DNA from: Mobula hypostoma
Taxonomy: Eukaryota
DNA: 64,000 bases
NCBI RefSeq assembly: GCF_963921235.1
Contig: NC_086097.1
Coordinates: 175,710,001-175,774,000 of the forward strand
Direction: 5' to 3'
Of the stretch, positions 1 to 64,000 are shown one piece after another. Under the pieces are notes generated by a model that was not told the DNA's origin, did no database searches, and saw only the letters and a list, made by a program, of their open reading frames with translations. The stretch's first letter is position 1; every line of letters begins with the position of its first letter. The translations under genes were made by a program, and so were the position numbers.

Positions 1-1188
1 TTTGTTTTTGCCAACAACATTCATGCCACATCAATCTGTTCAATTTCGGGATTTAGGCTATACCTTTCTGTATTCACTGCTCTGTTATATGTGCTTTGTA
101 TGACTATTGATGCCAGAGGAGAATTGTTTCATTTTGCTGTATTCATCATTATTCATGTATTGTTGAATGATCATTTATCTTGAACTTGTATAATCCCAGG
201 CATCTTAATGTCTTCTCATAGGCTAATCTTCTTAGCTTCTAATAATTTAAAACATAATAAATCAATTCAGTGATGATGAAGGAAGGGCATTGTACATCCA
301 AGTCAGTTTGGCTGTGATAGAAAGGAAGGGGAGGTTATGAGTTGCTATGATATTGTGGCATCCTGTTCCTATTGCCCAAGAGATCAACAGTGCTGCCTCC
401 ATGTTTCATAGATTACTCAAAGTACATTTTGTAGACAGTGCATGGAGACCAAAGCTATCCCTAGGAGAAAGTTCCTGAGGTGTCTAGGCACGTCTCCCCG
501 CTCCCCGCTCCCCCACCCCCTAACAGAGTGATGGGTGCCTGCAACAGCTGCCCAGGATGGTGTAAGCAGATGTGATAGTAATATTTAAGAAACTTCTTGA
601 TAGAAACATGAACTTCAGTGATATGGACCATGTGCAGGTACATTGGAATTGGACTGATGTCATGGTTGATAGGGTCATTGTGGACCCATCCCGTGCTGTA
701 CTGTTCTATGTTGTATTGAATTTAAATGGCATGGTGGGAATCGAACTCGGGACTTTAGATCAATAATGCAGAACAGTAAGTTATCTCGTCTAACACCTTG
801 GGATGCCTGGGTAAATGCAAACCCAAATCAGGAACTGTCATCGGACGAATGACGGCTCCGTACGCCTGAGCGTCCGGTACCGCCCGACGCTAATCACGTG
901 CTCGCGCCTCGTCACCGCTGGCCCGGAAAGCGCGCGCCTCTTGCCCTGCTGCGAAAAAATGGAGCGAAGGCGGTCGCGCGTACGTACAGCTGCGGACTAT
1001 CGACGTCAGCGTGCGCTCTGTGAGGTCACGAATTCGCGAGGGTCTCTATGACGACCGGGCCGGTACTCCGCCTCCTCCCTCCATCAACCCGAGGTCGGCA
1101 GGGGAGACGACGTCTCCGGTCGCTGGAAGGCGCCGAGTGTGCGGCTGAACGCTCTCTGCCTTCCCCGGTGGTGAGGGGGAGAAGAAAA

Positions 1189-1260
1189 AGAGGAGGAGGA
1201 GGAGGAGGAGGGGGGGGGAGGAGAAGGAGAAGAAGAAGAAGAAGAAGAAGAAGAAGAAGA
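1189..1260 (+). repeat. Compound purine microsatellite (GGA)n-polyG-(GAA)n
   Basis: Directly visible pure-purine tract upstream of the start codon. Confidence 0.95.
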
Positions 1261-1405
1261 CCAGCCTGCCGTCGCTCCAGCCAACATGCTGCCGGATTGC
1301 CCACTCTCGCTCCCTCCGCAGTATTAACCCCTCCTCACCCAGCCCCGTCTCTGTTGTCGCCTTCTAGGCTGTAACCCACGGGCTGGGCCACACCCGTCTG
1401 GCAGC

Positions 1406-1514
1406 ATGCTAAAGAAAGTCCTGCGCCTCTCCAACCGCTCCTTCTTCGCCTTCATCTTCCTCTTCTCCCTCTCCTCCTCCTGCCTCTATTTTATCTATGT
1501 GGCGCCCGGAATAG
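1406..1514 (+). CDS. B4GALT6: Beta-1,4-galactosyltransferase 6-like, coding exon 1 (cytoplasmic tail + signal-anchor TM)
   Basis: MLKKVLRLSNRSFFAFIFLFSLSSSCLYFIYVAPGI matches the recalled B4GALT6 N-terminus (SNRSLLAFIFFFSLSSSCLYFIYVAPGI). Ends at a phase-1 donor G|GTAAGC (intron starts 1515). Confidence 0.93.
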
Positions 1515-2214
1515 GTAAGCACCGGGGTCTCACTCTTACCGGGGTATGCGCAGGGCAGGTTTTTATTATTGCAGCGTACGTGAGGGGAAGGGGGACACTT
1601 CCCAGTTAATTGCCATACTTGATGTCCCTCCCCGAGAGTACACGGTTTTTGCTGGCCTGCCAGTGTTTTAATTGTTGCAGCCCATTGCAAGGGGAAGCAG
1701 TGATGTGCAGGTTGCACTGTGTTAAGGGGAAGCTCACCAGCGAAGTTGTATCAGGCGCAGACATCGCCTTGGTCGGCGGAGGAATTCAGTTTGTATCGAA
1801 CAAGGTGCGATGTGAATTCCTTGTTCCCCAGGCGAACAATGCATGGTAATAAATAGACTCACAAGTGTAAAACCGTAGAATGGTGCAAAGATTGTGGCGG
1901 AAACACGAGGAAATTGTGGCGGTGCTGCTTTATTAAGTACTGTACTTACTGAGCCAAAATAGTCAGCAGTTTAAAAAAAATGGTTTGTAAAACGTCTTGC
2001 TGACTCGGTGTTTTCTTGCTTTTTTTAATTGGGAGAATGTATAGGGAAAGAATGTTGTAATTGCAAGAGGCTGTAGATGGAATCTGGAGTAACTCAACAG
2101 GTAGAGTAGCATCAGTGGAAGGGTAAGGGATTGTTCCCTCGGACTCCTGTCTCACTATTAACCCAACTTAATCACTGGACAATTTACAATGACCAACTAA
2201 ACTACCCTGTATGT

Positions 2215-2447
2215 AAAAGTTGCTGGTGAACGCAGCAGGCCAGGCAGCATCTCTAGGAAGAGGTGCAGTCGACGTTTCAGGCCGAGACCCTTCGTCAGGA
2301 CTCTTCCTTCAGTTAGTCCTGACGAAGGGTCTCGGCCTGAAACGTCGACTGCACCTCTTCCTAGAGATGCTGCCTGGCCTGCTGCGTTCACCAGCAACTT
2401 TTATGTGTGTTGCTTGAATTTCCAGCATCTGCAGAATTCCTGTTGTT
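2215..2447 (+). mobile_element. Penelope-like element mini-insertion (inverted pLTR fragment + direct pLTR fragment + tail)
   Basis: 12-bp TSD TACCCTGTATGT at 2203-2214 and 2448-2459. 88-bp inverted arms around a 12-nt spacer. Sequence nearly identical to the 3' end of the PLE at 27692-30507. Confidence 0.9.
2315..2350 (+). ncRNA. Minimal type-I hammerhead ribozyme (PLE-type), intact core
   Basis: AGTC-CTGACGA-AGG(GTCTCGG)CCT-GAAAC-GTC^-GACT: stem I AGTC/GACT, CUGANGA and GAAA cores, 3-bp stem II. Stem III is reduced to palindromic ACGT, implying dimer dependence. Predicted cleavage after C2346. Mirror copy on the minus strand at 2267-2302. Confidence 0.8.
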
Positions 2448-4009
2448 TACCCTGTATGTCTTTGGACTGTGTGGGAGAAAACCAGAGGGCCTGAAGAAAA
2501 CCCACTCATTCCACGGGGATGTACATGGGCTTCTTCAGAAGAGTGCCAGAAATTAACTCTGAACTCTGGAATGTCCCTAGCTATAATAGTGTGCGCTAAC
2601 CGCTACACTACATTTCTTTGTGCAAATCTACCTATCACCTATCTGCCTCTGTCTCTCAATTTCACCCTCCTCTTCTCCCCAGCAGCCTCTCGCTGCTTGG
2701 TCCACCTATTGCCTACCTGGAAATCTGCAGATGCTGGAAATCCAAGTAACACACTCATAATTCTGGAGGAACTCAGTAGGCCAAGCAGCGTCTATGGGGA
2801 AAAAAAAGTATAGTCGATGTTTTGGGCTGAGTCCTGCCAAAGGGTCTCTGCCCGAAATGTTGACTACTTTTTTCCAGAGATGCTGCCTGGCTTGCTGGTT
2901 TCATCTAGCATTTTGTATTACCTACCTGTTCACACGACTGCCACTATTTAGAAACTGTTTGGCCACAGTTTCCTGCCTCAATTAAGCAGCATAGAGTCCC
3001 AAATAAATGAAGGGAATCCTGGCTGTTTTCTCAATTAGATTTTTAAACAAATCTAATTAGGTTTTTAAACAAAATCTAACAAAACCCAAACAAACAGCTG
3101 TCTGATTAACTGATGAACCTATTAACCAGAATCCACTGTATTGAAAAGTTGTATCCATTTAAAATTGTACTTGGAGACTTTATATACCTTAAAACTTTTT
3201 GAATATGAAAAATGTAAATATATCGTTCTTTTACACGTTTTAAAATGTATTAACATTACTAACAGCAAAAGAGTTGAGAAATGCTATGGGACTTTGATTA
3301 TGTGATAAATGGAGACTAATCTTAGTTATTGGACATGCAATTTTTGTAAACTCTATTAGTCTGGAATTTAATCCTCCAAAATTACCTTGTTAAATGTTTT
3401 GCTTCTGGTTCGGTAGCCTGTAATCGAGTCAAAAACTTGAGTGTGCAATCCATGCTTACACATGAGTGTATTACTGATTTACTAACGTTCAGCAGTGTCT
3501 CATCAGTAAGAAGATGGGTTGACATGAAGGATTCTGTCACACAGTTGGGTAAGGCAGTGTAGCAGTTAAATTGCTGGACTAATAGCCAAGTTCTGAACCA
3601 TTGATCTATGAACATGGCAATATAGATGATGGCAAGCTCAAAACCATTGGAATGTTGAAATTCTGTCTTCACTGTTCTTCACTGAAGGGAATCTGCCTAA
3701 CTCTCCAATTCAGTTGACTTAACTTCCTCCTCTGTTCAAGTGCTATTAGTGAGAGACAGTAAATATTGTTGCTAATGACATCCACACCCACTGAACAAAT
3801 GGGGAAAAAAGACTTTGTAAGACAAAGAGTATGACTTGACCAATATTTACCCATTAGCAGCATCATTTAAACAGATGATCTCATTCATAGAACTCTCTGA
3901 AGATTTAAGTTGAATGGCCTCATTCATATTTTTCATTTCATGGAAGTTGTGATAATGTATTGTTTGCAAATTAGACCTCTCATGACATTAACTACATAAT
4001 ATCTCAAAC

Positions 4010-4585
4010 AAGAGAAAATCTACAGATACTGGAAACCAAGAGCAACACACACAAAATGCTGGAGGAACTCAGCAGGTCAGGGAGCATCTATAGAAAAGTT
4101 GATGTTTTGGGCCGAGACCCTTCGTCAGGACTGGAGTAAAAAGATGAGGTCAGAGTAAGAAGGTGGATGGGAGGAAGAAATACAAGGTAGTAGATGATAG
4201 GTGAAACTTGGAGGGGGCTTGAAGTAGAGAGCTGGGAAGTTGATTGGTGAAAGAGACAGAGCTGCAGAAGGGTGAATCTGATTGGAGAGGGTAGATCAAG
4301 GAAGAAAGGAAGGAACACCAAAGGGGGGTGGTGGGCAGGTAAGGAAATAAGGTGTGAGAGAATTGGGAATGGTACCGGAAGTTCAAGAAATCAATGTTCA
4401 TGCCCCCGGGTTGGAGGCTACCCAGACTGAATACAAGGTGTTACTCCTCCAACCTGAGTGTGGCCTCATTGCGGCAGTAGAGAAGGCCATAAGCTCACAT
4501 GTTGGAATGGGAAGTAGAATTAAAATGGGTGGCCACCAGGAGATCCCATTTTTTTCTGGTGGGTGGAGCATAGGTGCTTGGCAAA
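4010..4585 (-). mobile_element. Older PLE 3' fragment (GIY-YIG C-terminus + pLTR)
   Basis: Minus strand encodes ..LEExHLVFSLGSLQPGGMNIDFLNFR, followed by a purine/pyrimidine-biased UTR and a degenerate hammerhead. Other decayed pLTR pieces at ~2720-2915, 6210-6460, 18000-18110, 32465-33135, 53335-53430, 58070-59090. Confidence 0.8.
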
Positions 4586-5319
4586 AGGTGAATTCTGGAA
4601 GATTGGAAATGATCTTGATTATCACAGATGTCTCACTCTAAGTATCAATCTATTTTATGCTGCCTGGCACTGTGTTGGCCTGATAACAGTTTTATATTTT
4701 GTCTGCCTATGGCTCGCTGCCTCAAGTTCACAAGCTTGTTGTTCCCGAGTTAACTCTTTATCAATGTTTTCTGAGGAGGGGATGATGTCCCAGGTTACAT
4801 CCGTTATTAGGGAGCTATATACAGGGGGTGGTTCAAATTACAATAAGAAGAAACCATGTATTTCAATTCTTTTGTTCATTCCTCATTAACTGGAAGCTTT
4901 TTTTTGTTACCAGCAGTCATGCTGCTATTTCCTTCTCATGTTTCTCAATGGAGGCCTATATAACTTGGCCATGATTCACTCTTTTTCTGTACTTTTAAAT
5001 TAAGTAACTTAATCATTTGCATTATGTAAGAATAAATTATGGCTAAAGGATAAGAGCTTCTAAGGTCCTATATAATCTTTGGTTTAGTATGAAAATTAGC
5101 GAGCTGTACTGGAAATAGTAATCCACTGTATTTGCTTGCTGGATATAATGCAGGAGGCCATTTAGCCCATTTGCGTTCTTGCTGGAACAATCCCATCCTT
5201 CCTTTTCTTTTCCCCTTTCTCTGTAGCCCAGCAATTCATTATCTCGTGTGTCTAACAACTCTGTGCACACTGCACCCAAGGTCATGTTTAAGATCAGGGA
5301 CCCAACACACTGATGTAAT

Positions 5320-5800
5320 CACAAAAAAGGCATGCCAGTTCCCTTCTTTTGAGGACATTTGATATGTCACCAAAGATTCCAGCAATTATCTGCAGATGTG
5401 CAGTGGAGAGCATTATGACTATTATGGAAGCTCCGATGTGCAGGGTCAGAAGAGGTTGTATAAGATTGTAGGTTCAACCAGCTACAACACAGACACAACC
5501 CTCCCACCACTGAGGATATCTTCCATCATTGAGGACCCTCACCATTTGAGATATGATTTCTTCTCATCAGTACCATAAGGGAAGAGTCACAGGAGCTTGA
5601 AGACCCACGCTCAAATTTTAGGAACAACTTCTTCCCCTTTGCCATCAGGTTTCTGAATAGTAAATGCACCCATGAACACCAACTTGCTATTCTTCTTTTG
5701 CACTTTAAAAAAAAATACACTTGCAGTAAATTTTGTACCTTGCACCTTGCCACTGCCATGAAAAACAACAATATTCATGATGTATGTCAGTGATTTAGAC
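5320..5800 (+). mobile_element. Rex/Babar-type LINE 3' fragment
   Basis: Decayed RT C-terminal region (..EDPHH..RFRNNFFPFAIRFLN) and 3' tail shared with other Rex-like copies in the window. Confidence 0.7.
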
Positions 5801-6885
5801 TCTGACCACGGTTCATTAGAGCTAAAACCAGTAGTTCCACCTATTATGCCACAGCTCTTATAAGTAAAACAATATTCCTGCTTTCCTGTGATACTTTACA
5901 ACATAGCTGCTGGGGTTTCACTACAGATGTAAGGTCTTACCTTGCGATCTAATAAAGTCAGCAGTTTATTCCAGGATTACTTTGGAAGGCTGGAAACACT
6001 CAGGTTCACCTTTTGTCTGTCATTAATAACTTTATTTCCATCTCCCTCTTTCCAAACAATACCATTCCACAGTTAATATCAGATATTAAGAGCTCATCAG
6101 TTTTTCTTAATTCCCAAATGTGCAAATCTTCCTCAGCAATCAGATGTTTCTGTTGTCCAATATCTGTTGTCCTGGCTTCCAACTCAAAAGTAATTTTTTT
6201 CTCAGGTAATAGACACAAAATGCTGGAGGAACTCAACATGTCAGACAGCATCTATGGAGGGAAATAAACAGTAAACATTTCCAGAGCTTGTACTTCTCTA
6301 CCCCTCACCTTGTTCTGGCTTCTGCCCCTCTTTCCAGTCCCGATAAAGGGTCTTGCCTGAAAAGTTAACTGTTTATTCCCTTCTGCAGATGCTGCCGGAC
6401 TTGCTAAGTTCCTCCAGAATTTTGTGATGCTCAAGATTTCTAGCATTGGTGGAAATCTCTTGTATATATTTTTTAGATATTTTACTCTTACATTTTTCCT
6501 GTTTTTCAGCTTTCACTAAGCTCCAAGTTTCATTGCCCCTTCTTTTATTTCCATAACCAGCTGAGTTCCTAATTACCAAGTTATCATTCCCCTATTCAGT
6601 GACATTAATAATTAACTGGTCTCAGAAACTAGACTGAAGCTGTTTATTTCCTTTACCTGTTTAAAAGACTATATTTCCTTTCTTTTCATGCTCAACCCGC
6701 GCCTTCTGTGACATCACAACAGCACAGAGATGGCTGTAATCAAGATGACCAAGTGCTTTACCTGTTTTTTTTCCCCTGCAGATTTGAGATGTAATAACAA
6801 GCTAATTCTGTGTAGTTCAAGGGTTCCCAACCTGGGGTTCATGAACCCCTTGGTTAATGGTAGGGGTCCATGGCATAAAAAAAAA

Positions 6886-9758
6886 CGTGCTATCTTAGAG
6901 CTGGTCCTGTGCTATGAGACTGGTAAAATTAGGGATCCTCTTGGAAAGAGTGATCACAGTATGACTGAGTTCCTATTGAAAACCAGTGTATTATGCCTAA
7001 ACAATGGCGACTGCAATGGGATGAGGGAGGATTTGGCTAGTGTAGACTGGGAACACAGGCTATTTGGGGGGACGGTTGAGGAACAGTGGAAGACTTTCGA
7101 AGAGATTTTCATGGTGCTCAACAAAAGTATATTCCAGTTAAAAGCAAGAGCAGTAAGGGTGGGGAGAGCCAGCCTTGGATAACTAAGGAAATAAAATAAG
7201 ACATCAAACTAAAAGCTGGTGTGTACAAAGTTGCCAAGAGTAGTGGGAAACTGGAAGATTAGGAAAACTTTAAAAAGCAACAAAGAACCACTAAGCAAGC
7301 AATAAAGAAAGGGAAGATAGATTATGAAAAACTAGCACAAAATATAAAAACGGATAGTAAAAGTTTTTGTAATTATGTAAAGTGGAAAAGGGTGTCTAAA
7401 GTGAACGCAGGTTCCTTGGAGGACAAGAAGGGGGAATTGATATTGGGTAATGAGGAAATAGCAGAGGCTTTGAATGCCTATTTTGTGTTGGTCTTCATGG
7501 TGGAGGTCACGTCTAACATACCAAAGAGAGATGTTATGGATGCAATGGGAGGTGAAGACCTCGATAAAATAGTTATCACTAAAGAGGTAGTGCTGATAAA
7601 CTTGTGAGCCTGAAGGAAAGTCCTGATGAAATGCATCCCAGGGTACTGAAAGATATTGCAGAAGTTATAGTGGAGGCTTTGGTGATAATTTACCTAAATT
7701 CACTGGGCGCTGGGCAGGGTCCGGCGAATTGGAAGATGGCGAGTGTCATGGCACTGCCCAAAAGAGGAAGCAGGCAAAAGGCAGGTAACTATAGGCCTGT
7801 TAGTTTAACATCTGTAGTTGGGAAAATACTTGAAGCTATTACTAAAGAGGAAATAGTGAGGTATCGGGAAAGAAATGGATCCTTCAGGCAGATGTAATAT
7901 GGACTCAACAAAGGCAGGTCCTGTTTGACAAACTTACTGGAGTTCTTTGAGGATATAATGAGCACAGTGGATAGAGGGGAACCAGTGGCCACACATTTTA
8001 ATTCCACGTCCCATTCCCATTCTGATATGTCTATCCACGGCCTCCTCTACTGTAAAGATGAAGGTTGGAGGAACAATACCTTATATTCCGTCTGAGTAAC
8101 CTCCAACCTCATGGCATGAACATTGACTTCTCAAACTTCCGCTAATGCCCCACCTCCCCCTCGTACCCATCTGTTATATATTTATATACACACATTCTTT
8201 TTCTCTCTCTCCTTTTTCTCCCTCTGTCCCTCTCACTATACCCCTTGCCCATCCTCTGGGTTTTCCTCCCCTCCCCCTTTTCTTTCTCCCTAGGTCTCCT
8301 GTTCCATGATCCTCTCATATCCCTTTTGCCAATCTACTGTACAGCTCTTGGCTCCATCCCTCCCCCTCCTGTCTTCTCCTATCATTTTGGATCTCCCCCT
8401 CCCCCTCCTACTTTCAAATCTCTTACTAACTCTTCCTTCAGTTAGTCCTGACAAAGGGTCTCGGCCTGAAACGTCGACTGTACCTCTTCCTAGAGATGCT
8501 GCCTGGCCTGCTGTGTTCACCAGTTCACTAGTTCACCAGCAACTTTGATGTGTGTTGCTTGAATTTCCAGCATCTGCAGATTTCCTCGTGTTTGGATTTG
8601 ATTTACTTGGATTTCCAAAAGGCGTTCCATTAGGTGCCATGTAAAAGACTTATCCATTAAATAGCGATGCATAGAGTTGGGGGTGATGTATTAGCATTGA
8701 TAGAGGATTGGTTAACTAATAGAAACCAGAGTGTTGGGATACATAGGTGTTACTCCGGTTGGCAATCAGTGGTGAGTGATGTGCTGTAGGGGTCAGGGTT
8801 GGGCTCGCAACTGTTCACGATATGGATTAATGATCTGAAAGAGGCGACTGAGTACATGTAGCGTATCTAAGTTTGCTGATACTAAATTGAGTGGAAAAGA
8901 AAATTGTGCAGAAGTTACGGAGAAATATAGATAGGTTAAGTGAGTGGGCAAGGTTCTGGCAGATGGGGTACAATGTTGATAAATGCGAGGTCATCCACTT
9001 TGGAAGGAAAACTGGAAGAGCAGTATATTATTTAAATGGTAAAAATTGCAACATGCTGCTGTGCAGAGGGACTTGGGAGTGCTTGTGCATGAATGACAAA
9101 AGGTTTGCAGGTGCAGCAGGCTATCAAGAAGGCAAGTGAGATGTTGGCCTTCATTGCTAGAAGGATTGAATTTAAGAGCAGGGAGGTTATGCTGCAACTA
9201 TACAGGGTACTGGTGAGGCCACACCTGGAGTACTGTATGCAGTTCCGGTCTCCTTACTTGAGGAAGAATATACTGGCTTTGGAGGCAGTCTAGAGAAGGT
9301 TCACCAGGTTGATTCCAGAGATGGGGGGTTAAACTATGAGGAGAGATTGAAGCACCTGGGACTGTACTCGCTGGAATTCAGAAGAATGAGAGGAGATCTT
9401 ATAGAAACATATAAAATTATGAAAGAGGCAGGAAAGTTGTTTCCACTGATGGGTGAGACTAGAATTCAGGGTCATGGCTTCAAGATAAGGAGGAGTAGAT
9501 TTAGGACGGAGATGAGGAACTGCTTTTCCCAGAGGGTGGGGAATCTGTGGAATTCTCTGCCTAATGAAGCAGTGGAGGCTATTACAGTAAGTATATTTAA
9601 GACAAGGTTGGTTAGATTTTCACATAGTAGGGGAATTAGGGTTATGGGGAAAAGGTGGTAGAGGTGAGTCCATGGTCAGATCAGCCATGATCTTACTGAA
9701 TGGTGGAACGGGCTCGACAGGCCAGATGGCCTACTACTTTTATTTCTTACGTTCTTAT
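6886..9758 (+). mobile_element. CR1-clade LINE, 5'-truncated ORF2 remnant, interrupted by a PLE fragment
   Basis: CR1 motifs in broken frames: LGKSDH, PDEMHPRVLK, GNYRPVSLTSVVGKILE, SCLTNLLEFFE, LVRPHLEYC, RGDLIETYKI, NLWNSLP. 3' tail ..TTCTTACGTTCTTATG. Confidence 0.92.
7989..8593 (+). mobile_element. PLE 3' fragment inserted in CR1
   Basis: Matches 29915-30507. The 5' junction shares CCAGTGG with the CR1 host. Hammerhead at 8444-8479 has core CTGACAA (G8>A). Confidence 0.9.
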
Positions 9759-11544
9759 GAACTCCTGGTAGCGGTACTTCATTTCTTATGGAGCTACCTT
9801 ACAGAAACAAGCTGTTTGTTCCATTGTGGATTCAAGTAGTATCTTCTTTGTTTTTCTAGAACAATGATACTCCTTTGTCTGTACCTAGTGTCTTTCAATT
9901 AAAGAAATTTTCAATCCTCCATTTAAAGGAAACTGAATGATTAGTTGGCTTTTGCTGGAGAATATCAAACTACCATTTTCCTCAATGCATATGCATGTGA
10001 TATTTTAAAAATTTGTGCCTGTTTATTATTTTCACATATACCTAGATAAAGTGAAAAGCTTGTCTTACATACTTTTCATCCAGATGAAATCACTACATAG
10101 TACATTGAGCTGGAATAAGATAAAACGATATCAATACATAATAAAGTGTAAGAGCTACCGAGCAAGTGTATTGCAGGTAAATGACATACAAGATCATAAT
10201 GAGATAGGTTGTGAGGCCGAGAGTCCATCTTGTTTAAGAGATCCATTCAAGGCCAGAAGTGGGATAGAAACTCTTCTTGAGCCTGGTTGGCAATAGAGGC
10301 TTTGGTAATCGGAAAAAATTCTTTAATTTGTGCTCACTCCTTTTAAGAATCAGATTTATTACCACTGACTTGGATGTGCAGTTTGTTTTGTGGCAGGCAA
10401 AATTACAATAAATTACAATAATAGTGAAAAAACGAAAGGAATAACAAAGTAGTTTTTCAAGGACTGTTCAGAAATCTGACGCAGGAGTAGCTTTTTCTGA
10501 AATGTTGAATGTGATTCTTCAGGCTCCCTACCTCAGATGGTAATAACAAGAAAACTTTGCTACATTGGTCAACTTGAATAGTGTGTGCCAACCCGTGCAC
10601 TTGGGGAGTTGTCTCATAGAGCTTTCATTTCACAAATTGTCTCTGATGATAAGTGCAGGATGCCTTTTTTTTATTTTATTTGACTAACAGATACTCAACA
10701 TTATGTACAAATTATGAGGTGTGAGAGTGTAAGGTTAATCACAGGTAGAGGTTATAGGAAGAGGAGACAAAATTACAAGGGAATGATAAGTATGCGAGAG
10801 AAAGAAATTAACGGACATTATGTGGTGGGAGAAGAGAGGGTAAGTGTGACAGTGAATGCTAGAAAAATGCAACAAAAGAACAGGTTAATAGAAAGGCAAA
10901 AAAGAGTGTGAACAGAATGTATATAATTTGATATTTGAAATCTGATGTTTTTCCCCACTACTGATCCCCTTTGGTATCTTGCATTGCTGTGGAAATCCAT
11001 TTTGTCCCTAAAGATTTGAAAACATGATTTGATACTCTGGTGCTTTCTGCTTGTGTTTTTAAATCTGTCTACCTCATTTCTGAAATAATATTGGGATAAT
11101 AGTAGTGCTAACAGATGCTCTGAAAACCTTTGTGGCTGAGGGAAATTATTGAGTCAAAAATGGGTATCCTATGATTCATCTCCACATGAATAATTGGAGA
11201 ACCTATTCCTGACAATGTTGTGAGTGTAATGTTATTCAATAAAGCTGTGATTCGGCTTTTTCATTGCATCGGAGGTCTGTATGCAATATTTCATAAGTTA
11301 TTTGATTGAAACTGATAGCACAGAATTTTGTGCACAGACAATATGGTGGGGCACAACCTGACAAATTGCTTAAAAAGAAGCAGCACACTCAACTTAGCAA
11401 AAACAAAATAAATAATTCAAGAATGGTCCTGATTTAAAAGTAATTAATAAAAGAAACCACGAACCACAGGAGGTTCATTCACCACACCGGCATTACCAAG
11501 GAAGTGTTGCCAGAGGCAAGGAAGAAGAGCTGATATCTTCGTTA

Positions 11545-14175
11545 GGTTAAGATGGCGTGCAAATTGGCTGCTGCTCCCTAGCATACTCCTGGCCAACGTA
11601 CGGTCCCTGGACAACAAGATGTTCAAGCTGAGAGCCAGAATATCCTCCCAACAGGAAACAAAGCACTTGTAATATCTGTGCTTTACTGAAAACCGGTTGT
11701 TGGAGGAAATGCCAGACCAAGCCACCGAATCCATTGGGTTCCCTGTTCCGAGTGGATAGGGCTAAGGACCTCTCTGGGAAAAGTAAAGGTGGGGGAGTAT
11801 GTTTCATGGTGTGTATTGGTAGGTGCGACCCAGGTGCACCCTCAAATCCTTTTGCTTCCTGGATCTGGAGTACTTTATGCTGCTATAACGATCTTTCTGG
11901 CTGCCTGGAGAATTCACGTCTGTTATTATTACAGCTGTGTACATCCCACTGCAGGTTGATGCCAACCTGGCTCTTAGTGAACTTTGCAAAACCATCAATA
12001 TCCATGAAACCACACACTCAGAGGCTGCTTTCATCATAATTGGACTTTAAGCAAGCATCGATGAGAAGTTCTACCAACACATTGAAGTAAGCACACAGGG
12101 AGGAAGCGCACTTGACCACTGCTACTCTCCCTTCAGTAATGCCTACAAAGTACTTCACCTTCTGTTTGGAAACTCTGACTATCTTGCTGCTGCCTGCCTA
12201 CAGGCAGAAATTAAAGCAGAAAATGGCCATAGTGAAAACTATCCATTGCCAGACCAACCAATGATACTCAATGTTACAAGTCTGCTTTGATAGCATCACT
12301 GGAGAGGTATTTCAAGCTGAGAGCATCTCCAAATACACAGGTGGTCACAAGCTTCATTTGGAAGTGCATTGAAGACATTGTTCCCCAAAAATTGGCCCGG
12401 GTCTACCCAAACCAGAAGCCTTGGATAAATAGTTCAGTGCATGTTGCTCTCGGCACAAGGGATAAAGCCTTCACCTCCAGAGACCAACAGGAGCTCAAGA
12501 GATACCCCTATGATTTATGTAGAGCCATCAAGGTGGCAAAATGGCAACACGGACAAAATCCAGTCACAACTCTGACAATGACACATGCAGCACATGGCAA
12601 TGACTGCACACCATCGTGGACTTCAAGAGGAAATGCAGTAGTTCAGCTAACATTACTGCCTTGGTTCCAGACGAGCTAAATGGTTTTCACATTCAACTTG
12701 AGGTCGATAGGACTGAATCCCCAAGGAGAGCTGCCGATGAGACCTGCATCTTGGTCATTTCACGGGCTGAGGTACATAGAACATTCTAATGTATCAACAG
12801 CCGTAAGGCAGTATTGCTGGATGGCATCCCAGGGCGCGTCCATAAAGTGTGTGTTAAACAACTGGCTGGTGTGTTCACAGATATTTTTAATCTCTCCCTC
12901 TCCCAGTGATTGTGCCCTCTTGTTTCAAATCCTCTATCATTGTCCCTGTACCTAAGAAAACCAAGGTAGCATGCCTGAATGATTGGTGCCCTGTCGCACT
13001 CCGCTCAATTATAAGTGAATGCTTTGAGAGGCTGGTTAAAGACTACATCTTGAGTATGCTACCACTCAAACTGGACCCCTACAATTCGCATACCATTGGA
13101 ACCAGTCTACCGATGATGGCATAGCCACACCACTACACAATGATCTCACTCACCTGGAGAAGAGGGATGCATACTTTAGAAAGCTGTTCCTGGACTACAG
13201 TTCAGCATTCAACACCATAATTCCCTCCAGGCTCGACAAGAAGCTCGGAGACCTCGGCCTGCACCCCACCTTGTGCAGCTGGATCCTAGACTTCCTATCG
13301 GATCACCAACAGGTGGTAAGGATGTGCTCCTTCACCTCTGCCCTTCTGACCTCAACATGGGACCCTAGGGTTGTTTTCTGAGTCCCCTTCTCTACTCCCT
13401 TTACACCCACGACTGTACTGCTCCAATCTGCTGATCAAACTCACAGACAACACGACTTTGAGCAACCTTATTTCTAGCGGTAATGAGACACCTTGACACA
13501 ATGGTGTGAAGATAACAAACTCTCCCTCAATGTCCAAAAAACAAGAGCTGATTGTGGATTACAGGAGGAACGGAGACTGGCTTGGCTTGATCAACATCAG
13601 TGGGTCTGTAGTTCGAGAGGGTGAGTGGTTTCAAGTTCCTTGGTATACAGATTGATGATCTCACCTGGACTGTACACACTGACTTTGTGGCAAAAAAAAG
13701 CATGATCACGTCTCTTCCACCTTAGGTGACTGAAGAAGTTCAACATTGGCCCCCAAATCCTCAAGACCTTCTGCAGGGGCATCATTGAGAGGATACTGGC
13801 TGGCTGTATCACCGCCTGGTATGGAAACTGCACCAACCTTAATTGTTGGGTACTGCAGAGAGTGGTATGGACAACTCAGCACATCTGTGGATGTGAACTT
13901 CCCTCCACTGAGGACATTTATGGCAGCCGGTGCAGAAAAAAGGCCTGGAAGATCACCGGGGACACTAGTCACCCCGACCATAAACTGTTTCAGTTGTTTC
14001 CGTTTGGCAAATGTTACTGTAGCATTAAAACCAGGAACAACAGGCTGTGGGACAGTGTTCTACAAGCCATTAGATTCTGAAATACATATGTTTATACATT
14101 GCAATAGTAATAATGCAATGATTTTTGCTCCCATACATTGCGGGATGTATGTAAGATTTAAATACGTTCTAGATT
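11545..14175 (+). mobile_element. Rex/Babar-clade LINE, near full-length but decayed (APE + RT)
   Basis: LPSILLANVRSLDNK-like start, SGKSKGGGVCF, YPNQKPWIN, CFKSSIIVPVPKK..LNDWCPVAL..CFERLV, FLDYSSAFNTI. Many frameshifts. Confidence 0.88.
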
Positions 14176-15044
14176 CTAAAGCTGGGTCTGAGTGATGTGC
14201 ACCCATTTACTTGTGTTCTACCCTAAAGGAGCTGATGCATTGCAGAACAGGGGCCAGAGTGGGCAGTTGTTGGACAAGTAAGGATGAAGCATATTTCTCA
14301 AGAACATGTAACACGAATGGTGATGGCCAGGAAAATACTAGTGCTACTTGAACTACTGAAAATAAACAGCTTTTTCTATTATAATTCCAAATCTTTTGTG
14401 TCACTTTATTTGGATATGATTTGTGTTCTAACATGGATTTTAGATAACTAGCCTACCCTTCCGCCCCCAGTGGTTGGCTGGGTTTAAAAGCAGCTATTTA
14501 CTTCTGCACTAGTGCTGCCTGACATACTAAGTATTTCCAGTGTGTTTTTCTTTCACTTCAGATTTCTAGTATCCACACCTGTTTATTAAGAGGCAGCTCC
14601 CAAGACACATTCCTTATTCTGATCCAATAGTGCCTTTGAAAATAAAAGGCAGTTTGTTTGATCTACTTCAGCTTGCTTCAAGGCCTGATTCGTATATCGT
14701 CAGTAGAGTTTTTTAGGTCTGTTTTTGGAATTGCCCACAAAAGTACTGACATCCAGGTTTCTAGCTTTCTATTGAGGAGCAAGAGTCACCTGTGGGAAAC
14801 TTCTTGAAATTCAGGAAATTCATTGTACCAGTCTTGCCAGAGTAAAGTCTTCATCTGGTGATAAGTGACCCAAGCTAATTGGAGATTACAGCAAACTCAG
14901 TCTTGGTGCAAACTGGTACAAGGCTGCAACATTGCCCTAACCCTTTTCTCAGTCTTGTTGTAGTGCTGCACTTAACTTCCAACATGTTTCCTACTGAAAT
15001 AGAGGTTGTGCATAAGACAAATGGGAAATTGTTCAACTTATGTT

Positions 15045-17143
15045 CAGAATCAGGTTTCATCATCATCTTTATTATTACTGACATATATCCTGAATTTTGT
15101 TTTGTGGCAGCAATACAGTGCAAAAGACAATGGAGTCTTTAGGCTTCTGTAGCTCTACCACAATGTGAAGTAAACATTTTTTTTGTTGTGTTTGTCTTTA
15201 ATGATGGATGCTGCCTTCTTGAGGCACCATCTCCTGAGGATGTCCTTGATAGTGGGGAGGGTTGTGCTCGTAATAGAACTGGCTGAGTCTACAACCTTGG
15301 CAATCCTGTGCATTGGAGATTCAATATTAGGCTGTAATGCAACCAGTCAACTGTACATCTATAGGTACCTTCTCAAACTCCTAAAGAAGTAGAACTACTG
15401 TCAAGCCTTCTTCATGATTACATCAATGTACTGGGCTTAAAATATCTCCTTTGAGATGTTGATGCTCAGGAACTTGAAAGCTGTTTACGCTTTCTAAAAC
15501 TGGTCCCTCAATGAAGACTCTGTTCCTCCCAACTTCCCCTTCCCGAAATCCATAATCAATTGCTTTAGTCTCACTGATTGTGAGTGTGAGTTTGTTGTTG
15601 TGACACCATTCAACCAGCTGATCCGTCTCATTCCTGAATGCCTTCTCATCAGCTCATTTATAGATGGCATTTGAGCTGTGCTTAGCCACGCAGTCATGAG
15701 TGTGCAGAGAGTAGAGCAGTGTGCTAAGCATGTACCTTGAGGTGCACCTGTGTTGATTGTCAGTGAGGAGATGTTATTGATCCACACTGACTGGTCTTGA
15801 GGGTCCAGTTGCAGAGGGAGATACAAAGGCCCAATTTTTGAAGCCTGTTGTTGATTAATACCGATGGTGTTGAATGCTGAGCTCTAATTAATAAACATCA
15901 GCCTGACGTATGAATTGCTGTTGTCTAGGTCCCAAAGCTGATTGTGAGTCATTGAGATAGCATCTGTTGTAGACCTGTGTGGTGGTAGGCAGATTGAAGT
16001 GGGTGCAAGTTCTTGTTCAGGCAGGAGTTAATTCTAGCCATGATTAACATCTTTCCGGTAGTTTTGAGAGCAACTTAGCGATAGTGATTTGACCAGTTCA
16101 AGCTGCTCTTGGTCACTGGTACGCCCTTTCAGAGCAGATGGGAATCTCCACAGCAGTTGCTTCTTCTCCTGAGCCAAAGTCAGGCCAACTCGGTGATTGC
16201 AGACTGCAAGCAACATCTTTACTGGTTTGCATTTGGAGATTGATGTCTAAGTCATCATTTCATTCTAAGGTAGAATAAGAATTGGCCTCGCATGAAACAT
16301 TTGCAAAATGGAGGTCTGCTTGCAACCTCTTACCACTCTTAAAAACCTTCGGACAGTGAAGGCTCACAAGACCTGATTATTTCTTATTATGTCAGAAACT
16401 GAGTGCTTATCTGTGGGCAGTGCTTATCAGGCCTTCCAGTGCACGTTCTCATTTTTCATTACAAGGGACATTTGGCTCATTGAATCCATGTTAGTTCTTG
16501 CAGAATCCTTATGCCTACACAGATGCTGCTCGACCTACGGAGTTCTCCAGCAGTTTATTTTTTGATCCAGATCAAAGTTCAAAGTAATTTTATTATCAGG
16601 GTATATACATGTCACCATATACAACCCTGAGATTTTTTTTCTGTAGTCATATTTAGCAAATGTATAGAATAGTAACTGTAAACAAATTATGCAAATGCAG
16701 ATATAAATAGCAATAAATATGGGGCATGAAATAATGTAACAGTCCCTAAATGAGTATAGCTATCCCTTTTGTTTGAGAGCCTGATGGCTGAGGGGTCGTA
16801 ACTTAATTCTGGTGGTGAGAGTCCTGGGCTCTTGTATCTGCTACCTGATGACAGCAGTGAGAGGTCTGGGTGGTGAGGATCTTTGGATGCTGTTTTCTAT
16901 GGCAACATTTCACGTAGATATGCTCAATGGCTGGGAGGGTTTTTCCTGTGATGCACTGGGCCGGATCCACTACCTTGTGTTGGATTTTCCACTCAAAGGC
17001 ATTGATGTTCCCATTCCAGGCTGTAATGCAGCTAGTCAGCACACTTCCCACCACACATCAATAGAAGTTTGTCTCGGTTTTCGATGACATGCTGAACTTC
17101 TGCAGATTCCTGAGGAAGTAGGGGCGCTGTCATGCTTTCTTTG
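15045..17143 (-). mobile_element. Two decayed Rex/Babar LINE 3' fragments (~15045-16045 and ~16575-17143)
   Basis: Minus-strand motifs SSLTINTGAPQG and SVLTSCITAWNGN plus the shared 3' tail. Confidence 0.75.
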
Positions 17144-17309
17144 TGTAACAACCTGTTAATGCAATGGTTTCTCTGTAGTGCAGTGTTTGGGTTATGACTA
17201 GAGATAATGGGGGCTTTGGAATGTGCACTGGCCAATGAGAGGAGATGTTTTCCTTGTGGGTCCGAGCGAAGGTTTCGCAGTCTTTTGTTCAATGGAAGAT
17301 GGAGAGAGG

Positions 17310-17680
17310 CTGATCATCCAACTCAGAACCCAACTCTGTACCAGCCTTCCCTCCATACCCCCTGATCCCTTTAGCCACAAGGGCCATATCTAACTCCCTC
17401 TTAAATATAGCCAATGAACTGGCCTCAACTGTTTCCTGTGGCAGAGAATTCCACAGATTCACCACTCCCTGTGTGAAGAAGTTTTTCCTCATCTCAGTCC
17501 TAAAAGGCTTCCCCTTTATCCTCAAACTGTGACCCCTCCTTCTGGACTTCTCCAACTTCAGGAACAATCTTCCTGCATCTAGCCTGTCCAACCCCTTTAG
17601 GATTTTATACGTTTCAGTCAGATCCCTCCTCAATCTTCTAAATTCCAATGAGTATAAGCCTAGTTCATCCAGTCTTTCAT
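17310..17680 (-). mobile_element. CR1 LINE 3' fragment
   Basis: LEFRRLRRDLTETYKILKG..RGHSLRIKG..NLWNSLP. More decayed CR1 3' pieces at ~530-715, 18820-19090, 19600-20110, 21440-22020, 46700-47170, 47485-47745, 55540-55880, 63100-63420. Confidence 0.88.
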
Positions 17681-19696
17681 CTCAGCATCTGCAAGCTTTG
17701 GTCTCCACACGTCTAAGAATATTCTTAAAACCTTAGAAAAATTGTAACATGCTAATCAAGTCTCAAATACTTTGTCTATGACTGAAATGGAGAAGGGCAT
17801 TCGGAATAGCTTTGAAATCCTTGAGTCCACTTGTCAGAAGTGCAAACAATAGAGACCAGATTACACTCACTCTGGCCTCAGCAGCTACCACAACAGAAGT
17901 GGAACAAAGTTATTATCAATCCCAAGCAATTGTTTGAGAACTGGAGGAATAATGCTTTACACCATGAAATCCTTCTGAAATGAATTTTACAGATTACATG
18001 CAACACACACAAAATGCTGGAGGAACTCAGCAGGCCAGTCAGCATCTATGGAAAAGAGTACAGATGACGTTTCAGCTGACATTTTTCAGCAGGACTGGAG
18101 AAAAAAGATATTTACAGATTACATGTTGTCAGTAGTCTGCCCAAATCAATTTAAGGGGTAATTAATGTGAGAACTTTCACTTTGGAAGAGGGTAATGTGT
18201 GAAGCTGATATTATCTGGAAACTGAGCTTATTGGAGACATTTGAATTCACTAATTGCATCATGAATGTTAAATGAACATAAGGCTTGGCATATTGAACAT
18301 TTACTCAATCCTTGTATTTTCTAACATCCTTCACTGAAGTGGGATTTAAGTGTGTTTTGTTTAACATGTGACATGATTATGAATTTCTGACCTCTCAATG
18401 GAGCTGTGAATGAAGCCACTTTTAAGGGTTAATAACAAGGGTCAATTTTCAACAAAATAAGGTCTGTCAAGCCTTATGAGTGATCAGCTCTTGGTGTGAA
18501 CTTTTGGATTTTAAAATGGCTATGGGCAATATGGTTGGATGGCGGTATTTCATTTAACCATTAAAAATATGCATAGCATCTTAACATCTGGCATTCAACA
18601 AAACGTCTGTTTTTAGTAGACCTCTTGTGTTAGCTATTTATTTCAGATTAGTAAAGTTAGTGTATAGTGCAGTTCACACTGAATAGGTACTTTTTTCTAT
18701 TTCCTGAGGTGGTTGGGGGGGAAAAAAGCAGTAATATTTTGCATAAAGTTGCGATCTAATTATCTTAACATAGCAGACTGTGGGAACAATATTTTCCCAG
18801 AGTTTAGTTTCAGATTCTTAAAGGACATGGATTTAAAGTGATAGGGGAAAGAATTAGAAGGGAGCTAAGGGGCAACTTTTTCCACACAGACAGTACTGGG
18901 TATATGGAATGAGCTGGCAGTGAAAGTGGTAGAAGCAGATCGAATTTAAACTATACCTGGCTCTACCGCTTCATGCATTTAAAAAATATTTGGCTAATTA
19001 CATGGTTAGGAAAGGTAGAGGCATATGAGCCAAACACTGGCAAATATGACTGGCTCAGACAACGTCCACAGGGCCTGTTTTCAATGCTCTTAGACGATTA
19101 ATTTTCAAAACTGTTGACCTCTGGGGTTAGAGAGGCCTGCCTTGCTGATAATCGTCCTCCAGCATCAGTGAGCTGGTAGTTAGTGTGCTTTTTTCTTGCA
19201 TTGCATAGTTTGATCCCTTGGGATCTCTGATGCCCTGTAAGAAGCCTCCAGTGATGTAAGCCAAATTGGTGTTCCTCTTTCATTAACTGTGCTTTAGGTA
19301 TACACTGATGAATTTGTTCTGTTTCAATTGGATTTCTGAGTACAAAGAGCAGAATTCTGCATGAATTAACCCTCTGTGGGTTACAGTTGTATTTCCACAA
19401 AATCAGTTGAGTGGAGAAAATTTACAAATTTCATTACACTTGCATATTTAATCAGGTCTCAATGACCAGTACCAGATATACATCTCTATATTAAGCTGTG
19501 TGGAGAAATTTCCATCATTAAGAAATGAGTACTTGATTTCATTTGAAATAATTGGCTCACTAGACTTTCTACAGGGTAGAGGATGAATGCTGATTTTTAC
19601 TGTGACGTCGAACATGGTGTACTGCACGGTACTGTACCTGCCTTTCAGCCCACAATGTTGTGCCAGCCTTCTTCCTACTCCAATATCAATCAAATC

Positions 19697-19775
19697 CAGT
19701 GGTTCCAACCATTTTAATGTCTTGGACCCTTACCATTAACAGAGGGGTATACGGCCCTCAGGTTGGGAAACTCTG
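19697..19775. mobile_element. ~80-bp hAT-like MITE
   Basis: TIRs CAGTGGTTCCAACC / GGTTGGGAAACTCTG with near-matching 8-bp flanks ATCAAATC / ATCTAATC. A related, oppositely oriented copy starts at 6818. Confidence 0.6.
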
Positions 19776-22290
19776 ATCTAATCATTCCTTTTGACATAGC
19801 CCTTCATTTTTCTTTCATCCATGTGCCTATCTAAGCACCTCTATAACATCCCTAATTTGTCTGCCCCTACTGTTAATCCTGGCAGCATATTGCACACACC
19901 CATCTATGTGTGTTGGGGGTGGGGAGAGATACATATCCTATTTCTGATGCCCCTCTTCCCCTTGTACTTCATGCACCTTAAAGTTAAGCCCCCTGTATTT
20001 GTCATTTCCTTCTTGGGCACAAGTCTCTGGTTAAACACTCGACCTATGCCTCTTATCACGTACACCTCTATCAAGTCACCCCTCAACCTGCTAATGTACA
20101 AAGGAAGAGAAACCTGATAGAAACTTCAGCCTACCCTCTGCCTCTTCTTGCTAAGCTTTTTTTTAGCCAAAGTCTGAAGCTCCTCACTGGCCCACTCCCA
20201 CAGTGAGATGATTTATAATAGTTTAGCAGGCCTGATCATCAACTGGGTGGTACACCCCAATGATTTTTTTTGGATGAGTAAGATGACATATCTGCTGCTG
20301 TTGATAAATATTCTCAAATTGATATTAAGAAATAATTATTTTAGTTTGGAATAAACTCCAAGGATTTGATTATCAGAGCCCACTTTCAAATTAGACCTAA
20401 TATAACTTTTTTCTGAGTTTGTAAGTATCGCATTTGAAATACTAGAAATGACCAAATTAAAGTCTAGTTAGAGCTTGGGAATGAAAAACCTGCAAAGGTA
20501 TGTTCTGTTGGTGATAACCTTGTATAGTAGGTAAGCGAGAAGCAGCCAGCAAATGTAAAGGGTTTTTTTTAAGAAATCTAAGGCAGAGTTGTCTCTAAAT
20601 GGTTGATAGATTTAGAGCAAGCAATATGAGAGGAATAAAATCCTGTAGTCAAACCAATTCTTGTCAGTGCCATCGTTTGGAGTTTTTCTATCCAACCTTG
20701 CTCAAAAAAATAATTCAAGAAATGTGTAATGTGAAAGAAAATAGCCATACAGATGATTGAAGCAAACTTTGTCTTGCAGAAGAATATATTAAGCCAACTC
20801 GAACAGTGGTCTCAATCACAATGTTCAATGTCTTTTACAAATAAATTACCAGTGGACTTTTTCAGGCTAAAAGAAAGAGCTTTGAAGGAGAATAAATAGC
20901 TAGCGTTGCAGGAGCTAGAATTTGGCAGCAAAGTTGGAAAGTGCTGGAGTCAACAGATGTTGAGCCAAGAATAGCTAGCTTGCTACCCAGGAAATATGAT
21001 AATAGCTATTTGCCCGACTTTCCCTCAAAAGGGCAGTATCGAACTAGGGGAATGTTTTAAATGGTCAGTTAAAAAGAAGCTACAGAAAGATGTGTTTTAA
21101 AAGCATTATTGAAAGCTCAAATGATTTAGACTTGTATAAGGATGAAAAAGTCGTGCTATGAAAGCAAACCGCTGGTAAACAGTAAATTCAGAGAAGCAGA
21201 AGGCCAATGGTCCTGAAACTAAATTGAATTCTTTTTTAAAGTTGAGTTAGAGTAACAAAATGGTTGTTAATGGTCTTATTATGTGAAGTTCTGGGTAAGG
21301 TATGAATTGAACTCTGACCTAAGCAACTGAATTTAATTTCAAGGAATAAAGTAACATTTGGTTATAAAAATAAAAGTAACAATGATCATGAAATTACTTG
21401 GTTAATGTAAAAATCCATCTGTTTTACTGTTACACTGCTAGAAAGAAAATTGGCAATAGCAGTAGGGATAGGCCACTTGATCCCTTAAACCTGCCCCACC
21501 ATGCAATATGATCATGGCTTATCTGTCTCAGACCTCAACTTCTGTTCTGTGCCACTTCTCCATCGCCCTCAACTTCCTGGTCTTTCAACTCCTTGTTTCC
21601 ACAATCCCCAGGGATACAGAATTCTACTATTCTCCATGAATCGCTTTTGGACAGCCTGGGTTTGCATGACAACCCCCTAATGTTTTAGCTATGGCCCCTT
21701 GTTCAATGTTCTCCAGCAGTGAAAACACCTCAATATCTAGCTCATGCTGCCCTTGAGTATCTTGCATTCCATTAAGGTCGCTCCTTATGTGAAGCTTTTA
21801 AAGTAAATCTATTTTCTTTAGCCATTCATGATGGATCAGCTCTCGTATCCCAGCAGTTAGTCTAGTGAATCTCTTTTTGATTAGCCTACAGTGCAAATGT
21901 ATTCTTAAATTAAGGAACTAGAACTGTACAGTACTCCAGGTCTGACCTTACTAGTACCCTGTACAATTACTTCCCTATTTCAATTTCAATTTCAATGACC
22001 TATGAAGGTCATTGTCATCCACACCTGTCTGCATCAGTATAGCCTCACTAGGGGATCCCACACATATCCTAGCTACTCATTTTTTCATATCTGTAAAGCT
22101 TTTGCTGTTTTAACATTACTATTCAATGTTTTTTTTAGTGTTGTAAAATTCACATTCATCAACTGCTAATGTTCCTCTTGTTTTCAGCTTAATTTTTTCA
22201 TCCTTTTTGGAGCATGGGGCAGTGCAGCACTGGAATAGGTCCTATAAGCTGACAATATTCCACTGAAGTAATTAAACCGGTAACCAAATA

Positions 22291-23876
22291 CAGGTGTCCT
22301 CCGCTTTTCGAACGTTCGCTTTACGAAACCTCACTCTTGCGAAAGACCTACATTAATTACCTGTTTTTGCTAACAGGAGGTGTTTTCACTGTTACGATGA
22401 AAGGCAGTGCGCGCCCCGAACAACCGCTCCTCCCCCGGATTCGGAACTGCATTCTAGCCGGCATTGCTTAAACACATGCCTGTGAGCAGCTGTTTGCAAG
22501 ATGAGTTCTAAGGTATCGGAAAAGCTTAAAAGAGCTCGTAAGGAAGTTACACTTAGTGTAAAACTAGACATAATTAAGCATTTCAATTGTGGTGAACGAA
22601 GTAAGGACAAAGTGAGTTTGGCTTGTGGAAGTTGACGAAGATGATGTTGAAGAGGTTTTGGCATCTCCTGACCAAGCACTGATAGATGAAGAGCTGATGT
22701 GATTGGAAGAGGAAAGGATAACAATCGAAACCGAATGCAGTAGCAAACGGACCGAAAGTGAAGTCGTCCAGGAACTAAACATCAAGCAACTGCGTGAGAT
22801 TTTCACTGCAGTTATTGCAGAAAAGTACAACTTTAACTTTGAAAGAGTACGTCAGTTTAGGGCATATTTGCGAGATGGTTTGAGTCCTTACAAAGAACTG
22901 TATGATCTAAAAATGTGCAAGGCTAAGCAGTCAAGCAAGCCTTCCACATCAGCCACAGCAGGCGACGAACCTCGACTTTCGACATCGAGGCAGGCAGACT
23001 TAGAAGAAGATGACCTGCCTGCCCTGATGGAAATAGCCGATAAGATGACACCCCAGTGCCCCACCACCCCAACCCCTGGGCCGTGGACAGATACCGACCC
23101 GTGAAGAATGCAGTGGTAGCTGGGACGCACCCAGCACATCTTTAAGGAAAAAAGCCGAAATAAGCTAATCAATTAGGTGCCACCCGGCACGCGAATGTCG
23201 GCCCAGATCAGAGGCGATTGCCGATTGCGTCGCCTCTGATATGGGCCAACATTTACGTGCCGGGTGGCACCTAATTAATCAGCATGTTTATTTTGGCTTT
23301 TTTCTTAAAGATGTGCTGGGTGCGTCCTGGCTACCACTGTACCCCTGCATGCTTCGCAGATCAGTATCGATTCGCTGCCCAGAGGGTGGGGGCCACTGCA
23401 CCACCCCAACCTCCGACGACTCAGCCTAACACACCATCATCAGTGTGCTCTGTGCTGTCTTCCTGATTTCCGTAAGTGATACTACATTGTACATACATTA
23501 TTTCTACTTTATATAGGCTGTGTATTTTTGTGTTATTTGGTATGATTTGGCAGCTTCATAGCTTAAAGAGAGTGTCTCTGCTGAGAGCACATGCGTGAGA
23601 TTTTCGCTACAGAGAACAGTGCAGGCAATGATTGTAGTGAAGTATTAGTACTTTATATAGGCTGTGTATTTATCATATTCCTGCTTTTACTGTATGTTAC
23701 TGTTATTTTAGGTTTTATGTGTTATTTGGCATGATTTGGTAGGTTTTTTTGGGTCTGCAAATGCTCACAATTTTTCCCCATATAAATTAATGGTAATTGC
23801 TTCTTTGCTTTATGACATTCCGGCTTATGAACCATTTCATAGGATCGCTCTACCTTCGGATAGCGGGGGAAACCTG
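22291..23876 (+). mobile_element. Tigger (pogo-family) non-autonomous deletion derivative, copy 1
   Basis: TA-CAGGTGTCCTCCGC..GCGGGGGAAACCTG-TA termini. Transposase N-terminus at 22501 (MSSKVSEKLKRARKEVTLSVKLDIIKHF) is joined to the acidic C-terminus (EVDEDDVEEVL..); no DDE domain. Confidence 0.88.
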
Positions 23877-24596
23877 TACCCAACTACACTAATCTCTTCT
23901 GTTTGTGCAATGTCCATATCCTTCGATTCTCTGCACATTCACGTACCTATCTAAGAGCCCCTTAAATCCACCACTGCCCTGTCGGCACCCTCCAATCACA
24001 TGCCACTTCATGTTTTAAAATAAGATAAAAGTGCCCTGCAGTTGTTCTTTGAACTTGCCTACTCTTGTCGCAATGGATGTCCTCTATTATACCATTTCAA
24101 CCATGGTGGAAAATGTACTGGCTGTCTGCTAATTTTATGAACTTCTGTCAACCTCCCCTGCTCCAGAGAAGTTAACTCAAATTTGTCCAAACTCTCTTCA
24201 TAGCTCAAACCTTCTACTCCAAGTAGCATCCTGGTAGACCTCTTCTGCAGTGTTTAGCTACAGCAAATTCTGGTCAAACCTCTGCATTACAAAGGAGAGG
24301 TTTACATTTACCAGTATAGTGAATGTGCTCAAAGTGTTGTATCAGAAATGCCACATTATTCCAACTGAACCCAACTTGCATTTTATTTTACGTTATCTAC
24401 TTTTGTACTGTGTTCCTTCAAAGCCAAGAATCTGGAACAGCTTATAACCTGTCTGTTCAGCTTGTCCTATGAGCTTCACAGATTTGTATAAATACCGTAA
24501 ATTCCAGTGTGTAAGCTGAGAATTTGGCCCTAAATTTTAGTCCCAAAATTGGGGGGTTGGCTTATACAGAGGGTGCCAACTTTGGGAAAATGAATA

Positions 24597-27236
24597 CAGG
24601 TTTCCCCCGCCATCGGAAGGTAGAGCGTTCCTATGAAACGGTTCGTAAGCCGGAATGTTGTAAAGCGAAGAAGCAATTACCATTAATTTATATGGGAAAA
24701 ATTTGTGAGCGTTCGCAGACCCAAAAATAACCTACCAAATCATGCCAAATAACACATAAAACCTAAAATAACAGTAACATATAGTAAAAGCAGGAATAAT
24801 ATGATAAATACACAGCCTATATAAAGTAAAAATACTTCTCTACAATCATTGCCTGCACTGTTCTCCGTAGCGAAAATCTCACGCAAGCGCTCTCAGCAGA
24901 AACACGGCGCAAGCACTCTCGGCAGAAACACTCTCTCCAGTAACCTTTAAGCTATGAAGCTGCCAAATCATGCCAAATAACATGTAAAAATACACAGCCG
25001 ATATGTACAGTGTAGTATCACTTACGGGAATCGGGAAGACAGTGCTGAGCACACTGGTGTGCTAGACTGAGTCAGCAAAGGTTGGGGTGGTGCAGTGACC
25101 CCCACCCTCCGGGCAGCGAACCGATACCGATCCTCAAAGCATGCAGGGGTACAGCGGTAGCTGGGATGCACCCAGCACATCTTTAAGAAAAAAGCCAAAA
25201 TAAACAAGCTAATTGATTAGGTGCTGCCTGGCACTTAAATGTCGGAGCAGATCAAAGGCGATGCAATCAGCAATCGCCTCTGATCTGGGCCGACATTTAC
25301 GTGCCGGGTGGCACCTAATCAATTAGCTTGTTTATTTCGGCTTTTTTTCTTAAAGGTGTGCTGGGTGCATCCCGGCTACCGCTGCATTCTTTGCGGATTG
25401 GTATCTGCGGCCCGGGGGTTGGGCTGGTGGGACACTGGGGTGTCATCTTATCGTTGATTAGGGCAGGCAGGTCATCTTCAACTTTTGTGTGTTTCTTCTA
25501 TGCCTACCTCGATGTTAAAGGTCGAGGTTCGTCGTCTGCTGTGGTTGATGTGGAAGGTTTGCTTGACAGCTTAGCCTCGTGCATTTTTAGATCATACAGT
25601 TCTTTGTAAGGACTCAAACCATCTTGCAAATATACCCTAAACCGATGTACCCTTTCAAATTTAAAGTCGTACTTTTCTGCAATAATTGCAGCGCAAATCT
25701 CACGCAGTTGCTTCATGTTCAGTTCCTGGACGGCTTCACTTTTGGTCCGTTTGCTACTGCATTCGATTTCGATTGTTATCCTTTCCTCTTCCAATTGCAT
25801 CAGCTGTTCATCTATCAGTTCTTGGTCATGGGATGCCAAAATCTCTTCAACATCATCTTCGTCAGCTTCCACAAGCCAAACTCACTTTGTCCTTACTTCA
25901 CGCAAACAACAGGAATTCTGCAGATGCTGGAAATTCAAGCAACACACATCAAAGTTGCTGGTGAACGCAGCAGGCCAGGCAGCATCTATAGGAAGAGGCG
26001 CAGTCGACGTTTCAGGCCGAGACCCTTCGTCAGGACTAACTGAAGGAAGAGTGAGTAAGGGATTTGAAAGCTGGAGGGGGAGGGGGAGATGCAAAATGAT
26101 AGGAGAAGACAGGAGGGGGAGGGATGGAGCCAAGAGCTGGACAGGTGATAGGCAGAAGGGGATACGAGAGGATCATGGGACAGGAGGTCCGGGAAGAAAG
26201 ACCGGGGGGGGGGGGTGACCCAGAGGATGGGCAAGGGGTATATTCAGAGGGACAGAGGGAGAAAAAGGAGAGTGAGAGAAAGAATGTGTGCATAAAAAAG
26301 AGTAACAGATGGGGTACGAGGGGGAGGTGGGGCCTAGCGGAAGTTAGAGAAGTCAATGTTCATGCCATCAGGTTGGAGGCTACCCATACGGAATATAAGG
26401 TGTTGTTCCTCCAACCTGAGTGTGGCTTCATCTTTACAGTAGAGGAGGCCGTGGATAGACATGTCAGAATGGGAATGGGATGTGGAATTAAAATGTGTGG
26501 CCACTGGGAGATCCTGCTTTCTCTGGCGGACAGAGCGTAGATGTTCAGCAAAGCGGTCTCCCAGTCTGCGTCGGGTCTCACCAATATATAAAAGGCCACA
26601 TCGGGAGCACCGGACGCAGTATATCACCCCAGTCGACTCACAGGTGAAGTGATGCCTAACCTGGAAGGACTGTTTGGGGCCCTGAATGGTGGTAAGGGAG
26701 GAAGTGTAAGGGCATGTGTAGCACTTGTTCCGCTTACACGGATAAGTGCCAGGAGGGAGATCAGTGGGGAGGGATGGGGGGGACGAATGGACAAGGGAGT
26801 TGTGTAGGGAGCGATCCCTGCGGAATGCAGAGAGAGTGGGGGAGGGAAAGATATGCTTAGTGGTGGGATCCCGTTGGAGGTGGCGGAAGTAAGGTGTCCT
26901 TACTTCGTTCACCATGATCGAAACACTTAATTATGTCTAGTTTTACGCTAAGCGTAACACCCTTACAAGCTCTTTTAGGTTTTTCCAATACTGTACCTTA
27001 GAACTCATCTGGCTAATGGATGCTCACAGGTACATGTTTAAGCAATGCTGGCTAGAATGTAGTTCTGAATCCGGGGGAGGAGCGGCTGTTCGGGGTGCAA
27101 GCTGCGTTTTTTTTGCGCGCTGCCTTTTTTCGTAACAGTGAAAACACCTTATGTTAGCGACAACAGGTAACTAATGTAGGTCTTTCGTAACAGCGAGGTT
27201 TCGTAAAGCAAACGTTCGAAAAGTGGGGGACACCTG
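24597..27236 (-). mobile_element. Tigger non-autonomous element, copy 2 (inverted relative to copy 1), with PLE insertion
   Basis: Reverse-complement match to 22291-23876; TA flanks at 24595-24596 and 27237-27238. Confidence 0.9.
25900..26894 (-). mobile_element. 5'-truncated PLE (linker + GIY-YIG endonuclease + pLTR + tail)
   Basis: 12-bp TSD TGTCCTTACTTC at 25888-25899 and 26895-26906; Tigger copy 1 shows the single empty site. Encodes CKRNKCYTC..VIYCVRCSRCGLLYIGETRRRLGDRFAEH..GMNIDF. Intact hammerhead at 26002-26037 (-). Confidence 0.93.
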
Positions 27237-27691
27237 TACACGGAAGACAGGTCATATTTATTGGCTGTTTTTGAGTCAAATATAAAAGAAAATACAAACG
27301 CTTATGAAATCTACACAAAAGAAAAGATCTACAAAACACATTGTTTCTCAATTTACTTGTACACGCTGTTGTCTTCAAACGTTCAGAGCTTGAAACTCTG
27401 TCACACTTCATTATCTGACTCTCCGAAAATTGTGTCCCATTCTTCGGCAGTCACCATATCATAAGGATTGTCAATCTTTGTCTCACCTGACAAGTGCTCT
27501 TTGAACATGTCCCAGACAAGTAGCGACTTTTCCTTTCTGAAACCTTCGGGATGTCGACACCACACCTCTTTAACCCACTTCAAGCAACCTGCTTCGTCCA
27601 TCCAGCTGCGTTCTTGAATGTAAACAACACCCTGCGGGAATTTTTCTTTCTTTGGGAATGTTTTCCTCTTAAAAATCACCATTGGTGGTAG

Positions 27692-30507
27692 CAACACGCA
27701 TCAAAGTTGCTGGTGAACGCAGCAGGCCAGGCAGCATCTCTAGGAAGAGGTACAGTCGACGTTTCAGGCTGAGACCCTTCGTCAGAACTAACTGAAGGAA
27801 GAGTTAGGAGATTTGAAAGTGGGAGGGGGAGATCCAAAATGATAGGAGAAGACAGGAGGGGGAGGGATGGAGCCAAGAGCTGGACAGGTGATTGGCAAAG
27901 GGGATATGAGAGGATCATGGGACAGGAGGTCCGGGGAGAAAGACAAGGGCGGGGGGAACCCAGAGGATGGGCAAGGGGTATAGTCAGAGGGACAGAGGGA
28001 GAAAAAGGAGAGTGAGAAAAAGAATGTGTGTATAAAAATAAATAACAGATGGGGTATGAGGGGGAGGTGGGGCATTAGCGGAAGTTAGAGAAGTGGATGT
28101 TCATGCCATCAGATTGGAGGCTACCCAGACGGAATATAAGGTGTTGTTCCTCCAACCTGAGTGTGGCTTTATCGCTAACTGCCGACAGGACATCAACCGT
28201 CTCGACTTCACCGCACCTTGTTCCCATTCCAACCTCACTCCTTCGGAACGCTCTGCTCTCCACTCCCTCTGCACTAATCCTAACCTTATTATTAAACCCG
28301 CTGATAAGGGGGGTGCTGTTGTAGTCTGGCGTACTGACCTCTACCTTCCGAGCCACAGCGACAACTTGCGGATACCTCCTCTTACTTACCCCTCAACCGT
28401 GACCCCACTAAGGAGCACCAGGCCTTTGTCTCCCACACCATCACCGACTTTATCCGCTCAGGGGATCTCCCATTCACTGCTACCAACCTTATAGTTCCCA
28501 CACCTCGCACTTCCCATTTCTACCTCCTACCCAAGATCCACAAACCTGCCTGTCCTGGCAGACCTATTGTCTCAGCTTGCTCCTGCCCCACCGAACTCGT
28601 TTCTGCATACCTCGACACGGTTTTATCCCCCCTTGTTCAATCCCTTCCTACCCATGTTCGTGACACTTCTCACGCTCTTAAACTTTTCGATGATTTTAAG
28701 TTCCCTGGCCCCCACCACTTTAATTTCACCATGGATGTCCAGTCCCTATATACTTCCATCCCCCATCAGGAAGGTCTCAAAGCTCTCCGCTTTTTGGATT
28801 CCAGACCTAATCAGTTCCCCTCTACCACCACTCTGCTCCGTCTAGCGGATTAGTCCTTACTCTTAATAATTTCTCCTTTGGCTCCTCCCACTTCCTCCAA
28901 ACTAAAGGTGTAGCTATGGGCACCTGTATGGGTCCTAGCTATACCTGCCTTTTTGTTGGCTTTGTGGAACAATCTATGTTCTGTGCCTATTCTGGTATCT
29001 GTCCCCCTCTTTTCCTTCGCTACATCGACGACTGCATTGGTGCTGCTTCCTGCACGCATGCTGAGCTTGTTGACTTTATTAACTTTGCCTCCAACTTTCA
29101 CCCTGCCCTCAAGTTTACCTGGTCCATTTCTGACACCTCTCTCCCCTTTCTAGATCTTTCTGTCTCTGTCTCTGGAGACAGCTTATCCACTGATGTCTAC
29201 TATAAGCCTACTGACTCACACAGCTATCTGGACTATTCCTCTTCTCACCCTGTCTCTTGCAAAAACGCCATCCCCTTCTCGCAATTCCTCCGTCTCCGCA
29301 GCATCTGCTCTCAGGATGAGGCTTTTCATTCCAGGGCGAGGGAGATGTCCTCCTTTTTTAAAGAAAGGGGCTTCCCTTCCTCCATCATCAACTGCTCTCA
29401 AACGCATCTCCCCCATTTCACGTACATCTGCTCTCACTCCATCCTCCCGCCACCCCACTAGGAATAGGGTTCCCCTGGTCCTCACCTACCACCCCACCAG
29501 CCTCCGGGTCCAACATATTATTCTCCGTAACTTCCTCCACCTCCAACGAGATCCCACCACTACGCACATCTTTCCCTCCCCCCCCCCGCATTCCGCAGGG
29601 ATCGCTCCCTACGCGACTCCCTTGTCCATTCGTCCCCCCCATCCCTCCCCACTGATCTCCCTCCTGGCACTTATCCTTGTAAGCGGAACAAGTGCTACAC
29701 ATGCCCTTACACTTCCTCCCTTACCACCATTCAGGGCCCCAGACAGTCCTTCCAGGTGAGGCGACACTTCACCTGTGAGTCGGCTGGGGTGATATACTGC
29801 GTCCGGTGCTCCCGATGTGGCCTTCTATATATTGGCGAGACCCGATGCTGACTGGGAGACCGCTTGCTGAACACCTACGCTCTGTCCGCCAGAGAAAGCA
29901 GGATCTCCCAGTGGCCACACATTTTAATTCCACATCCCATTCCCATTCTGACATGTCTATCCACGGCCTCCTCTACTGTAAAGATGAAGCCACACTCAGG
30001 TTGGAGGAACAACACCTTATTTTCCGTCTGGGTAGCCTCCATCCTGATGGCATGAACATCGACTTCTCTAACTTCCGCTAATACCCCACCTCCCCCTCGT
30101 ACCCCATCCATTATTTATTTTTATACACACATTCTTTCTCTCACCCTCCTTTTTCTCCCTCTGTCCCTCTGACTATACCCCTTGCCCATCCTCTGGGTCC
30201 CCCCCCCCTGTCTTTCTCCCCGGACCTCCTGTCCCATGATCCTCTCATATCCCCTTTGCCAATCACCCGTCCAGCTCTTGGCTCCATCCCTCCCCCTCCT
30301 GTCTTCTCCTATCATTTTGGATCTCCCCCTCCCCCTCCCACTTTCAAATCTCTTACTAACTCTTCCTTCAGTTAGTCCTGACGAAGGGTCTCGGTCTGAA
30401 ACGTCGACTGTACCTCTTCCTAGAGATGCTGCCTGGCCTGCTGCGTTCACCAGCAACTTTGATGTGTGTTGCTTGAATTTCCAGCATCTGCAGAATTCCT
30501 GTTGTTT
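27692..30507 (+). mobile_element. Neptune-type PLE: inverted pLTR (27692-~28172) + 5'-truncated RT-GIY-YIG + pLTR/tail
   Basis: 14-bp TSD ACCATTGGTGGTAG at 27678-27691 and 30508-30521. RT motifs KPADKGGAVV, FYLLPKIHK, MDVQSLYTSI, GVAMGT, RYIDD, FLD, YYKPTD; Cys linker and GIY-YIG; several frameshifts; ORF stop at 30081. Confidence 0.93.
30374..30409 (+). ncRNA. Minimal type-I hammerhead ribozyme in PLE pLTR, intact core
   Basis: AGTC-CTGACGA-AGG(GTCTCGG)TCT-GAAAC-GTC^-GACT; antisense counterpart at 27754-27789. Confidence 0.78.
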
Positions 30508-32044
30508 ACCATTGGTGGTAGTTTGGTCCCATCAGCCATACACGTTAATACGACAGTAAAATGTTGCTTCTCGTATCCAGTAGTTTTGAAAAGGACTGTT
30601 TTCTCCTCCTGATTGACAGCGCAGTTGCCAGCAAAATCAAAGAACGTTGGTGTCTTGTCCATGTTACCAATCAGTGAGAGCGGGTAAGAATGTGCCTTTC
30701 GATGCTTGATTACAAATGATTGAAAGGCCGTAATCTTATTCTCATGGTCGCTTGGCAACTTCTGAGCAATCTTTGTTTTTTGTCTCAACACAAGATCATA
30801 TCTGTTCATAAATCGGGTGCACCAACTTCGCGTAGCTTTGAAGTTTTTGCTGACCTCATGGTGTTTTTCGGCCATTTCAACGCTTGGACTCAAATCAAAT
30901 GTATCCAGACGGTCACTGGTGATTCACCCACTCTAAAACTTTTTCTTCTAGTTCTGGCCACTGGCATGTTTTCCTGGTTTGCACATTTCGTCTTTGGTAT
31001 TTCTCTCAGTGTGTCCTCTGCCTTTCACCACTCTCTCACTTGTTTCTCGTTTACACTAAATTTCTTAGCAGCTGCAGAATTATTCGTTCCTTTAGCCAAA
31101 TCAACAACCTGCAGCTTGAAGCCAGCATCATATCGCATTCGTTTTAATCTTTGTACATGGTGGTCGCAGACTCAATACTGAGTACACGTACTGATCCCAC
31201 CACCCCGTGTTATGTTTAACGAGATTACGATGGGCGCTAAATGGATCCACGGGGGTTACATTTCAGAGAATTCTTTACCATTGGGAACCTAATCCAAAAC
31301 TTCCCTCCCTGATTTATTTATTAAGAATTGGCTTATAATGCTCTAGAATGTGTAGGCCTATTTTCTTAGCAGGTACTGGTTCGCAGAATTTCCAGGTTCT
31401 GGATCTGGCAAAGCTGAGTACCGGCATGTGAGATCTTGTGATCTTTTCTGGTTAAATCAAAAACCTCTACAAACGGGGTTGGCTTATACAAAGGTAACAT
31501 GAAAAAGTCACTTTCTTAACCTTGAAAATGGGGGGTCGGCTACTCAGGGTCGGCTTATACACTAGAATTTACAGTAGTCATATTTCTGTTCCAGTGACTC
31601 CATTAACTTTGCACTGCTTATATTGCCTATAGATTTATAAAACTTATCACTTCACACATTATGCATTATTTCATTTGTCAAACTTCTGCCCATTTCATGA
31701 GTCAAAGCAGTCAATGACAGCTAATTTTTGACATCAGGCTACCAAAATGAATATTCGTCAAGATAGTTTGAAGTAATTACTTAGGATAAGCATTTAAAAA
31801 AAACATTTTGCTGTTTCTAGGTTCAATGACAATTCAACGTTCAAAGTAAATTTATTGTCAAAGTACATGTGTCACCATTTGCTGCCTTGAGATTCATTTT
31901 CTTGCAGGTGTTCACAGAAAAACAAAATTAGTGAAAGACTTACACATCAAGACTGACAAATACACTGAACAAAATAAATTGTGCAAATAAGAATAAGTAA
32001 ATGATACTGAGAGCATAAGATGTAGAGTCCTTGAAAGTGAGTCC

Positions 32045-32277
32045 AAACACAAGGAAATCTTGGAGATGCTGGAATTTCAAGCAACACAAATAAAAGTTGC
32101 TGGTGAACGCAGCAGGCCAGGCAGCATCTCTAGGAAGAGTTACAGTCGACATTTCGGGCGGAGACCCTTCGTCAGGGGAGGAGGTTGGTCCTGACGAAGG
32201 GTCTCGGCCTAAAACGTCGACTGTACTGCTTCCTAAAGATGCTGCCTGGCCTGCTGCGTTCACCAGCAACTTTTATC
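32045..32277 (-). mobile_element. Second PLE mini fold-back insertion
   Basis: Same architecture as 2215-2447 in opposite orientation, with a different spacer (GGAGGAGGTTGGT). Interrupts a Rex-like 3' tail (..GTGAGTCC|..TAGGTTTGTGG). Confidence 0.85.
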
Positions 32278-33366
32278 TCCTTAGGTTTGTGGAATTAGTT
32301 TCAGTGATGAGGTCATGTAATTATCCACTCCAGTTCAGGAACCTGATGATTGTAGTGTAATAACTGTTCCTGAACCTGGTGGTGTGGGACCTAAGGCTCC
32401 TGTACCTCCTCCCTGATGGCAGTGAGAAGGGTGCTTGGCCTGAATGGTGGGCTTCTTAATATGGACATGAGGAAATCTCTAGATGTTGGAAATCCAAAGC
32501 AACACACACAATGCTGGAGGAGCAGCAGGCCAGGCAGAATCTATAGAAAAGAATAAACAGTTGATGTTTCAGGCCGAGACCCTTTATCAGGACTGGAAAG
32601 GAAGGGAAGAAGTCAGAACAAGGAGGTGGGGAGAAGAGGGGAGGAAGAATCACACATGGCACATGATGGTGAAACTAGGGGAGGAGGTGAAGTAAAGAGC
32701 TGAGAAGTTGACTGGTGAAAGAGATAAAGAGCTGGAGAGGACAGAAGACCATGGAAGGAAGGGAAGTGGGAAGGGCACCAGAGGGAGGTGACAGACAGTT
32801 AAAAAGAGAAGCTGTGAGGGAAATGAGAATGGTGACGGAGAGGAAGGGGGCAATTACCGGAAGTTTGAGAAATTGGTGTTCATGGCATCAGGTTCGTGGC
32901 ATCATGGCAAGCTACCCAGACGCAATCTAAGGTGTTGCTCCTCCAACCTGCGTGTGGCTTTATCGTGGCAGTAGAGGAGGCTGTGGACTGACATTGGAAT
33001 AAGAATGGGAAATGGAGTTGAAATGGGCACCGGGAAATCCTGCTTATTGTGGTGGACGGAGTGAAGGTGCTGGATGAAGTGGTCTCCCAATCTATGTCGG
33101 AGCTCACAGATATACAGAAGGCCAGGTTAGGAGCGATGTGGATGCTGTTTTCTTGTGGCAGCACTCCTTGTGCATGTACTCAGTGGAGAGGGCTTTGTGT
33201 GTGAATTGGGAATGTAATGCTGAGAACTTAAGAAAAATAAAATTCCATGCTTCATTGTACAATGGTCCTTGCAGATTGACAGTAAGAAGTCAAAATCAAG
33301 TTTGTCACATGCAGGAGTACAGGTATGCACAGGTGCATTGGATAAAGTTGCAGCGCCATTAGAGGT

Positions 33367-33413
33367 TGCCCGACGCCGGCCCCCTAGGCCTGAGTCGACG
33401 TAGTAGTAGTAGA
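33367..33413 (+). mobile_element. 47-bp retroposed 3' end with (TAG)n tail
   Basis: Perfect 11-bp TSD CCATTAGAGGT at 33356-33366 and 33414-33424 around a CpG-rich insert ending GTAGTAGTAGTAGA. Confidence 0.75.
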
Positions 33414-33454
33414 CCATTAGAGGTACGTAGCATCCGATAAAGCAGTGTACACAA

Positions 33455-36400
33455 CACCCTCAAATATTGTGTCAGTGCAGGTCCTAAATAATTTGATTAG
33501 ATCTAGGAATTTAGTAGATATTTGGTAAGTTCAACATCCCACTGACAAGGACTATTCTATTATTCTCATGCACACAAATCTTATAGTAGAATAGACTATT
33601 TTTTGGTTGACTCTCATTTAATATCTTGTGCTACCAATACAAAATATCATAATAGATTAATTTCTGACCATAGCCCCTTGACAATGTCCCTAAATCTCTC
33701 CCTTTCCAAACGAATCTATTCCTGGTGTTTTAACCCCTCCCTACTCACCAATAAGAAATTTATAGAATATATCACCACCAGATTTAAAGATTTTATAGAA
33801 ATTAATGATAACGGCAAGGTGTCAGATTCCACACTCTGGGAGACGTTAAAAGTTGTAATTCGTGGGTATATAATTTCATATGAATCCGCTGCTAAGAGGG
33901 AGAGAGAAGGATGATTATTAGAGATTGAGAATACTCTCCCAACCCTCGAAGCAACATACCAGGCTTCGAAGTCCTCTGAAGATTATAATAAAATAATGAA
34001 GCTTAAATATGAGTACAATTGTATCTTGGGTGTTCAAATAAATAAACTCTTAAAATTAAGACAAAAGCATTTTGAAATGGAGGACAAGCCTGAGGGGCTC
34101 CTGGCACGGCAGCTCAGGGGCGCCCAGGCCCTAAGGTCAATTCATTGCATTAGATCGAGGGCAGGTACCCTGTTAACTAACCCCAGGGAGATAAATGACT
34201 GTTTTAAAGAATTTTACAGCTAACTCTACACCTCTAAATGCAATGCCACTCAATCTGATTTGAATGACTGATTCTTTTGTAATGCCGAAACTTAGTGACG
34301 CTTCTAGGGAGGACTTAGATTCTGACTTCACATTGGAAGAAATAACTTCTGCCGTTAAGTCATTTCCATCCGGCAAGGCTGCTGGGCCGGATGGATTTGG
34401 CTGTGAATTTTAGAAGGAATTCTGTGATATCCTTGCCCACTTCTCCTCAGAATGATATCTTGCTGTGAGAGAGATAAAGCTTTGTCTAGGACATTGTACG
34501 AGGCTAACATTTCCCTCATTTTAAAGAAAGGTAAAGAGGAAACAGACCCGGCCAGCTATAGGCCCATTGCACCAGAATTTCGATAGAAAGGTAATTACTA
34601 AAATGCTGGCTAACCAACTAAATAAGTATTTGTCATCTATCATTCATCTGATCAGACAGGATTTGTCCCAGGTAGGTTCTCTTTTTCCAATGTCAGATAC
34701 CTCCTTAATACTATATATGCTGATCATGGGAAAGCTGATGGGGCAGCAATTTTGTCCCTTGATGCACAGAAGACTTTTGACCATATTGAGTGGCCTTACA
34801 TGTTTGAGTCACTGTACAGGTTTGGGTTCGGGGAGTCATTTGTATCTTGGGTAAAACTGATATACGCCAGCCCAATGTGTTCTATTATAACTAATGGTGA
34901 CAAGTCAACTCTGTTTCCCCCACACCATTCAGTCCAGCAGGGGTGCCCCCTCTTGCCGGCCCTTTTTGCCGTCGCGGTAGAGCCCCTTGCCTTAAAAATA
35001 AGAAGTCACCCAAATATTCTGGGTTTGAAAGTGGGACGTATTGAAACACTTATTAGTTTATATGCTGATGATGTGATACTCTACTTACAAAAGTCAGAAA
35101 AGTCAGTCCCTCTTCTAGATTTAATCACCTCTTTTGGCAGACTATCGGGATACTCAGTCAATTGGGCAAAAAGTGACTTTGTGCCCCTCTCCAATGACTA
35201 CACGCGGGGCTTTTTGGAAAGTGTCCCGTTCAAAGTAGTTAAAGATCCCTTTACTTATCTTGGCTTGACAATCCCCAAAGATCCTAAATTAATATTTAAA
35301 TTAAACTTCGCAGAGTTTATTTCAAAACTTAAACAGAATATAGAAAGTTGGAAAACCCTACTTCCGTCCATGATTGGTCGTATAAATTCAATTAAAATGG
35401 TTTCCCTTCCTAGGTTTCTCTACCTTTGTCAAAATCTCCCCTTTTTTCTTACATCAGCTTTCTTTAAAGAATTGGACTCCATAATATTGCCTTATATCTG
35501 GAATTATAAGTATCACAGGATTTCGAAAATTCATTTACAAAAGCCCAAGTCTGAAGGAGGGCTGGGATTACCTGTATTTAAACACTATTATTGGGCTGTC
35601 AATGCTAGGACTTTAATGTTTTGGCAACAGGGGGCTCTGGATAACCTAGCTCCTGGGTAACCTAACTCTGTTGTCAATTCCTCCTTGCCATCCATGCTGC
35701 TCTCTAAGTTAGAGAACCTGGGACTTCAAAAAGTTTGAGTTTTGTTTTGAAAAATTCCATCAGAATTCTAAATCAGATTAGAAGCATTCTGAATTTACCA
35801 GAGACCTCTGTACAAACACCAATCTGTTTCAATCACTCCTTTCTACCATCATGGTCAGATAAAACCTACCATACTTGGAGGGAGAAGGGTCTAGTTTCTA
35901 TTGAAGACCTGTACATAAAAGGACGGTTTGCAACATTTAGTCTGCTGAAAGAGAAATTTGAGCTGCCACATTTGCACTTTTTTCGTTACTTACAAATTAG
36001 ATACTGCATTCAATCTAAGATTTGTAATTTTGAAATCCTTCCAGGGAAACGTGTTTTTTGATATTTTAAAGAACCCTCCTGATGCCAGGCGTCTCGTTTC
36101 TAAGTTTGTACGTTTGTTTGATAATTGCACTGTAGCATCTACTGTGAAGATTAGAGATGCCTGGAGAGAGGAGTTGGGCATTGAATTATCTGAAGCTGCC
36201 TGGGATAAGTGTTTGTCTATGATACAGGCTTGATCTGTTAACAGCAGGCACCAAATGGTCCAGTTTAAGGTTGTCCGCTGTCTCCATTACTCTAAACTTA
36301 GATTGCACAGGATTTACCCTTCTGTCTCACCAATGTGTGATAGATGCCAAGGGACGGAAGCCACGTTGTCACACACCTTTTGGTTTTGCCTATTATTGAC

Positions 36401-36933
36401 TGGATTTTGGTCCAAAATATTCGACTGGTACTCAAAGGCCTATAAAAGATCCTTCCCCTTGGAAGATGGTCTCGCTGTATTTGGCTGCTTGCAATCTACT
36501 ATTTGTTTCCCTGTAGCCATACAACAGTCTCTGATGCTGGGGATGATTGTTGCCAAAAGACTTACCTTGATGGAATGGAAATCGCCTTCTCCCCCTTCCT
36601 TTCGGAGATGGATGGCTGATATGATCTCAGTCATACAGATGGAGAAACTTAGGCTCTTGAGAACCAATTCAATTTAAAAATTTTTGGCTATCTGGGATCC
36701 ATTTCTTGCCTACCTGGACGAGGCTGGGGGCGGATGAGCAATTTCCCCCCAGCTGATTTCTCACGGCCCTCATTTGAGATTTGATGTTTAGTATTTTTGA
36801 GCACTTTGTACAATAGGCATCCCTCTAATGTTATGTCTCTTTTTGCTTATTTCATTTTTATACATGTCTGAGCTGGTATGTTCTTGTTGATTTCATTGTT
36901 TTTTTTTAAATTTTGAAATTAAAGTATTAAAAA
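33455..36933 (+). mobile_element. L1-clade LINE, 5'-truncated ORF2 remnant
   Basis: SRIDY..ISDHSP (APE end), WETLKVVIRGYIISY, SLDAQKTFDHIEW, QGCPLLPALF, LYADD, FTYLG, EGGLGLP, C-terminal CDRC..LSHTFWFC; A-rich end. Duplicated AGCAGTGTAC at 33441-33450 and 36936-36945 is the probable TSD. Confidence 0.92.
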
Positions 36934-39900
36934 ACAGCAGTGTACTCAAGAAAACATGAATTGTATACAAGTTTTGCAAGAACACAGTTAAGCTAAAACT
37001 AAGTCCATTGTAGTACAAAGTGATCAAAATGGTCATAGTATTGCTACAAGGAGGTAATTATTAGAATTATGCATTTTGGTTCAAGAATTGGTTGAAGAGA
37101 AGCAGCTGTTTTTGAACCTAGTGGTGTAAGACGAAAGACTTCTGTACCTTTTGCCTGATGGTAGCCAGAAGAAGATGGAATGGCCTGGTTGTGGGGATAC
37201 TTGATGGATGTTGCTATATACCTTATGTAGCCACTTAGGATAGTAGATAGTGATGTACCCGTAATGTATTGGGTAGAGTACACTACCCACTGCAGCTTCT
37301 TGCGTTCTTGTGCATTGGAGTTGCTGTACCAGATCATGATGTCACCAGTCAGGATACTTTTAACAGTACGTTTGTGAAGTTTATTTTTGTTGGTGTCATG
37401 CCAAGCTTCTTTAACCTTTTAAGTTCCATAAACCTGTTCATTTTCATCGTCTGTTGAACACTAGTTCAAAACTGTATTAAATCAAAGGAAACTATGCTAT
37501 CTTAAAGATAAAATCTGTATTTGAAGAATTTATTATAAATAATTATGACTAGAGTTTGCTTTTTGGATGTTTAATAGACCAGTAATTTTATTCATTAATC
37601 GTTTATGCAGTTTGTCTTTTGTGTGGTTATGGATTTGTAGTGAGACAATTAAAGGAATTTGCTTCACTACATGATCAACAAACATGTTCCATCTATGTGA
37701 TGCTTCCTTGTGGGACATAGAAGGGTTTGGTCAGTTTCAATGACTGAACACAAGATGAAGTTGTCCTTCATTGAGCAGTATCTGACTTGTAGCTCCTTTT
37801 CAAAATTAGGAGATAGTAAATTTACTATGTTACTGAACCTTAGGATTGCAGATGCTGGAAATCAAATTGAATCAAAAATACTCAACTGGTTGTGTGGCAT
37901 CTGCAGTGAGATAAAGTTAATAGTGCATGCCAGTAGCTTCTCATGTGAATCATCCATTTGGTTTGCTGCTGAGAAAGAATTACTGCAACATTCCAGTTTT
38001 TCAACATCTGAGAAACTTTAAAGGAATCCACAGTATGTTGAACTGAACACAATAATCTGCAGACGCTGGAAATCTGCTCCAATTTGCCTATTGTCACAAC
38101 AGGTCCACAGCAGACTCCAGTTCATTGGCTCTTCACTCAACCCTGGAACATCTGGACAGCAATTCATCGGGATGCTCTTTATCGGCTGCAGCTCAGCATT
38201 CAGTACTATCATCCCTTTAAAAGTAATTAAGTTTCAAAACCTTGGCCTCAATATTTCCTTGTACAGTTGGATCCTCAATTTTTCTCACTTGCAGACCCCC
38301 AGTCAATTTAGATTGGCAATGACATCTTGTTCACGACCTCAATCAGCACAGGTGCACTATGAGGCTGTGTGCTTAACCCCCTCCAATGCCATATTTAATT
38401 TGCTAATGTCACTACTATCTTTGGCCGAATCAAATATGGTGATGAATCAACATATAGGAGGATGATTGAAAATCTGGCAGAGTGATGCCACACAACCACC
38501 TCACTCAGTGTCAACAATACCAAGCAAGTGATTATTGACTTAATGAGTTGGAAACAGGAGGTCCATGAGTCAGTCCTATCAGGGGAGAGGGCCAGCAACT
38601 TTAAATTCATGTGTTATCAGTTCAGAAGATGTGTCCTTGGCCTTGCACATTGCCTATAAAAAGTATTCACCCCCTTGATCTGTTTTCTCAATTTACAACA
38701 TTGAATCACAGTGGATTTAATTTGGCTTTTTTGACACTGATCAACAGAAAAATACTCTCGTGTCGAAGTGAAAACAGATCTCTAAAAGTGATCTAAATTA
38801 ATTACAAATATAAAACACAAAATAATTGATTGCATGTATTCTCCTCTTCCCCCCCCCCCTTAATATGACACCCAAATCATTACTGGTGCAGCCAGCTTTA
38901 GAAGTCATATAATTAATTGGAGATCTGTGTTTCAGTTGATGGGAGTAAAAATACACCTGTATCTGGAAGGTCCAGCTACTGGTGAGTCAGTACCCTGACA
39001 AAAACTGCACCGTGAAAACTAAAGCACACTCCAAGCAACTCTGAAAAGGTTGTTGAAAAGCACGAGTCAGGAGATGGATACAAGAAAATTTCCAAGTCAC
39101 TGAATATCCCTTGGAGTACAATTAAGTCAATCATCAAGAAATGGAAAGAATGTGGCACAGTAGGCAGCCCTCAGATACTGACTGTGCAAGAAGGGGACTA
39201 TTATTGAGGGAGGCCACCAAGAGACCTATGGCAACTCTGGAGGAGTTGCAGGCTTCAGTGGCTGAAACTGCGCATACATCTGTTGCCCATTTGTAGCTTT
39301 ATGGGAGAATGGCAAAGAGAAAACCACTGTTGGAAAAACCTCACACAAAATCTTGGCCAGAAGGCATGTGGGAAACTCTGAAGTCAGCTGGAAGAAGGTT
39401 TTATGATCTGATGAAACTAAAATTGAACTTTCTGGCTATTAGACTAAACACTATGCGTGGTGTAAGCCAAACACTGCACATAATCAAAAATGCACCATTC
39501 CTACTTGAAGCATGGTGCTGGCTGCATCATGCTATAGGGATGCTTCGCTGCAGCAGGCCCTGGAAGGCTTGTGAGGATAGAGGGTAAAATGAGTGCAGCA
39601 AAATACAGGGAAATCCCGGAGGAAAACCTGATGTAGTCTGCAAGAGATATATGACTTGGGAGGAGTTTTCCAGCAAAGACAATGACCCCAAGCATAAAGC
39701 TGAAGCTACACAGGAATGGCTTAAAGACGACAAAATTAATGTCTTGGAGTGGCCAAGTGAGAGTCCAGAGCTCAATCCAATTGAGAATTTGTGGCTGAAC
39801 TTGAAAAGGGCTGTTCACTCATGATCCCCGTGCAATCTGACAGAGCTTGTGCAGTTTTGTAAAGAAGGATGGAGAAAAATTGCAGTCCAGATGTGCAAAG

Positions 39901-40074
39901 CTGATAGAGACTTATCTATACAGACTCAAGATTGTCATTACTGCCAAAGGTGCATCTACAAAATATTGAGTTGAAGGGTGAATACTGATGCAATCAATTA
40001 TTTTGTATTTTATGTTTGTAATTAATTTGGGTCACCTTTGTAGAGATCTGTTTTCACTTTGACATGAAGTTCCC

Positions 40075-43000
40075 TGACACAGTGGTGTCAAAAAAACCAC
40101 CTTTCCCTCAGTGTTGCAAAAACAGAGGAGCTGGTTGTGCACTACAGGAGGAATGGAGACAGGCTAGCCCCTATTGACATCAGTGGATCTAAGGTTGAGA
40201 CGGTGAACAGCTTTAAGTTCCTCGCTATAAACATCACTGAGAATCTCGTGGTCTGTACATACTGGCTGTGGTGAAAAAGGCACAACAGCGCCTCTTTCAC
40301 CTCAGACAGTTGAAGTTTGGTGTGGGGCCCCCAATCCTAAGAACTCTCTATAGGGGCACAATTGAGAGCAGCCTGACTGGCTGCATCACTGCCTGGTATG
40401 GGAACTGTACTTCCTTCCCTCAATCGCAGGACTTTGCAGAGAGTGATGTGGACAGCCCAGTGCATCTCTTGATGTGAACTTCCCACTAGTCAGGACATTT
40501 ACAAAGACTGGTGTATAAAATGGGCCTGAAGGATCATTGGGGAACCGAGTCACCCCAACCACAAACTGTTCCAGCTGCTATCATCTGGGAAATAGTACCA
40601 CAACATAAGCCAGGACCAATAGGCTCCAAGACAGCTTCTTCCACTAGGCCATTAGACTGCTTAACTCATGCTGACACAACTGTATTTCTGTTATATTGAA
40701 TGTCCTGTTGTGCATAATATTTATTATAAATTACTATAATTGCACATTTAGACAGATCTAATGTAAAGATTTTACTCCTCATGTATTTGAAGGATGTAAG
40801 TAATAACTTGCTTCAAAAAGGCAACAATTATATCAGTGCCTAAGAAGAGTAAAGTGAGCTGCCTTAATGACTATCACCCGGCAGCACTCACATCTACAGT
40901 GATGAGATGCTTTGAGAAGTTGGTCATGACTAGACTAAACTTCTGCCTCTGTAAGGACCTGGACCCATTGCAATTTGCCTATTGCCACAATAGGTCAACG
41001 GCAGATCAATCTCAATGGCTCTCTACGTGCCTTTAGACCACCTGGACACCACAAACACCTCCAGTGGCATGCAAAAGTTTGGGCACCCCTGGTCAAAATT
41101 TCTGTTACTGTGAATAGTTGCGTAGAAGATGAACTGATCTCCAAAAGTCATAAAGTTAAAGATAAAATGTTCTTTTCAACATTTTAAGCAAGATTATTTT
41201 TTGTTTTGTACAATTTTAGAGTGGGGAAAAAAGGAAAGGAGCACCATGCAAAAGTTTGGACACCCCAAGAGATTTGAGCTCTCAGATAATTTTTACCAAG
41301 GTCTCAGACCTTATTTAGCTTGTTTGGGCTATGGCTTGTTCACAGTCATGGTTAGGAACGGCCTGGAGATGCGAATTTCAAAGCTTTATATATACCCTGA
41401 CTCCTCAAACCTTGTCCCAACAATCAGCAGCCATGGGCTCCTCTAAGCAGCTGCCTAGCACTCAGAAAATTAAAATAAATGATGCCCACAAAGCAGGAGA
41501 AGGCTATAAGATGATAGCAAAGCGTTTTCAGGTAGCTGTTTCCTCAGTTCATAATGTAATTAAGAAATGGCAGTTAACAGGAACAGTGGAGGTCAAGTTG
41601 ACTAAGGAAACTTTCCGAGAGAACTGCTCGTAGGATTGCTAGAAAGGCAAATCAAAATCCCCGTTTGACTGCAGAAGACCTTCAGGAAGATTTAGCAGAC
41701 TCTGGAGTGGTGGTGCACTGTTCTACTGTGCAATGACACTTGCACAAATATGACCTTCATGGAAGAGTCATCAGAAGAAAACCTTTCCTGCATCTTCACC
41801 ACAAAATTCAGCATCAAAAGTTTGCAAAGGAACATCCAGACAAGCCTGATGCATTTTGGAAACAAGTCCTGTGGACTGATGAAGTTAAGTTAGAACTTTT
41901 TGGCTGCAATGAGCAAAGGTATGTTTGGAGAAAAAAGGGTACAGAATTTTATGAAAAGAGCGCCTCTCCATCTGTTAAGCACAGTGGGGGGGGGTGGGGT
42001 GGGGGGGAGGTGGATCGCTCATGCTTTGGGCTTATGTTGCAGCCAGTGGCATGGGGAACATTTCACTGGTAGAGGGAAGAATGAATTCAATTAAATACCA
42101 GCAAATTCTGGAAGCAAACATCACACCGTCTGTAAAAAAGCTGAAGATGAAAAGAGGATGGCTTTTACAACAGGATAATGATCCTAAACACACCTCAAAA
42201 TCCACAATGGACTACCTCAAGAGGCGCAAGCTGAAGGTTTTGCCATGGCCCTCACAGTCCCCTGACCTAAACATCATCGAAAATCTGTGGATGGACCTCA
42301 AGAGAGCAGTGCATGCAAGATGGCCCAAGAATCTCACAGAGCTGGAAACCTTTTGCAAGGAAGAATGGGCGAAAATCCCCCAAACAAGAATTGAAAGACT
42401 CTTAGCTGGCTGCAGAAAGCGTTTACAAGCTGTGATACTTGCCAAAGGGGGTGTTACTAAGTACTGACCATGCAGGGTTCCCAAACTTTTGCTTCGGGCC
42501 CGTTTTCTTTTTTGTTGTTTTGAAACTGTAAAAGATGGAAATAAAAAAAAGTAATCTTAAGATATTAAAGAGATGTGTCATCTTTAACTTTATGCCTTTT
42601 GGAAATCAGGTCATCTTTTACTCGCTTAGCTATTCCCAGTAACAGAAATTTTGACCGGGTGCCCAAACTTTTACATACCACTGTATGTCAGGATGCTGTT
42701 CATCGATTATAGTTCAGCATTTACTACCATCATTCCCACAATCCTGAATGAGAAGTTGCAGAACCTGGGCCTCTGTACCTCCCTCTGTAATTGGATCCTT
42801 GACGACCTAACTGGAAGACAACAATCTGTGCGGATTGGTGATAACATCTCCTCACTGACGATCAACGCTAGTGCATCTCAGAGGTGTGTGCTTAGCCCAC
42901 TGCTCTACTCTCTATATACCCATGACTGTGTGGCTAGGCATAGCTCAAATATCATCTATAGATTTGCTGACGTACAGGAGTGAGATATGCCAACTAGTGG

Positions 43001-43807
43001 AGTGATGCCGCAGCAACAACCTGGCACTCAACGTCAGATGAAAATGCTGATTGTGGACTTCAGGAAGGGTAAGATGAAGGAACATATACCAATCCTCATA
43101 GAGGGATCAGAAGTGGAGAGAGTGAGGAGTTTCAAGTTCTTGGGTGTCAAGATCTCTGAGGATCTAATCTAGTCCCAACATATCAATGTAATTATGAAGA
43201 AGGCAAGACCATGGCTAAACTTCATTAGGAGTTTGAGGAGATTTGGTATTTCAACAAATACACTCAAAAACTTCTATAGATGTACCATGGAGAGCATTCT
43301 GACAGGCTGCATCACCATCTGGTATGGGGGGGGGGCTGCTCTACAGGACTGAATGAAGTTGCAGAGGGTTGTAAATTTAGTCAGCTCCATCTTGGGTACT
43401 AGCCTACAAAGTACCTAGGACATCTTCAAAGAGCGGTGCCTCAGAAAAGCAGCGTCCATTATTAAGGACCCCCAGCACCCAGAGTATGCCCTTCTCTCAC
43501 TGTTACGATGGGACAGGAGGTAGAGAAGCCTGGAGGCGCACATTTAGCGATTCAAGAACAGTTTCTTCCCCTTTGCCATCCGATTCCTAAATGGATATTG
43601 AACCCTTGGACACTACCTCACATTTTTTAATATATAGTATGTTTTTTGCACGATTTCTAATCAATTCAATATATATATATATGTAGTATAAAGTATTCTG
43701 AATAAGATTTACTTATCATTTTAATTTTTTTCTTCTATATGTATTGCATTGAACTGCTGCTGCGAAGTTAACAAATTTCACGTCACATGCCGGTGATAAT
43801 AAATCTG
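40075..43807 (+). mobile_element. Two Rex/Babar LINE fragments nested in the Tc1-A right TIR (40075-40806; 40807-43807)
   Basis: [70 protein letters not shown]. The second is inserted in the tail of the first (AATAA at 40802-40806 and 43808-43812). Confidence 0.8.
41062..42683 (+). mobile_element. Tc1-like transposon B, full-length (1.62 kb), frameshifted transposase 41433-42467
   Basis: ~200-bp TIRs CAGTGGCATGCAAAAGTTTGGGCACCC.. / ..GGGTGCCCAAACTTTTACATACCACTG-TA with internal direct repeats. Catalytic motifs WTDE, QDNDPKH, SPDLNIIENLW. Inserted at a TA in the Rex RT. Confidence 0.93.
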
Positions 43808-45394
43808 AATAAAGTCAATTTCTATTGATCAGTGTTTTTAAAAAAAAGCCAAATTAAATCCACTGTGATTCACTGTTGTAAAGCAATAAAACATGAAAAC
43901 TTCCAAGAGGGGAGAATACTTTTTTTAAAGGAATCGTAGGTGCAATTACGAATAAAACATAGCAGCACCTCTACTTAGAAGTTTGCAAAAACTCGGCATG
44001 ACATTAAATACTTTGACAAACCTCTGTAGATGTGGAGTGTATATTGACTGGTTGCATCACAGTCTGATATAGAAACACCAATACCTTTGAATTGAAAATC
44101 TTACCAAAAGTAGTGGATGCAGCCCAATCCATCATAAAGCTCTCCTTTCCATTGTTGCTGCCATTAGGTAGGTACAGGAGCTTCAGCACTCGCACCACCA
44201 GGTTCAGTAACAGTTATTACCCCTCAACAACCAGGCTCTTGAACAAGTGTGAATACCTTCATTCAACTTCACTTACCAAAAAATAAGCTGTTCCCACAAC
44301 CTATATACTCTCTTCATCTCCTGTTCTCTGTTGTTTATTTATTACTATTTTCTCTCATGCATTTGCACATTTTGTCTTTTGCACATTGGCTGTTGGTCCA
44401 ATCTGTTACATGTGGTCTTTCATTGATTCTATTTTGGTTCTTGGATTTATTGAGCATGCCTGCAAGAAAATAAATCTCAGGGTTGTATATAGTGATATGT
44501 ATGTACTTTGATAATAAATTAACTTTGAATTGAAATCTTGAGTGAAATACTGGAGGAACTGAGCAAGTTAGGCAGCATCTATGGAGGGGAATAAAGTTCA
44601 AAGTAAATTTATTATTATAGTGATATATGTTACCATATATGACTCTGAGTTTTTCTTGTGGGTATTCACCGTAGGATAAAGAAATACAATAGAATCAATG
44701 AAAAATTACACAAAGACTGACAACCAATGTGCAAAAAAGATCATCTATGCAAATACTAATAATGATAATAGGTAATTCTACCAAGAACATGAGTTGTAAA
44801 GTCTTTGAAAGTGAGTCTGTAGGTTATGGTGTCAGTTCAGATTTGAGGTGAATGAAGTTATCCACAATGACCTAAAATATTAGCTGTCCTCTTCCCTTGC
44901 CATGTGCTATTTGACTGAGTTCCTCCAGTATTTTGTTTGTTGTCCCCTAATAGAGTATCTGCAGTCTGTTGTCTCCTCTGTGAATATTACACTCTACCAG
45001 CTTCTCTTGATTTGCCTTAGTGCATAACTCTATTACTTTCCTGCTGTCAGTGCTTGTCGGAGAGGGTAAACTAATCAGAAGTCCCTGCTGTTGCAGAGAC
45101 GAGATCAATGTTCCTATCCTTGAGCATGGTGGTACATGCTTTCAGGCTTTTCTACCTTCTGCCCAGTGGAAGAAGAGAGAACGTCAGGGGGCTTTGATTA
45201 TTTTGTCTGCTTTACTAAGACAGAGGGAAGTATCGGGGTCCATGGTAGGAAGTTGGTTTCTGTGTTATGCTGAGCTCTGCCCACAACTCTGTAGTTTTTT
45301 TTGTGATTGCAGGCAGGGCAATTGTCACACTGTGAGGCATCTAGATAAGATGCTTTCTCTGGTGCATTGATTAAAAATTGGTAAGGGTTGTTAC

Positions 45395-45647
45395 ATGTGC
45401 ATGGAGCAAGAACAGCAACAGTAGTGTGATTAAGTTTTTACTGAGTCATGTTAGTAACAGTAAGTGCTGGGCAACTTGTAGTGTGGGTGCTACAAATTGA
45501 GCCTGCCGAGACACAAAAAGTGCACTCAAAAGCCTATGCCAAAAGTGCGCGACTCCCATGTGTAGGAAGCCCAGTCGATTCACCATGTGATTAAGCAGTT
45601 GCATGCACACGTCGCATTCGCGCAGTCAATCCAATATTGTTGAAGGG
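45395..45647 (+). mobile_element. Possible piggyBac 3'-end fragment
   Basis: Ends AGGG-TTAA; Cys-rich remnant CQKCATPMCRK resembles the piggyBac C-terminal domain. Left end not found. Confidence 0.4.
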
Positions 45648-48600
45648 TTAATAGGACACACCAATTTTTTTTTAGCCTCCTGAGGAAGTGAGGATGAAAT
45701 ATTCTTCCTGTATTCCCATCACTTGGAGATTCTACCATTAACCTACCTGCTAGTGTAAACTAACCTATCTAGTCACACGTATGTAGAAGGGAACTGCACG
45801 ATCTGGAAAACATCCATGGTCATGGAGAAGATGCTGAATTCACATAGCTTCATTTTTGTACCAGCTACTCTGCAGTGTGGTTCCTATCTGAACGATTTTG
45901 TCTCTTTTATTTTCAAATTATTAAACCTGTTTTTGTCATTATGCTTAGCAACACAAATATTGTATTTGCTCACATCTATTTCATACTGCATCTTCCTTTA
46001 TAAATGTGATCATTATATACTATATTGAGACTGAAACTGTCATGTTTGGCAGATATTTAATAGAAAAGGATTCATAATGAATATGAAAGCAACATCCTAC
46101 ATAAAGTGAGCCAACTGTAAAGTATTTATGCATTCAGAATTTTAGTTTACTGAATTAAAATGCATCAAGGTAGAACTGGGTTACAGCAAAATACAGTATT
46201 AATGATGCTTGTTTCCAGCAATTATACATATTATGCTATATGAACAGAAACTGGTAGACGTTTTCAGATCAGGCAGCTTTGGTGAAGAGAGAAACAGCAT
46301 TCTGGAGCAGCATTCTTTTTCAGATTTCCCACACCTGCTGTGTTTTGCTTTTGGTAGCCTCAGTAATGGAACTGTCAGCAGTGTCTCAAGGAATACTATA
46401 CTTGTGGTTGAATTGAGCAAGCTTTGCAGATTTCATAATGACAGTATAGAATTTTCACATCACAGGACTTGTCCTGTTAAACCTGCCTTAGAAATTGATA
46501 AGCAGAACTGACTGAAGTTCAGTACCTGGTATTACTTCAAACCTATGATTGCAAAGAGCTTTCTGTACATTAATAAACCTTAGATGTATATTGATCCCCA
46601 GATATGTGGAAAAATTTACAAAGATTCATGACCAGAAATGTGCTAAATTTTATTAGAAATATTGATTCTTTTGTCATGTGCCTCCAAAGTACCCCGAAAC
46701 CACATCCTTAATAATGTAATTTAACATCGTCCCAACCTGAGTTTAGGCTAACTGGCCTATTCTGCCTCCCTCCCTTCTTGAATAGCGGAATAGCAATTGC
46801 AGTTTTCCAGTCCTCTGGAACTATGCCAGATTCTATTGATTCTTGAAAGATCATTTCTGATGTCTCCACAATTTCTTCAGCTACCTCTTTTAGAACCCTG
46901 GCATATAGTCCATTATGTCTAGGTGACTTATGTACCTTCAGCCCTTTCAGATTCCCAAGTGCCATTTCCAGAATAATAGTAACTGTATTCACTTCTACCC
47001 CTTGACACACTCGAACTTCCAGAATACTACCAGAGTGTTCCACAGAGAAGACTGATGCAAAATACTTACTCAGTTTCCCCGCCATTTCCTTGTCCCCATT
47101 ACTCTCTTTCCAGCATCATTTTCCAGAGTTCCAATATCTACTCTTGCCTCTCTTTTACTCTTGTACATCTAAAAAATATTGGTAAAGTTTGGTATCATCT
47201 TGCGGCACTTCAACAGGTAGGTAGTTATCTCGGTTTCCTTGATGTTACTGTTATGTTTTGTAAGGCCAAAACATGAAACTAATTGAAAGCAAAAACAGAG
47301 CCAAGAATGCATGTCTTCATTCTGTTTTTACTTTAATTGAGGTGCGCACTTATGAAGTGATGGCGTAATGATGTATGCCGTTCACATTTTTACATATATC
47401 CTGTAATGAATTATTTAAACAGCAAAGAATGCTTAATAAATTCACAGCATTACTCAACTATTACTGAAATATTAAATAACACAAGGCAGCATAATTTTAA
47501 GGTGATTTGAGTAAATTACAGGGGAGATGTCAGTGTTCTTTACACTGTGGTAGGTGTGTGGAGTGTCTTGCTGGGGTTATGGTAGAGGCAGATACATTAG
47601 GGGCATTTAAGAGACTCTTAGGCACTTTGATAGAAAAATTGAGAGTTATGTATGAGAGAAGGCTTATCTTGGAGTAGATTAAAAGGTTAGCACCACATGA
47701 TGGACCAAAGGGCCTGTGTTGTACTGTGATGTTCTACATTCTATTGAATTGAGGATAGGAAGGTGGGAGGAGAAGATGGCGACGCAACGCAACGCGTGCA
47801 GCCTCTCCGGTGAAATGATATCGTATTTGTTAAATAGGGGGCCATGCACAATTCTGATTTGATGGTGTTATGTATCCCGTAACTGGGTTGTCAAACCAGC
47901 AGAAATGGATCACTCAGTTGGAGTCTGGATTACTAGAACTAAGAAAGTTTTATTAAAGAAACAAGCAACACAGTACTCTAATCAAAAAGATAAATGCAAC
48001 AGTTCAGCAATGATAAACATACATGTACACAGAATTAAGATAACAGGATCAATCAAACTCTATCGTTGTCTAGGGGTAAATGACCAGTTTCAAAGTGACG
48101 CAAAGTTCAGTTCAATTTAGTTCAGTTCAGTTCGCATTAATCGCTGCCGTGGCGATTGACAGTGGGGGGAAGGAGAGAGAGAGCAAAACGAATGAATATT
48201 CAAGGCTTCCACACAGACCTTCGCAGTCAGCTGTCGGGCGAGTCCTTTGTGATGTCATCTGAGGTCACCGACCGTGACCCCTCTGTTTCCAGATACGATC
48301 GTTTCTCTGCGGTGAACCTAGCACCCAGGCAAGGGTGGACACACACCCAGGTTCCCGCCGATCGTGCCTTTCCACCCTGTGCGTCTATGGCCCGGTACTT
48401 CCCACCGACTTGTGAGAGACGCACCGCTTCCAGGGTCTTGTTACCTCGGGTGTCGTGTGTGTCTTGCCTTAGCGAACCTGTCCCTTTTTATCCCCCTGCT
48501 GGGGTATCGCCTGTCCATCACTTCAAACAGTTTAGGGTTCAAAGGGGGAGCCGATCTTGATAGCTCTCCTTCCCCTTCATTAACATCTCCAAGTGCTGCT

Positions 48601-49367
48601 CCATTGTTTTCCTTATCTCTGTCTCTCCTGAAGACAGGTGGCAGACCAACTGCTGATTCCATTGGTGCCAGCACAGGACAGCTACATCGTAATCTATGTG
48701 TATTCTTGTCACACTTCCCCCCTTTAAGGATTTTTGCCGGGGGTAAAAATTACAAACATGAATACATTATTTGATACACACAAATACACATCTTTATCAG
48801 CTATTTGGCTAATACAGCGAGTTTGAAGTTGTCAACACCTGACAGACAGTCAGCCATCACATTTTCTGTTCCTTTTATATGTGTTGTTAATAATCCCTTA
48901 GACCAGGCTCCAACTTGGCAAACTTCATAGTAGCCAAAAACACTGATGAATTGCGATCAATGTAACCTCTCATTGGGTTTCGTCCCGGACCACAATAACA
49001 AGGGTCGTCCCATTCCGACTTAGTTTTCTGTCGCAAGGGCTTAGTAGGAGGGGGAGGGGTAGTAACCGCAGAGTTATTGCAAAACTCCCTACAGTACCCC
49101 ACCATCTCCAAGAGCCTTCTGAGGGTCCTCTTGTCTGTCGGGGTTGGGATGTCAGCGATAGCCTGCACTGTAGCTTGCATCGCTGCCAGCTGCCCGTGTC
49201 ACCAAAATTCCCAGGTAAGTGACCTTCGTGTGGCCGAACTCATTTTTTTCAAGGTTCACTATCAAGCTGGCTTCAGACAGCCGTATTACATCGCCAGTAC
49301 ACACCTCCGTGTTCGTCAGCCCTTTTGTCACCGAATTACTCATTCTATATGGGTGTTGCCCGCTAGG

Positions 49368-51803
49368 CTAACCTAGTGTAACAAGCACCACCCAATGTCC
49401 CAGTTCTTTGCATCGCCTCGGGACAATCAAACACACGTGTGCGAGTTGTTTAATTACTTCTCCTAAAGAGTCGCTTTGTTCGGGGATTAATGGAGAGACC
49501 TTATCAGCAGAGCTGGCCAAAACAATAGCCTTCTCCCATCTGGTCGATACCATACTCATCTTTTCAAAATGGTTTTTTTGTCTTATCAGGGGGCCCCTAG
49601 CTTCATTGATTTCCGTGCTAACACTGACTAGGTTTGTTAGCATATCAAAAGCCTGTGACCGTCTCAGTTCGCGCCGGCCATAATCAATAACATCCTTTCT
49701 CCGGTGCAGCCGGTAAACCTCTTTCATGATTCCACCAACTGTTCCCTCCAGTACCGCAAAATGTCCACCGGGGGATACCTTGGGGGCCAGGTTAAAAACC
49801 TTATCCCCATAACTCTTTTGCACCACCCCCCATTCCTCATCTGCGGGTACGGTACTTGGCTTCCCTTTCTTCCTTAGCACTTCCTCCTCCACACAATAGC
49901 CTACTAGTTCCCTTGTTAAGTCTGTGTCAGAGAGAGCTGTCTCTGCCAAAACCATCAGAAACGTCTCAGCTAAATTTACTACCGCAGTCCCGTGATGAAC
50001 CTGTGAGTCCATGGGCGGGGCCTCAATGCTGGCAGGCTGACCTGTTAATCTCACTGCTTCGAACACGATTCCCCCGGCGAGGTCATTACCGAGCAAGACT
50101 TCCACGCCTTTCATCGGTAATTCGGACCTCACTCCGATCGTGACTAGTCCAGAGACCAGGTTGCTTTGTAAGTGTATCTGGTGCAAAGGGACGGCTTCCG
50201 TCCCTTTTCCAATGCCTTTGATCTTGACTTCCCCAGTCTGGGTCTCTGAGCTAAACTCTAATACAACCTTCAGTATCAGTGACTGACATGCTCCCGTGTC
50301 TCTCCAGATCCGCACTGGAACTGGTTTTAACCCCTCCTTCACTGACACCAATCCGGCTGAGATAAACCTCTCGCGCCCTTCCTGAACTTTGGCAGACCTG
50401 TCCTGTCCTAGCGGTTCGTTTACCAGCTCGATACAGTCAGTCAAAATCGCCGTTTTCCCTTTTCCCGTCTCCTTCTTTGGGGCAAAGCACCTGGACGCAA
50501 AGTGTCCGACTTTCCCGCAATTATAACAGACGACCCCAGGAGACTTCCTACCAGACTGCTCCCGGTCTACCTTATCCTTCTCACTAGTCCCCGGCTTACT
50601 TTCTGACTTTTCTGGCGGACTCTCCCCGCCGTCCTGACTACCCTTCTGGTAGCCTTTACTCGGGGCAAACTTCATTTTATGCGTCAACGCATACTCATCC
50701 GCTAACTTAGCAGTTGTGGCTAACGTGGCTGCCTTTTTCTCATCTAGGTAGGGTCTCATACCCTCAGGGACACAACCTTTAAACTGCTCAATCAGGATCA
50801 GCTGTAGCAGTCTGTCATAATCCCCCTCTACCCCCTTCGAGGTGCACCAATGCTCACAATATGTCTGCATCTCACGGGCAAACTCTAAATACGTGCGGTC
50901 CCACTGCTTCCTTGCATTCCGGAACCTCTGCCGGTATGCCTCCGGGATCAACTCATAAATCCTGAGGATGGCCTCCTTCACCACCTCATACTTCTGGGCA
51001 TCTTCCGTGGACAAAGCTGAGTAAGCTTCTTGGGCTTTCCCTTTCAGTACACTCTGAAGCAAAACAACCCACTTATCCCTTGGCCAGTCCTGACTTGTAG
51101 CAACTTTTTCGAAAAGGAGAAAGTACCGATCCACGTCGGTATTGTCAAATAGGGGAACCAGCCTATCCTGGGTCGCCCGGAACCCTCCACCTTGGTTCGG
51201 CACGGGCCCCTGCTCTGCCCTTATCTTTAACTTCTCCAGCTCGAATTTCCTTTCCCTCTGTCTCTCCTCTCGCTCCAGCTGTCTCTCTGTCTCTCTGTCT
51301 CTCTGTCTCTCTGTCTCTCTGTCTCTCTGTCTCTCTGTCTCTCTGTCTCTCTGTCTCTCTGTCTCTCTGTCTCTCTGTCTCTCTGTCTCTCTGTCTCTCT
51401 GTCTCTCTGTCTCTCTGTCTCTCTGTCTCTCTGTCTCTCTGTCTCTCTGTCTCTCTGTCTCTCTGTCTCTCTGTCTCTCTGTCTCTTTCTCCTGCCTTTC
51501 TAACTGCTTCTCTTCGTGTTCTAACTGCCGTACCCGGAACTCGTGCTCGAGTCTCAGTTTTTCAAGCTGCACCTGTACCGCGTCTCCAGCAGGTTTTTCA
51601 ATAGACACCACCTCCAGCTCGCCTTGGGGAAACACACCTTTAGATACATAGTGCTCTACGATAGCTCTGTGTATCTCCTCTCTCCTCATTGTCGACTTCC
51701 CCTTAGCAAGATTCAACCGTTTGGCCACAGCTACCAATTCCGATTTCCTGGCATCCTCTAATGCCTCCAAGGTCGGCACCTTTATAATTTCCTCAGCCTC
51801 CAT
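49368..51803 (-). CDS. Gag-protease ORF (811 aa) with degenerate integrase remnant
   Basis: Coiled coil; capsid/SCAN-like region (DVDRYFLLFEKVA..WP..GKAQEAY..PEAYRQRFR..QLILIEQF); zinc knuckle CYNCGKVGHFASRC; protease RDTGA..LLGNDL. RT and RNaseH scraps follow in other frames (NLEKNEF..TYLG, RRLLEMVGYCR, HIKGTENVMADCLS). Confidence 0.88.
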   Translation of the reverse strand: MEAEEIIKVPTLEALEDARKSELVAVAKRLNLAKGKSTMRREEIHRAIVEHYVSKGVFPQGELEVVSIEKPAGDAVQVQLEKLRLEHEFRVRQLEHEEKQLERQEKETERQRDRETERQRDRETERQRDRETERQRDRETERQRDRETERQRDRETERQRDRETERQRDRETERQLEREERQRERKFELEKLKIRAEQGPVPNQGGGFRATQDRLVPLFDNTDVDRYFLLFEKVATSQDWPRDKWVVLLQSVLKGKAQEAYSALSTEDAQKYEVVKEAILRIYELIPEAYRQRFRNARKQWDRTYLEFAREMQTYCEHWCTSKGVEGDYDRLLQLILIEQFKGCVPEGMRPYLDEKKAATLATTAKLADEYALTHKMKFAPSKGYQKGSQDGGESPPEKSESKPGTSEKDKVDREQSGRKSPGVVCYNCGKVGHFASRCFAPKKETGKGKTAILTDCIELVNEPLGQDRSAKVQEGRERFISAGLVSVKEGLKPVPVRIWRDTGACQSLILKVVLEFSSETQTGEVKIKGIGKGTEAVPLHQIHLQSNLVSGLVTIGVRSELPMKGVEVLLGNDLAGGIVFEAVRLTGQPASIEAPPMDSQVHHGTAVVNLAETFLMVLAETALSDTDLTRELVGYCVEEEVLRKKGKPSTVPADEEWGVVQKSYGDKVFNLAPKVSPGGHFAVLEGTVGGIMKEVYRLHRRKDVIDYGRRELRRSQAFDMLTNLVSVSTEINEARGPLIRQKNHFEKMSMVSTRWEKAIVLASSADKVSPLIPEQSDSLGEVIKQLAHVCLIVPRRCKELGHWVVLVTLG
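51279..51485. repeat. 8-bp tandem repeat (CTGTCTCT)n inside gag
   Basis: About 25 perfect units; encodes (RQRDRETE)x8 on the minus strand. Confidence 0.95.
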
Positions 51804-53754
51804 TTCTGCTGTTTGTCTTTTCTTTCTTTCGGGAATTTTGACCCAATCAATTTACTCCGTCCCAAATTTAGCGTTCAAAATCGCGGACGAGAACCCCACT
51901 TATGTTACGTATCCCGTAACTGGGTTGTCAAACCAGCAGAAATGGATCACTCAGTTGGAGTCTGGATTACTAGAACTAAGAAAGTTTTATTAAAGAAACA
52001 AGCAACACAGTACGCTAATCAAAAGGATAATAAATGCAACAGTTCAGCAATGATAAACATGTACACAGAATTAAGATAACAGGATCAATCAAGCTCTATC
52101 GTTGTCTAGGGGTAAATGACCAGTTTCAAAGTGACGCAAAGTTCAGTTCAATTTAGTTCAGTTCAGTTCACAGTAATCGCTGCCGTGGCGATGGACAGTG
52201 TGGGGGAAGGAGAGAGAGAGCAAAACGAACGAATATTCAAAGCTTCCACACAGACCTTCGCAGTCAGCTGTCAGGTGAGTCCTTTGTGATGCCATCAGAG
52301 GTCACTGACCGTGACCCCTTCGTTTCCAGATACGATCGTTTCTCTGCGGTGAACCCAGCACCCAGGCAAGGGTGGACACACACCAGGTTCCCGCCGAGCG
52401 TGCCTTTCCACCCTGTGCGTCTATGGCCCGGTACTTCCCACCGACTTGTGAGAGACGCACCGCTTCCAGGGTCTTGTTACCTCGGGTGTCGTGTGTGTCT
52501 TGCCTTAGCGAACCTGTCCCTTTTTATCCCCCTGCTGGGGTATCACCTGTCCATCACTTCAAACAGTTCAGGGTTCAAAGGGGGAGCCGATCTTGACAGC
52601 TCTCCTTCCCCTTCATTAACATCTCCAAGTGCTGCTCCATTTTTTTCCTTATCTCTCTCTCTCTCCTGAAGACAGGTGGCAGACCAACTGCTGATTCCAC
52701 TGGTGCCAGCACAGGACAGCTACATCGTAATCTATGTGTATTCTTGTCACAATGGAGACAGCCGTGAAAAGCACGGAGGAACATCTGGAGAAACTTCTGA
52801 AATGCCCTGTTCACTGCTGTTGCTACTGTGCGATTGAGAATCTCCGGAGGGAAGGGCCCAAATCCTCGGTTTTGCCTGCTGCTGGCGGCCGGGGTTGGGG
52901 TCGAAGTGCTCGGCAGAGATGGTGCTCGGTGTCGGAGGCTCGAAGTTTTTGGACGACTCAGAGTCGGATTGTGGTCGGGCATGGCAGGGAGAGTTTTTTT
53001 CCTTCTCCTGTCTACGTGAGATGTGGGACTTTCGAGAGACTTTGAACTTTTTTTTACCGTGCCCATGGCCTGTTCTTTATCAAGTTACGGTATTGCTTGC
53101 ACTGTTGTAACTATATGTTATAATTATGTGGTTTTTGTCAGTTTTTCAGTCTTGGTCTGTCTTGTGTTTCTGTGATACCACACTGGAGGAATATTGTATC
53201 ATTTCTTAATGCATGCATTACTAAATGACAATAAAAGAGGACTGCGTGTCCTCATAATCTAAAAAAAATGTTGTGGATCATTGAAATTCTAAGCAAGCTT
53301 GAAGCTTTTTTGAGATATACAGGACCATGTGCTTCAATGAAGGGTCTCAGCTTGAAACATCGACGGTTTGCTCTTTTTGTTAGATGCTGCCTGGCCTGCT
53401 ATGTTCCACCAGCATTTTGTGTATGTTGCTTTGACAGAATGATTTTTCAAGTGAACAAATCAAATGAGTCACAGAATTAGTGTAGATATGAAACATTATT
53501 TGAGCTACTTTTAATCCAATAAGATGAGCTAAATACTTTCAAAGCTTGCATCATTCAGGTCTTGCTCACTTTGTATATGCTGGACTTGTGTATAGCCTGT
53601 ACTTAACAAGTGTTTGAGGGATTGGTGGGATAAATTTGCTGGTTGCTGTGGGCTCAGTTTGTAGTTGTGCTTCTATCGGTCTTGCAAATAGGTTTCTGTT
53701 CTTAATTCAAACAATCATAAGCTGAGGTTCTGATAGTTATCCCCTATTTTTTTT

Positions 53755-54053
53755 TAGGCATCTGTTAGTCTTGCGAGACTATGGATCTGTGCCTGGAATG
53801 TCTTCACTCTCCAGGGCGCAGGCCTGGGCAAGGTTGTATGGAAGACCGGCAGTTGCCCATGCTGCAAGTCTCCCCTCTCCACGACACCGATATTGTCCAA
53901 GGGAAGGGCAAGGGCTGATACAGCTTGGCACTAGTGTCATCGCGGAGCATTGTATCATTAAGTGCCTTGCTCAAGGGCACAACACGCTGCCTCAGCTGGG
54001 TCTCGAACCCACGACCTTTAGGTCGTTAGTCGAGTGCCTTAACCACTTGGCCA
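53755..54053 (-). mobile_element. tRNA-headed SINE with CORE-like domain
   Basis: Minus strand: A box TGGCCAAGTGG, B box GGTTCGAGACC, CORE-like CCCTTGAGCAAGGCACTTAA, A-rich tail. Confidence 0.8.
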
Positions 54054-54587
54054 CTATTAAGCAGTCACAAATGAGATTGCGTCTATCTCCAGAAATCCTG
54101 CTACAGTAAACTCAGATAAATAGTATCTGATTGTTTGGAAATCCAAGTTATTTGGTATCTTGCTCATTGAACCTCTGTTTATTTTATTTTATAGATGTAG
54201 TACAGAATAGGTCCTTCTGGCCCTTCAAGTCACATTGCCCAGCAACTCCTAACCAATCCAGATTTAACCCTAACCCGATCACAGGATAATTTATGATGAC
54301 AAATTAACTATTAACTGGTACGTCTTTGGACTGTGTGATGAAACTGGAGCACCAGTAGAAGACCCATGCATTCCATGGGGAGATCATACAAGCTCCTTAC
54401 AGAGGGTGCAGGGATTGAACGCGGGCACCCTGAGCTGAAATAGTGTTGTGGCAACTGCACGCTACAGTGAAGCACAATTTTATAAACTCCCTAGAGAAAG
54501 CGGCGGGAATTGAACCTGAGCCACTGATGCTCTAATAGCATTATGTTAATCTCTACACTACCATGACAACCCATGTTTCCTATACTC

Positions 54588-55463
54588 TGTTACGAGAATA
54601 CACATAAAATTAAGATGTTTGCTGGCCTGGGCTAGCATCAGTGGCATCAGCAGTTGGTCTGCCACCTGCCCTCAGGGGAAGGAGAGATAAGGAACAATGG
54701 AGCAGCGTCTGGAGATGTGTAATGAAGGGATGTGGGAGGGAGAGCTGTCTGGAGCGGCTCCCCCCCTTTGAACCCTGAACTGTTTGAAGTGATGGACAGG
54801 CGATACCCCAGCAGGGGGATAAAAAGGGACAGGTTCGCTAAGACGGACACGCCACCCGAGGTAACGAGACCCTGGAAGCGGTGCGCCTCTCATGAGTGGT
54901 GAGAAGTATCGGACAACGCACAGGGTGGAAAGGTACGATCAGCGGGAACCTGGTGTGTGTCCGCCCTTGCCTGGGTGCCGGGTTCACTGCAGAGGATCGA
55001 CCGCATCTGGAGGAGGGGTCACAGTCGGTGACCTCAGGTGACATCACCAAGGACCCGCCCAAAAGCTGTTTGTGAGCCATCTCGCTGGTCTGTGAGCCAT
55101 CTTGCTGGTCTGTGAGTGAAGCCGTTCTGAATGATGAGTTGTTCCTATTCTATCTCTCTCTTCCCCCACGTTGTCCACCGCCATGGCAACGATTACTGCG
55201 AACTGAACTACTAAACTGGACTGAACTTTGAGTCATTTTGAAATTGGTCATTTACCCCTAGACAACGATAGAGCTTGATTGATGCTGTTATCTTAATTCT
55301 GTACACATGTGTGTTTATCATCACTGAACTGTTGCATTTATTATCCTTTCGATTACTGTGTTGCTTGTTTCTGTAATAAAACTTTCTTAGTTCTAGTACT
55401 CCAGACTCCAACTGAGTGATCCATTTCTGCTGGTTTGGCAACCCAGTTACGGGGTACGTAACA
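54588..55463 (+). mobile_element. Solo LTR related to the 47866-52751 element, opposite orientation
   Basis: TGTTACG..CGTAACA termini; 4-bp TSD ACTC (54584-54587, 55464-55467); clear but diverged reverse-complement similarity to the paired LTRs; AATAAA at 55375-55380. Confidence 0.92.
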
Positions 55464-56339
55464 ACTCCAATTAAAGTTACTGGTTTTACTGGAAATCTCG
55501 GCATATCATTGTCCACAGTTGAATATTTGCAATCAAGGAAGTTATGAATTGATGAGGTCTACATGATAGGCTGATCCAGAACAGCAGGTCACATAAGATG
55601 AAGGACAATCTACCCAATTTTTTACAAAATTGGCTTGGTGAAATGAGTCAGAGGATAGAAGTGGAGGGTTGTTTTTTTTTATATAATGGAGGCCTTTGAG
55701 CTGTAGCGTGCCACAAGGAATCAGTGCTGGCTTCCCTTTGGTTTGCCATGTACATTAATTATTTGGATGAAAATGAAAGTGCACTGACAGTAACCAAATG
55801 CAGTAATGAGACTAGTTCAGGAAGGAGCCCTGGTTGGTATGGATGAGTTGGACTAAAGAGCCTGGTTCTGTACTGTGACTTTAATAATAGTGCACTTTAG
55901 ATTTTTACTCAGCAAAAATCAAAGATAAATTTAATCTATAAGACCGCAGTACAATGTCAAGAACTATTATGATGCATGTATGAAAGATTAGATAGTGCTT
56001 GACTTTGAAATGGCTTTCACTTTCTCTCATATTTGATAATAAACAGTTAAACCCCAAACTTATTTGTGTTTAAATTCTGGAGGTAGTTTTTGCTTCTGTC
56101 ATTACAAATCCATAATTTTGTATTGTTATTGTGTTTATATTAAGGTATATATATTTAGATACAAATATATCAATATTTCCATTCCCCTGGAGCTGCTTTA
56201 ATAACATTTTTGTAACCACATAATGGGGCTGACTTGTAATGGAGAAACTAATTTGTTACAATTTACCTGTTTAGTTTTTGTGTTTTTTGTCGTTTTAATT
56301 TTAATAGCTGTTATGGAACCTGATGGTATGGGATGATAG

Positions 56340-57390
56340 TGGAACGCAAAATGCAATCTTAATTCTTAGAATGATTTGTGAGCGTGCCACAGAGATCCAG
56401 AAAGACCTATATCAAAGATTATACCAAAGTTTTTGATAAGCTTTGAAGAGCTTGTGGCACTTAGACATTGATGAGAAAGATATCAGAGTCATTAGGAATT
56501 TGTGTTGGGAAAATGACAAGAAATTTCGTCCAGATTAAGGGGGAAGTCAGACAGGGTCGTGTTCTCTCGCCCAACCTATTCAACCTTTATAGCAAGAAGA
56601 TTCTAAGAGAAATTGGGAGTATTCCAGGCATGATAATTGGTGATTACAATTTGAACAATCTATGATAAGCAGATGACACAGTGCTGATGGAGCTTCTCTT
56701 TAGAAGTGTCTAAGGAATACTGGATAAAGTTATTAAAGTGCAAAGAGAGGATTGACCATCAACTACAAGAAGACTGAATGCGTGGTTGTCACAAAGAAGA
56801 AAGAAATACAGAAATGTGAACTGAAAGGGGGCAATGAAACAATTAAATGAACATGGAAGTTCAAGTACTTGGGGAGTACGATAGCAGATATTGAAATTAG
56901 GAGATTGGGGTTGCTAAATGCACACTTGTACAAGATACTGAAGAATAACAATTTCTATGGGTATGAAACTCATTGTTGCAGTGTTAGGTTTATTACACAT
57001 TAACATGGAAGCAACTATATTGGACAATATCAAAGCAAAATGAAGCAAGACTGGCTGCAGAAATGTTTTTGAGAAGAGTGATGAAAATATTGTGGAAGGA
57101 CAGAGTAACAAATGATGTGTTGTGAAAAGCTGGAATAAGAGGAGAGCTGATATCATCAATCAGGAAACGGCAGCTGGAATTTCTGGGGCATGTTCAAGCT
57201 TCTCTTTCCTCAGAACATCTTGCAGTGATGGGAAAATTGATGGAAGAACAAGTCGCAGTCATCGACGCATGACATTCATGAGTTACATCAAGGGATGGAC
57301 AAGCAAAAGTTTGGAACAGCTTATTAAAACTTCAGATTTAAAGACAGATGGAAGGTCATTGTGCAAGTCATATGATACAGCAAATAATGA
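56340..57390 (+). mobile_element. RTE-clade LINE remnant
   Basis: GTQNAILILRMICER, VRQGRVLSPNLFNLYS, NNL..ADDTVL, FKYLGS. Heavily decayed. Confidence 0.75.
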
Positions 57391-59449
57391 ATGGTGTCAG
57401 ATTTGCTTCTGTAACTCCTGCACAATGGTATCTATGTTATGTACTCAAAGCTAAGGGGAACACCATTAGTTGATCCTTTGCCCAAGGCTAGACTTTGCTA
57501 CTTGTTCGCAGGCAAATGCAAGTTGTTGGCACCAGAACTTGCTGTGCTTTCAGCCACTTAATGCAGGTTTTTAAAAATATAACAATGGCTATTTGGATCT
57601 GTGAGAACAGCATTAATAACTCTGTAACCCTCAAGTCAACTGAGGGATTGTTGCTGAGTTGCATGAATTTTGAAGTATCAAGAGACATATGCGATAGTGT
57701 AACATTAGCATCTTCCACATATTGAGAAATTGTGTAGATTTGTCCAAAACAGAAACAGCAGTGCAAATTCATTCCAGCTAATTGCTGCCCAGTTGGTCTA
57801 CACCGAATTCCCTGTATCACTTTTTAAAAAAAATATTGACAGTGCTGTTGTAGCATTTAAAAATCCTGTATAGATTCATGACTTTACCAGGACTACTGCC
57901 CTCTTAGTCCAAAAAAGTGACAGCGATGCCTTTGATACCTTTTTTGTCAGGTGTGGCATCAAGTTGCACTGGTAAGAGGGCATCAAGGGCAAAATCTCTC
58001 CATTGATTGCAGTCATACCTTTACACTAAGATGGTTCAGAGTCTGGCATTCCAACAAATGAAGGCCTTAACTAACACAGTAAAAGCTGAAGGATCTCAGC
58101 AGGTTAGGCAGCATCTGTAGAGGGATGTAGACACTTGATGTTTCAAGTTGAGACTCTTTATCTGGACTGGAAGATAGAGGGAAGATGGCCTCTATAAAAA
58201 GGAGGAGGGAAGTGATGGAGCAAGATCTGGCAGGTTGATAGGTGGATCCAGGTGAGGAAGAGTTGATAGACAGATGAAGGAGGGGAAAGTAGAAGTACTG
58301 GCAGAAACTGGGAAATGATAGGTGGAGGCAGCTAAGGGCTGCAGGTGATGGAATCTGATAGAAGGAATTGGAGGATGGAATCAAACTTATTTTACTTTGT
58401 CTCATTTGGAGATACAGCCTGGTACAGGCCCAATGAGCTGCACTGCCCGGCAACCCACTTATTTAACCCTAGCATAATCACAGGATAACTTGCAATGACC
58501 AATTAACCTACTTACTGCTATGTCTTTAGACTGAGGGAGGAAAGTGGCACACTTGGAGGAAGCCCACATTCTCACAGGAACGTCATACAAACTTCTTGGA
58601 GGATGCTGAAATTGAACTCCAAGCTCCGATTCCCCGAGCTGCAATAGCATCACGCGAAACCTCAAAGCTACAGTGGAGCCAGGTGGGCAATGGTCAGGGG
58701 GAGGGGAGTGGACCCAGTGAGAAGTGTGTATGGGTTATGAGCAGGGTGCTGATCAGATGGCAAGGGCATGGGAGGGGTCAGTTACTTCATGCCAATCACG
58801 GTGATGGGGGTATGTAGTTCAGGTGGAGAGAGAAAGGGGCAGAGGGTTAGCAGTCACTGGTTGTTGGAGAATTCAATGTTCTGCAAGGTTGTGATGTTCT
58901 TTCACCTATGTTTGGCCTTACCTTGGCACTAGAGGAGGCTAAGGACAAGACAGGCCATTGTGGGAAAGGGCAAGATAATCAAAATGGCTGGCAGCTGGGA
59001 GGTACAGCAAGCGCAGCAGATTTAGCAAGATGGTTGGCCAGTGTGTGTCTGATCTCACTGATGTAGAGGAGATGACATTGACAGAACTAGATGTAATAAA
59101 TAACATTGTCACCTAAAACACAAACTTCTATAGATGTACTGTGGAGAATATTCTGACAAGCTGCATCACTGGTGTGGGGTGGCGGGGTGGTGGCTACTGC
59201 ATAGGATTGAAAGAAGCTATAGAAAGATGTGAAACTAGTCAGCTTCATCTTGGGTACTAGACTCTGTAATATCCAAGATATCTTCAAGGATCGATGCTTC
59301 AGAAAGACGGCGTCCATTATTAAGGACCACCATCACCCAGGACATGCCCTCTTCTCACTGTTACCATAAGGAAGGAGGTATATACATATAATTAATTTCT
59401 GTTTTGCACTATTTTAAATTTAACTATTTAATATACATGTTTTTCTCAT

Positions 59450-60865
59450 CCCATATGGCTGGTGCGTATGTGCATTTCTCCCTCAATCTCTGGTCCTCTA
59501 CCAGAGGCCTGGGGGTTTGAGGGTTTGGCACAGTATCTTTGTTGTTCCGAGTAATGCGCTCTTCTGGAATGAGATCTCAGATGTTGTTCCCGGGATTTGT
59601 TCGAGCCGCTCTGCCAGTCCAGCTGTCACAGATCCATGTGCTCCTATCACCACCAGGATTACTCTGACTTTAACCTTCCACATCCTTTCTGTCTGCTCTG
59701 TCAAGCCATGGTATTTCTCCAGCTTCTTATGTTCTTTCTTCCTGATGTTACTGTCATTTGGGATTGCCATATCCATTGTTAATGCTTTCTTCTCTTCCTT
59801 GTCCAGTATTACTATTATTTGGTTGGCCAGTATCTGCCTATCAGACTGTATTTGGAAATCCCACAGATCTTAGTTCAGTCATTCTCTACTGTCTTCTCTG
59901 GTGTTTCCCATTTGGACTTGGGAGTGTCCAATCCATTCTCAGTGCAGATGTTCCTGTACAAAATTTTTGCAGCTTTGACTTTTTGTTCAGTGTATGCTGT
60001 CCTTACCTGGATTTTGTACCCTGCTACTATCCACTGGATGGTTTCAGCAGATTCCTTGCACAGTCTGCATTTTGGGTTTTATCTGGTGTGATAAACGCCT
60101 ATTTCTTTTGCTCTTGTTCTCAGTGCCTGTTCTTGTGCAGCCATGAGCAATGCCTCTGTGCGGTCACTCAGCCTGCCATTTCCAGCTATTGGCGGGATTT
60201 TTACATCAGCCACTTCTGATATAGACAATAGGTGCAGGAGTAGGCCATTCGGCCCTTTGAGCCAGCACCGCCATTCACTGTGATCATGGCTGATCATCCA
60301 GAATCAGTAATCCATTTCCTGCCTTATCCCCATAACCTTTGATTCTGCTATCTTTAAGAGGTCTATCCATCTCTTTCTTGAAAGCATCCAGAGACTTGGC
60401 CTCCACAACCTCCTGGGGCGATGGTACATCCCGTGCAGTGGCTTATCCTGCCATGGCCTCTGGTCCTCTGGCTCTGCTTCACACACTTCCATTTCTATAT
60501 CCCCTATCTGCTGTTTGAGGTATTCTCCTAGCAGGTTGTCCTTGGGGGGCCATCTTCATGACATACTCATGGATGTTTTCCATTTCTTCAAGGACTGTGG
60601 CCTTGACACTTCTAAGACCCTGTGCTCCTTTATTCAGGCAGGTGTTGAGTTGCTCGACTTTGGATGGAATCCCCCGTGTATTATTAGTAGTTTCTGGGTC
60701 TTGATGTCAGCAGCTTCCAGTTCGTTCCTTGGCCAGCACACTGTTGCTACTGGTTATCTGATGACTGGTAGGGCAAATGTGTTGATGGCTCTGATCTTAT
60801 TCTTCACATTCAGCTGGCTTTTTAGGACCTGTCTCACTTTTTGGAGGTACTTGGATGTTGCATTG
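59450..60865 (-). mobile_element. R4/Dong (Rex6-like) LINE 3' portion with restriction-like endonuclease; CR1 3' piece inserted at ~60222-60415
   Basis: WQDKPLHGMYHR|ISEVAD, TEALLMAAQEQALRT, CRLC, WDF..ANQ, DMAIPNDSNIRKKEHKKLEKY, VVIGAHG. Confidence 0.82.
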
Positions 60866-61469
60866 TAATGTTTAGTTGACTGTATCATTTTGTGTAATAA
60901 AATGAGATGTATATGGAAACGATGACCATCTAAAGTGTTTGGGGCAGTCTAGGAAATATGGGTCATCACTTTATGATCACTTTCCTTATTTCTATTCATA
61001 CTGGATTTTTTTGGATAGTACAATATTGTCTTACCCTGATGAACAACTTAAATCTTTAAATATTTGCTGGAAATTGAAATGGACTAAATTTACTAAAAGC
61101 TAATCAAGGTTGATCAGTTTAAGTGGTGCTTCTAGGACATTTCCAAATATAAAATAAAAATAAACAATAAAATAATTTTAAGTATTTCCAAGAGTGCAGT
61201 AACATGGACTGGGTGGAGGAGATGTTGATGGGGAAATGTGCTTCTAACATTTTGAAAGCAGTTGACTTGTGTTCAGTCCACTTGTTAGACTATTGGTTTC
61301 TCAAAAGGATCAGTCAAGCTATTTAAAAAAAAACAGGCAATTGGTGCACTTGTTTTTAAATTGGAAAAAGATTATAGATTATATGGTAATAATCAATTTT
61401 ATGTTTGGTTGTTTACTTGAAAGTTGGTGCTAAATGTCAATTAATTTGTTTAACCGTGCTATCTTTCAG

Positions 61470-61589
61470 CAAATACCTACCTCTTCATGATGCAAGCACG
61501 AGGCAAGATGTTGAGGGATAATGTGAGAACTATTGGCATCTTGATTCGAGACCACTATACAAAAAGGAATAATACTCTGAATGGTACAG
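61470..61589 (+). CDS. B4GALT6: B4GALT6-like coding exon 2 (stem region)
   Basis: Acceptor TCTTTCAG|C at 61469/61470 and donor CAG|GTGGGC at 61589/61590; 120 nt, phase 1-1. Joined to exon 1 it reads ..APGI-A-NTYLFMMQARGKMLRDNVRTIGILIRDHYTKRNNTLNGT, resembling B4GALT6 (ANTYLFMVQARGIMLRENVKTIG..NSTLNGT) more than B4GALT5. Confidence 0.93.
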
Positions 61590-61884
61590 GTGGGCAGATT
61601 TTGTTATTGTGACACAACTGTTTAAAGAACTTGAACATCAAATTTCCCATACAGTATGTTTTTTAAAATAGAGACTGCTGCAGGTATCCAAATAATTTTA
61701 CATGGTCAGAGCAGTGATGTGAAACTGCAAATGAAATGAACTAAATTTGCTCCAATTACATGACTCAAATTACAAGTTGCAAATCTTACCTTGTAACAAG
61801 GCGTGGTCACAGCCTGTTGCAGAGCTGTTGCTGAATCAGGCAAGTTAGCTCTTCCCTTGCAGCTTCCTCCTTTAACTTTCGTGT

Positions 61885-62485
61885 TGAGTCAGCAGTAAGA
61901 GAGGCAAATACAATGTTAGTATTCATTTCGAGAGGACAATATAAAAGCAATGATGTAAAAGAGCCTTAGTCACTCCACATTTAGAGTAATGTGAGCAGTT
62001 TTGGACTCCATTTCTAAGAAAAGATGTATTGGCATTAGAGGCTTAAAGGATTAACATATGAGGAACATTTAATGGCTTTGGCCTTATACACACTGTTTAG
62101 AAGAATAGGGAGGAGTCTCATTGAAACCTACCAAATATTGAAAGGCCAGCTGTAGGTAGAATGGATGTAGAGAGGATATTTCCTATAGTGGGGGAATCGA
62201 GGTCCAGAGGGCTCAGTCTCAGAATAGGATGTCCCTTTAAAACAGCGATGAACAGGAATTTCTTTAGGAGAGTGGTGACTCTGTGGAATTCATTGCCACA
62301 GATCAGCTGTGGATGCCAAGTCAGTGGATATATTTAAAGCGGAGTTTGATAGGTTCTTGATTAGTAAAGGTGTCAAGGATACAAGAAGGCAGGAGAATTT
62401 GGTTGAGAAGGAAAATCAGCCATGCTTGAATGCTGGAACAATCTTAATGGATCAGATGGCCTAATTCTGCTCCTATGTCTTAGTC
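61885..62485 (+). mobile_element. CR1 LINE 3' fragment in intron 2
   Basis: Decayed HLE..QFWTPFLRKD, LIETYQILKG, TLWNSLP and the CR1 3' end ATGGCCTAATTCTGCTCCTATGTCTT. Confidence 0.8.
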
Positions 62486-64000
62486 TTTCTGCCCCAAAAT
62501 CCTTTGGTAGGCTACCTTGTATTGGAAAATATAGCAGGAGTAGGCTTAGTTAGCAAAATGGCTTTGTGAAATAAGTTATTAATTTATTGTTCCTTTAGAA
62601 TGTAGAACAGTACAACTGAGGAACAGGCCCTGTAGGCCACAGTGTTGTGAGCAGTATGTTGTTGAGATTAGGCCTCTTGTGGTTCTATCTCAATTCATTG
62701 GTCACTCTCCAGATATGAATCTGGATGGGAAATGTGCTCCATTCTACCAAATTCTTACTGTGTGATTGACTACTTTCAAAACATTCAAGTCAACTAATGC
62801 CTGATCCTAATGTGTCTATGATTTACAGACTTTAGAGTACTTGCTGTCATGTACACTCACACAATTCATTTGTTGTACTTGCAGTAGATATTATTAATTG
62901 ACAATGTTTTCTGATCAATAAGATCAGTATTCTATTTCCTTAACTGTATCCAGTGTTGCTTTCTTTGCAAGGATGTCTGTTTTCTTTTGATAATTCCAGC
63001 ATTTATTAGTTTCAAATAGTGAATGAGTAGAAATTAACTCAGGGATGTTTGCTGTTAAACAGTTTATCTTTTCAACAACCAAGAATTAACCTCCATATTA
63101 TCAACAACTCCACCAATCTTCCTGTCATCCGTGAACTTGCTGATAATGTCTCCTATATCCACATCCAGGTCATTGGCACTGATTTCTGTGGAAAACCACT
63201 AGTCACAAGCATCCAATTGCAAGACTGCCCTCTACTGTCTCTCTGAATCCTAATGCCAGGTCAAGTTTGGATCCAGTTTACTCATTTACCTTGGAACCCT
63301 TCTGCTATATGGGACCTCATAAATGCCTTGCTGAGGTCCATGCAAGCTACATCTACTGCACTATTCTCATCAATACACTTTGTTACCGTCAAAAAAAATT
63401 CAGTCAGGATTTGTTCTTGAAGCCAAGTTGGCTATGAGATAAAAGGTCGTGACCCAACAGCATTAGCTATCTATTTCCCTCTACAGATACTGCCTGATCT
63501 GCTGAGTTCTTTCAGTAGTCTGCTTGATGCTGTAGATTCCAATATCTGCAATCTCCTGTATTTCCTTGATGGTTATCTGAGTCCCTACCTTTCCAAGTGA
63601 TCATTTACTCTGTATGTCAGAATTATTTCCATTAAGTTTCCTTACAGGTGTGTAATTGTCAGGCTTTTCCTTGCACCATTTCCTGCAAAATGTTTGCTGT
63701 CTGGGGTTTGGGGGAGGCTGGGTGTTGGTGGTTAACCTTAATGAAATGCCTTCGTGGCCTTGCAGGCAACTATCACTAAATATTGGAGTCATAGTCAAAT
63801 GGCAATGAAATGAGTCATAGGGCCCAACATATCCTTATTGACCTGTGTGCCCATCTGCACTCATCTCTCACCTAATTTGTTTGCATTAGCACCATATCAT
63901 TCCATTACCTGCCTGTCCAAAGGCCTTTTAAATGTAGTAATTGTATTTTATTCCAACAGTACCTCTGGTAGCATGTTCTAGGTATCAACCACTGTGTGAG

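What the first reader, a model, noticed from the sequence alone, without database searches (positions are those of the whole stretch)
2215..2447. Stand-alone 233-bp ribozyme / anti-ribozyme fold-back with its own TSD
Seen: a non-coding insertion with a 12-bp TSD and 88-bp inverted arms, so each strand carries an intact hammerhead plus its complement. A second such unit lies at 32045-32277, and decayed look-alikes at ~2720-2915 and ~6210-6460. In both clean copies the inverted arm stops at essentially the same point (AAAAGTTGCTGG), ~45 nt short of the 3' tail, but the spacers differ. Known: PLEs carry minimal hammerheads and often integrate with an inverted pLTR. Inference: these are either the minimal repeated product of PLE fold-back priming or a mobile non-autonomous hairpin family. 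This copy lies 700 bp into intron 1 and would form a long pre-mRNA hairpin (ADAR/Dicer substrate).
Basis: partly seen in the sequence, partly recalled or inferred. Interest (0 to 1): 0.7.

Follow-up and report, generated by a model that had tools for sequence, protein, structure and literature searches.

The report
Double-primed Penelope hairpin insertion
This 233-base DNA hairpin is a short insertion of the end of a very abundant Penelope-type jumping gene, not a separate ribozyme element; it was likely written by two separate copying starts, one from each cut end of the target, which would explain a long-described but unexplained shape of these elements.

Summary
The unit is real: 233 bp, a 12-bp TSD, perfect 88-bp arms. 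It is the last 148 nt of a Neptune/Nematis-type Penelope-like element (PLE) plus an inverted, tail-less copy, the known 'inverted pLTR + tail' anatomy at minimum size. The genome holds 1,820 such short hairpins; 58 of 103 young tailed insertions carry an inverted arm. They are mostly made afresh: 70 junctions in 91 copies, unlinked to subfamily. Simple fold-back priming fails: the tail-less arm reaches further as often as the tailed one (this junction 15 as-is, 12 mirrored; another 30 and 33), only 10 of 45 clean junctions could snap back, and tail-less copies also insert alone with TSDs. Likely mechanism: both cut target ends prime on one RNA at two start sites, and the cDNAs join by microhomology. 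The hammerheads are predicted to be sequestered. A minority of hairpins share junctions with neighbours within 2 Mb (p=0.003), including this copy's 232/233 twin. The scan noted the double-priming reading before, in this and other genomes.

The parts
2203..2214 (+). left copy of the 12-bp target-site duplication
   Evidence: single copy in uninterrupted host repeats
2215..2302 (-). inverted, tail-less PLE arm (inferred second cDNA, started about 45 nt inside the tail end of this unit)
2300..2447 (+). last 148 nt of the PLE, tail-bearing arm (inferred first cDNA)
   Evidence: 98% identical to window 30359-30506 and 25905-26052
2300..2302 (.). 3-nt microhomology (ACT) shared by the two arms at the junction
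   Evidence: junction type L256: stem 3, loop 12
2303..2314 (+). 12-nt 'spacer': native pLTR sequence just 5' of the hammerhead
2314..2351 (+). minimal type-I hammerhead motif; predicted cleavage after 2346; activity untested
   Evidence: motif definition in PMC4209133
2266..2303 (-). second minimal hammerhead motif, in the inverted arm
2403..2447 (+). part of the PLE end not mirrored (the one-sided 'tail' plus about 10 nt)
2448..2459 (+). right copy of the target-site duplication
2150..2600 (+). host interspersed repeat (SINE-like by recall) interrupted by the insertion; limits approximate
1406..1514 (+). first coding exon of the host gene, a GT7 galactosyltransferase (B4GALT5/6-like by recall); link to the downstream GT7 exons inferred
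32045..32277 (-). second, older hairpin insertion; different junction, no clear TSD, hammerheads broken
2719..2918 (-). decayed hairpin of an older subfamily
6206..6460 (+). decayed hairpin with a longer spacer
27690..30508 (+). long version of the same anatomy: about 480-nt inverted tail-less arm plus 2.3-kb tailed arm with broken RT and GIY-YIG frames, 14-bp TSD read from the sequence
25901..26893 (-). non-inverted PLE 3' fragment with a GIY-YIG frame

Best explanation
The unit is a short insertion of the 3' end of an endonuclease-bearing Penelope-like retrotransposon, likely built at the moment of insertion by two separate priming events rather than by a fold-back or a self-copying hairpin. 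Shown: PLE origin, TSD, head-to-head arms, one-sided tail, junction diversity and symmetry, solo tail-less insertions. Inferred: the GIY-YIG enzyme nicks both strands about 13-14 bp apart; one target end primes at the RNA's tail end, the other at a second start about 37-45 nt inside, on the same RNA (or the same source transcript); both cDNAs tend to stop just 5' of the hammerhead, probably at an RNA 5' end; the two cDNA ends are joined through 0-4-nt microhomology or short locally templated insertions (theta-type end joining, by recall). In any transcript of the unit the antisense copy comes first, so the hammerheads are predicted to be trapped in the 88-bp duplex and inert.
For: Parent element: tandem natural copy L313, 3,519-nt unit, open 1,043-aa frame with RVT_1 and GIY-YIG (both under Pfam's cut-offs), DKG and CX4CxxC motifs. 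58 of 103 young tailed insertions have an inverted arm. 70 distinct junctions in 91 hairpins; same-junction pairs share haplotype 6% versus 7% for all pairs. The inverted arm reaches further in 43, the tailed arm in 35, equal in 13 of 91; exact junction versus mirror 15:12 and 30:33 genome-wide, 24:18 among the 42 of 87 copies with 0-1 arm mismatch. Of 45 clean junctions, 10 are possible snap-backs and 4 of these have the tailed side longer; overlap of 2 nt or more in 23 of 45 against 14% for random joins; 46 of 91 carry insertions, many matching local sequence. Tail-less arms much longer than tailed arms with only about 12-30 bp of overlap: L299, L417, L427, L439. 24 of 38 picked tail-less arms stand alone, 12 with TSDs of 10-17 bp, ending at -32 to -53. 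Arms agree at subfamily sites (1-3 discordant per site in 60-87 pairs at five non-CpG-type sites, against 26-60% expected for random pairing). In vitro, the anole PLE cuts and extends both strands and starts at two sites bounding the tail (PMC11167929).
Against: This copy's own junction (3-bp stem, 12-nt loop, tailed side longer) is one of the few that a snap-back could make. The hairpin sample was chosen with spacers up to 30 nt, which favours small loops. A perfect palindrome later trimmed at its centre would give similar junctions. Arm lengths are correlated (rho 0.76), as both models allow. No recurring cap-derived G or spliced exon was seen at 18 non-inverted 5' junctions (by eye), so the RNA 5' end is unproven. 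The in vitro data come from a Poseidon element, another clade. This copy has a 232/233 twin 1.86 Mb away, so it may itself be secondary.
Confidence: 0.7

Rival explanations
1. Self-priming fold-back: the first cDNA (or an antisense template, as proposed in PMC3846280) loops back and copies itself; later breakage and repair of the palindrome centre, or flipping between the arms, randomises the junctions.
For: Arms are concordant and share rare variants (19 shared rare variants in 163 hairpins); this copy's junction fits a snap-back; neighbours exchange junction tracts, so centres are not static; published reading of such junctions.
Against: Needs nearly every copy to be revised or flipped: 35 of 45 clean junctions cannot snap back; mirror ratio is already near 1:1 in copies with 0-1 mismatch; long tail-less arms with 12-30-bp overlaps; tail-less copies insert alone with TSDs, so the second site is a priming site.
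Confidence: 0.16
2. A mobile non-autonomous hairpin family propagating from a few master copies.
For: Some junctions recur (15, 12, 30, 33 loci); one long inverted structure occurs at two loci 1.4 Mb apart with the same 1-nt-overlap junction (L315, L316).
Against: The 15 copies of this junction carry 10 haplotypes and outer ends from -34 to -61; 70 junctions in 91 copies; a continuum of arm lengths from 65 to over 2,700 nt.
Confidence: 0.05
3. This particular copy is secondary: its junction or its whole sequence was copied from, or to, the twin 1.86 Mb away, by ectopic gene conversion or local re-transposition (compatible with the best explanation for the first copy).
For: L257 matches 232 of 233 nt with the same uncommon outer end but other flanks and TSD; 8 of 11 pairs within 2 Mb share the junction, 3.1 expected (p=0.003); L260/L261 share a variant seen in 2 of 292 tail arms, in one arm only; L275/L276 share one seen in 4 of 292.
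Against: No local excess among 91 hairpins of contig C1 (3 pairs within 3 Mb, 2.2 expected); 12 of 292 tail arms have this haplotype; conversion would not give identical outer ends; 1 of 14 copies with this base at -51 ends here by itself.
Confidence: 0.3
4. A selected ribozyme/anti-ribozyme switch or dsRNA regulator of the host galactosyltransferase gene.
For: Intronic position near exon 1; perfect 88-bp duplex; an exact tail-TSD-flank contig in a second organism suggests the insertion is shared.
Against: One of about 1,800 alike by-products; forcing the hammerhead costs about 69 kcal/mol; single minimal hammerheads showed no cleavage in vitro (PMC4209133).
Confidence: 0.04
5. Assembly artefact.
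For: Perfect palindromes can be mis-assembled; no contig spans the whole unit.
Against: True TSD; diverse junctions with CpG decay in single arms; exact 47- and 49-nt contigs holding this junction in short-read runs of two organisms (under 31 letters a side).
Confidence: 0.01

Closest known systems
EN+ Penelope-like element insertions with an inverted 5'-truncated copy and a one-sided 30-40-bp tail (PMC8557442 Fig. 2 legend; Adineta Pen2a, PMC3846280)
   Same: Head-to-head arms, tail on one side, TSD around the whole insert, hammerhead in the pLTR, ORF starting at the tail.
   Different: Here both arms are at minimum length (no ORF); PMC3846280 explains such junctions by self-priming, which the junction symmetry here does not fit.
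Anole Poseidon element in vitro (PMC11167929)
   Same: Two start sites bounding the tail; both strands cut and extended; uncleaved RNA is the template (no peak of ends at the predicted cut here).
   Different: Other clade; its start lies in an AC-rich stem-loop, here the RNA strand is UG-rich; the parts read do not derive inverted copies from the two starts.
L1 twin priming (as summarised in PMC10760644)
   Same: Second priming at the target site; two cDNAs joined by microhomology; 5' inversion.
   Different: In L1 (by recall) the inverted piece lies upstream and does not repeat the 3' piece; here the second start is a fixed site near the 3' end, so the arms overlap and form a palindrome, in over half of insertions.
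Minimal hammerheads of metazoan PLEs (PMC4209133) and non-LTR retrozymes (bioRxiv 10.64898/2026.07.22.740005)
   Same: Minimal core with ACGU helix III, extra base after position 9; opposite-strand pairs were noted in Schistosoma.
   Different: G.U at 10.1-11.1; not a tandem direct repeat, so not a retrozyme; cannot dimerise in cis.

Membership tests
EN+ PLE, Neptune/Nematis type | single ORF with RT and C-terminal GIY-YIG | tested here: met
   L313 frame of 1,043 aa: RVT_1 E 3e-5, GIY-YIG E 4e-4, both below curated cut-offs; over 1,000 homologues with the same domains
EN+ PLE, Neptune/Nematis type | DKG motif, CX2-5CxxC linker, CCHH in the endonuclease | tested here: met
EN+ PLE, Neptune/Nematis type | placement in Neptune rather than Nematis by RT phylogeny | not tested
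   no tree with named reference elements was built
EN+ PLE insertion | partial tandem pLTR, inverted 5' copy, one-sided tail, TSD | tested here: met
   TSD of 12-17 bp in 75 of 91 hairpins
Minimal type-I hammerhead | CUGANGA and GAAA boxes, helices I-II, palindromic helix III | tested here: met
Minimal type-I hammerhead | G10.1-C11.1 pair | tested here: not met
   G.U in this subfamily; G-C in a minority (8 of 91)
Minimal type-I hammerhead | self-cleavage as a dimer | not testable with these tools
   needs in vitro assay
Non-LTR retrozyme | tandem direct repeats, each with a hammerhead | tested here: not met
   single inverted unit
Non-autonomous hairpin family (MITE- or SINE-like) | shared master structure: fixed ends and junction linked to subfamily | tested here: not met

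The most novel reading that the evidence does not exclude
Penelope elements integrate by symmetric double target priming: one RNA is copied from two fixed start sites at the two cut ends, and the cDNAs are end-joined, so the inverted pLTR and the one-sided tail are one event. The thousands of resulting hairpins are then fragile centres that swap junction tracts with similar hairpins up to 2 Mb away, a genome-wide recorder of local ectopic repair.
Probability: 0.45. Interest if true: 0.62.

Novelty: new member of a known kind. Interest (0 to 1): 0.42.

Why it matters
How PLEs make their inverted ends and one-sided tail is described as unresolved in the papers read, and the one explicit proposal found is self-priming. 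This genome offers thousands of young events whose junction symmetry separates the models and gives predictions for the existing in vitro system. The unit itself is an ordinary by-product with no sign of function. The local sharing of junctions is a smaller, separate lead on palindrome instability in a vertebrate germ line.

Tried and rejected
Rfam: no family at gathering score in the window; only hairpin-shaped chance hits below cut-off at the unit. One search used a gap range that missed the modal length; its 315 matches were not used for counts. PDB sequence search of the RT fragment gave nothing. Sequencing runs: no RNA holder on record; only contigs were available, so editing, small RNAs and RNA ends could not be read. 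After I guessed the insertion was absent in organism B; one search found an exact tail-TSD-flank contig there, so the guess was dropped. Hammerhead cut site as cDNA end: 2 of 30 tail-only copies end near it, no peak. Cap-derived G or spliced exon at 5' junctions: not seen in 18. A-to-G excess among variants shared by both arms: 4 of 19 against 14 of 153, p=0.12; three of the four come from one copy, L347. Local clustering among 91 C1 hairpins: none. Dropped rows: L429 (fetched in the wrong orientation), L377 (duplicate of L375 with identical flank, left out; it is included in the count of 30), 2 of 105 running off their locus; one search stopped on an error and was repeated. Paper searches for the double-priming reading in PLEs found none stating it; Evgen'ev and Arkhipova 2005 and Arkhipova 2006 were not seen. 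Supplements of PMC11167929 (Fig. S2 on tail ends) were not read and may bear on this.

Full report
Observation. The window holds a 233-bp insert at 2215-2447 between two copies of TACCCTGTATGT, with perfectly complementary 88-bp arms at 2215-2302 and 2315-2402; it folds at -199.6 kcal/mol, z = -30 against shuffles. It interrupts a common interspersed repeat whose uninterrupted copies carry the duplicated motif once, so the TSD is genuine. It lies 700 bp behind the donor of a first coding exon (an RNA-guessed contig ends at 1514), and Glyco_transf_7N exons follow on the same strand 6-7 kb past the window. The second unit at 32045-32277 is real but older: no TSD of 6 bp or more, and broken hammerheads on both strands. 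Exact short contigs holding the junction occur in short-read runs of two organisms, and a contig joining tail, TSD and flank occurs in the second organism; these are shorter than the tool's bridging standard, but with the TSD they make an assembly artefact very unlikely.

What it is made of. Bases 2300-2447, including the 'spacer', are 98% identical to the 3' ends of longer elements in the window (30359-30506, 25905-26052). Those carry GIY-YIG and RT frames. A natural tandem copy elsewhere (L313) has a 3,519-nt unit and an open 1,043-aa frame with RVT_1 and GIY-YIG matches, the DKG motif and a CX4CxxC linker, the marks of Neptune/Nematis-type PLEs as defined in PMC8557442. The closest named homologue is from Chiloscyllium punctatum at 72%, so the host is probably a cartilaginous fish. 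The frame begins in the tail, as in other PLEs (PMC3846280). The unit is therefore a tailed PLE end of 148 nt plus an inverted tail-less copy, joined through the 3-nt overlap ACT.

How common. Exact-pattern counts: 33,154 hammerhead-plus-tail ends, 44,171 tails, 62,921 hammerhead arms, 1,820 hairpins turning within 30 nt of the hammerhead (1,772 with other anchors); reversed-pattern controls 0. In 105 young tailed insertions from the first 6 Mb of contig C1 (90 of the 100 listed, plus 15 new), 58 have an inverted arm, 45 do not, 2 run off the locus. In 91 of the 100 hairpins listed, TSDs of 12-17 bp were found in 75, and the inverted arm ends at -37 to -42 from the tail end in 50; this copy ends at about -50. 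Arm lengths form a continuum with a strong peak just 5' of the hammerhead: 13 of 30 tail-only copies end 120-180 nt from the end, 5 shorter, 1 between 180 and 420, 11 longer, with no peak at the predicted cleavage site.

Family or repeated product. The 91 hairpins have 70 different junctions, and pairs with the same junction share a subfamily haplotype no more often than any pair (6% versus 7%). This copy's junction occurs at 15 loci on 10 haplotypes with outer ends from -34 to -61. The two arms of a hairpin agree at subfamily sites, so both come from one template lineage. The hairpins are mostly made afresh, and recurring junctions reflect favoured microhomologies.

Fold-back or double priming. 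A cDNA folding back on itself must leave the unpaired sequence on the tailed side and needs a stem and a loop. The tail-less arm reaches further in 43 hairpins, the tailed arm in 35, equal in 13. The mirror image of this junction occurs at 12 loci, and a second junction gives 30 against 33; among copies with 0-1 arm mismatch the ratio is 24:18. Only 10 of 45 clean junctions allow a stem of 2 bp or more with a loop of 3 nt or more, and the commonest junction needs a 2-nt loop. Among long insertions whose arms differ by over 30 nt, the tail-less arm is longer in 18 of 29, some with overlaps of only 12-30 bp. Tail-less copies also insert alone: of 38 arms picked because they were not in the tail lists, 24 stand alone and 12 of these have TSDs of 10-17 bp, ending at the same second site. 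Junctions show excess microhomology (23 of 45 with 2 nt or more, 14% expected) and 46 of 91 carry short insertions, many matching local sequence. I infer that both nicked target ends prime, at the tail end and at the second site, and that the cDNAs are end-joined. PMC11167929 (parts 1-2 of 4 read) shows both strands cut and extended and two start sites bounding the tail in vitro for a Poseidon element. Against this: the present junction is one of the few that could snap back; the sample favours short spacers; and centre revision of a perfect palindrome would give similar junctions. The stop just upstream of the hammerhead likely marks an RNA 5' end, since an initiator-like or 3'-splice-site-like motif lies there (motifs by recall; the D. 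virilis intron ends at helix I, PMC4209133), but neither a cap-derived G nor a spliced exon was seen.

A minority is copied locally. Among 89 loci with four exact junctions, 11 pairs lie within 2 Mb and 8 share the junction (3.1 expected by label permutation, p=0.003). Two pairs share a rare variant in one arm only, and one member keeps an outer arm of another haplotype and its own TSD, the pattern of ectopic gene conversion. This copy has a 232/233 twin 1.86 Mb away with other flanks. No such excess appears among the 91 C1 hairpins, so it is a minor route.

The ribozyme. Both strands match the minimal hammerhead of PMC4209133 (parts 1-2 of 4 read) except for G.U at 10.1-11.1; Rfam has no match. 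Such motifs are reported inactive as monomers; here the antisense copy precedes the motif on either strand, and forcing helix I and the core costs about 69 kcal/mol. Intronic dsRNA is plausible, but editing or dicing could not be tested.

Comparison and novelty. The anatomy is described for PLEs (PMC8557442, PMC3846280, PMC8969392: passages only). PMC3846280 reads the junctions as self-priming. Twin priming is described for L1 (PMC10760644, passages). Six searches found no paper applying double priming to PLE inverted ends; the library lacks most subscription papers. The retrozyme preprint (part 1 of 5 and passages) concerns tandem direct repeats. Earlier notes of this scan reached the same reading in this and other genomes; I had stated it before looking, and they are not independent support. 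Verdict: a real, ordinary product of a known element class that carries a testable clue to an open mechanism; interest 0.42.

Noticed in passing
G000 C1:173854463 (L257) and pairs L260/L261, L275/L276, L331/L332, L346/L347: Hairpins 6 kb to 2 Mb apart share junctions and, in several pairs, single-arm variants while keeping their own TSDs; looks like ectopic conversion or local re-transposition.
   Followed up: partly
L315 1577-5261 and L316 509-4131: A 3.6-kb inverted PLE structure with the same 1-nt-overlap junction at two loci 1.4 Mb apart; one has tails at both ends and no clear TSD, the other a 14-bp TSD.
   Followed up: partly
L347: Three rare A-to-G changes shared by both arms, as from an edited RNA copied twice; 1 of 163 hairpins.
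   Followed up: partly
L192 4776-6132: A tail-less piece ending at the second site joined in direct orientation to a tailed piece, as from re-initiation at the second site.
   Followed up: no
window 30345-30378: Branch-point-like, pyrimidine-rich and AG or initiator-like motifs directly upstream of hammerhead helix I, at the truncation peak.
   Followed up: partly
L313 3273-6404: An intact 1,043-aa PLE frame in a partial tandem whose 3' copy lacks the tail.
   Followed up: partly
window 22289-27238: Large inverted repeat with arms of about 1.6 kb holding pogo/Tigger-like transposase remnants (by recall), interrupted by a PLE fragment.
   Followed up: no
window 49368-51851: 827-aa gag-like frame with an 8-nt tandem repeat, between two direct repeats about 4 kb apart; LTR-retroelement-like.
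   Followed up: no
L110 and L249; L431: Independent insertions into the same position of host repeats (L431 near the same repeat site as this unit), hinting at target preference.
   Followed up: no
window 33546-36677 and 41979-42467: Decayed LINE-like endonuclease/RT frames and a Tc1-like transposase fragment (by recall).
   Followed up: no
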